The translations under genes were made by a program, and so were the position numbers. A stretch of DNA of 60,608 bases, filler included, from Sluysia triapertura (taxonomy: Eukaryota): assembly GCA_046118255.1 (NCBI GenBank). It is 5 parts of 5 records of this genome, joined end to end, with 100 filler letters (N's around TTAATTAATTAA, not from the genome) between each part and the next. Parts side by side here need not be neighbours in the genome. Positions count along the whole stretch, not along the records: positions 25,789 to 37,043 come from JBJNIA010186713.1; 4 more parts are not named here. One strand, 5' to 3'. This document shows positions 1 to 60,608 of this stretch, in pieces; position 1 is the stretch's first letter; each line of letters opens with the position of its first letter. The notes below the pieces were generated by a model. It was not told the origin of the DNA. It saw only the letters and a list, made by a program, of their open reading frames with translations, and ran no database searches.

Positions 1-1211
1 GATTTATGAAACAAAAACGAAATTAAAGAGAATGGAATTTTCTATATTCCTATAATTCGGCAAACAACGAGTACAAATAGTGGTTAATATATTAACCATT
101 CGTACGATAAAGGTTAATGTTTAACTGTGCATCAATGTTTGTTTGTATGACTGTAAAGATAATAAAGAAATTAATATTTGTAAAAAATAATAAAATATTA
201 TTTGTTAATTATCAAATGAAATTCTATTTTCATTGTGAATTAACATAAAAATTTTATCGGTTTATGTTATCGGAATTTAATTGTTAGTTAAATATATCAA
301 AAAAGTTACAACCAATTGGAAATTTAATCATTTAACAATTTCAACTATTTTCAAATCTTCCTCTAATCAATTTACAATTTCATGATAATGTTGAACATGA
401 GTTTTTATACTAAGTTGCGTTTCACATACGTGAAACTTAACATTTATTTAATATCTCCTTTATTTACAGATTGTATTACCACAATCTTAAAATCTCTTTC
501 AAAATACATTATATTTCTAATATTAGAGTATTTCCATCTAATATTTCAATTATTATATCAAATTCTCTGTATTTAATAATTTGCATTTACCTTTTAAACT
601 CAGTTTTAAGTTAATAAATATTTGTGAGTTATATTTTCTCATTTAGTAAAAAATTGTGAGTGGTAGTAAAGCTATAGCTAGAATAATTGATTACATTATC
701 AATAATTGTAGGTTAAAGGCAAGAAAACAACTATGCCCTCTTGGAGTATGTCGTAGATTGTAATCGGAGCCATAAGAGTAGAATTATTTTTGCTTAGATA
801 GGAAAAGAAATAAAAAGAAACATTTATTTCATTCTTATTTTATTATTACAGATGAAAATGGGTCGTTTTTATAATTGAATTATTATAAATATATTAATAG
901 TTTGAATAAAAATCAAACATCTTGTGTAAATGACTGAGGAGATAATAGAAAAATATTTGCTTTTAGAACAGAAAACAGAATTTATTCTTTTTGTTTGTAT
1001 AATCTTATCTATTGTTACATTGTCGTTTAATATCTACGATAAATTTTATTCACTAAATGCAAATACAATCTTTGATATAATTATGAATTATTTAACCATA
1101 AATGAAAGACACCACACATTTAAGAAGACAGTTTTGTATTTACGTACTACATATCAAATATACCTTGATTAATTTCAAACATCGATTATGAAAGACATTT
1201 TATTTATAATA

Positions 1212-1469
1212 TTAATTTCGAGAAATTTTTCGTTTTCCTATATTTTCTCTTCTGAGCAAATTCAATTCTTTTTGTATTTCATTAATGTAATCGGGTGCAT
1301 CGTCCGCCGGTGTCGTTTCTAATACAGGCAAAACAGTTCTATCGGAATCTGGCCTCTTTAAATTGGCAATTGGCCAATAACCTAATTCAATTCGTTCTTT
1401 TTTATCATCTATCAGATCAGCTTGCAAATCGATAATAGGTGTTGATGCATCTGAAACTTTGGATTCTGG
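1212..1469 (-). CDS. Terminal coding exon of an unidentified host gene (PESKVSDASTPIIDLQADLIDDKKERIELGYWPIANLKRPD...KISRN*)
   Basis: Acceptor tatag|CCA at 1470/1469. Open frame to TAA at 1212-1214. Phase 0, which matches the donor at 8137. GC content is raised relative to the flanks. Confidence 0.65.
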   Translation of the reverse strand, partial: PESKVSDASTPIIDLQADLIDDKKERIELGYWPIANLKRPDSDRTVLPVLETTPADDAPDYINEIQKELNLLRRENIGKRKISRN

Positions 1470-1645
1470 CTATAATTATTATAATTTTATTAAAGTTATT
1501 TATTTTAGGTATTGTATTTAGTTATCCAAATTATTAAATTAGCGTTAGAATCACTAAAAGTCGGCATATTTTATCCTGATGTTAACTCTGGCTAATTAGG
1601 ATTAAAATAATTCAGACATTTACTTTAATTTTACATCATTTATAC

Positions 1646-3200
1646 CAGTGGTCTTTACACTTTTTGTGCTGCAACCAACTTTTCCAGTCCAATTTTTTTC
1701 GCGATCCCTGAGGACTGAAATAAGAATATTAGAGTAAATTTTTGTAATAAAAAAATTTTTAACACCAAACAATTAAAATATATTTAGTAAGAACATCCAA
1801 TCTTGGTTCTACTTCGGTCTCAGTATTAATTCCACATCTTTAAAATTCGATCGATATTTTGTCTTAATATAAGTCAGTGTCGAAAATGATTTTTCACGCA
1901 AATAAGTAAAGGCAAAAGGAAGAATAGAAAGTGTAACAGTGGATAGTCTGTTTTTACACTATCCCAAAAGGAGCTTAAGTTTTTTCTGAAAAATTTACTT
2001 TCAAGTTCAAATCACTGAAAAATTCTGAAAACTCTTCTTGAGCTTTGAGTGAGAGATGATTCACTTTTTCTATTCCAATATCAAATAGTTTATAAACCGA
2101 CAAGAATTGGTTAGCATCTAATTCTGGCATAAGATACTTTTGAAAAGGCCTGTCAAGTGGTCGATTACCAGTGGCTTCATTACATAAAAATCTACCTAAT
2201 TTTCTTGGATGAAATCTTCCATACATGTAAACACTTCATATGAGGAAATCTCAAATTTTTCTATCCATATACTTATTTCTTTCACGAATGCTTCAACTTT
2301 TGAAATCCATTTGAAAATATTCGAGATTTCTCCTTGTAAAGACCAATTTAAATCATTCAATTTTTCAAAAATAACAAAGAATCCACCAATTCCGAATTAC
2401 TTTCGAACAGAAATTGCATTACCTCATTCTTTAATAAAATCAGTCTTTTTAAAGTTTTGCCTCTTGATAACCATTTTACTTCCGCATGGAGTAAAAGAGA
2501 TCTAAACTCTGAATCCATTTCTTTATATAAGTTGGCAAAAAGACGGATATTAAGGACACTACCTTTAATAAAAGTTATAATTTTCGTGGAATTTTGCAAA
2601 ACTTCACATAATTCCGAAGAAATATTTTGCCGCCAATGCTGCAGTGTGGCAAAGTAATATGTCTAACGTGAAAGCCAACATTTTTTCCTATCATTTTCAC
2701 TGCTCCGTCAGCACAAACCCCAACGCAATCTTCCCACTTTAACCCAACTTCTTCGGGAAATTAATTCACTTTAAGAAAAATTGTTTCACTTGTTGTGAAG
2801 CCCTCTAATCATTATTAAAGCAGTATCTGACTTATTCTAATAAATGCGCTTTACCTGAAAAATCAGTAAGTTCGAATCGCCTATTTTGAACTACCTTTTA
2901 TTCTAAAAAATTTAACTTTTCAAATTGATCTTTGCTAATATCTCCAAGTCATCTACTAAATGCTGAATCCGAAAAAGGAATTTTTTCAATTCATCTGAAA
3001 ATTTGTGGCCATGAATAATTTCGGTCATTTTAACCGCTAATTGTAAATGGCATTTTTCTCTTTGCAATTAAGTAGGACACCTCACCAGTGCTTGTACATG
3101 TTTAGGGTTTTTCTGTAACTGTTTTTCCATTAATCACTGTTGATATCGCAAAAGACGATGTATTCTAAATTGATAAGCTTGTAATAAGTGATAATTTTGA
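1646..3200 (-). mobile_element. Decayed hAT DNA transposon, Buster/ZBED8/SCAND3-like transposase pseudogene, one terminus visible
   Basis: Minus-strand fragments RLFANLYKEMDSEFRSLLLHAEVKWLSRGKTLKRL and LPFAFTYLREKSFSTLTYIKTKYRS are typical Buster-family motifs. Terminus CAGTGGTC at 1646 is preceded by ATTTATAC, fitting the nnnTAnnn Buster target consensus. Many frameshifts; right boundary approximate. Confidence 0.85.
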
Positions 3201-4640
3201 TAGCGAAGTTATTAATTTTACATTTTGTTTTAACGTTGTTACATCTATATACTTATTACTTATTTTATTGATTTTATCTTTTTACTATTTAATATCTTTC
3301 AGTAGGTCGTTAAGTTTATAAGCATTGCTGCTAGTTTTCATTTGTGTCTGACTAACATGGCATATTATTAATATGTTTCATTAAATTTAATTTTATTTTC
3401 CCTTGTTCAAAATTTCTGAATAATCAACATAAAAATGTTGAAATTCATCATTGTTTTTTTATTTTCAAAAATGTTAAATTTTTTAAAAAATTATAATCTT
3501 TAAACGCCTCTAAGAGCATACATATTACTATTTATAAAAATTTAAAATAACAAATGTTGGGAAAACTGATGTTAAACATTATTTCAAACAGTGATTGTTT
3601 TATTATGATATTGATTTATTTTTAACAATAATTTTATTATCAACAATTATTATAAACAATTTTAAATATTATTTTTATTATATAAATTAAAAGACATTAT
3701 AAATTGAAATAAATTTTAAAAAAGTTCTGTTAAATATTTGTTTAAGTATTAATTTAATTTGTGTCACTTATCCAATATGGCAAACCAAAAAAAGATATAA
3801 ATATAGTAAAAATCGAACTAACACGCAAGAGCGACGATAATAAAAATATCGTTACTGCAAAGAAACAACGATATTTTACAGAAAACTGGATAATTCGTCA
3901 ACACAAAACATCGAGAGTTTCCATACAGAAGTAATATTTTTTCAAATAAGTTTTATATATTAAACTCTAATTTTACAAAAAATTGAGTAATTAAAATCAC
4001 TACTAAAATCATTTTATTTTAATCCTAGACCGTAAACGGCTAGGTCAAAATCTTTCTAAAATTAAGCCCTAAGCTTAAGTTGATAAAATAACTATACATA
4101 TTATGGTCATTTGATTGTTTTGTAACATTATAATTTGTATATAATAAAATATTGCATATTTGGCCAGACCGTAAAAAGGCTGGTTCAACGCGTAATTTAT
4201 TACACATTTTTGTCACACCGTAATAAGGCTGACTTAATCTATATAGTTATAACTCATATAAACTTAATATATTTAGTAAAGATCCTTTGTGAACGACGTG
4301 ATTGAAGTGATTGTTTTGCTAGTAAGACAGTAATATCTTTGCACAAATAAATAGATTTTTAAAAATCATTATCGAAATCAGAAAATTAAAACTTCATCTA
4401 TGCTTCTGTTACGTTGTCATCACAACCCTACAAAATAATTTTAAGATGTCATAATGACACCTTAAAGTTATTTAAAACTATTTAAAATTATCAAAAAATT
4501 AATTAAAATCATAAAAAATGTTTCAAAACCATATATTAATCTTTAAAATTACTTAAAAAACAATTATTTTCCAAAAAGAAATTATTTTTCCAAAAAAGAT
4601 AAAATTTCTAAAAAAGAAAATTAGCTTCTAAAAATAGAAT

Positions 4641-4665
4641 AGAAGCTTCTATAATGTTCTAGAAC
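4641..4665. promoter_or_regulatory. Heat-shock-element-like array inside an LTR/leader-like region
   Basis: aGAAg-cTTCt-aTAAt-gTTCt-aGAAc gives 4 of 5 alternating nGAAn pentamers. YY1-like motifs CGTCATTTTG (~4696) and CGCCATTTTG (~4734) lie nearby. Function untested. Confidence 0.35.
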
Positions 4666-5244
4666 ATCCCATCGATTTTCAATACAATGAAAATCGTCAT
4701 TTTGAAGTTTATAGTTAGAAGTCATTTTATCGTCGCCATTTTGGAAATTACAAATTTGTCAATCTCAGGTATGATTCAAGATAATTGCGAATTTTAGTAA
4801 TTTTCACGATTTCTAGATGTTCTTCGATCAATTTTTGGTAAATTATATATTTTTAAGGGTGATTTTAACTTTTGAAGTTAAAATTCAGTAAAATTCATAT
4901 CAATTTATAAAGTTTTTAAGTCCCCGATAAGTTAGGAGTAAAATCTACGTAAACTCTATTAGCACTAGATTAAACGCTCACAGAGCTTTAATATCTAAAT
5001 TAATTATTTATATATTTGAAATCTATTGTCTTAACAGATTTGAATTTTGTATTTTTACGTTGTTTAATTATTTAATATTATTGAGTGATTATGAGACCCT
5101 CTACCATTAATTTGTTAATTGGAGACGTTACTTTTTAGGTGATCTTTTAACTTATTAGTTACAGAAGCGCCAATGATAAGACGTTTACTGAACCAGATCC
5201 TGCTCAAAAATATTTTGTTGTAGTGTTAGAAAAATCACAGCACT

Positions 5245-7000
5245 TCTATTGATAAACTACACTTTGACTATTATCCAGAAAGTACCTTTTGTCACCGCTA
5301 CTTGAGGGTGCATTGTTGTGTAATGATTGCAAATATTTAATAGTTTTGGAGCGAATGATCATTTGATCTGCGGAATATGTAACATTTTTCATATTATTAT
5401 TTATATTCTTGGTCGCCTATTTTGGCGATTTTCAGAGTGACTCCTTCAGCCTTATTGTGCTCATTAATAATTGATTAAGGAATTGAATTGGGCCTCAAAA
5501 ATATCCGTTCAGTGTATTCTATATTATCTTAACTTCAACCTGTTATATCTTAAAATTTTTTTACTCAAATTGAATGTTTTATGTGAAGATTTGATGTTCA
5601 ATAATTCATCTTTTGTAATTTCATTTAATAAAGTAATTAATTTATTTACATTATGAATCCATTCGAAACCATTACTCGGTAATGATTATGATGAAGCCTG
5701 AACATATAAATTATTGATATCTATATACAATAAACTAGTATTAATATCGGCTTTCGCATAATGTCATTTGACCTCTTAAATCATTTTTGAAAAACTAAGC
5801 ACATTAAAATCAGTTAAAACAATTAATTCAACTTGTTAAAATGTCTGTGTCCAAAGTAAACCAGATAGTGATAAAAATCAAATCATATAATGTCTTCAAT
5901 TTAGCAATAACATTAATAATAATTTGTAGTACACAGAGAAAGGTAACCTTATGATATGGAATGATAGCTTTGAAAAGTATGTGAAAATGCTTTACTAGTT
6001 AGTGATAATATAGACATCGTTCTAGTTAAATTTGCTAAACCACTTGCTAAAAATAGTAAAGCTTTAAAATTAATTGAAATAATTTAGTAAACATCAATAA
6101 GGTCTATAATTTTCTGAATCTTGTGGAATAAATTTTACTAAATCACTAGATCAATATTTTAATACATGAAGAATGCCACGTCCACGTAAATTAGGAACTG
6201 CTGCAGGTAAAGTCAGACTTATTTATCTACATGATTAGTTAATGGTTTTCTTTACACAAATAGCATGATCCGGCATTATTAAACTGAACCAGTTAAATTC
6301 ATGTATCGTCATTTTCTGGAATACTAATTATAAATGTGCAACTAACGATTCAAATTTGTTATGTTAATAATGCAAATTCTAAGACGGTTTAAATAACAAT
6401 GACAGTGATATCGATTTACTGTGACCATTAAATTCAATTGGCATGGCACACAAAGATTGTTACTACGCAACTTCATATAATTATTAAATTAGATATCTGT
6501 CATAAATCCTTCTAAACATTTTTTACAAACGTTACACCACATTCTCAAAGGATTCTTCATGTCTATATTAAGAAATTTATTTAAATCATTAATTATTACA
6601 TTTTGATCAATGACAGCAATATTACAACACAAATAGTATTTATAGAGATGGAATGTTGAAACATATTTAAATAAATTTGAATTAAATCTAAGGTTTTGAA
6701 TTTTCCTTTCGTACGATTACAAATTTGGAGCGGATGTGCGTCGAATTCTATTACGAATGACATAAGTGCATCATTATTATTCGAGAAGAAATGTACTGCA
6801 TTTTGAATACCAACCAACATATAAAACACTGAAGTTTAGCTGAAGATTATGAATTTGATATATAAGGTTCTATTCGTGCCGATTTACATGGGCTCTGAAC
6901 CGATTATAATAAAACTTTACCGATAAAACTTTTGAGATATGTTAAAGTGCATTCCTCCTACATTAGAAAGTCATTGTGATTTATAGGGGGATAAAAGATT
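5245..7000 (-). pseudogene. Polinton/Maverick protein-primed DNA polymerase B pseudogene, copy 1 (internally deleted)
   Basis: Minus-strand fragments: LCVPCQ...NRYHCH (CxxC...RDHCH-like), VPNLRGRGILH (HNLxGYD-like), SLLYIDINNLYVQASS*SLPSNGFEWI (PolB motif A region), and a C-terminal DKRYFLDNSQSVVY. Nucleotide similarity to 56170-57330. Upstream boundary approximate. Confidence 0.8.
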
Positions 7001-7552
7001 AATTTATGAGAACCACATTTATGTAAAATTGAGAGAGTATAGATCTGACGTAATAGAATCACTGAAACCAGTTGAAAAGTTTAACCGTATATGTGGTACA
7101 TTTGGGCGGCAGCACGGGTCATTCAATCCTGAAGTACTCATTAAGGTTTCAAATTTATTTTAGACAGTATGAATTATAAACATGTTGAATTTCTTGTCTT
7201 TTTATTCTCGAAGTCAATAGAAATATGAGAAGTAAATTTAAATTCGGTTTTGTTAAATATTTACATGAATATATTAAATTTTCTCGTGATAAAAATTTTC
7301 ATACAAATTAAAGCGCCTTAGGCACCATAGTGAATTATTTGGTCTTTCTAATAACAATAAGTTCCATTCTAATAATAATCTCTTTACGTTACCTCTAATA
7401 AGCCATCAAACCAAGACAGTATTATTAAACCTAAGAAGTGAACTACCAAAGATATTGACGATTTTAGATTTCGAAAATAATTTGTCATTAATGGTGATGC
7501 AATATTTGAATCTAATGAACCGAAATTTGGTAGAAAAGTTCAAAACATTCAC

Positions 7553-7829
7553 CAGTGTCGGACTAAGGCTAAAGCGGACCCTAGGCAACATTCTAATCCT
7601 GGGCCTATTTTTCAGTCATAGTATAGGCTCGACACTCGCGGGCGTGGATGCATAAACACTGGAACACTTGTCCATTCATCAATCAACGATTCGGCATAAT
7701 TTGGATACGTTACAGTAAAATTATGAATATCACATTTTTCTGTTAAATAAAAATAAATTATAAAAATTAAAACCTAATTTTCGGGCACTAGGCACGTGCC
7801 TAGGTTGCCTGGGCCTTAGTCCGCCCCTG
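7553..7829. mobile_element. Non-autonomous hAT element (MITE), 277 bp
   Basis: TIRs CAGTGTCGGACTAAGGC (7553) and GCCTTAGTCCGCCCCTG (ends 7829). 8-bp TSD ACATTCAC (7545-7552) / ACATTCAT (7830-7837), 7 of 8 identical. Confidence 0.85.
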
Positions 7830-8137
7830 ACATTCATCAATCACCAGAATTTGTTAATTTTGCCTTAACGTCGGCATTAATAAGCTAATACTACTTCAAT
7901 CGAAGGTGTCAAAAGAATTCTTGAAAATTTTCAAAACTTTAAAAATATAAATTATTATGGAGTCCAACCCCAATGGTGAAATTGAAATGGTTATTTCAAT
8001 TTTTGAAGTCATATGTATGCACTCACAAAATATGCAGTGATTTACTAAAATAAATTCAACGATCAGTATTTTGTGATTACAGGTTGTTTCATCTCAAGAA
8101 TATTAAAATACAAAGATAAAAATGTAAGACATATTAC

Positions 8138-8380
8138 TTTTCTATTATGAAAGGGTTGTGGTTCTGTATTTCCATTGTCATCGTGTACCGAAACTGCTGG
8201 CGAATTTGGAGCTGAATAAGGCCGATCAATGTGCCAACTTCTTTCTGAAAATATGTCTTCGGCACTCAATGCTGCTTGTAAGCTTATATCGGTGGTTGAA
8301 TCTTCTGTTTTCTTTCTGTCAAGAATAAATAAATGAGGAAGATGTCGAGCCATTGCCAACAAACGTGCCTTTTTGTAATA
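8138..8380 (-). CDS. Internal coding exon of an unidentified host gene (YYKKARLLAMARHLPHLFILDRKK...RPYSAPNSPAVSVHDD...HNRK)
   Basis: Acceptor ttcag|TAT at 8381/8380 and donor AAA|gtaat at 8138/8137. Open and phase 0-0; splices in frame to the 1469 exon across a ~6.7-kb TE-filled intron. Confidence 0.65.
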
Positions 8381-9262
8381 CTGAATTAAAGATTACTTAC
8401 TAATCATTTAAGGTTATAAAAAACAGACTCTTATTTTGGAACTTACTTAGCTGTCAACTGATGACTACCAGCACATATTATTATTATAATTAGAGTTATA
8501 AAATTGATTACAGCATCTCTCAAAACTTACGACAAATTAAATGACATAATAAAATCATAGAATATGTATAGTTTATATTTTCAAGTGGAACGTAAAATCA
8601 ACCTAAAATTTTTTTTAAAAGTTATGCTACAACTAATGATAATAAAATGTAACAAATCAATAATAATTTTATTTCTGTAATTTATGATTTATTTATGTTT
8701 AATATCTAATGATTTTTATCTATTCGAAAAGGCTATATAAATAACTAAATTCAAAAAAAAAATAAAAGGAATAAAAAATTTGAAGATTATTCAAATTATT
8801 ACTTTTCAGATTGTACCGAAGAACTTTATGGATTACTTGAGCTATTTGTTTTTAAGTAGTAAATTTCAATTACATAGGTTTTGTTTCTCTTCTTTAAAGG
8901 AAGAGTTAAAATATTACCTTGTTTAAAATCTTGATAAAATTAAATGTGTTAGGAAAAATAACCGAATATATTAATTATTTGATATTTTATTTTGTATTGA
9001 TCATAACCTCTTGTTGAAATTCATAATTGAAATGTTCTTAATAAAATCATTCTGTATTTGACAGCTAAAATACATTTAGCCTTAAAATATGTATTTTTAG
9101 CTGTATAATTACTTATTTGTAATATTTATGTAAAAAGCTGATATAGAAATATTTGAGAATAAACATTAGGTTGTTTTTGTTCAGGAATAAGAGAAATATA
9201 AACCAACGGATAACGTAAGTAGCGAAATGTTGTCTCCTCTTTAGATTTTAAGATAAATAAAT

Positions 9263-9314
9263 CCTGCAAGAATGTCGCAAAAATTTACTTAAACCGCATT
9301 ATGTAGGCGAGCCC
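9263..9314 (+). ncRNA. Dispersed conserved stem-loop motif, copy A (candidate structured RNA/DNA element)
   Basis: CCTGCAAGAATGTCG pairs with CGCATTATGTAGG (one GU pair, small internal loop). Flanked by AAAT and CGAGCCC. Confidence 0.4.
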
Positions 9315-9486
9315 ACTTTGATTATTTATATTTTGTTCATAAGATAATAAAATATATTTTTATTAAATGATCAAAATTATTTTTAATCACAATGTTCAAT
9401 ATGGGCGATGTTATTAAAATAATTTTAATTAGTGAATAATCATTAGCCAATCAGACTTTGCGGTAACTCTTCTAGGAGTATATGTA

Positions 9487-10170
9487 CAGGGTGTCCCAAA
9501 AGTAACCGAACCTCAATTTAAATAAAAATTAGATATCAAAAACGACAAATTTAATAGGTACATTTATTATTTACAAATGTTCAAAATACCTTGAACGACA
9601 TCCTTTGACAACATTGCGACATATTCTCTGGCAAGTTTGGTTCCATTCGTGATGAATACTTAGTTTTAGTTGATTAAATGTCCTAGGCTTTTTAGCATAA
9701 ACGGCGTTCTTTGGAACTCTTCATAGAAAAAATCAGGTGGTGTCAGATCTGGGGATTTGGCAGGTCATTCGATTGGTCCTTGGCGTTCAACTGTTTCATC
9801 AAGCCACTGCCGAGCATTTTTGGTGTAGAACGCAGGTGCTCTATCTTGTTGAAACTGAAGATCACCAAAATGGGAAAACTCATTAACAATAGGAATCACT
9901 TTACTTTTCAGCATATCAAGGTAACTGTTCCTTCAAAGAAGAATGGGCCAACTAGGCCAATGCTGCCGATTCCAGCCCAGACTGTGACTCCAGGAGAATT
10001 GAGTTCCGTTTCAATAATACGATTGGGATTCTAACTGTCCCAATAAACACAATTGTGACTGTTAACATGCCTATTCAGTCCTTAGCTGCATCTTTAAGAA
10101 TGAGGGTCCGAAGCGAACGCTGAACAATAAGCAATGACGTCGGAAAAAAATCAAGTCATTCAAGAAGGAA
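9487..10170 (-). mobile_element. Decayed Tc1/mariner-superfamily transposon (rosa/maT-like)
   Basis: TA followed by TIR CAGGGTGTCCCAAAAGT at 9487. Minus-strand motifs VTVWAGIG..GLVGPFFFEGTV, FQQDRAPAF and E*PAKSPDLTPPDFF (WPPRSPDLTPxDFF consensus). Confidence 0.85.
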
Positions 10171-12470
10171 ACATAAATTATAAGCTTTAGAAATAAATTT
10201 AAAGCAAATTAAGGAATTTTCCAAAATAAATAAATTGTTACATCGTAAAATAGTACGAAATAAAAATATAGCAGTGAATATATATTGAGTTTCAAATGTT
10301 ACAAAAAATAATTCAAAAATACAATCTTTTTCACTTGTTGATCCACGGAGTCGCCACTTTGAAAGTAATTCATTAATTCATGTTTTATATTTTACCGAAT
10401 CATTCAGGACTTTACATTTTATTAATTTAAAACTAAGTTATACCAATTAAAAAGTAACATCCAAAAATTAGTAAACACATTAATATAATAAACAAAAAAC
10501 ACCATATTTAAAGGAAACATTTAAATCAACAAATATGGTTTGTTTTAATTTATATTTAATCTATCACAATCTACAGTTACATTAGAATTAGAATTAAATA
10601 ATGATTCCAAAGCAATTATTTTCAATTAAAACAGTAAACAGAACAATTAATATAAATATTAAACATAATATTATATAATAATTTTTATATTTTAGTAACA
10701 CATAACTTCATCATTTGAATCCACGTGAAATATTTACAATAATATTATTATCAGTGTTAATAATTCAAAAATAAAGATGACCACATCATAAAGCACTAAA
10801 TAAAAACAAAATTGTTTCCACTTCATGATCCTCATCCTTGATAAAAAAGAATCTGATGTTTGATTAACAACGTAACTGTATGACGTATTGAAAATCGTTT
10901 TACTTTAACAGGAAAAAATTATATTAAAGTTAAGTTGACGTCAAATCGAAGAAATATAGTGTTATTTTAAAATGAGAAGTTATTGGTAAAGTTTATAATA
11001 TAAAATTAAGAACCTACGTCAAATCGAGTTGATTATCTGAGTCAAGCTGAGTATGTTTGTGTGGAAAAGCTTGAATTTGACTTGATTTCTGAGTTGTTAA
11101 ATGAATAATTAAAGTTATTATATTATACTTTTATCTTTAATGATGCATAATATAATTTCTGAATTTAATTTGTAAATGCACACTTATAGAAGGTAATTCT
11201 GTTTTAATATTGTGATAGTTGATAATATAAATCATATTTAGATTTTGTGATTAGATTTCACAAGGTATTTAATAGGTGATTAATAGGCAAATAAAAAATA
11301 TGCAACATAATAAAAATAATTATAATATGAGATAAAATTTTACACCATAAAATACACTAGCCCATAAAATAACAAAGTTAATTTACTCATTAAAGAGATT
11401 TGTTTAAAAATACTGTAAATAAGTCAATACTCAATTTAATAATGTAAATAATCAATTTAAAGTGAAGATATTTTTAAAAATGTAAAGATTTAATTTAATA
11501 TTTTTATGATTTAAAATTTCAATTTAGTATTTTTCATGATTTTGATAAACTATAAATAAATTATAAAAATAATCTTTAAAGAAATAATTAATTAATATTA
11601 TATTATAATTAAAAATATTATATCAAAAATACCGAACAATTAGATTATTTACGAAAAAGTATTTATCAATAAACATTTTAATATTTTAGTAAAATATTTT
11701 TATCAAGTAATTTAATAATCTCTACAATTCGGTAAACTTAAAAAAGTAAAAAGCATGTATAAATTAAAAAACGAAGCTAATACTACACACATAAAGAATT
11801 AGAAAAGTGACAATTTTGTTTACGACAAGGAAAAATTTATTTTGTCATTTTGGTGAAATAATCGTTCACTTTGGTGGAAAAATAGCTAAATTTATTTGGT
11901 ACAAATTTGGATTAATTGAACTTGTGGAAAGTCTTTTATCAACTCGTTTTATTTTTGGACCTACATTTAATCGAATCATTCCTTTTAACAGTCAATGAAC
12001 AAGTAAGTTAGTTATTTGTAAGTATTATCTTCAATTAAGATAGCTTCAAAATAAACTTAAAATATTTAAAATTCCATCCAAGCATTCGCCTGGATTAAAA
12101 TCTTCTTTAAAATCATTTCTAAAACACGGAGAAATCCTACTGATATATATTATATATCTTTGTGTAATTATACATATTTCTAGACATTTTTTCTTAATTA
12201 CATTGTAATAAATAGCTTCTTTTTTTAGTGAGTTTTCATTTATTAAAGGAGGTAAAGTGTTATATTAAAGTTGAGTTAACAGAGCAATCACTTTTCAGAG
12301 TAATAAAATTTTGTAAATTAGGTGGAATAATATTAATTTGGTTGATAATTAAAGAACTAAAAATTTGAATTGTAGTTTTGAGAATTTATATGGAAATAAT
12401 ATAATTGAAGAGACTCTCGGATTACGTGCAATAAGGATTAAGGTATCTTTACGAAGATACTTCTTGACAT

Positions 12471-12521
12471 CCTGTGAATACGTCTTCTTTGGGATACAAA
12501 CCGTATATCACAGGCGAACCC
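12471..12521 (+). ncRNA. Dispersed conserved stem-loop motif, copy B
   Basis: CCTGTGAATACG (12471-12482) pairs with CGTATATCACAGG (12502-12514): 12 bp with one bulged A, followed by CGAACCC. Confidence 0.5.
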
Positions 12522-13330
12522 GAAAAATAATATTATAATTGTTGCTACTAATTGATAAAAGTAGAACAATACAAAATATTACTAGAAAACAACTAGTGAA
12601 ATCTACACTCAAGTTCATTGGAGGAAGGTTAAAATAAATCATAGCAGAATAAATCTAAAATATTATAGTAATCTCGTTAACTTCAAACAAACACCTTGAA
12701 AGTTCTAACACAAAGACGCATTTATAAAAGAATTGAATATAATAAACATGAAGTGGAATTGTGCCATGCAGAAAGTTATCGATTAAATGGAATCACATTA
12801 AGAATGAAAATATATTTTATTAAAATAGAAATAAAAAACGAATATTAGCAAACACAATGTATTGAAAACCAGCACATAACCATTAAATTATTTTATTTAT
12901 GACAAAACCAATATTATAGGATAAAATAGGTTACATTATCACAATAAGGTGTATAAATCATTCACATGTTTTTAACCATAGAAAGATATTACTCACACAA
13001 AGTGATAGGTTTTTTAGATTAATAAGTAATACTTATGTCCGAAATTGTTTTTCAAACGAATTCGCGCATAGTGTGCAGTTTCTATTTTTGAAAAAAGATG
13101 TAACTATAGGATTTTGAAAGATTGTATTCTAAATACTTCAAATCGAATTTTCTACTCAAAAGTTCTTTGTCAACGTAGGTACTTTTACAATTCTTACAAT
13201 TAATAAAATTATTTACAAAAATATTCTTTAATTCTGTCGACAAACAATCTATATTAACGTAAATAAATAATAAAATTCAGTAGCTTAATCGCATATTTGA
13301 CCTCCATAAGTTACTTAACTATATTATATT

Positions 13331-13364
13331 AAAATCCCGTAGATTCGGATAACAGGCGAACTCA
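13331..13364 (+). ncRNA. Dispersed conserved stem-loop motif, copy C (shortened)
   Basis: AAAATCCCGTAGATTCGGATAACAGGCGAACTC, with upstream AGTTACTTAAC resembling the AGTTACTTGAC of copy D. Confidence 0.35.
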
Positions 13365-14064
13365 TTAATAAATTTTAAAACACAGATAGTTATTGTAGGT
13401 TTTTTGAGAGAACTACATTAAAAATTTATATCTCAATATTCAAATTAATACTAGTTTATAGATGATATTATGTCCCTACTTAAAATGACGCTGGTATAAT
13501 AATATGGTATTATAAGCACACTTTATTATTAGTAGTGAAGTAGGGTTTCACCTATAGTAAAAGTCTTACAAAATTATGATTTGGCTAGTCTGTAGAATTT
13601 TTATCTTAATTAATAATGTTAAGTTGCAGTAGAGGTTTTTATTTTATTTTCTCTTTAATGTTCGTATTAATGAATATGGGTGACTGTGAATATTTTCCAC
13701 AAGGAATCCTAGGTCAACCTAAATATCAAGTAATGTGCATTAAAATGATATTATTGTCACATTCCGATGGACTGTATTAATATATATATATTAAAATTAA
13801 ACCAATGCGTCTAATAAATGAAATAAATATAACTAGTAAATACATGACTATAAGTCTCATCTTGAATGTAGATATTTAGACTTCTCTAGACTTCGTTTTA
13901 CCCCGAGACCCAATAAAATTTTTTCAGATTGTTTTTCGACTCAATTTTTTTATTACATAAAGGAATGCTAAGAAATTAGCGCTAATTAGCGTTTTGATTG
14001 TATAAATTAATTTTTTTGTATGTAGTTTATATTTATATTTATATATTATATTATTTATACTAAG

Positions 14065-14160
14065 CCGCGAGTCCGTGCTCTAGAGGACACAAGAAGACCT
14101 GGTCTACAAATTCAAAATATCCACATTCAACATTGGAATAACTTATTGAAGAACGTAAGA
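14065..14160 (+). mobile_element. Possible 3' scrap of a CR1/L2-like LINE ORF2
   Basis: Fragments SRGHKK and HWNNL resemble the RTRGH...WNxLP C-terminal signature. Short and frameshifted. Confidence 0.3.
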
Positions 14161-14644
14161 CTTTAATGTTAGCTGGCATCCAGAAAAACATATTAAAAAC
14201 AAAATAAAAATATATCAATTCTCGTGATAAATTTTATTATTTCATTTTTTTGCAAATGTTAATTATAAAAAATAAATTATTTTCTATTTTGATTCATTAT
14301 AAAAATCGATTAATTTTAACAGATTTTAATTAACTTTGATTTATTACTTTATTTCAGTCTCTATTTATACTGCAATATTTTAATATTGTTTAAATAATTC
14401 AAAAATTATATTCTTATTAAAATTAATAGTAACAACCAACCAAATTAATTTTTTAAATAAAAAACAATTTAATCGAGATAAATTATTAATTGATTCATTT
14501 TACGAAATTTAATTAAAATAAATATGGTTTATATATGTGTTATTTTACTCTAATTTTTATGGAAATATTTAATTAAAATTAATTTTAGTTTTCAATTTTA
14601 TTATAACTGTAAAAATAAAACTATGTCGTTTCTTTAAACGAAGA

Positions 14645-14721
<77 letters not shown>
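14645..14721. repeat. (AAT)n microsatellite running into an assembly gap
   Basis: Read directly from the sequence; one GAT variant. Confidence 0.95.
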
Positions 14722-14821
14722 NNNNNNNNNNNNNNNNNNNNNNNNNNNNNNNNNNNNNNNNNNNNTTAATTAATTAANNNNNNNNNNNNNNNNNNNNNNN
14801 NNNNNNNNNNNNNNNNNNNNN
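14722..14821. other. Assembly gap with artificial TTAATTAATTAA linker
   Basis: N-run with a central all-frame-stop linker; the same structure occurs at 25689, 37044 and 48882. Confidence 0.97.
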
Positions 14822-16715
14822 ATATAAATCACAGTTTGTCAGGCTAAAAATAGATTAATTAATTAATATCTTAATTAACTTAATTAAGAAAAAGTACAAC
14901 TTTTCGTGAATAACTTTTGAATGCTAAGTTGAATTTGAAACTGTATATGTATTTGTTTTGAAAAGACCTTTCGATGAGGGTATGGTTTGAACGAGTTCAT
15001 GCAAGGAAAGCCTTAATATTGAGCAAAGTCAAATTTTGATTAATTTTTAATTATGAAATATTGAATTTTTATTAGAGTGATGCATACGTAATGAATGGAA
15101 TATGGGATGATTGCTATAAAAGAGGAGAATCTAGAAGTGAGTTTGAAATATTTGCAGTGGTTTGTTTGAGAATGAGAAGCTCAAAGCATTTTTCATTAGA
15201 AAATTGGATCCGGAAAACCAAATAATGATTGTTATTTTAATGTGAGAAGTAATTTAAGTAAAAGTAGATTGAGTAGAGTAAAGGAAAATAATAGACAATT
15301 GTAAATCAATTTTTGTGTTCTGCAACTAATAAAGTTTGACAGTTTGTACCATGTAAGTGTCAAAGTTATTATTGTCGGATTAATTCTCAAAGAATGTTGC
15401 AGTGATATGCTTGAGAAAGTGTTTAATCACAAACTTGGAGATTAATGGATGATGAGAAAATATAAAACAACGCAACAACAACTACCACGACAATACAACA
15501 ATATTAACAATTAGTAATGCAAATGAGAAGATCCATGCTTCAAGTAATTTTTGAATTTATTTTATAATTAAAAATATTATTTTTAATTAAATAGTTTTTG
15601 TTCTTGTGTTGTGTTGAAAATTTTATGTTTGACAATCGTGAATAATAGTTAATATTTTTCTTAATGTTGTTTCACCTCTGGTTTCTTTTGATAGATTGTT
15701 ATATCCTCGAGACTATTATAAACGTTATTGTTAATCTCGTCATTTTAATCATTTTTAGTACCACTTAATAGAGATTTATAATAATACTAATTTGTAATTG
15801 ATTTTTATTTAACCAGTAAATTGCCGTGTTGTTGTTATTGATTTGATTTTTAAGAGCTTAATTTTGGGCTGAGTAATTATTGATATTAAATAAGAGAATT
15901 ATTGAAAATATATATATTTGATCTAGTGAATACTTTAATAATTGAGATTATTTTTAAGCTAATTAAATTGATATCTATTTTAAATAATGTAATAATTTTT
16001 TTAAAGATGCAGCAAATCTAATAATAATTTTAATTTGGCTTAATTTATATTACAAAGAATAAATTGCAATTCAGATGTAATGTTAAAAAACAGTATCAAT
16101 AAAAATAAACAATATGTATAAAATTCAATATTATAAAATTCAAAATATAATTATTTATTATCACAATCTTAGAATTATTAAATTACGATTATTCAAGTTG
16201 CTTAAAAAATAAAATTCAACTACTTAAAATATAATTATTTATAATAATAATATTAAGCTTGTTATTATTATTATTATTATCAATCTAATAATAATTTTAA
16301 TTTGACTTAATTTATATTAGCAAGAATAATTTGCTACCTGCGTTTAACTTATGTTATATTTTAAAATTATAATATTTTATCAAAAAATAATTTTTGATGA
16401 ACTAACTGAATCTTTTGTTCGTTTAATAAAATAAATCGTTGATAAGCAGCTTCGTTTAATAAATCGTTGAAAACTTAATCAAAACTAAAGTCCCAATAAA
16501 TCGTTGAAAACTTAAGTCCAAGGGCAATACTTTTAAAATTTTATAATTGACTTACTGTGTGTGAAAAGGTCAAAAATTTTTACCGTTATTTATGTCATTC
16601 TTAGAATCTAAAATTAGTAAATCTATTTTTAAAATAATAATTTTCGTAATTTAAACAATTTTAATTTTCAATAATAATTTAATAATTTTAATAAAATTTT
16701 CAAAAATAAAATTAT

Positions 16716-16853
16716 AATAATAATTATAATTTAATAACAATAATTTAAGTTTAAATTAAGTTTTTCATTAATATATTACATAAAATAATAATTATAATTT
16801 AATAATAATAATTTAAGTTTAAATTAAGTTTTTCATTAATATATTACATAAAA
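16716..16853. repeat. Tandem duplication of a ~69-bp AT-rich unit
   Basis: AATAATAATTATAATTTAATAAYAATAATTTAAGTTTAAATTAAGTTTTTCATTAATATATTACATAAA occurs twice head to tail. Confidence 0.85.
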
Positions 16854-17092
16854 TATTACACAAAATTAAAAAATACTTTATAATATTATTATATAATTAA
16901 TATATTAATTGATTATATTTTCGGGAGTAAGACATTATAGAATGTTCTCTAATCGCATCTTTCTTTTTATTTTACTAACACAATTAATTCATCATGATAT
17001 TTCATTTTACTATTTTATTACTACTTTTAAGCTTATGCTACCAAACAATACAAGAATAAAATAAATTACAAATATACTCAAGAACTATAAGT

Positions 17093-17309
17093 AGCTAATG
17101 ATAAAATAAGATTAGAATTAGTGTGCAATACCGAATTTTATTAGTATTCTTAAGTATGGAATATTACGAAGCACGTCGACACAGTTATCGTAAAAATTAA
17201 TTATTTTAATTAATTTTTATAATTTAAAATTAAATTTATATACACTCAAACCTGTTTTTGTGCGGTGGATAGGGACCGCATAAAAGAAAACTCATAAAAA
17301 ATCACATAA
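17093..17309. repeat. ~220-bp direct duplication of 18081-18298, including the left end of a Tigger-type MITE
   Basis: Near-identical GCTAAT..ATAAGATTAGAATTAGTGTGCAAT...CACTCAAACCTGTTTTTGTGCGGTGGATAGGGAC at both sites. Confidence 0.85.
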
Positions 17310-18229
17310 CAATAAAAAATTATGTCTGCATACATAGGAAGATTTTATTGTTTATTATTTGTGTTGCTTGTATTTTATTACGTTGTAAAAAATAATTTAT
17401 TGACAAATAAAATATCTTTATCTACAAGGTTTATTAGCATAATCACACCTAAGTTAAAAGTTATTAAGAGACCATCGAATAAATAAACACAAACAATCGG
17501 TTTTATATTAGTTTAGCACTTTGTAATAGAAAAACCATCATACGTCTTTTACCTAGGCTAACACATTTTAATAAATTTTGTTAGGATAAATTCAGATGAA
17601 AATTCGCTTGAAACTAAAACATCAGCAATATCAGAATTTAAGTAATATATAATTTGGAATTTTAGTAAAATTGGGTTTGTTTATATTCGATTGTTTCATG
17701 CTAAACAACAAATTATTACAATAATTTATCAAATACTATTTTATAACAATATATTTTCAACTTATAAATTCAACTATTCTTTTATAACAATATATTTCAA
17801 AAAACGAATTGTTGGGTTTGGTTACAGATGACGAAGAACATGAGGGTTATAATTCATTGTATAAAAATTGAATAAGTATCACTGAAGAATTAAAATGAAA
17901 CATTAAGATGAATTGTGATAGCAAAATAAGTGCATAAAATATTTAAATCAAAATAAAAGAATGAAAAATACGAAGAAAGAACCCTTTATAATGTCTTATT
18001 TGTTAAACTATGAAAGTAACGTTTGTTAATTAATTTAATTGTTTAATTTCTTTAATTTGATAATTTATTGAAAAATGTTTGCTAATTATAAAATAAGATT
18101 AGAATTAGTGTGCAATGCTGAATTTTATTAGTATTCTTAAGTATGAAATATTACGAAGCACGTCAACGCAGATAACGTAAAAATTAATTATTTTAATTAA
18201 TTTTTGTAATTTAAAATTAAATTTATATA

Positions 18230-18384
18230 CACTCAAACCTGTTTTTGTGCGGTGGATAGGGACTGCATAAAAGAAAACTCATTAAAAAATCACATAAAAC
18301 TTCACGAATGCGTATAAAATATAGTTTTAGAAACAATATAAAAAAACGTACAAATAAAAAATCTCATAAAAACAGGTTTGGATG
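18230..18384. mobile_element. Tigger/pogo-type MITE with TA target duplication
   Basis: TA|CACTCAAACCTGTTTTTGTGCG ... CTCATAAAAACAGGTTTGGATG|TA. Related ends at ~17243 and 41524. Confidence 0.75.
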
Positions 18385-19559
18385 TATTTTGTAATTTTTA
18401 AATATAATTAAAGCTTTTATTAAGCTGATTCCCATGCAGTTACCAACTAAAATACGTTATTGAAATCGATGTGCGACGTACGATTGACATATGACATTTA
18501 ATATTTAATATTTAATATTTGATTAATTTTTATCTTTATTTTAAGTTGATAAATTGTGTTAATAACAGAATATTAATGTAATAACTATGTTAAAATTTAA
18601 TTTTAAGGATATAATTTTGAAAAGATAAGGAGATTGTTTATTACAAATCTCATTATCTTTGAATAATTGCAAGAAACATGGAAATTACTATTGAAATTTA
18701 ATTATTAAAATTGGTCGGCATATGACAGAATAAAAGCAATGAATAGTTTTATAAGTAACTGTTTCAATTTTCCCAATTATAAACTGCCAAGCAATTACCT
18801 AAATGCTCTATAAATAAGCGTATTTTGTCTAAAAACAAAACAAGGATAGTTGAACTAAAGAGAAATCTTGAAATACAAACTTTATCTCCATTAGGACGCT
18901 GTTTTAACACATTCGTGATAAACACTGTGATTTAGGAACTTGTCTTCAGCAATTAATTAAACTTTAGAAACTTTAGTAATTTTACTGTTATAATATCAAT
19001 CATATGCTTACGTTATTCTTATTTTATTAGTTTTAATGAGGGCTTAAGATTTTATAGATTATGCAGAGTATATTGTAATTTAAGGGTTTTAGCTTATGAG
19101 ATATTATCTTACGCCGATCTAGTAATGTTTGAAAAGTTATCTTTAAATGATATCAATTTAACAATTTAGCTTAGAAAAATTTAGTTGATTAATAGATCTT
19201 TTAATCTTGAAATCAAAATTTATATAAACTTTATTTGTATTATTGAGTTTAATTTCGTTATAAATAATACGTTTATAACTTTTACAAAGAAATAAATTAA
19301 CAAGGCGTTAACAACTATAATTTTTGTATTTTGCATTAGAACAAAAAGTTTAAATTTTATTGCTATATCTCCGCGTACATCATTTGGCTTTATCCGGAGT
19401 TATCATCTAAATAAAAATGAAAATTTAAGTTGTATAAAGAGTCAACAAAAAAAATTTACTTTATTAAGATACTACAAAACTCGCGAATTCCAAGCCATTA
19501 TGTCTTCATCTTGAAACTGTGAGCAATCTGTGAATTTAATTTTATTAGAATTAACTTCG

Positions 19560-20640
19560 ATTAGAATTAAATTCTAATAGAGTAAAAACATCTGTTGAAT
19601 CATGCTTGGATATTCTTCGCATAAGTTCTGTGCAAATATTATGCGATTCACAAGTTGTGATAACATTGACGCGTCTACTAATACTCATAAGAATGTTTGT
19701 ACAATTATCACTAATGTCATTAACATAATGAACAATTTTATTTATTTTATCTTTTCCTGACTTTTTATAAACGATATTTCTCTTTTAATTTAAAATTCTT
19801 GATAAACATAGTGACATTAAAACACTTCCGAAACATCGATCACTCGATGTGAATATAAATTCAATAGTTATGTTGTCATTATCAAAATTAATGAGATAAG
19901 TTACCATATGATGGGAAGATCAACTATGAATATTTATTTCATTCTTCATATTTAATACATAATAAAGTAAATAGTTACAAAACATTATTAGAGGTTCATT
20001 ATGAGAAGATATACAATTAGCGAATAAATATACAACATGTATTAAAACATTATCTTGTGCAGCATACTTCAAATTTTCTTTACTATAAACGACCATCAAC
20101 ATGCTAAATGACACGGCAATATTGTCTTTGTTAAGACCGTGGTCTTTCAGAAAATGAATTAAGAAAATCATTCATTCATTCACAATATTCATTTGACTTA
20201 ATGTAGTATTACTTTTTTTCTCTCTAAGCATATTCTCTAACAGTAAACGAGTATCGAAAAATATAATATATCTCATTACGACGTCACCTATTAGTAACTG
20301 AATTTGTCTCTTGACAAATAATAAATGATTATTACGTGTATAAATTGGATCCAATTTCTCAAAACTATAAACTTGAAACAAACTCTTTATCCATTCTAAA
20401 ACTGGAACTATGTATCCTGAATTGCGTACGCGAACTGAATAATATCCTTCTATGACATATTTGAGTTTTGAATATAAAACTAAATAATTATTAAACTAAA
20501 TAATTTTCTGTTGTTCTCAGTTGATGCTAGAGAAGACTTCATTAGGATATCAGATATTTGACAAACGGCATCATATTGTACTCGAAACAACCTTTCAATT
20601 TCATTTTCCAGTTGACGTAATGATACAATTATTTTTATTT
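19560..20640 (-). pseudogene. Long decayed ORF of unknown identity, probably mobile-element derived
   Basis: ORFs 20172-20381 and 19920-20171 are in frame and separated by a single stop. The frame extends on both sides with few stops. No splice signals are needed and no family motif was recognised. Confidence 0.35.
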
Positions 20641-21339
20641 CAGCATTAAGTCCAACATTTCATTGTGAGTTTCCATGCATTTTTTGTACTTTAAAACTTT
20701 TATTACTTTGTTAATTTTATAATTGTGAAATAATCACGAAAACTTTTGTTCTGATTCGTCATCCAATCAGAAAGCATAAATTTAATAATCAGTGTCATAC
20801 TGATTGGATGACCAATGTTGAAAATTAAAAATTACAAGAGAATGATTGTGATGAGCCATCATTGGTACTGACATAAATCTATGTAGAGTAATCACAATGT
20901 CAGCACAATTTTTAATGTAATTAAACAAAGTTGTGAGATTTAATGTTAATAATAATTAATAATAAAAAGATAAAAATAATAATAGTAATAATAACAAAAT
21001 GTTATTAAAATGCATAAACTCTTGTTACTTTTTTCAAGATCTTACTATCTTTTTCTTTATTAATTCTTGACAAATTTTAAATTGAAAGTAAAAATAATTA
21101 AATTGAGTGCAATAACAATAAAAATAAGAGAAACGATGTTCTAGTTATTGTTATTGCACTGCATAAACTCTGAAATTCTTTAAAAACTGAACACGATCTT
21201 GCTTTAAATGCTTTAGATTTCTAAACATATTCTAATAAATTTAAATGTATTTAAACTAAAGATCTTTACGTAAAGGTTGTTTTGAATGGGTTTTACGCAT
21301 ATAATTGACTTTTTATGATACGGTAGCAGTTATTTTGTT

Positions 21340-21760
21340 ACGCAGTAAAATGTAGAACCGTAGAGTGAATTTCTAGATGATAACTAATGTTTTTGACTGA
21401 AAGCGACATTTGAACAAAAGATACATTGAGAAGAGTGTGGCTTAGTGAATGTGAAAAAGATAATTTGTAGTCCACTCTTGGTATATTAGAAAGTTGATTG
21501 TACAGTGTTGCCAATGTGATTTGTTCTCTTGCTGTTTTTAAGTGGTATTGTGTTTTGTGCTGTTATGGATTATATGATAACGATGAATTTAAAATGCTGA
21601 TGTTGATTCGAAGGTGTCGAGTGGTTGAATTTTGATTGTCATAAATGTGAAGTAAAATATTTTTGATGGATCTGTTGGTGTAAATTAGTGGTCTAGGATG
21701 TAAATGTGATTGTATGTTGTGAAATTGTGAATGATTTGATTCTGGTAGATGAACTATTTT
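21340..21760 (-). mobile_element. Probable decayed non-LTR retrotransposon 3' region
   Basis: C/A-rich minus strand with TTRHLRIN and PHSSQCIFC......KH, resembling the C-terminal CCHC knuckle of LINE ORF2. Multiple stops. Confidence 0.35.
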
Positions 21761-22048
21761 ATGAGTGTAGTTAATATAAGTATGTGAATATTAAAGTGTT
21801 ACATGATTATTTTTTATAAAATTTAATAATATTAAAGAGTGACCACCACATATTAAAACAAATTTAAATCCACGAAAACGTCTTCCTTGAAGATATAAAG
21901 GTTAGTTTCATTTCTAATAAAACAGCTTGTAATTAATAGTTGACTTTTATATCTAGAAATGCTTATATAAGTGAAGGCGAAAATTTGTTCAAACAAAAAA
22001 CAAACTACAGAAATTATTTAAACAAATATTGATAATTATAACCGTAAC

Positions 22049-24050
22049 CAGGGCCGGATCTAGAGTTATGAGCGCCCCAGGAAAAGCAAAATTTGGCGCC
22101 ACTTCACACAGGAATATACAAATTTACTGCGATTTAAAAAAATAGTTAAAAAAGGAAAAAATTCAATAACACAGTTTCAAATTAATTCTTTTTGAAAATC
22201 AGTTTGTAAACAGTTTACAATACTAAAATAATCAGCGTTATGACCTTTATTTGGTATTGTTAAAGAAAAAAATTTATTGCTTGCTAAAAAGAAGTCGATG
22301 TCTCATGAAAAATGATCGAGTTTAATTTATAAAATCTAAAAAAATAATGAATGTGAAAATATATTTTATTTTACATCGACGACCCTCGAAATTGGCTCTT
22401 TATCCGCTTTGGCCGTAACTCTTGTTTGAATACATAGATAAACCAAAGGTATAGGTAATAAAAATCAGCTGAATTAAATATAGCAATCCAATATGCGTAT
22501 AAATGTAATGGATAAATATTTTTAAGTAAACTTGTACCTACTCGATTACTATTTACAGACCAATCAAGTAAAGAATAGAAACTTACTTCATCTGCAATTT
22601 AATTGGTCAATTATTGTTTATTTTGCATTTCATAAAACAATCTTTGATATTTCCAATGTCAAGTCGTAAGTTTCCCAACGATATGTAAAATATTTTTTCT
22701 AATCATCCGTATTGCAGTAGGCACAATTAACTTTGTTAGACTTCATTTTCTATACTTGGTAATAAACCCTTGTTTCGTCTTCAAAACCCTTATTTTAAGG
22801 TTCAGTTAAACAATTATTTACCGACTATGAAGTTATGCCTCGCTATCTTTGATCCAAATTATATTTCTACTAAGATATACACTTTAATTACATTAGGCAA
22901 TACATAAATCCATGTTTTATTACATTGTTTAGTAAAATATTTATTTAATCTCATGTTTTTCCAATACTTTTTACACTTTTCAGTAAAACTCGTTGAATCT
23001 CTTTGAAAACTTGTCGTATCACTTTGCCTTTTGATTTTGATCACAGCAGTAACCAAGTAAGTCGTTTCTAAGATTTGCACATCACATGGAATAGTGGATG
23101 AACCAATATATCCTCTTCTTAAACATACTAATACTTTCACCGATTGGCTCTTAACTCAAAAGAAAAAAAATAATTTTTCCACTCTTTAAATTAAGTAGAA
23201 CTTTCTAAAAGAATATTCTTCATAAAGTTATTTATCAAATCTCAATAATCACATTATTCCAAATAGTAAATAATAACAATAACTTTTAGAATATCGTGTA
23301 TTTATTAAATTAAAACAATTATTTAATTATGCAACCATTTTTTATAGTTTCTCCAATAAAATATTTCGACAATTTTGATTATAGCGTAAATCTACGTTTT
23401 GATTAAATGCAGTTTTATCAAGATGGTCGAACAAATCAAAATACTAACACTTTGGCAATATCTAATCCCAAGCTATCACAAAATTCTTCCAGGTTCATTA
23501 GACCATGAGATCCAAAGAGCTTCTGAAATTTCTATATAAAATGAAATATTTAAAGAAAGTTTTTATCTTATCATTAAATATTGATTATTCATTTTTTGTA
23601 TGCAATCGTACGAGTAAAAATTAATATTAAAATTATTATATCTCTTACGTAATAAGTTATTTAAAAAATAATTAATTTTATTATTTTTCGATAATTAATT
23701 GTGCAATTTTTACCTATTCCAGCGAAATTTAATGATTTGTCTCTTAATTTAACAAAGCTTATGATAAGATTTTTACTTTACAAATCAAAACATGTTCTTG
23801 TATTCCGAAATAATTACTTGAAGATGAAAATCATAATTGAAATTATTGCGTAAATAATTCTGTAATTCTTCTAAATTGATCTTTTCAGTTTTTGTACGGT
23901 CCAAAATTCCAAATGTATCAACTAGCATTTCCATTGCTTTTAGTAATTAATCAATAAATTGTAATTTTGAATAATTTTGTTTTTATTTATTTTTAAAATA
24001 TGCCTCATAAATTAGACTTGATTGTTCCAGGAAACATTGAAGCATTGATA
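22049..24050 (-). mobile_element. hAT (Tip100-like) terminus with possible decayed transposase
   Basis: Terminus CAGGGCCGGATCTAGAG..GAGCGCCCCAGG at 22049. The first ~300 bp are shared with the 32731 copy. Minus-strand LEEFCDSLGLDIAKVL (~23450-23500) is weakly hAT-like. Extent beyond ~22360 is uncertain. Confidence 0.5.
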
Positions 24051-24254
24051 AATTCTTCATTAAGAATCATTTTAAAAATTAATATTTGGTTATTATTACA
24101 AAATTAAGTGAAATTTAATTTAAATTTGGTCAAAATTAATTTTAATTTTAATTTTAAATTAATTTTATCAAAACTTATATTTTTAATGAATAGTTTTAAA
24201 ATAATTATTACAATTATAAGCATTACTGAGGAGGTATACACAATCATATATTAA

Positions 24255-24840
24255 CCTTTTGGGTACATTTGACGAGTGAGACTCTTCATCGATATGAATA
24301 ACCAAAGTTACAAATGAGACGAGTCTGACTCATCAAAAGTATCACCCATTAAATCTTGTATTATTCATTTACTTTTTTTCTGAATAAAATTATATTTCGG
24401 TTATATTCATAAAATAAATTTGTATTCATTATGATACTAGAGTAAAATTAAAAACTTCACTATGTTAAAAAAGTTCAAATAAATCCATATTTCAAGTGGT
24501 TAATAGATATTTTAAAGCAAAATTGAATAAACAGTCAATAACTAAAATATTATGAATATTTAAGTTTTAAAATCCTTTCAACATATTCGCGCTTCACAAG
24601 TCGAATGCCAAAAATACGGCACAGCGCGATAGCGCTTTTCTTGTTTTGTATTGATAATGCGAAGATGCTGCTGTTGGTAAAAAAAGGAGTTCGTGAAATT
24701 TGTGCAGCAAAACATTTTTGTAATAAGTGAAAATAAAAAATTTTTTTGATCAAAATTACTTGTTACATAACAATTAGTGTTAATTGTAAGCATTTTCATT
24801 GTTTCTCCCCAAAAAACACTACGCATTTCATTCATAAGAA
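24255..24840 (-). mobile_element. piggyBac remnant (one terminus plus C-terminal Cys-rich domain)
   Basis: TTAA (24251-24254) followed by CCTTTTGGGTAC. Subterminal palindromes GACGAGTGAGACTCTTC and GACGAGTCTGACTCATC. Minus-strand KRYRAVPYFWHSTCEARIC*KDFK resembles the piggyBac CRD. Confidence 0.6.
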
Positions 24841-25688
24841 AATTCTCTCGCTCTCAAACGGTTAAAATACGCTGACATAAAAAATGCAAATATTTGTGAA
24901 TGGCTTGAATAAGTATCATCGAATATGAAGTCGGAATTTTAATACCACAATTTGTTTGAGAATAAAAACTTTGGAATACTTTCTGTTGTGTTTTTATCTT
25001 TTTAATATTCTTTAAATTAATTATAATTATAATTATAAAAGACAATTAAATAAGTCTCAATCTCAACATATTACAACTATATCACAATAAAAATAATATA
25101 ATGATTAAGTCAGTATAACTCAGTCTTTTTCGACAATTAATTATTCAATAAAATAAAACTCAATTATAATACTGAATCTCAACATATATAAATGCAAATA
25201 AATGAGGAAACTAAAGACTAAAAGAACGTAAATAAATAAATGACAAATTATTCAAAATAATAATAAAAATAAATTATGATTATTATTAGAAGGTTCTTCT
25301 AAAGCAATATTGAAAATTTTAAAAATGATTTTGTCTAGTGTAAAACTAAACTTGTCGTTTAAGATTTTAAGTCTTATTTTTATATCTCCTAATAGAGATG
25401 GAGCCTAACATAAAATACTTACTGATAGTTTATTATGTAAATAAAATAATCTGTAAATATTTTAATTTAATAATAGAAAGTTTTATAAAAATTAAATTGT
25501 ATTTCATTTCATTGTAAATATTTCTATAAAATAATCTGTAAATATTTTAATAAAAATTAAATTGTATTTCATTTTATTGTAAATATTTTAATAGAAAATT
25601 TTATAAAAGTTAATCAATTAATTAATCAATATATTTATTTATCTATTTAAAATTTTAAACGGAAATTTTAACGGATATCAGAGAATTA

Positions 25689-25788
25689 NNNNNNNNNNNN
25701 NNNNNNNNNNNNNNNNNNNNNNNNNNNNNNNNTTAATTAATTAANNNNNNNNNNNNNNNNNNNNNNNNNNNNNNNNNNNNNNNNNNNN
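25689..25788. other. Assembly gap with TTAATTAATTAA linker
   Basis: Read directly from the sequence. Confidence 0.97.
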
Positions 25789-27556
25789 ACGTCAAGTTAA
25801 TCATGGTAGGAATGAAGTAATTTCCGACGTAATAGGCCATCTTTTAAAGTTCGATCGAAATAGTTGTAAAAGGACTTATACCAAGTTCTTATGTGAAAGA
25901 AAACTTATTAAATTAGCTTTAAAATTAAAATTAGATGATAATTCCAAACGCCCCAAACTCACTAAAACCCCATATTGTTATAAGGAGTACATAAAAACTC
26001 CAAAAATAGGTCTTCACAGGTTACTACCCAATATATTGAAGCTTTAATTGGTGTTGAGGAAGTAGTACAAAACTTATTGAAGCAACAGTTAATAGATAGA
26101 CTAACTAATTTCTCATCTTTTCGTTTAGCTCCCACTATTATAGCGTTGGTTTTAGCTTGAATAGTTATTAGTATATTATTGTAAAATAATTTCTTAACTT
26201 ATTTATGGTTACTTCGGAAGTGTCTATGTTTCTTATTAAACAAATGCATAATAATACTGATAATATTTGGAATCCACTATAATGTGTAGGCAGTTCTAAT
26301 TCTGTATTGCGTTCGTATATTGGTGATGGCATTATTGGTGATAATGGTAGTCCTGGAGGAGTAGCATAAAATCTATTATTTCTTGGAATTGAATAATGAT
26401 TATCGACATCGTTATTAGAATCAGTATTAGTATACTTACGTTTATTCATAAGAAACATCATAATCATTAGTAAGGTTATTATTAATGCAATAATAAATAA
26501 TGCAGCTGCGATTACTAAAATAATTATTGACGGATCCTTTTTTAAAGTATCTATAATCGTATTTGGTCCTTTGATTCCCTGTATAGCGAAATTTTAGCTT
26601 GATGTTGGATGAATATTATTATGTCTATCTTCTGAAAGTAAATAGTCCTTGCATGTTGCTACTAGTTACTCTATGTTTGGTAGAACATGTCTATGTAATT
26701 CCCATAACTAAAATTAAGTCTTGCGGGTTTGATGCATATGTACTGTGCTTTAATATTTATAGTTACCTTAATTTGAACTTCTGTGTCGAAATTATAAAAA
26801 TCCAAATATTTCGATTTGTAAATTCTTTGTGATGCGTCCGTAATTGTTATTAATGTTAGTTAGGTAAGTAACATCATATTTGATATCCTATTATTAACTC
26901 TTGTTATCTTATTGCAAGTAATTACATAGTAAATGGTAAATATCATATAAATTAAGGTAAAAGTTAAGAGTGCAACTATAAAAATGTTCCTTATTTATGT
27001 CCTTACTTATTTTCTTACTTAATTCGGTAGTAGAATTCATGACTCTATTAGGTGATATTGAACTTACTGTTTTATTTATATCCTTATTCTTAAAAATATC
27101 CATGAAATCTATTGTTACTGACTTATTATATAGTGTAAACGCCATTATTGTGGTATATCGAATTGAATGTTTGCATTTAAAAATATCATTTATTATTAGA
27201 GGTTTCTCTATTATCAATGGCTCAAAATATATGCAATATATATCAAAATTATAATCAGGAATTTCGTTTCTGTTATCAATTTCAGCAGTCCAAAATTTAT
27301 TAAAAGTATTAGTTAGAAAAATGTTCTGTTTGGTATTAGTGTAACTTGTTAAATTCGCTGGATATACCATAGTTGTTAATTGAAATAGAATTAGCATAAA
27401 AGTTATCGCATAAAGATATGTATTATTTGAAATTGTTCTTGTAAACATTATACTACTATTACTATTATCAGTAGTATTATTATCATTATTATTATTATCT
27501 GATCCGATACCTGAAGTTGAAGATACCGTGGTATCCCACCAATCAAGATTTCCCAA
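25789..27556 (-). pseudogene. Env-like membrane glycoprotein polyprotein (frameshifted)
   Basis: Signal-like YLYAITFMLILFQLTTMVYPA; Cys- and NxS/T-containing ectodomain; TM IIILVIAAALFIIALIITLLMIMMFLM followed by NKRK; Tyr/Pro-rich tail; second signal-like FQILSVLLCICLIRNIDT; Cys-containing continuation (INCCFNKFC). Confidence 0.6.
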
Positions 27557-27559
27557 TTT

Positions 27560-27891
27560 GGTGTTGGTGATGGCGGTAAAACCGGATTTAATGGAGAAAT
27601 TTGATAATATTGTGGTTGTACTGGTGGTATTGCTCTTGGCATCGGAGGTAAAACCATTTGAGGCAGTACTACATGCGTGCCTAGTGGTATTTTAAGAAAT
27701 CTTAATCTTCCGTGTATTACTGTATTTTCTAATTTACTTAGCGCATCCATACCTAATATGATATCATATTGGCATATTTCCCAAGCTAATATTGTTATAA
27801 ATAGATCCACATCTAAGATTGTTAGTTGACATTGTAGTAGTCCATTAAATAGAATGTGTGAGCCATCTACTGCAAATAATCGTATTCCTGC
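27560..27891 (-). pseudogene. C-half of retropepsin-like protease plus Pro-rich linker
   Basis: Same frame after a single TAA: AGIRLFAVDGSHILFNG...YDIILGMDALSKL, then LPPMPRAIPPVQPQYYQISPLNPVLPPSPTP. Confidence 0.75.
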
Positions 27892-28576
27892 TTACTGTAA
27901 CATGTTAACTTCCAAAGCATATAAAACGTTATAATTAATTATAGTATTATTTGAACCTGTGTCTATAACTAATCGTGCCCATCTCTGATTGAACTTAATA
28001 CTCTGAACCAAATGGTTTTGTATGTTAAAAGAAGAAGTTATCATATTTATTGTACTTATTGGTTTATCCTTTGTTATATCTGTATCTGTTAATTTTGACG
28101 GTGTACTTAATGACTTTGATGGTTTATCTCTATCTTTAATTCTTGGTCTAACTTTTAATACACTTTTGGTAACTTTTCTATCTCTTAAATTATATTCATC
28201 ATTAGGTGCCAATTTACATCGATTTACATGCACAACGAAAGTTTCCGCATTCATATCATTAGGTTTCTTTATATATAAATTAGTAGAAGTTGTTTTCATC
28301 ACTTCATAAGGTCCTTTAAATGGTTTATGTAATTTTGGAGAATATCCTGGTTTCGCTATTGGATAATCTACTAATACTTTATCTCCTATTTTAAAGTTAT
28401 GTTCATTTGCTTTTTTATCATAGTTATCTTTATAAGTTTCTTGGGTATAACGTATTTGCAGACCGGCGCGTTTCCATGCATCTTGTAAATTCTCTCTCAT
28501 AATAGTTACATATTCTGGGGTTTCCATATATTGTGATGAAGGTGGAACCCAATCTAAATCTACTGGCAGTTTTGCA
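27892..28576 (-). pseudogene. Gypsy integrase C-terminal (GPY/F) region fused to the N-half of a retropepsin-like domain
   Basis: ORF 27892-28527 extends upstream to about 28576. DTGS at 27952-27963. Confidence 0.85.
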
Positions 28577-30695
28577 GTATTCAGTTATTTTAATTAGTCA
28601 ATTATCCTTTTACAATAAATCAGCACCAGCGTTTTAAATCCACTCAGTGTATTAGCAATCCAATTACAAGTCGTTTCGGAAGCTTTTGATCAAATTTTCA
28701 TGAAAAAGTAAATTATTTTATTTTAAGGAGATTTTGACTTTTTATAATCCAAGATCATAAAATACACTTAAAATAAAATTTAAATATCATTATTCTATGG
28801 ATCGAGATATACTGAGGGAAAATTTTCTACTCAAATTAATTAGAAAACAAATCAAAGATCCCAAAATGGATCTAAATATTTTTGTTCTCTTTTACTTTCT
28901 GTTATCTTTGTATATAATATCGTAAATTTTGTTGATGTTAGTTAATAAAATTAAAATAGTTAATATTGTTAAGTTTATGACCCTCCAAACGTGTTAACAC
29001 ATTATAATAAAACTCTTAGTTCATAAGTTACAGAGACGCCAATTATACGTTGCAGGACGTTTACTGTAACCGGACCCTGCTCTGTTTTTATATTGCCGTA
29101 GGTTTATTTTTAATAATAATAATAATTATTATTATAATGATTATAATAATGATAATAAATAAATGGTTTATTTTAAAAAGGAAACATAAAAATTGCTTTT
29201 AGACTACAAAGAAAGCTCACTTTTTTCTTTAAGTTGATTTATTTAATCTAAATTTAAAATAGTTTCCTTTTTTGTAATTAATGTAATTTTTAGAAAAATT
29301 ATTATTATTTATGTGAAAATTTAATTCTTAAAACTTCATAAAACATCGAAATGTGTTGGCAAATTAAAATGAAGCTTACAACTAATTTATAATTGTGTAA
29401 TAAGTGTGATTAATTTATGAAATACTGATGTACCTATTTTAATTATTTGGTTCAATGTTACTTCTGACTGTGAATTGATCGAATTGAATATTGGAATAAT
29501 TTAAATGAAAAAATTATTTAATTCGATAATAGATATGCTTTATAAACTAATTTTGATAAAATTTACTTTGAATAATGCAAAAAATGAAGTATATGTGAGG
29601 AATTTTATAGAAAATACTAAGTAATGCATTAAGAAAACATCATCCAATTCTACAAAAAGTAAATCAAAGGTAAATTTCTGACATTTTATAATCTACTTAG
29701 AAGCTATTCATAATTCTCTTACAATCTTAAATATATATTACGGACCGTGTTTTACATCATCAATTTTGATATGATACTGATCACATTGATAACAACAATC
29801 ATTTATTGCATTGAACAAGTTTACAAAACTGAACATTTCGAGTTTCACGACTAAGACACAGAAGTAAAAGTGAAAATGTTACATAAAAATGTCCGACTTA
29901 GATTTATTTGCTTGAAACCAGTTAGACTCAATATTAGTATGTGTTTAATTTGTTAAATCTGTTTGATATATGCTTCGATGTTTTAGCAATGAAAAACGCC
30001 CTTAACAATTATTATGCTCGTTTCAAATAAATGCCGACATTCATGTTTACCACATACTCCACCTCCAATTAATCAATTAGTTTGAGTAAATTATTCTCCA
30101 TTAATCCATTAATATATGATTAATTACAAATGACTAACATGCGATTCACGCTACTAGTTTATGTTAGTTTGACATGTATCTCTGATATATAAGCAACATC
30201 AATAATCACTTATTACCTGAAAACATTCGATCTAAAATAACTACAGAAGTTAACTAAGTTAACACGACCAATCTGACAATGCTGAAATGAGTCTTATGCT
30301 ATCAAAAACTTTTTCTATTGGATTGTATTATGTAACGATCTTTTCGAATACTAATTATTTCGCATTACTTTAACCATAGAATTAGTTCTGGTTCAGAATC
30401 ATATAATTGAAAAGAAACCACTTGTGTTCCATGAATTTTCCAAAGCTATTGAACTCCCAATGATAACTTATTGACATACTTTGAATATAATACCATAATC
30501 ATTGCTTATAATTTGTATGACTGTCTTCATTATAGACTGATGACTCCAATTCGATTATTCGATTATTTTTTTAAGCTGATAACAAAGTCATACTTGTCCA
30601 AATATGAATTTTTCACGAAAATGAAGTATATGATATTCAGGATTTCTCGCCAAATAATCGGACATATGATTTAAGTATAAGCTTCTTTTATTTTT

Positions 30696-31605
30696 CCCCA
30701 GACTTAATTATACCTGAGTTACAGCCCACCCACCCCCGAAATTCAAACAAAATTAATTTTTGAACTTAAATATTTTCAAATAAATTTCAAATCTGACATA
30801 CCGGTTGACATTTAAATCTCCCATAGAATTTAATTCTTTATTTGTTTGTGTTATTTTTTTCAACTATTTCAAGTTTCATCTTCTACAGCAACATGTTTGA
30901 GTAAGTTTAGTTTAGTTTTTAATTTCTATTCTCTATAAGGCGCTAAATAATAATGTTAAATAATAGTATTGCTGGAAAAACTAAAAACAATTTGTCTTTC
31001 CACCGAAACTTACAGGAATGATTGAGCCTCTAGAGTTTTATTTTTTAGACATTATAAGTTTCTCACCTGAGTAATGGAAGATCACGTTCGATGGAAGAAG
31101 GTAATCAATTCAGGCGGTATGAAAGATTGTTCATTATGAAAATGCATTTCTGAAGCTTCAGTCAACTAAAAACACCAGTTTAAATTTTAACGTTACAATA
31201 TTCATGGCAAAAATCTGGATACTCATCTAAATTGATCGAAAAAATACACGTTTTCAGGAATGTTAATGAAGTCAATTTTAATTTTAATTATGAGAGGTGT
31301 TGGATGATGACTTTGAATTTTTATATGCGGTGTTTATTGTAATGATGTATGCTTTGAACATTTTTTGAGAATATTTTCACTGAAAATTTTATATACAGAA
31401 AGCGTTTTTAATAAGAACAAATGTTTTTCTTAAATTGAATAAAATTTACAAAATAGCTTTCAATACTGTGGGCGGAGTCAAATATAGAATAATAGGGATT
31501 AAGTTATGTCTATCAAAAGACTTTTTATGCTAAATTAAAATATGAAACCCGTCTGAAAATATTCCTAACTATTCTAAGAATATTAAGATAAAATTAAGTC
31601 TGGGG
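30696..31605. mobile_element. Possible non-autonomous DNA transposon bounded by 14-bp inverted repeats
   Basis: CCCCAGACTTAATT (30696-30709) and AATTAAGTCTGGGG (31592-31605) are perfect reverse complements. No TSD or transposase recognised. Confidence 0.4.
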
Positions 31606-32423
31606 GAGGGAAATGAAAAGTTTCTCTTTTCATACTTTTTGATATTCTAATTATATGAAAAGTTTGGTCAAGATCTGTGAGTTTACCTTGGGAATCTCCA
31701 TGTTTAAGTTATAAATTATAATCACTATGGATAATTATACTAAAGGAGTGCAAAGTAGGGGGCTCAAAAATTTTAAAATTGTTAGATTTTACAAAGAAAA
31801 TTTTGTTTTTTCTTTGAATATTTTTTTGTTGTTTTTTACCAATTCAAGTAATTCCATCATCTAATTCCATAATTTACGTTCTTGATGCAGAACAAGCATC
31901 AAGAATAAAATTTCAGAGCAAATATACTTACAAATTCATAAAGCAATTATACGTGTGCATTAGAGATGTTATTCTATCTGATATTCTGCTATTTTTTAGC
32001 TGTTAATTAAAAAGGAAGTTAGTAGACTTCTATCACAATCGCGAAATAGCGGCTATTAATTAACAGCGACATGTAAAAAAAAGAATATGATACTTGGTTT
32101 GCATCTTTATTGAAGGAAAATAACTTTAAAAAAAACTTCTAGCATTTCCCCAAAATGTATGATGAAATGCGTATTTTCCCAGGGTGAATAAAACAAGTTT
32201 TACAGTATAATGTAATAAATTTTGAAAGTTTTGTGTTATCAGAAAAGAAATAATTACCAAAAAACTAACTTTATTTTGAAATTAATTTAGTTTTACATAA
32301 CAATTAATGCGACATTACAAATATGAACTACAAATCCATTTCGACGACATTAGTGCTTGATTAAGAAATTAAAACAAATATTCTCTGACTAAACTTATGG
32401 TTTCATCTTTAATGAAGACTTAA

Positions 32424-32460
32424 CCCTTTGCGGTGCTCTGTCGAGGCAGCCCTGACGCTA
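32424..32460. mobile_element. Solo piggyBac-like terminus
   Basis: TTAA followed by CCCTTTGCGGTGC; partner end not found. Confidence 0.4.
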
Positions 32461-32730
32461 AATATTACATAAATATAACATAAACGTAATTAAATTCGAT
32501 TTGAGTATGTTTTTTTGAGTCAGGCATATTTAATTGTGAAAATTTTGTGTTTTCGCTGGAATTAAATAGGACCTGTAGAGAGGAATCAAAGGAAATCAAA
32601 TAGGACAGGCATCTGTCAAGGATTTTAAAATTAATATCTTTATGTACATCGAATGTAACAGTTTTATTTTATAACAATGAAATCTGACATTTAATCAAAC
32701 ATATGTATAATAAATATAAAACAGTGGGAT

Positions 32731-33175
32731 CAGGGCCGGATCTAGGGTTTTGAGCGCCCCAGGCAAAACACAATTTGGCGCTATTTCATACAAGAATATA
32801 CAAATTTACTGCGAATTACAAAAAAACAGTAAAAAAGGCAAAAAATCAAAATTACACAAAGAACTGTGTAAAAAAATGTATTTAAAAAGTAATACAATAT
32901 TTATTTACTTACAAGCGATACAACATAATGAGCGTATTTGAAGTTTGAGCGAGAACTTTAAAAAGTAAGTTATGCTATTCCTGTAACATACAAGATTCAA
33001 TAACACAGTTAATTAAATTAATTTTTGTTGAAAATCAGTTTGTAAACAGTTTACAATGTTAAAATAATTAGCGCTGTGACTTTTATTTGGTATTATTAAA
33101 GAAAAAATTTATTTCTTGTTAAAATAATCGATATCTCATGAAAAATGATCGATTTTAAAAAAATAATGAATGTTA
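32731..33175. mobile_element. hAT (Tip100-like) terminal fragment, second copy of the 22049 family
   Basis: CAGGGCCGGATCTAGGG..GAGCGCCCCAGG. Colinear with 22049-22360 apart from an internal indel. Confidence 0.75.
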
Positions 33176-33712
33176 AAAAAATGTCCGGCTTGAAAAATGT
33201 TTACTAATAATAGTTTTTACGTGCTGCTGCTGCCGTTGCTGCCGTTGCTGCCATAATTGTTCTCCAACTGCACAACTTCTATTAATACGAGATTAATTGA
33301 CAACATCATAAAATCACAAAGAATGGAGATTATTTTTATCTCCATATTTCATCATATTTACGTGACTTTGATCTGGAACGAAAGGTCACCATATATATTA
33401 CCAGTTGAATAAAAATGTACAAAAAGTTACAAAATTAAATTTAAACGAATATTTTACTATTTGCTTTATAAAACGTATTTAATAAAATACGATTCATTAA
33501 CGAAAATTGAGCAGTATATTCTGTAAGTTAATTCAATTGAATAAATTCGTTTAATATTTGATTTAATTATATTAATTTTCGTTAAAATTCGCTCAAGAAG
33601 CGATGCGAAATCAACTGATTACAAATAATTTCTTAGTATAACCAAAATTAGATGTTACTATTTATAATATTTAAACACAGGTGTCGTTATTTTGTCATTA
33701 TTTTATTCTTAG

Positions 33713-33950
33713 GTCGATCAAATATTAAACTGGCTCTAGCACTTTATGGATATAGTAATTACAGTGGCTTACGAAGTTCAAAGAATACTAGCAGATCATG
33801 TATGGAATTTTGTAGCAGTTTCAGAAGTCCAGTGAGTTCTGTTAGCAATTCTATTGGTCCATTATCGACAAATAAAACTTCAGAAGAAATTCCACCCAAA
33901 TCCAAATCTTTCATCGATAATTTAGTATTAACCGATCCCAGTAATAACAA
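33713..33950 (+). CDS. Coding exon of an unidentified Ser-rich host protein
   Basis: Acceptor cttag|GT at 33712/33713, open frame, donor AA|gtagt at 33950/33951. Phase 2 joins the exon at 34075. Confidence 0.5.
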
Positions 33951-34074
33951 GTAGTTTAAAAATTTCCATTGTTGATTATAGAGTGAAGTCGTTATGAGAC
34001 GAAATATTCGCGTATTATGTTCTAAATTAAACTATAACATAAAATATCAGAATTTACTTGTACTATAATTTTAG

Positions 34075-34327
34075 ACATAAACATAGATCACAAACACTCG
34101 ATAGACAATTTCTAGGTCCTATCAGCGAAAAGTTGTCATTAATAGGATCTTCAAATACTGCAACAAATCAAAATGAACATACTAGCACGAATGAAAAATC
34201 GCATAATCATGACTTTGAGGAGCGACCTAATGAAACTACAGATAATGGCACTAAAAATAGAACACAAACAACTGACCAATCAGAAGCGGATTCAAATTTA
34301 AATGAATCATTTAATAGTTCTATTCGA
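34075..34327 (+). CDS. Next coding exon of the same low-complexity protein (HKHRSQTLDRQFLGPISEK...NSSIR)
   Basis: Acceptor tttag|A at 34074/34075 and donor CGA|gtatgc at 34327/34328. In frame with the previous exon. Confidence 0.55.
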
Positions 34328-35939
34328 GTATGCATATTTATTGTTATTATTATTATTATCATTTTAAATGTCATTCATGCGATGAATCATATTGCCTTAT
34401 CGAATTATTAGTCATAGTTGAAAAAATTGACATTCATTTATTATCTTATTTTTAATTACTTTTTTTTATTGCTGTGCTAACTGATTGTAACCTCTTTCTA
34501 ACTCGTATGTATAAACCAAGAAAAGTAGACTGAATGAAAAATTAACACTTGTTGCACTCACCATTTAAAAAATGAACAATTTTGTGTCGTGTGTTTCTAT
34601 TTTTATTTGATGACATTTAAAATTTTATTTTTTATCATTAGTTTTTGAAATTTTAAGACAAATTTTAATGCTTGTAATAGTTTGACAATTTTGTTGTATA
34701 TGTTGGGTTAATGGGAGCTACAAATTAAGAAAATGTTTACTTAACTTTGTAATGATATTTAAACTAACAAACAAATTATTGTTTTTTATAATTTAGTGGA
34801 GCACGTGATGTGATCTCATTACATTTTATTTAGAAGTTGCGAATATTAAAAGAAAATGGCTTAAGTGGTATAGCTAAAATATAATTTGAGTTATTAATAA
34901 TCCTATAAATTTTTATTACATTTGTGTTAAAAATATCCACCTTTTTTCTTTTAACAGGGCATTATTTAACGAATTCTTGATACGTAACAACAACTTCTAA
35001 ATCAGCCAGTTTTCTCAACGATATTTTAGTAAATCATAAATCAATCATCAAAAGAGCGATCTTCTCGATTCTGGAAGTAACTTAGTGTGAACATCTATTG
35101 ACACATGACAACAATTGTTTTCTTTGCAGAAATAAGGATAGATACAAACACATTGTAAAGAATTTCTTTCTAGAGTTAATTTCATTTTATAATTTAAGTT
35201 GAAAATAATGATTTTTATGCAAGAATTTATTCGGATTTGGCCATGATTCTAAAACTTCACCAGAAGACTCGCATCGACGATTTTTCATAAACGAAATGAA
35301 GCAAGACTGAACATCCAAACCGTCGTAAAGCATATTTTCGACAAAAAAAGGACCTAAGTACATCACGGTAAAGTTTTGTATTGAAGGCGCGATCATTCAG
35401 GACCCAACGTTTGCTTACCATTTCGACTGGTAAATTCTAACATTGCAAATTGCTTTAGCATCCACATTTCGCGAAGCTCGAAATTCAATAGTCATCAAAC
35501 ACACACGCACACACACATTCTGAGTCACCATTGACCATAACATGAGCTGAATGAGCACTATATAAATATATAAAATGTATTATTTTAACACGGCCCACTA
35601 ACTTTTTCATCGAAGTAATATTACCGTGATTTTATTTATAAATTATTTAATTAGTTATGATCTTTATTTGTTTATTTATTAAAATCACCTACATGCAAAA
35701 TTATATGTTCTGCATTCCTGCGAAAGACGCATCTGCGGGATTTCGTACTTAAAACAAGACTTAATCGTTTTATCGGATAATTAGCTTTACATAGATGGAA
35801 TGATAAGTTTTCTTGACAATTCTCTTTATTATTGAAAAATAAAGGAAGTAATATCAAAACAAGGAATTATTACGATGTAAAACTTACTGGATAAGTAAAT
35901 TACAAGTTTATAATACTGAGTAGACAAAAATTTATCGCA

Positions 35940-36315
35940 TTAGATTTTAGTCCAATGCGTTTTATAACTGGTTATGTCAGCTGAAAAATGATGTGAAGAT
36001 GAAGATGTTCTGAAGTTTGCTTCGCATCTTTCTTCACCATGCTTGTAGCTAGCTAGTCCTTGCATAGTAATTCTTATAAACGAAGATACGTTCGTTTAAA
36101 TCTAAAGTCCTTCGGTGTATATTTTAAGAATGAGAGTCCAGAAGCGCACGCTGAACAAAACTCAAGCAATGATGTCAGAAAAAAATCAATATCATTCAAC
36201 AAAAAGCATTCCAAAGAAGGAAATGAATAGTAGCGAAGATAACATAAAATGACATAAAAGAAGAAATTAGTTTTGTCGTTTTTTATTTAAGCTTACAGTG
36301 CTTTTGGACACCCTA
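35940..36315 (-). mobile_element. Opposite (5') end of the Tc1/mariner family seen at 9487
   Basis: 36108-36200 is similar to 10077-10165. It ends in CTTTTGGACACCCTA|TA, a near reverse complement of the 9487 TIR. Left boundary approximate. Confidence 0.7.
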
Positions 36316-36397
36316 TATATCATTTTTACTATGTACTTCTTCGTAATCTTTTTGACTTTCTCATTAATTACGATAATATCATCGTTAATATATTACA

Positions 36398-36453
<56 letters not shown>
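36398..36453. repeat. (ATT)n microsatellite
   Basis: Read directly from the sequence. Confidence 0.95.
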
Positions 36454-37043
36454 GCAGATGAGAACAAGTTCTAGACCTACTGATATTCAACTGAGAAAAA
36501 GCAAAGTTAGTATTTGTTTTGTGCATAAGTATAGCATATATATAATTGCAGTTTCATCGAGTGATATTTATTTATGCATTTAACTATTGCATATTACATT
36601 GTAATTAAATTGTTGTGAAAAACTTTTCTCTTACTCACTTTAAAATTATTCGTAAACAATTAACAAAAACACGACTGAAATCTATTTCAAAAACTTATAA
36701 AAATGCCACATTTAACACAACAATTAATTTTACTTGACCGATTCTTTAGTAATTTCTGAATCTTCGTTAATTGTAAGTCAATTTTCTTGCGTTGCATTGA
36801 AAATATCGCATTTCTAGCCAAAGATTTATTTGGTTTATTCTATAATAATTTCTTCACGAATCTATTTTACTCTATATTTTTAGTCCAATATGAGACCGAT
36901 TTTCTCAAATAATTGTTAATTATATTCTATAATATAGTTGATGTTCCAAAATATGGTATACAAATATTAAATATGGATTTAATAGACTTTAATTCTCAGT
37001 TTAATTAAATACTAGGATTCGTCACAAATTTTAACATTCAAAA

Positions 37044-37143
37044 NNNNNNNNNNNNNNNNNNNNNNNNNNNNNNNNNNNNNNNNNNNNTTAATTAATTAAN
37101 NNNNNNNNNNNNNNNNNNNNNNNNNNNNNNNNNNNNNNNNNNN
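37044..37143. other. Assembly gap with TTAATTAATTAA linker
   Basis: Read directly from the sequence. Confidence 0.97.
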
Positions 37144-37470
37144 TGGTTTGAGAATTTATTGAGGTAGGTGTACGGTGCTTTGTCCTATTCTTAATTTCTT
37201 TGACATTGGTTGACATATTCATTGGGTAAAATATTTCAATAAATTCTTTGATGACGTCAGTGTTAGTGGGGCACCACACCATTATTTTTAAAAAAAACTC
37301 GAATTCCTGGGCTTCATTTATTTTTAAACCAATGTTCACAGATCCTTCTGTCCATCCATGCTCCTTTTTGATTGTAGTAGTCAACAGCAAGATTCTTTAT
37401 TTCTGTTCCTTTTTGTATTTTCTCAATATTATCACGGATAATCCGCGCACGTATAATCGGGAGTTTACTA
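37144..37470 (-). mobile_element. Internally deleted Tigger/Jerky-like (pogo) transposon
   Basis: Minus strand begins with TIR-like AGTAAACTCCCGATTATACGTGCG, then jumps straight into the DDE_1 fragment NLAVDYYNQKGAWMDRRICEHWFKNK. Confidence 0.8.
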
Positions 37471-37895
37471 TACTTATTTTACCAAATGATTATAAAATTA
37501 ATTAAATCGATATTTCGGTTAACTCAAAATATTTTGTACCAAATAATTAATTAAATTTCACTTAGTCGAAAATAATTAATTCAAAATAATTGTACACATA
37601 CATACTTAATATCACGATAATGTATAGAATGCAATTATGTAGATATGGATAGAAATTGACTACATAATAGAAAAAATTATGCGCAAAAATTTACCATAAA
37701 ATAATTATAGAATGAAACTAAAAATTAATTGGCTATAGTACGTTTCTACATAATCAGCATGATGCACAATCGCATGACATAAATTTATAAGTTAGGCATT
37801 TATTTCAAATTCCTATAATATCATATGTACAATAACATTTTGAACGATAGTAGTAAACTCCCAATATTCAAACCGATTGGAGATACGGGAAAGCA

Positions 37896-37923
37896 TTATA
37901 CATTAAGTGCGTTTTTATTCAAT
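37896..37923 (-). CDS. Candidate terminal micro-exon (RLNKNALNV*) of the 48881-38031 gene
   Basis: Acceptor aatag|A at 37924/37923, phase 2 compatible with the donor at 38030. An alternative continuation exists (see findings). Confidence 0.4.
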
Positions 37924-38030
37924 CTATTCAATTTTAAAAGTTTTCAGAATATAATCAATAGATTTACTGTTTTGTTTCATTTTTATAGATTATGGTAAAT
38001 AACAATGAAAAAATATGAATAAATAATAAC

Positions 38031-38541
38031 CTGTCAATTTTATCTTTACTCAGTGTATCAATATCAGAATTATTATGGCTAGGTTCTAAATACGCATCTA
38101 AAGTTTGTGAAATGTCTTCAGGATAATGTTGACTAAGAACACCAGTTGATGTTGATGACATACTCGTTGTCATATTTGAACCAATCATTGGTGTTGAATC
38201 AACATTATGTTTACTACTACTACTTGACATTAGTTTAAGAGATACATTGCGTGTAGCTGTGGGTGTGAATGAATTACGATTATTGAAATTTTGTGGAGAA
38301 TTCAAAGAACTATTTCTTGAATATGTATAATGCATGGGAAAATGTGAATGCTGTATTTGATGTAGTTGCTGCGAAAAACGATTAGAAAGATGATAATTGG
38401 AATGTTGATAGTTTGGATAAAGATGTTGACTACGTATTTGAACCATTTGAGAATAAGGTGGACCACCGTTACCGAGTAGAGGTGTTCCTATTGCTGTATT
38501 GCAAGGAGTGAAGCGTTCATCGTATAAAATTGAAACTCGAT
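38031..38541 (-). CDS. Coding exon of an unidentified host gene (His/Gln/Ser-rich)
   Basis: Acceptor ttaag|AT (phase 1) gives DRVSILYDERFTPCNTAIGTPLLGNGGPPYSQMVQ...; donor AG|gttatt at 38031/38030. Confidence 0.75.
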
Positions 38542-39169
38542 CTTAACATAAAATAATAATAATAATACGTTTATTAACACATTGTGGTAGGAAAATGTAA
38601 AAAATTGTGATGACAGTGCGAGTCACATAGTATATATGGATGGTAGAATGAAGCTGCAAGGGATGACTCGATGGATATGAGGAAATAGGTTATAGAAAAA
38701 ATTGTTGGAATCGGAAAGAAAAAATGTGTCTCAAAAAGTGCGAAGTAGATGTTTAGAGTCTACCACACCATACAACAATATTAGTCTTCATTACTTATTT
38801 CATTTAATTATTTGTTGATTAAACTTTTCTTTTTTCGATTCAACTATGAAGAATACATTAAAAAATAAAAGTTTAATAAAAACATTCAAAGTCTTTTTTA
38901 ATTTATATTTTCATAAACCACCTTCTCCAATCATAATGTACCGGCACAAAACGCCGATGCATTATCTAAATTAATACACTTTTATTTGTATATTTAATAA
39001 CAAATTAAAAATCAATGTACTATTTTAAAAATTAAGCATTCCAAATATGCTAACTACTTTTGAAATTGTTTTGAAAAAAAATTTAAGTTGTGTATCATTT
39101 CAAATATATTAAAATTACTATATCATATAAGTTCTTATACTCAGATAAAAATAAAAAGACAACCAAGAA

Positions 39170-39740
39170 AATTTATTTGATGTCACATACATTTTTTTCA
39201 GCAGCATTCCAAATCCAAAAATCCCTATTTAAAGAATGATTGTGAATATTCAATATGTTGTTATTCAATTCGTCTATGGAAGGGAAATGTTGGTCATTCT
39301 TCAATAGTCGGAAGAGATCAAAATCAAGTAAGCCAAATCAGGATTGCATGGAATATGTTCAAGTTCACTGTTGCTTTTGAATAAGTGTAGTAGTTTATTA
39401 TTTAGTTTTATCTTCAAACACTATTTTGAAGAAGTTGTGAATAGTTTAGCATTTATATTGCCTTCTGTGAAATTAACAAATCAAAACCATCAGATGTCAT
39501 TAATTGTTCCAGATAAGAGCCACACCCCACTTTTAATGTTTCTGAAGCTCCATTCCTTGTACTATTGCTTGTATAGCAGTGTCTCACCTTGAGTAATTAT
39601 GTCATCTAATAAGAATGGTCCAAATGAATCAATCAAGTCACCGATCTATTCTTCGTCAAGAAAAAGATTACACAAGGCTTTCTATAGCTAATTTCATTCA
39701 TTATCTTGTTTAACCAACCTTTTGAAAAATTAAATTTATC
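39170..39740 (-). mobile_element. Decayed mariner (DD34D-type) transposase
   Basis: Minus-strand ELEHIPCNPDLAY/DFDLFRLLKN matches the HPPYSPDLAPSDFHLFRSLK consensus. Heavily frameshifted; no TIR recognised. Confidence 0.6.
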
Positions 39741-41406
39741 ACATATATACAGACTTTATTTTTTATTTTCCTCGAAAAATTTTTGCAATTGTTTTTGTTT
39801 GCTTAAAATTTCAAGAGAACAACAAGGTCTTTGACTATCACGACTGCAAGGACAATCATTCTCTTTGATTTCTCTTAATTGTGTAATTTTCATTTTGATT
39901 TGGAATTTATGACGTTTTTGTATTCTATAGAACCTGTAAAAGAAAACGTTATTCGTCAGACGCAAATAAAATTAATTTTATACGTTATAAAATAACTCTA
40001 AACTAGTCGAGAATAAGAACTGAATATAAATATATGATATGTATTTAATACTTTAATACTTACTATGTTTTGATTAATATTCCATTCTTTGCTTTAGTTT
40101 CATGCAACTTTTATAAATAAGAGATAAATTGTAAAAAGTCTAATATGCATAACGAATTTATTTGTAACGCAATTATTTACACGATTTTAACAAAGCAGAA
40201 TTATCAAAATAAAGTACCGTCAACGACTTCACAGACGCTAGTAAGTTAAAATATCGAATAAGAATGTACTATAAATAATGTATGAGCATAATCTATAACT
40301 GCTAATTTATGATTCATGTGGTTTTGAACTTGTTAACAGATAATATATCATAAATTCAAAATTAAAGTAAATAAATGGTTTCTCACAAATGTAACCATTA
40401 ATCAAGAATTAATCAAGATACGGTAAATTTTATATCAAAAATATAACGAATATATTTTATAAAGTCACACAAGTTGCTGAAAATGTCTTTTTCACTCACC
40501 AATTTTCCACAATTAGACACCGTTCATTCTTATCTCTTCCTTTATTCCTGATCCAATACAATGTCGTATTTTCAAATTTGGCGTTTAATACTTAGAACGT
40601 ATATGGATCTCTGATTAATCCACGGCGTAGCTTAATTTTGATGATGAAAATTGTATATTGAGTATTTACAACTCGTATATAAAAAACGATGGAAACTGTA
40701 CGACGACACAGTAAAGATTTCTGATTTATATATTTCAAAAATGATAATTCTCTTGAATTTTTATGATTAAATTATGAGATATAAGAAATTAAAATGAAAC
40801 AGCCTCTATAATTTAATCATCAATAATATTTTCTAAACTTACAACTTCAATATTTAATTTTAAATTTTATTAAAACGTTAAATTGACATTTTAATTATAA
40901 AAGAAATTAAAAGTATTTAACGAAATTACCACAAAGTGAAGAAAAACTATAAAATTAGCGCTCAATTTTCAAACTTCAGAATTTTAATAAAGTTTGCTGT
41001 GCTCGATGAGGCAAGTTTCATGAAATCACATCTGCTCTGGAGTGTGACAACCACTGTGGTAGTCATACTGGATCAATTTCTCATCACAAGTGACAATTAA
41101 TTAAAAATGGATCAGATTTGTGACGATAAAACATCAAGGAAACTTCTATTTATCAATTAGTTCATGTGGAACCCACTTATTAAACTTTTTCACTTTACCG
41201 TCTTGAACTAAACGAATTAATATTGTTTGTTTGCTAACACCAAACTTTAACGACAATTCATAAGCACTCTGAGATGAGTCAACGGTGAACTTTAGTTCGT
41301 CATTATTGACGACTGTGCGGCTTATTTATGAAATTTGCGAATCAATTTGGTACTGTCTGCTGAGGCAAATACACTATTAGTGTTTCGTGAGGTCTGTAAG
41401 AATCTC

Positions 41407-41524
41407 TTTTATGAGGTCCTTTTTATGCGATTTTTTATTTGTGGGATCTCATAATTTAATAATTAAATTGAGATCGCACAAAAAAATCGCATAATAAAGG
41501 ACCGCATAAAAACAGGTTTGAGCG
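41407..41524. mobile_element. Fold-back MITE fragment of the 18230 family
   Basis: Arms 41407-41451 and 41469-41512 are near reverse complements. Ends in AACAGGTTTGAGCG|TA. Confidence 0.7.
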
Positions 41525-42501
41525 TAAGTGCAAATTTCCGATAGTTCCATTTTGAAAAAAATTAATTAAAAAAATTTTAGAGCTTTAAACTGGCAAGATA
41601 TGTAACTTTCCAACGGAAAAACAGAACATAAAATATTAAGCCAAAGAGAGGTAATAAGCTGTTAAAGTTGGCAATATTAAACTACAAATTATACGTTGAA
41701 AACCTAATAAAATTATGAAAATAAAAGATATATTTTAAAAATGTTAAGAAAATTAGGTGCGATCTGAGATATCAAATCAAAATATAACATACTAACTGGT
41801 AGACAAATCATAAAGTTTATATGATGTTAAAAGAAATGATCGTTCTCCGATATCGGATTATTTTAAGATCTTACCGAAATCGTTACAGAATATGCTATTT
41901 TGTAATTTATTTCCAGAATTAGCTCACAGTTTATAAATAATTTATCCCTTTTAATTTCTTTTTCTATATTATTTGAGAGCTAATTTACAACTGTAGCTAC
42001 GTTATAAACACCTAGTGTAAATAAATTATCTTTTGAATAGGAATTTAATTTACGAATAAAATTAATAATACAATAAGAAATTTAATTGGTTAGATTTATT
42101 TAAAAGTAAAAGAAACTAAACAAAAGAAACAAAGTAAAAGAAGAAACAAAAGCACTTATTTAGCATAACACAATTTACCGTAACACTGGCTACTTGATAA
42201 TCTGTGACAAAAATTAAATCGTAGAATAAAAATAACAGAAACAAAATGTTTACCGAACTATTCAATAGTTTTGATTAACATTGAATTTTCAAAAACTGTT
42301 AAATATTTAAATTTCTTATTTTAACTGTAATATATACCTTTGAACTCCACTCTAGTGACTAATTGATTATACCAACAAATCTAGCATTAGATTTAATAAA
42401 CTTTTTAAAGCGATAACAGCGACAATGCACTGATAGTTCATTATCGGATAATGGAGTGCAAAACAAAAATGAAAATGTTAAATCACAGTAACAATATTTA
42501 C

Positions 42502-42690
42502 CTTTAGCAGGTTTATGACTAAGTGTTGAATTTTTCAAATTACTGGCTGATCGGAATAATTTGGATAGAGTAGACTCTTTACGTTTCAATCTCGACGGTA
42601 ATTCATCGATTGGCAAGTCACTATCAATATCAGGATACCGATGTAATGTATTGCATAAATGCGTTGCACAATTGTTGATATTTTGTTTGT
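42502..42690 (-). CDS. Coding exon of the same gene (DKQNINNCATHLCNTLHRYPDIDSDLPIDELPSRLKRKESTLSKLFRSAS...HKPAK)
   Basis: Acceptor tttag|AC at 42691/42690 and donor G|gtaaat at 42502/42501. Phase 1-1, joining both neighbours in frame. Confidence 0.75.
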
Positions 42691-44974
42691 CTAAAATATT
42701 GTGACAATATAATTATATAATTTAAAAGAAATTATAATAAAATAAAATAAAACCAAAATATTTGAGTAATCTCAGAAAGTTTTAAAATTAATAAATATGT
42801 ACTTAATTTAAGAAATAAACAATAGAATTTAAGAACCTATCACGCATAATTAACACGTTGAGAAAGTAAAGAATTAAACGGAAACACCTTAAGAACCTAA
42901 AAACATAATATTTTAGCAAAATAGAAATGAATTAAAATTAAATTTAAAACTAAAACTAAATTATTACCTTAAATTATTTAAAAACATTTAGAAATTATTT
43001 AATGGTGAATCATTCTTAAATATCATGATACAAACACAAATACCATTAAGTGCATTTAAATACTATAGTAATATCATTTAAATAAAACATGTATTTTGGA
43101 ATTTAAGAAGAAACTCTAAATGAGTTTTGTAATTAAGCAATTACTCTGGCTTGCTTATATTTAATGTCACTATTTCCAAATGGGAATTATCGTATTTCTA
43201 TTATCTTTGATATACAACTAAACATTCGATTAGTAATTTTCAATACTAATCCTAAGAATGTGCTTTTCATATTTTCTTCATTAAGTTCCATTCTACATTT
43301 CTTTAAAACGATTTATACTTAACATAAATATTGGATTTACTTATGTGTGATTATATTGGTTTAAATTTTTAAATTCTTGTGAATATATTTATTACTGCTA
43401 GGCATCTGGTCTGTAACAACGAAATGTTTTGCTACTATTTTATCACAAAAATGATTAAAAATAAATGTTTTAATTAAATTATGAAAAACTAATATGGTAT
43501 TGAATATTTTCTGATCTATGCAGTTTTGTAAAAATTATTTTGTATTTCAAACTCATTCAGAAATATGTTTTGATTTTTTTGGTCTTTTTATTGCTTAGAA
43601 ATTCAGTTTTTATGAAAAAAGTTCGAAATGTTAAAATTGACATTGTACTTTATAGTTCTGCGTCGCAAGACCACACTATTTGGAAAATGCAGCGGCTAAA
43701 CCTTATAATCGTTTTTCTAGTTTCAAGATTCATCCCAAAGTATTTTTTATTCGTCTGAGTTTATAAATGATTTTCGAATTTTTCTAGTTCTGTTGAAATG
43801 AAGGATGATGAACAGCCAACTTATGTATTTGAAAATAGAAATCAGTTCATAAAATTTTGAAGGTTAAAGGCTTTTTAATTATAATTAAAAAGATCAAATC
43901 GAAATATGTAGCACTTATTTTTACTCATCAAGCAATCACCGATTTATTTACTTCATTTATAAGACTTCTTAATCTTCCAATTCAAGCGTCAATAACACAG
44001 GCTAAGAGTGCTTAACTGGATATGGTTTCAAATTGTAACTCGTACTTACTGTGTTTTATTTACACCGGTCGATCGCTTTTTGGTTGTTGTTAAATTGCAA
44101 CATTACCGTGGCAATTTCTACTGCAATTATAATATTTAAATTTTACATCATTTATGAAATTTTAGTTTATAAATGATACCTGTACTAATATTGTTTCATA
44201 TGAAACCTGTCCATATACTCGTTTAAGACTTTTATTCAAATTTCCTTCACCAGGTCTGATATTGATAAAGTTTTGTATAAGCAATTATGTGCATATAGTA
44301 AAAGTGAAATCTAGTGATTATTTTAAATCACCTAAATTGTTTACGAGAGCTAGAACGAATGTCGTGGGAACTCATTATATTCATTATTTAAATTTAGTGT
44401 AACTGAATGTATTTATAGTCGGTGTATGTTTAGTGATATTAAATAGTGCTGTGAGTCCGACAAATTGTTTAGTTGTGATGAAATTATTTCGACAAAAGTA
44501 TAAATAAATGTTACATTTTAAAGAGTTTAAATTTTTGAGTTTGTACACTTTATGCTACTAATCATGAATCCATGATCATCAGTAGAACCTCTATATCTTT
44601 AATGCAACTTGCTTATGCGGTATCTCTAGAGTCGATGTGTCATCACATTAATATATTAACCGAAATTGATCAACTAAGTTCGAGAAATATCATCACATAA
44701 ATTAGGAGCAACGGATATGGTAGAAGTCTATGAAGAAGATAATCAAAGAATAGTGTTTTTTGATTAAAATTTGCCCAATATGATTGGTCAACGAAGTTAG
44801 CGATTTTGCTTTACTTGACATTGTAATTTTATAAGTATTAAAGTTTGTTGATTTGCATATGGATGCGAAGGTAATAGATGCTGTTCGTTTTTTTGTGTCT
44901 ACTGACCTTAGTTTTAAAGTACCTTAAGCACTATTTTTAACATGTCGATAAGGTCTGTGAAAGTAAATTCGATA

Positions 44975-46515
44975 TTATAGAAAAATTAAATATATACTAC
45001 AAAAATCATTGTCTAAAGACAAAATTTGAGCGCCCTCAATATTTCTTATATCAAAATATAATATTAAAAACCCTAAAAGCCTGCCCATAATGAGCGAAGC
45101 ATTTATTAATATTCGGATTATTTTGTAGAAAATATTACCAAATTTTCTTCCTAATTCAAGAAAGATGACTTGTTGTAAATGCATATGGTCCGAATACTTC
45201 TTAATCAGAATCATTTTCGCGATCATTATTTCGTTGACTAAATCATCCTTATCTAGTTCTTTGTCTGCCCTTAGTTCTACGATATCTGCCTCAGCTAAAT
45301 CATCAAAACTTTCTCTTCCCATTGTTTGCGCTAACTTCGTTATCAGAAAATATTCATTAAATTAGTATTAAATCAGTAATTCTCATTTCAAATTACTTTT
45401 GGCCAAACATTTTTCCAGTAGACATTGAGTGCTGATTGCTTAATTTCTTTATGTGACACTCCAATGTGCTTAACACAATTTAAGAATGTCATTTTTTCCA
45501 AGCATCCATAATCGAAAGAGATCCATCATTTTCCATTTGTTCTAAAGCATACCTAAAGGTTCGCTTGATGTAAAGGACTTCAAAAGTCGAATTATCCCTT
45601 TATCTAACGGTTGCAATAAAAGTCATACTTTTGGGCAAAATGCAACTTGTATTTGTTATAAATCGTGATGATGGCCTAGTGCATTATCAATAAAAAAACA
45701 TGTGAAAAACCTATGAAATCATTCATTGAAAAGTGTGGCAATAACCCAGATTTTCTCATTGGCCATCCAATAAACTGGAAGATTGTTGATGTTTATTAAT
45801 TTAAATAAGCATAGCGTTTTGATGCGTTAATAACCATTGGTTTCATTATATCATTATCTGAAATATTGCTTCTAAAGAATTATTATGCGATTTTGTGACC
45901 TTTAGCAAAATAGGTTCTCCCTGACATTTTACCGAAATAACACGAACTTGTCAACACTATAGAAATAATCTTAATCGACAGATGATTGTTCACCTTTGCA
46001 ATCTTTTATTATGTAAAGAATGTCTGAATTTTTTGAACCAAACATGACTTGCAAAAAAGACAGCTTCTTTTTCATTAAAGTAGATGGTAACTGATTCTAA
46101 ATCTTATCATAAATCTTCAAAATCTTATTTGTATCAATTAGAATCCACTTTTTTGAGTTGTGTCTTCTAGCAACATCATTAATGTCGTTTCCATTGCGAC
46201 ATTTCTTACTTGAAGCTGTATTCATACTAGTTCAAGATCCAGCTGCTACACTTTTCCTACGGAATCTTCTTTTTTTATTGTTTTTATTGTGGCCACTTTC
46301 TGTTACTCTTCCTCCATTATATATACAAATCTAAAAATTTAATTTTGCACTCTTAAGAATGACTTCTCTTTTCATTTGATTCTTTTTAATTTCTTTTCTT
46401 TTAATTTAATTACAAAAATTATAATTGTTTATCCCAAAATGGTAAATGTGAAGTTCTAAAAAGTCTAAAAGCGAAATCGTGTAAATAAAGTACAATGTAA
46501 ATCAAGGATAGATGT
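44975..46515 (-). mobile_element. Decayed Tigger1-like (pogo/CENP-B family) transposon
   Basis: Minus-strand PVYWMANEKIWVIATLFNE*F, FFIDNALGH, STFEVLYIKRTF and SIMDAWKK match DDE_1 domain motifs. TIR-like CATCTATCCTTGATTTAC with TA at ~46515. Left boundary approximate. Confidence 0.8.
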
Positions 46516-47373
46516 ATAACATATTTAATTAAATTAAAAGAATCACAGATCAAAAATTAATTTGTCATTTTAATTTTCACAAACTACAAAATGGAAAAAA
46601 TCAACAAAACTTTATTATTTACGTAACCTAATAGTTAAGTTGACTAAACATTGAACTAGTTTAAATATTATGATTCAAAAGTACTTGAATTATAGAATGT
46701 TTGTTTTTATTCCTCGCATAATATAAAAGTTGATATTTTTATTAAAATATTCAGACATCATTTATTTTTTTGTTACTGATTTAAATTAAAAATCAATCAA
46801 TCGAAAAAATCCAAAGTTTAAAGTCAAATGTATGAGTTCTTCATTCAAGCAGCTTAAATTTAAACTGAAATCCAAATTACCCAACTAATGTGAATAACAA
46901 AAATCCATTATAAGTTGGAAGATATTCTATTATATTCATATTCATGAAGAGTTTTTTCAGGTAAAATGCAAATATTGAAACTAAATAATACGCATCAGAG
47001 AATTAGCATGAGAAATATTAAACGAGATTAAACTAAACAAATTAAATCGAATTTCAGTCCATTTAATCTTAAATTATTTAATAGTAATATTTAGCAAAAC
47101 ATCGTTCTAATACCAACAATCAGTTAATAAGGGAGACTGTTAATCAAGAATGTCAAATGTGTTAAATCTAGGGAATATTTCACATTCTTTTATGAATCCA
47201 TAACGGTTTTTTGTAGTGTAAAAGTCAATTAATTTATGATTATAAAATAAACAAACATTTTCTGAAGTTTATTGAAGACTAATTTGGACGTAAATCATTA
47301 TTTCACTATTCATTATTCATTGTTTTGATTGACACGGATGTTACTTCATAAATTTTCATATAAATATTATTAA

Positions 47374-48018
47374 CTCTTTAACCGTGGCTGTCATCAATAG
47401 ACGACTCAGCGAAACTTTTGTGAGGTACAGCTATGTCAATAAGCGATTTAATGAATTGCTTCGGTAACGGTTATCGCGTATCTATGTTATGAATATCTGA
47501 TTTCACGTAATTTATTACTATTTGGTCTATTTCTATTTTAGTTATTTCTATTTTATAACTAAAATAAGCATTGAGAAAATTTCAAATTTGAAGAAGTTCA
47601 ACTATAGAAGATAGGCTGTATTTTATTTTAGAGGCAAAAATATGAGTTATAGAAATATACATCCACATAAGTCAAATTTCGATCAAGTCGAATAATCAAG
47701 TTAGAGAAAACATTACATTTTAGGAGTTCGCTTTGTGGAAGTTTTACTACAATTTTTACTAGAAGTTAAAATGAAACATTTAGCGCAAAACTCCAAGTAA
47801 GCGAAATTTTCATTTTACACCAAAAATAGGCAAAAGACAGCTTCAAATTGCAAGATCAACTCACACAAGGATAATACATTTCGTTCTAAATGCAAGAAGA
47901 ATGTGTTTTTAAATTTTATTATTGCTAAAATATTGTTCTAAAACGAAACAAATAATTTTTATTTTTAATTCTTGCTTTTTTGCATATGAGCGGCTTGTTC
48001 ATTTCCATAGTTAAAGGG
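47374..48018. mobile_element. Non-autonomous piggyBac element with TTAA target duplication
   Basis: TTAA|CTCTTTAACCGTGG ... CCATAGTTAAAGGG|TTAA, imperfect TIRs. Confidence 0.7.
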
Positions 48019-48495
48019 TTAATTAATGAATCAATATACTTTCTTTAATATTACATTTTTCATTCAAACTCAGTAGAATTTGCTTTACATTAATATTTAA
48101 TAATAACATTAAATAACATCACCACACAAATGATATTCTGTGCAACATTAGAGAAATAGATACATTGTTATGAAGAAGCAGATCAAATTCAAAATAACAA
48201 CCCCAAATAACAATCGAAAATAATAATAATTATAGAAATTTTTTCATTTAAACAATACCATACTTTTTAATTCTGTGGAATTTTAAACTTCTTTAATTGT
48301 TGATTTCATTAATTGAATTTCCATTACAATGAGAACATGATCTGTCTAGTTGGGCTTATTTAAAAGATTTTATATTCTGCCAATGGTTTTTTGTTACTTT
48401 ACTATTGGGACCATTTTAATTATATTTCCTAATTTTTAAATGTAACCCAAAACAAATTATTTCATAAATTTTATTAAATTACAATGAAAACCAAC

Positions 48496-48881
48496 CAATT
48501 TCAATAGGATTATTATTATTTGCCAAATCCATGTTTAAAAGTGGTCTTACTTTTCCTGCACCATTTATTGGTATTCTAGGAGAAGTATACATTTGTGTAT
48601 TTTTGTAAGATGGATACGGGCTTAAAAATGATTCCGACTTCGATGGATCTACTGAAATAAGTGAGGTTGTATGACCGCGATAATTACTGACACTATCACG
48701 TGGTACCGCAGTATATGCAGATGGAGAATATATAGAGCTGTGCGAATAACGCGGTGATCTAGTATCTCCAGTTACTGTGGATCCCAATAAAGGAGTTGGA
48801 TATATATTATCATGTTCTCCAGCATACACCATTTTACGATTGATACAATCGCATATTCTAGACAAACCATGCGAACAAGAC
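48496..48881 (-). CDS. Coding exon (5' end in gap) of an unidentified host gene; Cys-containing start then Ser/Pro/Tyr-rich
   Basis: Open frame SCSHGLSRICDCINRKMVYAGEHDNIYPTPLLG...NNPIEI. Donor G|gttggt at 48496/48495, phase 1, in frame with the 42690 exon. Confidence 0.75.
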
Positions 48882-48981
48882 NNNNNNNNNNNNNNNNNNN
48901 NNNNNNNNNNNNNNNNNNNNNNNNNTTAATTAATTAANNNNNNNNNNNNNNNNNNNNNNNNNNNNNNNNNNNNNNNNNNNN
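48882..48981. other. Assembly gap with TTAATTAATTAA linker
   Basis: Read directly from the sequence. Confidence 0.97.
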
Positions 48982-49005
48982 AGTTACTTGACAAAGCTTT
49001 AAAAT

Positions 49006-49053
49006 CCTACGTAAACGTCCATTATAGGTAAATCGTTTAACGTAGGCGGACCC
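49006..49053 (+). ncRNA. Dispersed conserved stem-loop motif, copy D
   Basis: CCTACGTAAACG (49006-49017) pairs with CGTTTAACGTAGG (49034-49046): 12 bp with the bulged A at the same position as copy B, followed by CGGACCC. Confidence 0.5.
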
Positions 49054-49129
49054 AAAATCTAAAATTCATTATTTTTATAATTGTTCAGGTAATAAGAAAA
49101 CCGAACAGAAGGCATAAAGGTAATTATAT

Positions 49130-49825
49130 ATATAAACCTATTTTGACAAAATTTAAAGATCAATTCGAAGATATAGTCGAAACAACAAAGTTTACGGTAT
49201 ATAGCTCAATGGGAAGAGCATCGAACTGCACAAACTGTCAACGTAACTATGTGATTTAAGAAAGTATCTAGTGACATTTAATAGCAAAAAATACTGAAAT
49301 CGAAGGAATATTTATGGAAGCTAAAGACGAACTAAATCGTTCATTGAATTCTTTTGATTTAAAATGTAATACATTGCAAAAATTAAACGAGCAATTGACT
49401 ATTGAAAATAAAAGTTAAAGTTACAGAACAATGATATAAATGCAGCTTTAAGTGATTTACAACGAATTAATGATACATTAAATGATGATAATTTAACATT
49501 TCGCATGGAAATTAATCATTTAACTGAAAATTGTAAATTACAACAAAGTATGATTAATAAAGTTAATAAAACAGAAATTGAAAGCGAATTAGAACAATAT
49601 AAAAACACGGTGAAATAATTAGTAAAGGAATGACTGAAATGCAAGGTCTTGCTTTTGCAGCTGAGGATAAAGTAAAAAATTTACAGAAGAGCTCTCAAAG
49701 AAAAGTTCAATTAATAATGAAATTTCTGAACACAGAATCTACGAACTAGAAAAGTTGCAAAATGAATACATTAAGACCAATCAGAATTTAAAGGAGAAAC
49801 TTGAAACTCTTCTCAATCATTAATA
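49130..49825 (+). pseudogene. Decayed coiled-coil ORF (retroelement gag N-terminus or ORF1-like)
   Basis: Heptad-rich fragments MEAKDELNRSLNSFDLKCNTLQKLNEQLTIENK, LSDLQRINDTLNDDNLTFRMEINHLTENCKLQ and ELEKLQNEYIKTNQNLKEKLETL, broken by frameshifts and stops. Confidence 0.55.
49195..49232 (+). pseudogene. tRNA-Cys(GCA)-like 5' half
   Basis: CGGTATA-TA-GCTC-AATGGGAA-GAGC-A-TCGAA-CTGCACA has a D arm and a CT-GCA loop at tRNA spacing. No 3' half or B box follows, and it overlaps a decayed reading frame. Confidence 0.3.
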
Positions 49826-50835
49826 AAATCCATGCGCATCATTAATATTTTAATCGTGTATGTATGTATATCATGTATGTAATGTATTTAGGAAAAGTTA
49901 TGTAGTTAACTAAAAAATAAATTAAAGTTACTGACAATGTCATTAAACGGTCGGTGCTCTTGGATTTTAGTCAACTTAATTCAGTAAATAAGTAGGGCTT
50001 TACTTTGCATATTAATTGGTAGATTAAATTGCAAATTTTGAAATATCATACTTTATAAAGTACATCACTAAAACTAGCAGTACATTGCAATAGTAATAAT
50101 TTATATACATTATTACATCATTATATTGTTTGAAGTACTTGTTTATACATTTTCTTAATCCTTCACATAATAGAAATAAACATTTATGACATTAATAAAC
50201 AAATAATATATTTATTTATAATTAAATTATGTATTTTATATGATACTATAAACTGCTAATTATTAGTATTATGTTTAACATCAAATAAAAATTTTATATT
50301 GATTTTATTTATTATATAAAACAAAATTTTAAAGTAAATTATTAAAGTAAATAACAAATTTCTTAATTTATATTGATATCGTTAAAAAATTAGAGAAATC
50401 AAAAAATGCCTTTAGTTTTGACAACTGTGTCATTAATTAACCACAGAAAACCCGAATGCAATTAAGGGCACCGCTACAATATACATAAACTATCGGTAAA
50501 TGAAGTTACTTAATAACTTTAATGTAAATTTAGATTTAAATTTGAAACACACATTGCTGATTTCTTCAATTATATAGAATATACAATACAATTTAGTATT
50601 ATTAACCAATTAAAAATCAGAAAATTATTGACTATTGCATATATATAAAACTGTGACATACATGGAAGCAAATTACTAACAAACTACATTTACATAGATG
50701 AAACTTATCCAAACATTATTTATTACCATTAAGTAGTAAATGCACAATTTACATTTGTAATATAATCATATTTTTGTTTTCGATTGTGGATTTTAAAATT
50801 TATATAAATTCACTAAATTGTCAATTTTATTTATT

Positions 50836-51202
50836 ATGGGTCAGTTTACTATTCAAACTACATTTTACATTATACTATTGACAATCAATAATTTTAAATT
50901 AATTTTCTGCAACGATAGTAATATTGAAGAAAATGATATATTCGTATCAAATCAAGCTCAATTATATCTTCATGATGAATCCGGTAGTTATTTTGGATAT
51001 TCTATATCGTGCTTTATTGGCCAAAATAAACCATTTTGTTTAGTAGGAGCACCGAAAGGCTTAGTTAATGATTTTAATACAGATACAATGATACGAACTG
51101 GTTCAGTTTATCGATTATCTTTCGAAGAAAATATTTGCACTAATGTACCAATTACATCAAATGAATTTTCTGAAACAGAAACAAATGAAAAAAATTTTAA
51201 AA
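50836..51202 (+). CDS. Integrin alpha subunit, first coding exon (signal peptide plus first FG-GAP repeat)
   Basis: MGQFTIQTTFYIILLTINNFKLIFC signal-like segment; GSYFGYSI...LVGAPK...TGSVYR...C is the integrin alpha beta-propeller blade-1 signature. Donor A|gtacgt at 51202/51203. Confidence 0.88.
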
Positions 51203-53966
51203 GTACGTTTATTATTTTAGGAACATAAATAAAATACTTTGTGTCATGCTTAGTTGAATAAGAGGATTTAACCAATCATAGAATAATAAAAATATTTGAA
51301 TAATTTGTAAACTTACATAATTTTATTTTTGTATATGAATTGTTAAGTATTAAAAGGAAGTTTTTTGTTTTAATAAACAATTTTTAGATATCGAAATAAT
51401 AATTTGGACTAATAAAAGTAACACTTACCTCACTAACATGCTTTATTGATTTATTTTAATTCTGCATACAGTTTATGTGTCTGATATATACTTGGAACAA
51501 GAGTAAATACGTGAGCATACAAACTTTATCCGGTTGTGGAATTTGTTTATGAAAATCTCTCATTAATTCTCAAAGTTTTCATGAATTCAAAGTTAAAATT
51601 ATTGAAGTGTGTTGAAAAAATTACTAAACGACAAATAATTTAAATGTTTGATATATTGGCGCATGACAAATACTATAATTTTATAGTTTCATCGATAAGT
51701 TATGAGTAGATAATCGAACGTTTCATTTATGTTAATTAAGTGGTTTGTGATATACTTTGAGAGCAGCTTATTTAAATATTAATAGTGCAGATACGGTCGC
51801 AACAATATGTTACAACATCGAATTATTATTTGTCATTATAGATTGTTAAACTATCAGACACAAAATAACGTAGAGTGTGAATAATATTTTCCCATATTAC
51901 TAAATTTGCATGTAATTAAATGTAATTGGTTCACACAATATTTTTACATCATTAAAAATATTGTATTTTGTGCAAAAAAAGCAACTTGATTTATGACAAA
52001 TGATTTGTAAAATTAATTTATATAATTTTATTTAAAAATCATCTTTTACTATCGTTTTAATGAATTTCATTAAATAATTTTTGGATTTATAAATTTATAA
52101 CTGATTTATTTATTATTTTATTATAAGTGTTATAATTATATTTAATTTATTGTATAACTTTGTTGGGATTGTAATGACAATCTTTTAGCTTTAAAAGTGT
52201 TGGGTAACTTTTATTTCACATAAATTCTTTAAATAATATCGATTTATGAGCAGTTTTTTATCGTGAAGTTTAATAATTAATTTGTTTTTGATAATAGAAA
52301 TCTAAGTGCAAATTTTACTAGTTAATTTAGATTGAAATTCCTAAGTTTCTGTGCTCGGAAATGTAGTAAACTGATAATACAAATATAAATAAATACACTG
52401 GAAGCAAAATGGAGGCACCTATAATAGCTTAGATTTTTCTTATATATTTTATTTTTGATTTTTTAAATGAATTTAGTTATAGTACTTAATACAAATAAAC
52501 AAAATGTTTTTTGATAAAATTAATGTTTAATTCACAATTATCTAATGTACAGAAATAGCAATTCAGTTTACAATTATCCAACTACATAAAAATAGTAATA
52601 CAATTCACAAATAATTATATATGTCGAAATAGATGTATTGAATAATTTTGTTTTTTGATGTAGAGGAAACACTGCTTTATAGTGTTTATTTATGTTATAC
52701 TATGACATTCTATATTAACTTTTCTACAATTAATTCCTTCTTACATTTAAATTCTATTGTGTGAGTAATATCTTTCTATTGTAATTAAATTAATATAATC
52801 AATAGTAATATAATAATAATATTTTCAATCAATTATGGGCATACTTTGTTATTTCGAATAAAAATCATAGCTATTTGGAAGGTACATTATAATGTAATCG
52901 TCGAACCCTATTAGGATTACAAGAAATAAATCTGTATTTATTATTGCTTTTAAATAGCGAATACTTATAATTATAATATTTATAAATAATTATAATATTT
53001 ATCTTTACGAAGAATCTATTAAAAATTATTGAAAAAACACAAAATATATAAGCGTATGTATCACCGACTTTTAGTCAATTTATCATTTTGATTCTGATTA
53101 TTCAAGTTTTTAATAGAAACCAATATGAGTATATTAATAACAATTTTGATTTTAAATGAACATAAATACATCAATTTCTAAAATATAAAATACATAATTT
53201 TGATAATCATTAAACAATATAAATGATGTATTGTAAATGATTACATTGTTGTGATATAATATTACAAATTTAATCTATGTATTAATTAATTTTCTTTTGT
53301 AATATTGGTTTGATCATATTATAATTCATTTGTACATCTATATACATTTATTTAGTGGTTGTGTTCGTTTGCATCAATCTGAGTTTGTTAGTATTCATTT
53401 CTCTTTTTCATAAAATCATGTGATTTTTCGTCATTCATAACTTTTTACACTTGATAATTAAGTTTGATGAGTTATTACATTGTGTTTCGTTAACGTTTGT
53501 TTAATTCTTGATTTCAAATCATTGAATCATGTTTATTTTAAAGCTACTTGGATATCTTTTTAAAATTAGTAATATATTTTATTTTATTTTATAATTTATA
53601 TGAAATAATTTTTCACAAATTCAGACACAAGTAAAAACATAAAAAATAATATTTGGAATATTAAAGCAACGAACACATTATTTTTCACAATTACAATGAT
53701 CAAAATCAAATTTATTATTTAAAAAGTGTGTTTAGAAATAACTCATGAATTACTAATCACAAAGAGAATTTACTGCGACAATTTATATTCTACAATAATT
53801 TTAAATTGCCTAAAACTTGAAATGATTAGAACTATTAATTAATTATTGACAGAAGAATTTTATAAGACATTTACAACTAGATTCTATTTTTACAATATTT
53901 GTGAAAATTAATCCATTCAAAAGTAGTTTTATATTTATTAATTTATATTTATATTTAAATGTCATT

Positions 53967-54097
53967 NNNNNNNNNNNNNNNNNNNNNNNNNNNNNNNNNN
54001 NNNNNNNNNNNNNNNNNNNNNNNNNNNNNNNNNNNNNNNNNNNNNNNNNNNNNNNNNNNNNNNNNNNNNNNNNNNNNNNNNNNNNNNNNNNNNNNNN
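53967..54097. other. Assembly gap (plain N run)
   Basis: Read directly from the sequence. Confidence 0.97.
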
Positions 54098-56169
54098 ACT
54101 TCACGTAAAATGCATGTTTAACAAATTTAAAATCAATAAAGTTTAAAAATTTACATACGCATTAATCAAAATGCTAAAATATTCTACGGTTTGAGAAAAA
54201 ACGTCAATGGAAATTTATATTCACTTTGTATTGTTAATTTATAAAGCAAATAAGTACTTGAAAATATTTATAATAGTCTATTTTTACCATTATTATTCAA
54301 TTTTACAAAATTTAATTGCAAAATTTAATTGTTAATTTGAGTCATAGGTCAGTTACCTTTTTATTGTGTAAAATAAAAATACTTTTTACATTCATTGTTT
54401 GATATCAAAATAAAGATTATTGTTCATGAATTTTGAACATTAAAATACCCATTTCAGTTTAGAATGGATGAAATATTGGAAAAATAACAAGCAGAGGAAT
54501 TTTAAGAAATATAAGCTCTGGGAATATAAGTAATGAGTCCTTTAAGAACACAATTTAACACCGAAATAATCAATAGAATAATTTAATATGCATGTTTTTT
54601 AGAATCTCTATATTTTTATCCCAAAATGGTGCATTAAAGCATTTCTCTTACTTCTAGTCAATTCCATGCTTCATGAAATTCCATGCTTTCATCATATTCC
54701 TCAAGAATTTGAAACATTTTGAAAAGTTGTTGATCTCCCTCTATGGTCTTAAAGTTCCTAGAATCAAAATTACTTTTTTTCTATTGGTCTTCGATAAAAG
54801 GCAAAAAAATTGAAATAATTATTGAAATATCTTGAATTTTGTACCCTGGGATTAGTTTTTACAAAGCACAAAATAAAGTTTCCAGTGATTTACATATTAT
54901 CAAGTTCGTTTATAGATTTTCTGGTGTATATTTCAAAATGATGGATTATTTTGAAAATTCACACTCTGTAAACCTTACATATTTCTATTTCTAACGTTTA
55001 TTGAAAGATATTTCATAATTGGAGTCTTCTTAAAGGCTTCAAATTGATATTGGGAATTTAAGTAATATCCAAGTTAGATCAATATCCATAAGACTGTTCA
55101 TCTAAGTCGGTGTGATAATTTATTGTTCAATCATTTTTTAAATTTTTTGAATATCACATATACTTGTTTGATCAATTATAAAGGAAATCGTGTTGTTATC
55201 AAAAAATTATTTTAAAGAACCAAGAATTGTGGACAGATTAAAATGATGGTCTCAACAGTAAGCGTACCTCTCTAATTTTGGTTGAAAAATTAAGTAGATG
55301 ACAATTTCTTTCCTTTCGGTATAATGTTCCAAGTTCCTTCATCACAAATTATTCTGAGTAATTTGTAATTGGCTTGGGTAATAATTGATTAATACTTTAA
55401 ATCCTCGGCATATTTAGAAATTCCATAATTTGAATTTTTATAAACTAATGTAATTGTAAAAAATTAAAATGGAGTTAAATGATTCTTTATAAATTTTTAA
55501 TGTTTGAATGCTGTTAATAATTTTATGTATGCTTGTAATGAACTTGTAGCTTCTGCTAATAATCTAAATTTCTTTATAAGTTCTTATTCTTTGATAATAT
55601 TCTAAACTTTTCTAATAAAATTCTCACTTTATATTACTACTTGGATTTTACTGGAAGTGTAATCTTTTACTAATTTAATAATTGTTATTGTGTTTTATAT
55701 AATTGGGATATGTTTCAATAACTCTTAATTTCTGATAGTAGTTTAAACTTCTTTAAAAATATTCTCACTTTATATTGTTACTTAAACCTATCTGGAAATA
55801 CAATCTTTTATCAATGTAATTTATTCTGCTAGTATTATTTATACTTTCTACTATGTGGCAAAAATAACAGAAAGTATAAATAATACTATCAGAATAAAAG
55901 TACATCGATAAAAAATTGTATACCTGGAAATGTGAATACGAATAATCGTTTCGATGGTTTGAAATGGATGTGCTTAATCGCAATTTCAATTCTCTGGATT
56001 TATTTATTTAAACTCTTTTAATAACTTTTAAGACAATGATTTTACCTAGTCGTATGTTATTTTATTAATTTTATATAATTCTTTACTTTAAATTTTATGA
56101 TTATCTCCGTCATTCTATCACCAAACCCTTTCTATTTTATATTCGATAAATAAAAACGAAATTATAACA

Positions 56170-57330
56170 TTATAACAAGAGCTGATAATAATATCAGTTT
56201 ATTGTACATAGGTATTAATAATTTATATGACTGGGTTTTATCACAACCGTGATCGCATAATGGCTTCGAATGGATTTAAATGGACATAAATAAATTAAAT
56301 TAGTTAATTATAAATTTACATATACAGATACTGTAAATAGTAAAATAGGTTATAGATTCGAAGCTGACTTGATTATTCCATCTCATATACACGATAAGTT
56401 AGATGACTTACCTTTAGTTCCTGAATCTAAATGGGCACCAAATTCTAAAATTATTAACTCATGCATCTAAATTTAATTCTTTATTTCATTGGAGTCTCCT
56501 ATAAATGTATATAATATTAGGAGCAACTTTTTGTAAAATTCGTAGAGCAGTTAAATTTAATCAAACTTGTATATTTAAAAAATACATTGATTATAATTCA
56601 AATAATACAAAACTACAAAATTTTCTAACGATTTTTAGAAGTTTAAAAGCATTTCTCTTTATGATAAGGCTGAGGAGAATTGAAAACGACATACTAATGT
56701 AAGATTTTGTCGTAAGTACGTAAACAAGTAAAGCCAATTCTAAAAATTCAGTAAAAATTACTGACGATTTGAATGAATTTTAACTAGGAAAATAGTGTGC
56801 TTGGCTAGACCAAGTTAGTAAGATAACGTATTTTAAATTTAAATAATTTAAGAATGTATCAATTACAATATGAGGAATTAGAAAAGTATCGTCAGCAATT
56901 TAATTTTAAAATTGGAATTATCGTTGGTGATAATGATAGCTTCTTTTTTAAATGCACTAATGTTAATCTAGATACTTTATTAAATGAAATGATTAAAGAT
57001 GAATTATGGATAGGTCAAATCATGATATAAACTATCTAATATATAGTCCTAAATTTCAAAATATATAGTAGGTAAATTTAAAGAAGTCAAAGTAAGATAA
57101 AATATTTTAAATGGATATTTTTGAGGCCCAAATGCTGCTTCTTAATATCTAGTACTAGTGAATACAATAAAGTTAAAGGAGTTACTCTGAAATGTACCAA
57201 CATAAGTAATAAAGAATAAAGTAATAAAAACCATTAATTATATACAATCAAATCAAAGAAAAATTGCACTCTCCAACGATGAAAAAAGTACTGGCTGGAG
57301 AATAATCAAAGTCTAGCCTATGGACACTAT
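56170..57330 (+). pseudogene. Polinton/Maverick protein-primed DNA polymerase B pseudogene, copy 2 (C-terminal half)
   Basis: Colinear pPolB motifs: SLLYIGINNLYDWVLSQP*SHNGFEW, GYRFEADLIIPSHIHDKLDDLPLVPE, KIRRAVKFNQTCIFKKYIDYN, GDNDSFF (YxDTDS-like), VGKFKE, FLRPKC, KVKGV, KYWLENNQSLAYGHY. Confidence 0.9.
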
Positions 57331-59008
57331 TTTCTTAATAACAATGATAATTTTGATGACGATGATTTGTTTTCTTGCCGTCTAAGTTTTCAATTTTAGT
57401 AAATTTGTATATTAATACTATACATACTTACTTATATTATAGCTTTTACATGCGTTTAAGATTTGTGATTATATATTATGCATATGAAGACAATAGTCTA
57501 TTATTCTTATAATGTAATCACTCTTAAATATATAGGATTGCGATGTTGATCATTGGAGGCTTAGCGCGCACATTTCAACATACTGTGAATGATTGAATGT
57601 GCGTTAGTTGTTTTTGCGCAAAATGTTTAAAAAATTAAAGTTTTGAATCAACACAAACTCTGTGTTTAGAAATAAGTCCTGAATTAAAATTTCGTCATTC
57701 CATTACCTGAAGTCTAACAACACGTAATTATTATTGATACTAAAATTACAAGACATTGTTAAACATTATTCTTAACCATATTATTTTGTATCCATTCATT
57801 AACAAAAGAAAATTTTTTACAATTTTAAGTCATAAAACTTAAACACTTGAATTTAAAACAATAAAATCACTAAATCATTTTAAACATTTCACTAGTAAGC
57901 AACAATCATAAAAAGTCAATATTACTATCGCAATACTATACAAACTTCAGACTAGTATTATCGGTAAGAAAAGTTCATTAAAAGCAACAATTGCTTGAGT
58001 CAACTGCAAAGTTTACAAATAAGCTTATTTACATCTGCAAGAAAATATCACTCAGATACTAAAACTTAAATTAAAATGAGTTTAAACAAATGACTTGTAC
58101 ATTTGTTGAATGTTGTGGAAAAAAGCACGTTTCGATTGTAAAATAATATGAACACGAATATCAATAAATTCACATAAGTTATTGTATGAATTGAAATTAT
58201 TAATCTACTGTTAATATAATAAATCGTATAAATTATTATAATATAATTTTGTATATATTATTTAAACATGTTATCTACAAATTACTTTGAATACTTTTAA
58301 TTTTCTATATACCTAAATCTTATATATCATAACGACAAAGGCAGATAAATTTTCATTAAGCAGTAGCGTAAAATAAATATGCCTCTGTTCAGAAGTTATG
58401 ATTTAATGAGTAATACGATTTAATATGCATACACAGATTATTAATAAATGTATTCAAATAGAAAAATAGAATCCGAAAAGTTGTAGTGCATTGTGCTGCG
58501 GTTACTCTTACTCAAAATAATGGTTTACATTTAGATGTTTAGATAACGCCAAGTAATTTGACTAAAAAGTTGTTTTCCTCTTTTATGTTCAGGATCTATT
58601 TCAACACATGGGATTTCTTCCCAAGTTCCAAGCATTCATTGTTTACTAATCAAAACGTTCAAATATGATACTACTCCGAGGATATATGAAAGCATTCTAT
58701 TTCAAAAAAATCTACTTTTAAAATGTTACGTTTAAACGTAAATTAAGCAACTAAAGAGTAAATGGTTTATTATTTTATTTTTATTGTTTTATAAATGTGA
58801 TGTTAATTTAAGCTTTTATTCAAACTTTTCCACAATACTATCTTATTATATTATTTATGTTATATTTATTAACCAAAACTAAATTACAAAATTCATTTTG
58901 CGGCACATTTTGATTTTTTAATTTTTTACCGGATGAATAGATCCACAAGTGTTATTTAATTATCTAATTAAAGTTCAAAATAAAACATAATTTAGTAATA
59001 ACTAAATC

Positions 59009-59188
59009 TTATACGTTATAAAATAAAGTAAACAAACTATCATCTGGGTTAGTTTTACAAAGTGATAAAGATGCTGTAATCTTTTGCATTGTTTTTTGGC
59101 TTTCCTGATGCATTGTTAACCATTCGTTAAAAATGGACTGAAAATTTTCCAAGTTTTCATCTGTCGATGATAACTGAGGGCATTTTAT
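59009..59188 (-). CDS. bHLH transcription factor, exon 2 (IKCPQLSSTDENLENFQSIFNEWLTMHQ...FYNV*)
   Basis: Acceptor aatag|ATA at 59189/59188, in frame after a 32-nt intron, open to TAA at 59009-59011. A further downstream splice cannot be excluded. Confidence 0.7.
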   Translation of the reverse strand: MKCPQLSSTDENLENFQSIFNEWLTMHQESQKTMQKITASLSLCKTNPDDSLFTLFYNV

Positions 59189-59220
59189 CTATTAAAATAA
59201 TTCAATATAAAGCAAAATAC

Positions 59221-59748
59221 TTGGCTTAATTTAAGTAATAATTTAATAACTTTTGCTGCATAATCAGCTTCTCTTAACAAATGCTGATTAAATGCATCAA
59301 CTACTTTCAAGCTAGATACATACTCCACAGAGTTCTTAAGAATCAAACCTTTGTTCATTTTAAGATCATTGTTCATAAAATACTCTTGTGGTAACAATTG
59401 AGAAAGTTTCTCAATTTGAGCATTAATAAAATCGCGTCTTTTTCTTTCTACTCTATTATGAGTTTCCTTTTTGCTTTTCGATTTTTCCCAAGTTATACAC
59501 GTCTCATTCGGTAATGAATTAGAATATGAACATCCCTCATCAAAAGATGTATCCTTTAAAGGTAAAGAAACATGTGCATCATCATTAAGGTAATCAACAT
59601 TCATAGATTCAGTAACATTATGACTATGAGAACGACGTCTTTTCAATGGTGTTCCATTCATAGCTTCCATTTTAACGAAATGTATTTTTTTTTCATGTTC
59701 TGAAGTATTTATTTTGATTAAAACATCTTTTATATTATTATTTGACAT
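59221..59748 (-). CDS. Group-B bHLH(-zip) transcription factor, MiT/TFE- or USF-like, exon 1
   Basis: KKETHNRVERKRRDFINAQIEKLSQLLP...DLKMNKGLILKNSVEYVSSL has the H-E-R basic-region signature of CACGTG binders and a MiT-like NKGxILKxSVxY helix 2. Donor CAA|gtattt at 59221/59220. Confidence 0.9.
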
Positions 59749-60538
59749 TATAACAATCCATGAATGTATAAGTCATTTTATATATCCAAATAACATAAAA
59801 CTATTGATATATAAATCAGAGAAAAATTTCTTCATATACTAAAAACCTTAAAATCCAAGCCAATTACATTTATAATATTGAATTATTTTGGACAAAATAT
59901 ATAGTTCAATATACACAATCATTATATTAATAATAAAAAGAAACTAAATTTTTTAAATGTTTTGTTAATAAGTTTTAAGCTTTTCTTTTATCTATATTTA
60001 ATATATATTATAAAATAATGTCTAATTTTTCGATCAAATAATCATTTTAAATCGAATGAACTTTTAAATATTTAATTTTTGAAATAATTTTATTTAATTT
60101 TTGAGTTATAAATTAATTCTTAGGTTTTATAATTTTTTACTTATTAAGTAAATTACATTTCTTGAATAGCTGTTGTTTTAATAAATATTTTATTAAAAGT
60201 ACATAATACTCTTATTCCTAAAATTATAATTATAACCATTTTTGAGTATCCAAAAAGAATTATGTAACGCCACGTAACATGAAAAATGAATAATATGTCG
60301 TTGGACATAGAATATTAATATTCTAAAATAGTAATTAAATGAATGTAAATACTTATTTACAAAACGTATTTTACTAAAGTTATACAAGTAATGTTTCAGA
60401 TTGTATTTGCTGAAGTATAATTCAATATTTAAAAGTATTTGTGATAGAACTCTAAAATTTTCAGGTTACATGGCATGACTAACATCTTAATCATTTTTAT
60501 ATATAAGTACATCATTGTAATAAAGTGGTCAACTTTAA

Positions 60539-60608
60539 CCCATTCGCTGCCAAGCCCAAATTATATGAAATCATCCCCATTGCCATTTATATTTATAATT
60601 TGCTTATT
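60539..60608. mobile_element. piggyBac-like terminus at window edge
   Basis: TTAA (60535-60538) followed by CCCATTCGCTGCC. Confidence 0.4.

What the first reader, a model, noticed from the sequence alone, without database searches (positions are those of the whole stretch)
25789..27556. Two-glycoprotein env-like polyprotein behind the extra protease
Seen, reading across frameshifts: internal signal-like segment, Cys/N-glycan-site ectodomain, long TM helix (~26447-26527) with basic stop-transfer NKRK, a ~50-aa tail, a second signal-like segment (~26220-26272), then a Cys-containing sequence running into the gap. Known: SP-G1-TM-tail-SP-G2 is the layout of bunyaviral Gn/Gc precursors, which some nematode BEL/Pao elements captured. 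Insect errantivirus Env is instead a single F-type protein. Inference: an independently captured envelope in a gypsy lineage, i.e. a possibly undescribed endogenous retrovirus-like group. No sequence homology to a known fusogen was recognised by eye.
Basis: partly seen in the sequence, partly recalled or inferred. Interest (0 to 1): 0.7.

Follow-up and report, generated by a model that had tools for sequence, protein, structure and literature searches.

The report
Decayed retrotransposon with unknown membrane proteins
This is a broken, truncated piece of a retrovirus-like jumping gene in an animal genome; behind its integrase it carries an unusual protein-cutting enzyme and genes for membrane proteins that resemble no known viral envelope, so it may be a new way such elements move between cells, but one damaged copy cannot show that.

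Summary
The coding region is real and lies directly behind a gypsy-type integrase tail and a retropepsin (Pfam RVP_2 above cut-off). The long TM helix with NKRK is confirmed (0 of 5000 shuffles), the second signal-like segment is supported (19 of 5000), and the first is not beyond chance on hydrophobicity (873 of 5000).

Three corrections. (1) The 'gap' is an artificial contig linker, so the second protein is cut after about 143 codons. (2) The protease frame ends in a hydrophobic tail whose stop overlaps the ATG of the membrane ORF (TAATG at 27450-27446; 27 of 819 background stops). This suggests a separate, translationally coupled ORF3, not a pol-fused polyprotein. (3) 'Extra' protease is unproven, because the 5' pol is absent.

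No homologue or fusogen match was found (0 hits in 1.84 billion proteins for G1/TM/tail; Pfam and PDB negative). The host lineage is thinly sampled and single-sequence folding failed even on the protease. Gn/Gc is a layout analogy only.

Verdict: a decayed gypsy-type element with an unusual INT-protease-TM / SP-G1-TM-tail-SP-G2 3' module. Envelope function is plausible but unshown.

The parts
28219..28584 (-). C-terminal part of a Ty3/gypsy-type integrase (GPY/F module); the copy is 5'-truncated just upstream
   Evidence: 33% identity over 121 aa to the C-terminus of gypsy Pol P0001, E 2e-17; Pfam Integrase_p58_C E 5e-4 and SH3_Tf2-1 E 0.07, both below cut-off; tblastn of whole P0001 against the window finds only this stretch
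28033..28218 (-). Basic Lys/Ser/Thr-rich linker joining integrase and protease in one frame
   Evidence: One 230-codon stop-free run 28584-27895
27690..28032 (-). Retropepsin (aspartic protease) downstream of integrase; DTGS at ~27963 and LGMD at ~27756; broken by an in-frame stop at 27894-27892
   Evidence: Pfam RVP_2 26.8 bits vs cut-off 20.3, E 5e-6; gag-asp_proteas E 5e-5 over profile 3-91 of 92
27556..27665 (-). Proline-rich linker, same frame as the protease
   Evidence: Translation
27451..27498 (-). 16-aa hydrophobic C-terminus of the protease frame: possible tail anchor; ATA-repeat-like, so it may be incidental
   Evidence: Mean KD 4.19, 10 of 16 codons ATA; 9 background hydrophobic windows elsewhere look mostly microsatellite-derived
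27446..27450 (-). TAATG stop-start overlap between the integrase-protease ORF and the membrane ORF
   Evidence: ATG is the first Met of the open frame; 27 of 819 background stops are TAATG (79 of 819 with TGATG and ATGA included); the coding path switches frame here
27356..27448 (-). Predicted N-terminal signal peptide of G1 (~31 aa); by eye, no predictor available
   Evidence: Follows the ATG; hydrophobicity not beyond shuffles, 873 of 5000
26528..27355 (-). G1 luminal domain, ~278 codons; clean frame to 26912, then frame changes near 26983 and 26703 and stops near 26862, 26668 and 26596
   Evidence: no family or homologue
26435..26527 (-). 27-aa transmembrane helix followed by basic NKRK
   Evidence: KD 3.41, 0 of 5000 shuffles
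26275..26434 (-). Cytoplasmic tail (57 aa counted from 26443), Pro/Tyr-rich, with YSIP and YATP motifs, no sequons
26220..26272 (-). Second signal-like hydrophobic segment in frame with the tail
   Evidence: KD 2.8 over 12 aa, 19 of 5000 shuffles
25789..26219 (-). Start of a second protein (G2), ~143 codons, frame changes near 26180 and 25980, cut by the contig end
   Evidence: 78-codon open run 26198-25965; no Pfam or PDB hit
25689..25788 (.). Artificial contig linker N44-TTAATTAATTAA-N44; not part of the element
   Evidence: Same linker at 14722, 25689, 37044, 48882

Best explanation
A decayed, 5'-truncated 3' piece of a Ty3/gypsy (Metaviridae-type) LTR element of an animal. The intact element most likely encoded, after the integrase, a retropepsin that ends in a Pro-rich linker and perhaps a membrane anchor, and then an envelope-type ORF3. 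SHOWN: domain order, protease identity, TAATG junction, one TM, decay. INFERRED mechanism: ribosomes stop at the TAA and some restart at the overlapping ATG; the signal peptide sends G1 into the ER; the TM with NKRK stops transfer; the 57-aa tail stays cytosolic; the second signal restarts translocation, and signal peptidase frees G2. G1 would be an attachment or adaptor glycoprotein and G2 the entry protein, letting particles pass between cells. The downstream protease would release itself from integrase and, if membrane-anchored, trim the G1 tail or tether Pol at the budding membrane. The proteins belong to no family that could be recognised here.
For: Coding signal far above chance through the whole region. 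Same strand, no spacer and the same codon-position bias as the integrase-protease frame. Retropepsin above Pfam cut-off. TM and second signal beyond shuffles. TAATG at the first Met, 27 of 819 in background; UAAUG coupling is established in influenza B segment 7 and the retrotransposon SART1 (PMC2699510, passages). Position 3' of integrase is the usual env position in gypsy elements (PMC13524379). The ~409-codon first unit matches the 421-aa Gn-like unit of Atlas virus in size.
Against: No fusogen homology in any search. First signal, sequons and Cys not above chance. ORF3s called env on TM, sequon and cleavage features alone have turned out to be esterases or nucleases (PMC5408684, passages). 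G2 is only ~143 broken codons and may hold an early TM. The G1 frame is ambiguous over ~280 nt. One copy only; LTRs, RT and gag not in view. The hydrophobic protease tail is repeat-like, and a 3-10% chance rate for the stop-start overlap is modest evidence.
Confidence: 0.4

Rival explanations
1. Element-borne but non-fusogenic cargo: G1 is a captured, intronless host-like type I receptor or accessory protein that signals through its tail, and G2 is a small accessory membrane or secreted protein.
For: The tail has YSIP and YATP motifs and 8 Pro in 56 aa. G1 has Cys pairs ending in Y-x-C, spaced 67 and 60 codons apart (positions), recalling Ig-like domains (recalled pattern; the second pair lies in the ambiguous frame). 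Hydrophobic stretch early in G2. Precedents: non-env ORF3s in rotifer elements and multi-domain cargo in planarian Burro.
Against: No Ig or other host family in Pfam for the clean G1 frame. No Trp at the expected Ig position (by eye). The internal second signal is more typical of viral glycoprotein precursors (own knowledge).
Confidence: 0.25
2. G2 is a strongly diverged member of a known envelope class (class III gB/rhabdovirus-G-like, or F), and G1 is an added accessory glycoprotein: an errantivirus with an extra gene.
For: Both Env types seen in 1512 metazoan gypsy elements are F or gB, and gB ectodomains can be led by a TM instead of a signal (PMC13524379). By eye, the single-frame motif WVVTCE at 26033-26016, 61-66 codons after the second signal, resembles the Cys-plus-aromatic strand in the VSV and sigmavirus G rows of that paper's supplementary file 2. 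This is a post hoc lead, not a test.
Against: Pfam and PDB (which should hold VSV G and F proteins; own knowledge) give no hit at E up to 10. Cys spacing differs: the nearest upstream Cys is 17 codons away, against about 9-11 in the rhabdovirus and insect gB rows read. No RxxR in G2 as read.
Confidence: 0.17
3. One reading: a phenuivirus-like Gn/Gc (class II) precursor captured by a gypsy element.
For: Layout SP-G1-TM-tail-SP-G2 and the size of the first unit.
Against: No hit to Gn/Gc families or solved Gc structures. Only 4 Cys in 150 aa of G1 and 5 in 136 of G2, low for these Cys-rich proteins (own knowledge). Known cases are BEL/Pao with env fused in frame to pol.
Confidence: 0.08
4. Not one unit: a host membrane-protein gene, pseudogene or separate insert happens to lie next to a gypsy fragment, with apparent frame changes being introns or chance.
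For: Single copy, so linkage is untested. Consensus splice donors occur (7 in 2.8 kb) and codon signal is weak at 27060-26700. Breaks are denser downstream than in the pol part (1 of 10 in pol, P 0.07).
Against: Zero spacer and a stop-start overlap at the junction. Donor density equals the rest of the contig (about 2.5 vs 2.64 per kb) and only 3 pyrimidine-rich acceptors exist. Isolated stops sit inside continuing frames. The coding path covers the whole 1.9 kb.
Confidence: 0.1

Closest known systems
Env-carrying Ty3/gypsy elements (errantiviruses in the wide sense; Chary and Hayashi, PMC13524379)
   Same: Gypsy-type integrase followed by a separate signal-led membrane-glycoprotein ORF; animal host
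   Different: Those carry one F-type or gB-type Env. Here a retropepsin follows integrase, the ORF has a TM-tail-second-signal layout, the junction is TAATG, and no F or gB homology was found
Atlas virus / Cer13 (Belpaoviridae with phlebovirus-like Gn-Gc; PMC9094657)
   Same: Two tandem glycoprotein units 3' of integrase; first unit about 410-420 aa
   Different: BEL/Pao pol, env in one 2828-aa ORF with gag-pol, detectable Gn/Gc homology. Here gypsy-type integrase, probable separate ORF, Cys-poor, no homology
Burro giant gypsy elements of planarians (PMC6431247)
   Same: Gypsy element with added domains and env next to a protease
   Different: Burro env is F-like and lies in frame upstream of the protease, between gag and pol; here the protease is downstream of integrase and upstream of the membrane ORF
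Rotifer Vesta/Juno ORF3s (PMC5408684) and MDG1-group sORF2/FAST-like proteins (PMC11952523)
   Same: Gypsy elements with membrane ORFs lacking homology to known env
   Different: Those are 210-230 aa or 63-107 aa single proteins; this is over 550 codons with two units and a flanking protease
UAAUG stop-start coupling in SART1 and influenza B segment 7 (PMC2699510)
   Same: Identical pentanucleotide joining two ORFs
   Different: SART1 is non-LTR and couples ORF1 to ORF2; coupling here is inferred from one copy

Membership tests
Metaviridae (Ty3/gypsy) | Integrase with gypsy-type C-terminal GPY/F module | tested here: met
   33% over 121 aa to gypsy Pol P0001; Pfam hits below cut-off. Ginger and Polinton integrases are related (listing of PMC2836005), so this alone is not unique
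Metaviridae (Ty3/gypsy) | gag, then PR-RT-RH-IN order, and RT phylogeny | not testable with these tools
   No RT, RH or integrase core in the window; a protease lies after integrase, which is atypical
Metaviridae (Ty3/gypsy) | LTRs, PBS, polypurine tract | not testable with these tools
   Contig ends inside G2; no purine run of 10 or more in 25789-27560; no second copy in the window
Retropepsin (clan AA) | D-T/S-G catalytic motif and downstream hydrophobic-G-x-D motif; family profile | tested here: met
   DTGS and LGMD; RVP_2 26.8 vs 20.3 bits; this copy has an in-frame stop
Phlebovirus-like Gn/Gc env (Atlas, Cer13) | SP-G1-TM-tail-SP-G2 layout and size of first unit | tested here: met
   TM and second signal; ~409 vs 421 aa; first signal weak
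Phlebovirus-like Gn/Gc env (Atlas, Cer13) | Sequence similarity to Gn or Gc | tested here: not met
   0 hits; one unrelated hit at E 9.5; frameshifts lower the power
Phlebovirus-like Gn/Gc env (Atlas, Cer13) | Class II fold and C-terminal TM of G2 | not testable with these tools
   G2 cut at ~143 codons; single-sequence models failed for G1 (pLDDT 29) and for the protease control (32)
Phlebovirus-like Gn/Gc env (Atlas, Cer13) | BEL/Pao pol with env in the same ORF | tested here: not met
   Gypsy-type integrase; stop-start junction
F-type errantivirus Env | Furin site plus fusion peptide in a single ectodomain; F-family profile | tested here: not met
   No RxxR in the luminal frames read; the only one is in the tail; no Pfam hit. 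G2 is too short to exclude fully
gB-type / class III Env | Domain I cysteine-bridge pattern and fusion loops | tested here: inconclusive
   By-eye motif resemblance but different Cys spacing; Pfam and PDB negative
sORF2/FAST-like fusogens | 63-107 aa, short ectodomain, N-myristoylation motif | tested here: not met
   ~278-codon luminal domain; no Gly in the first 181 aa read (criteria)

The most novel reading that the evidence does not exclude
A gypsy lineage with a third envelope type, neither F nor gB: a two-subunit envelope made by stop-start coupling from the genomic RNA, matured by its own membrane-anchored aspartic protease placed after integrase. This would be a new independent acquisition of infectivity by an LTR retrotransposon and possibly an unknown fusogen family.
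Probability: 0.25. Interest if true: 0.78.

Novelty: new variant of a known kind. Interest (0 to 1): 0.5.

Why it matters
The widest survey I read found only F and gB envelopes in 1512 invertebrate gypsy elements, but it used known env baits and, for some groups, gap limits of 500-1000 nt between pol and env (PMC13524379), so a homology-free module like this could have been missed. If intact copies confirm the layout, it adds a new gene order (integrase-protease-anchor, then a coupled two-unit membrane ORF), a testable case of stop-start translation in an LTR element, and a candidate new fusogen. If G1/G2 are cargo, it is one more case of gene capture by retrotransposons, of modest interest. 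I found no description of this order in paper searches; that library lacks most subscription journals and Repbase-type records, so this is weak evidence.

Tried and rejected
HOMOLOGY SEARCHES. phmmer of the G1/TM/tail frame (428 aa, stops as X) against 1.84 billion representatives: 0 hits; G2 and the alternative middle frame were not in that query. Word-based searches: integrase-protease ORF, longer proteins, 1 of 438 candidates, a generic Pol; integrase tail plus protease, near lengths, 0 of 106. Control: a host bHLH gene from another contig found only 1 relative among 80 candidates, at 46%, so this lineage is thinly sampled and blanks are weak evidence of novelty. Pfam, PHROGs, PDB and phage tblastn: nothing significant for G1 or G2.

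STRUCTURE. AlphaFold2 without alignment failed for G1 and for the protease control; the Foldseek run on the G1 model (0 matches at E up to 0.001) is therefore meaningless. The ESM Atlas and cluster look-up gave no answer.

REJECTED READINGS. A closable scaffold gap; a spliced host gene as the main reading; F-type or FAST-type identity of G1; Troyka (abstract only, nothing bearing on this). Five exact 5-letter motifs and the word protease: 0 occurrences in 7 supplementary files of PMC13524379. The bacterial promoter scan was irrelevant.

UNCHECKED. The original Burro paper was not held.

Full report
Setting. The window is a string of AT-rich contigs joined by a 100-nt linker, N44-TTAATTAATTAA-N44, found at 14722, 25689, 37044 and 48882. 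The 'gap' at 25689-25788 is therefore a contig end and cannot be closed from the flanks. The finding sits at the end of the 11.3-kb contig 25789-37043. Other contigs carry an MITF-like bHLH and a weak integrin-alpha match (E 0.002), so the host is most likely an animal (inference, assuming one assembly). Its lineage was not determined.

What is upstream. On the minus strand one frame is open for 230 codons from 28584. Its first 121 aa match the C-terminus of a gypsy Pol, P0001, at 33%, E 2e-17. After a basic linker comes an aspartic protease with DTGS and LGMD motifs. Read through its single stop as X, it passes the Pfam RVP_2 cut-off (26.8 vs 20.3 bits) and covers gag-asp_proteas 3-91 of 92. 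The whole Pol finds nothing else in the window, so gag, RT, RNase H and the integrase core are missing: this is a 3' fragment. A protease after integrase is shown. That it is a second protease is not.

The junction. The protease frame continues through a Pro-rich stretch and a 16-aa hydrophobic end to a TAA at 27450-27448. That stop overlaps the ATG at 27448-27446, the first Met of the next open frame, which opens a signal-peptide-like 31 aa. TAATG closes 27 of 819 comparable open runs in the window, 79 of 819 if TGATG and ATGA are counted. A frame-switching path chose this point independently under all four penalty settings. UAAUG couples two ORFs in influenza B segment 7 and the retrotransposon SART1 (PMC2699510, passages). 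The alternative is not excluded: both frames are open over 27691-27451, and the hydrophobic end is built largely of ATA codons (10 of 16), like the microsatellite-derived hydrophobic windows elsewhere.

The membrane region. It is coding: open runs of 216, 141 and 78 codons were reached by 0 of 2000 simulations each, and the best path scores 32 against at most -20 in 52 control stretches. Downstream of the ATG the path needs about four frame changes and four stops, so this copy is dead. The TM at 26527-26447 is solid (0 of 5000 shuffles) and has varied codons. NKRK and a 57-aa Pro/Tyr-rich tail follow, then a second hydrophobic segment (19 of 5000). Between about 26990 and 26700 the frame is uncertain and one option adds a hydrophobic stretch; about 75 codons into G2 another frame does too. 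The topology is the simplest reading, not a proven one.

Homology. The G1/TM/tail frame found 0 relatives among 1.84 billion representatives; G2 was not in that query. Integrase-plus-protease searches found 1 of 438 and 0 of 106 candidates. Pfam, PHROGs, PDB and phage tblastn gave nothing significant for G1 or G2. These blanks are weak: a host gene also found only one relative, at 46%, and breaks shorten every query. Single-sequence AlphaFold2 failed on G1 (pLDDT 29) and on the protease, whose fold is known (32), so the fold search says nothing. Two by-eye leads remain untested: Ig-like Cys spacing in G1, and a WVVTCE motif in G2 that resembles the VSV and sigmavirus G rows in supplementary file 2 of PMC13524379 but lacks their upstream Cys.

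How it most likely works. Shown: gene order, protease identity, the overlap, one TM, decay. Inferred: ORF3 is made by termination-reinitiation; G1 enters the ER, stops at the TM and leaves a cytosolic tail; the second signal starts G2; signal peptidase separates them; the pair acts as an envelope for cell-to-cell spread; the downstream protease frees itself from integrase and may act at the membrane. I put this at 0.40. Rivals: non-fusogenic cargo 0.25, a diverged known class III or F Env with an accessory G1 0.17, true Gn/Gc 0.08, chance juxtaposition with a host gene 0.10. A spliced host gene is unlikely: donor-like sites are no denser than in the rest of the contig and acceptors are few.

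Comparison with what is known. Chary and Hayashi (PMC13524379; I read the abstract, section 5 part 1, section 6 part 1, sections 8 and 14, passages, and 4 of 114 parts of supplementary file 2) report 1512 env-carrying gypsy elements across metazoans, all F- or gB-type, including gB in insects. Atlas virus (PMC9094657, passages; a 2026 preprint, passages) has Gn-Gc but is BEL/Pao with one 2828-aa ORF. Burro has an F-like env upstream of its protease (PMC6431247, passages). Rotifer elements show that TM and sequon features alone can mislabel cargo as env (PMC5408684, passages). sORF2/FAST-like proteins are far smaller (PMC11952523, passages). PMC535339 (passages), PMC13238120 (passages) and PMC12440569 (abstract) added nothing decisive. 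The element works like a two-glycoprotein precursor in layout, but fails the sequence test for Gn/Gc and is not filed there. I found no paper describing integrase-protease-membrane ORF in this order in searches; subscription journals, Repbase records, figures and bioRxiv supplements were out of reach and could hold such a description, and F-type Env sequences were not among the supplement parts I read.

Verdict. New variant of a known kind; interest 0.5. The bold reading, a third envelope type with its own maturation protease, has probability about 0.25 and would deserve about 0.78. Intact natural copies would settle it.

Noticed in passing
window 14722, 25689, 37044, 48882 and 53967-54097: Four identical 100-nt artificial linkers join separate contigs; the 131-N run at 53967 differs and may be a true scaffold gap.
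   Followed up: yes
window 59188-59772 (-): MITF/TFE-like bHLH (Pfam HLH E 3.5e-11; best PDB hit MITF, E 6e-9); only one database relative, at 46% identity.
   Followed up: partly
window 50797-51225 (+): Exon with a signal-like start and a weak match to integrin alpha-V (E 0.002).
   Followed up: partly
window ~1980-2660 (-) and ~9700-10100 (-): By eye, remnants of a hAT-type and a Tc1/mariner-type transposase (labels recalled from motifs, not confirmed by any search; seen).
   Followed up: no
window 22049-22274 and 32731-33110: A dispersed repeat shared by two contigs (83-90% identity in 113- and 96-nt blocks); probably a small non-autonomous element.
   Followed up: no
window 17094-17301 and 18081-18288: 208-nt direct repeat, 95% identical, 987 nt apart.
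   Followed up: no
window 28584-27560 versus 27560-25789: Only 1 of 10 inferred breaks lies in the integrase-protease part (P 0.07, counting the ORF junction as a break); may hint that the membrane ORF decayed first, or reflect errors near the contig end.
   Followed up: partly
window 37967-38542 (-) and 48482-48880 (-): Two long Ser/Pro/His-rich open frames, probably host exons, with no Pfam match.
   Followed up: partly

Follow-up and report, generated by a model that had tools for sequence, protein, structure and literature searches.

A retropepsin domain behind the integrase in a Ty3/gypsy lineage of single-ORF Gag-Env-Pol elements, seen in a broken copy from Sluysia triapertura

On the minus strand of a 60,608-nucleotide stretch of Sluysia triapertura DNA (hereafter the window, i.e. 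the whole stretch that was analysed), the tail of a gypsy integrase runs in frame into a downstream retropepsin, and this odd order is real. The best explanation for the region is that a high-copy Ty3/gypsy element of the single-ORF Gag-Env-Pol type has left its broken 3' part here, and comparison with related proteins indicates that a protease behind the integrase is a trait of the lineage, not the outcome of chance nesting. As the initial annotation had proposed, such a second protease does follow the integrase within one long polyprotein, and five of 26 relatives (P0012, P0160, P0161, P0165 and L002) encode it together with a normal, canonical pre-RT protease in the same ORF.

The window is AT-rich (GC 19-30% per 2 kb) and contains identical artificial spacers, i.e. 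runs of N around TTAATTAATTAA, at 14722-14821, 25689-25788, 37044-37143 and 48882-48981; as these join contigs, sequence on either side of a spacer may be arranged differently in the genome. Apart from the element, it holds a piece of a host bHLH gene (59185-59772, minus strand; Pfam HLH, E 3.5e-11; one relative at 46%) and three ORF pieces without a Pfam match, which resemble an integrin-alpha N-terminus (50797-51228, plus strand), a hAT/Buster transposase fragment (2357-2662, minus strand) and a Tigger-like tail (44975-45361, minus strand). The features of the element, listed in its reading direction, are the following.

28569..28610, strand not assigned: approximate 5' break of the window copy (depth drop; loose ends in runs X2 and X3)
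28183..28584, minus: C-terminal portion of the integrase of a Ty3/gypsy element, with GPY/F motif and the lineage end motif HVNRC ... YNLR (Pfam, identity to relatives, trees)
28306-28314, minus: GPY (translation)
28216-28230, minus: HVNRC (translation)
28051..28182, minus: basic Ser/Thr-rich linker (translation; 89 residues separate the integrase end from the catalytic Asp, compared with 53-80 in relatives)
28039..28050, minus: INMI motif ahead of the protease, a candidate self-cleavage site (motif comparison)
27721..28011, minus: post-integrase retropepsin domain (Pfam RVP_2 and structural model)
27952-27972, minus: LVIDTGS (translation)
27952-27963, minus: catalytic DTG(S) (translation)
27892-27894, minus: in-frame TAA within the protease (translation)
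27859-27879, minus: LFAVDGS (translation)
27739-27765, minus: DIILGMDAL (translation)
27553..27666, minus: proline-rich spacer, the reading frame breaking near its end at about 27550 (translation)
27362..27415, minus: hydrophobic stretch resembling a signal peptide, behind a run rich in Asn/Asp (hydropathy scan; position matches relatives)
26594..27361, minus: broken ectodomain-like region, open to 26912 with stops thereafter (translation)
26447..26527, minus: transmembrane-like anchor, then KRK (translation, hydropathy scan)
26171..26446, minus: Pro/Tyr-containing stretch resembling a cytoplasmic tail (translation)
25790..26170, strand not assigned: the repeat runs on to the assembly gap at 25789 (summed contig depth 2,400-8,100 in run X1)

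The minus strand of the window, a point that the initial annotation left unstated, is the coding strand of the whole integrase-protease feature. The frame 28584-27451 contains one stop in 378 codons; the two remaining frames have 53 and 35. The initial annotation's integrase tail passing in frame into a complete retropepsin-like domain is thus borne out, and its single interrupting TAA lies where it was placed. The LVIDTGS motif is likewise present; the coordinates given for it, 27952-27963, cover DTGS alone. The integrase tail carries the GPY/F C-terminal module that serves as a criterion of Ty3/gypsy (Metaviridae) and is 39-52% identical to the integrase tails of the relatives. Pfam Integrase_p58_C matches residues 91-124 of the window frame below its cut-off (E 7e-4), SH3_Tf2-1 matches weakly, and a word-based homologue search among longer proteins yielded no more than three gypsy Pols of ordinary type, which matched the integrase tail. 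Pfam RVP_2 matches residues 192-288 at 24.5 bits (cut-off 20.3), and the marks of a retropepsin (clan AA, family A2) are present, i.e. D[ST]G, a flap, and the closing hydrophobic-Gly-x-Asp strand-helix. An AlphaFold model of the domain, for which the stop was written as X and nine relatives supplied the alignment, reached a pLDDT of 80, and the top Foldseek matches in the PDB were Ddi1 and HIV-1 protease (E 2e-5, TM 0.66); a single-lobe retropepsin fold is accordingly what the model predicts. A PDB sequence search with the window protein gave no match. The profile of the RT-RH-integrase core matches nothing anywhere in the window, and the upstream pol is therefore missing, as had been stated.

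The initial annotation had itself raised the prospect that the junction is a nested gag-PR fragment, or that relatives lack the post-integrase protease. Nesting or recombination of such a fragment from another element, or an assembly artefact, we hold to be very improbable. Translation of the linker 28051..28182 revealed neither Gag nor a zinc knuckle, and the layout recurs in uninterrupted relatives. Against this, the window protease leans towards the canonical proteases (see below), and false orders do occur. Two were encountered here and set aside: P0053, the only one of 249 other proteins (many of them fragments) with a post-integrase protease, has a second Gag match and a protease that groups with its own canonical kind, which gives it the look of tandem or nested elements, while the apparent integrase-Gag-protease order of L052 is false, the contig being permuted with a 443-nt terminal repeat.

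Multiplicity was checked by comparing the window with contigs of three public runs (X1, X2 and X3) at 80% likeness. In run X1, which may itself be the source of the window, the summed contig depth, which is a sign of many copies and not a copy number, lay at about 40,000-100,000 in the protease and at 300,000 in the integrase tail, compared with 36-109 in the flank beyond 29174. The protease region is multicopy like its neighbors in all three runs, which shows that the element is a large, diverged repeat family, protease included. Furthermore, one contig of run X3 covers 27744-28227, from the integrase end to the protease, with 73 differences and 21 gap letters; the junction is consequently present in a copy diverged by 15%, which argues against an artefact. 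At 28610 the depth falls from about 90,000 to 2,900, and contigs of X2 and X3 have loose ends at 28568, where other copies proceed upstream unlike the window; the window copy is hence 5'-truncated. With its internal stop, frame breaks and truncation, this copy is dead. No recognisable LTR or downstream ORF was found in 25790..26170, nor any tblastn match there to the downstream ORFs of relatives.

Relatives were collected from a HMMER search (2017 matches at E 0.001, the best 150 of 2017 used) and a region search (311 matches, the best 120 of 311 used, 15 of them at 248 bits or more and the next at 178), which together gave 18 clade proteins among the matches listed, and from a metagenome scan that kept 80 loci and gave 14 clade loci. 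L009 and L010 were dropped as duplicates of proteins in the set, L002 extends and replaces P0010, and L011, L012 and L030 were too short, leaving 26 non-redundant members. Scans of genome contigs and viral contigs found no relative. P0015, a retroelement polyprotein of eukaryotic type, is labelled as a Flavobacteriaceae hypothetical protein, probably through contamination of a metagenome bin. On integrase, the 26 relatives and the window form one clade against gypsy outgroups (100/100), and an earlier integrase tree also placed the window inside it (100/99). One tree made the window integrase sister to a protease-bearing subclade (87/90); with more loci this grouping was no longer recovered, two protease-less loci being nearest by path.

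An intact D[ST]G protease lies behind the integrase in 10 of the 26 relatives and none in 16, while six have at least two proteases before RT; up to three active-looking protease domains occur per ORF in the lineage. The canonical Pol order PR-RT-RH-IN is present. Assembled as a composite, the polyprotein of the relatives begins with Gag, signal, gB-type Env, TM, an optional extra protease with C2H2 fingers, and the protease, and goes on with RT, RNase H, integrase, optional extra protease(s) and ankyrin repeats, signal, one to three FN3-like domains, TM and tail. P0165 is complete, with Gag-Env-PR-RT-RH-IN-PR-signal-small ectodomain-TM in one ORF of 2871 aa. Gag, absent from the window, is identified by Retrotrans_gag in P0165 and by zf-CCHC in P0164 and L005. 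A search for LTR pairs in L002, L005, L008, L009 and other clade loci found none; their contigs end near the ORFs. Mapped on the integrase tree, presence and absence of the post-integrase protease require five changes, which could stem from recurrent loss, from movement or from independent gain.

One or two ORFs, most of them weakly interrelated, follow the polyprotein in L001 (6861-9920), L002 (7268-10371), L005 (12085-13470), L007 (3712-5556), L008 (10617-12104) and L010 (5011-6525), and Pfam RNase_T (DEDD nuclease) matches in all of these loci except L010. A RING-finger ORF is found downstream of the polyprotein in L003 (2684-4135) and L013 (2055-3389).

The region downstream of the protease had been called Env-like. 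A signal-like and a TM-like stretch are there, but the region has no similarity to the fusion Env of the lineage or to any Pfam envelope family, and a profile of seven clade Envs matched nothing in the window and nothing behind the integrase in the clade proteins; a classical GAG-POL-ENV layout, with the fusion glycoprotein downstream of integrase, is thus contradicted. Where a fusion glycoprotein was identified (Pfam PF24664, Monjiviricetes fusion glycoprotein; nine of 26 relatives), it was in every case upstream of RT, between Gag and Pol. Behind the integrase, 21 of 26 relatives have a signal-like and a TM-like stretch (P0023 is left out of this count, as both of its calls fall on the same segment), and the extra protease is missing from 14 of the 21. 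Consequently, the protease, missing also from 16 of all 26 behind the integrase, is dispensable. The suggestion that the second protease frees Env from a Gag-Pol-Env polyprotein fares poorly for the same reasons and seems scarcely credible to us: the true fusion Env lies elsewhere in 9/9, and the downstream protein has its own signal, is mostly found without the protease and has an FN3-fold ectodomain in the relative that was modelled. It does, even so, come after the protease as a signal-ectodomain-TM protein and could be a second virion surface protein.

This FN3 assignment comes from P0163, the single relative modelled, in which the post-integrase membrane protein is predicted to be FN3-fold: a two-repeat model (pLDDT 89) resembled tandem fibronectin type III domains with a best E of 4e-7, at TM-scores of only 0.3-0.5. 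A profile of the repeats matched behind the integrase in 15 of 26 relatives, a count that is partly circular because 11 of those matched were used to build it, and left six of the 21 with the layout unmatched. Weak PDB sequence matches to the repeats (E 0.026-1.5) were FN3-bearing in 16 of 17 cases, judged by protein names, Pfam fn3 matched one of ten repeat-bearing rows (E 0.054), and the ESM Atlas yielded no usable match for the P0159 ectodomain. In P0165, P0166 and P0023, a small Cys-rich ectodomain of no assigned family takes the place of the FN3 repeats at the C-terminus. An extra signal-FN3-TM cassette occurs ahead of the canonical protease in L008 (ORF residues 1209-1770, between Env and Pol) and in P0163 (residues 48-225); the membrane module is therefore duplicated and mobile. 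A different gypsy element, P0186, carries a chromodomain and a rhabdovirus-type glycoprotein domain behind the integrase in one ORF.

For the window, the FN3 nature of the ectodomain is suggested by position only, given that the region did not match significantly with the FN3 profile of the relatives, the Env profile, Pfam or the ESM Atlas; the FN3 repeat profile scores at best -0.2 bits on the broken region, a value reached by 27 of 60 shuffles. It has four Cys and four sequons in 150 aa. Two candidates were rejected here, namely a match of a three-protein ectodomain profile (3.0 bits, at the TM stretch only), which reflects composition and not homology, and a hydrophobic run closing the protease frame, which probably represents an Asn-rich stretch in another frame and no real TM.

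Turning to the extra proteases themselves, each of the 19 accessory domains of the relatives is found in one of two places: between the integrase and the second signal, or ahead of the canonical protease, there behind the Env anchor where Env is on record. A starred branch (95/89) separates them as one clade from the canonical proteases, the split reaching 99/97 in a 17-row set, and 15 of 15 scored best on an accessory profile, although near-duplicates inflate some of the scores. The DTG-[SC]-PI subtype is found before Pol in L005 and L008 and behind the integrase in P0160 and P0165; its occurrence in both places indicates that accessory proteases move. L008 has the order protease-protease-signal-FN3-TM between Env and Pol. 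Taken together, these protein comparisons are best explained if the extra proteases constitute a separate, old paralogue group able to sit on either side of Pol.

Whether the window protease belongs to this group is less clear. A motif of the form [IVL]xM[IVLM] is found ahead of 11 of the 19 accessory proteases and none of the 13 canonical ones, and ahead of the window protease as well, against a background of 68 in 1642 windows, the pattern having been picked after the sequences were seen. The flap motif is common to the window protease, 12 of 19 accessory and three of 13 canonical domains. The window protease scores 59.7 bits on the accessory, 65.3 on the canonical and 56.3 on the outgroup profile, and its place in trees varies: next to an outgroup row, on a long branch; on the stem that joins the groups; or beside a canonical protease; grouping with the accessory clade was not rejected by an AU test (p 0.38). 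It thus cannot be placed with confidence, does not seem clearly accessory, and may be an independent duplication.

Directly after the post-integrase protease of P0010/L002, P0158 and L001 comes a protease-like domain that is degenerate and lacks D[ST]G, possibly a tethered pseudo-dimer or a regulator; ankyrin repeats follow it. Such degenerate copies, the patchy distribution and variable position of the extra proteases, and the possibility that the window copy stems from a canonical protease are what might be expected if these domains were tolerated, weakly selected by-products of module duplication and template switching. We nevertheless judge this distinctly unlikely, as the accessory group is a clade, its catalytic motif is kept among elements with integrases 53-92% identical, and dN/dS is about 0.27 in one pair, L001 and L002 (dN 0.30, dS 1.09, by simple counting and with dS near saturation).

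In the same pair the extra protease is 56% identical, versus 93% for RT-RH. Fast evolution combined with a retained catalytic motif could also befit a released effector that cuts host defence or cell-death proteins, like the ankyrin, RING and DEDD nuclease cargo of the lineage. The extra protease sits among ankyrin and zinc-finger cargo, several diverged paralogues occur within one element (P0158, L008), and apoptosis regulators are carried by Burro, according to the excerpted text of PMC6431247. Such a role is unlikely in our estimation, there being no known host substrate and the fold being that of an ordinary retropepsin, the usual substrate of which is its own polyprotein.

Reasoning from topology, we find it somewhat probable that the extra proteases act on the cytosolic side of a polyprotein tethered to the membrane, where they would detach Pol and the accessory domains. 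Both Env and the protein at the terminus would have their own signal and anchor, so that host signal peptidase could release the two membrane proteins, and Pol would form a cytosolic loop fixed to the membrane at one end by the Env anchor and at the other by the second signal. The accessory proteases would sit in this loop near the anchors, beside C2H2 fingers or ankyrin repeats, dimerise at the membrane and cut cytosolic junctions, thereby freeing the integrase from the signal stub and releasing the cargo domains, alongside or before the maturation cuts of the canonical protease. Domain order, folds and conservation of the catalytic motif are what this analysis shows; the catalytic activity and homodimer of the extra protease are putative, and the window copy has a stop inside the domain. 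A further-reaching version, which we regard as doubtful, likens the product to the multi-pass membrane polyproteins of RNA viruses, with the accessory retropepsin acting early at the membrane, the canonical one maturing the particle, and two surface proteins, one a gB-type fusogen and the other an attachment protein with FN3 fold. If true, this would be a two-component entry system, something not yet described in LTR retrotransposons.

Among systems already known, Ginger1 DNA transposons have a gypsy-like integrase with a cysteine protease (OTU/Ulp1) fused behind it and no RT, whereas the lineage described here has a retropepsin behind the integrase in RT-bearing elements. The nematode endogenous retroviruses described by Sacco et al. 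in 2022 are reportedly gag-env-pro-pol, with a continuous ORF, Env before the protease and no second protease. GAG-ENV-POL errantiviruses with an HSV/gB-type Env occur in Platyhelminthes, Bryozoa and Nematoda (Chary and Hayashi, PMC13524379), and these, especially Smed_errantivirus_1-6, resemble our relatives in their gypsy Pol and gB-type Env between Gag and Pol. The published Schmidtea Env rows resemble the Env of the relatives by eye, and of four short motifs taken from the Schmidtea Env, two to four were found in each of seven clade Envs tested and none in two outgroup Envs. From these two comparisons, the clade probably overlaps the published group. In the main text of PMC13524379, 'protease' occurs once, in a legend, and 'fibronectin' is absent. 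Burro/GYPSM1, a giant planarian gypsy element, has one huge ORF with a single PR-dUTPase-RT-RH-IN and BIR, BCL2 and MATH cargo, as given in the excerpted review (PMC6431247); it resembles the relatives in its huge ORF, in an Env that lies in frame between Gag and Pol, and in carrying ankyrin repeats along with further cargo, and the same excerpt makes no mention of a post-integrase protease or FN3 membrane protein. BIR, BCL2 and MATH cargo were not found in the relatives by Pfam. The LTR elements of bdelloid rotifers have a DEDDy exonuclease as ORF3 and a canonical PR-RT-RH-IN in separate ORFs, and thus share a DEDD-type nuclease ORF with L001, L002, L005, L007 and L008; no extra protease is described in the excerpted text (PMC5408684). 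The excerpts of PMC12440569, PMC8532177 and PMC13465017 contain nothing on proteases. The element class is therefore known, i.e. the single-ORF Gag-Env-Pol gypsy elements represented by Burro and the planarian errantiviruses, while the accessory protease clade and the FN3 membrane protein are apparently undescribed in the literature searched, in which we found no description of a second, extra or duplicated protease or of FN3 in such elements.

It is assumed that an LTR retrotransposon requires a single protease, located before RT; the lineage described here keeps a second, separately evolving group. For annotation, this means that a TM protein behind the integrase need not be Env. More broadly, the findings are relevant to the processing of a membrane-tethered Pol in single-ORF Gag-Env-Pol elements, and to the question whether attachment and fusion became the tasks of separate proteins in the evolution of invertebrate retroelements.
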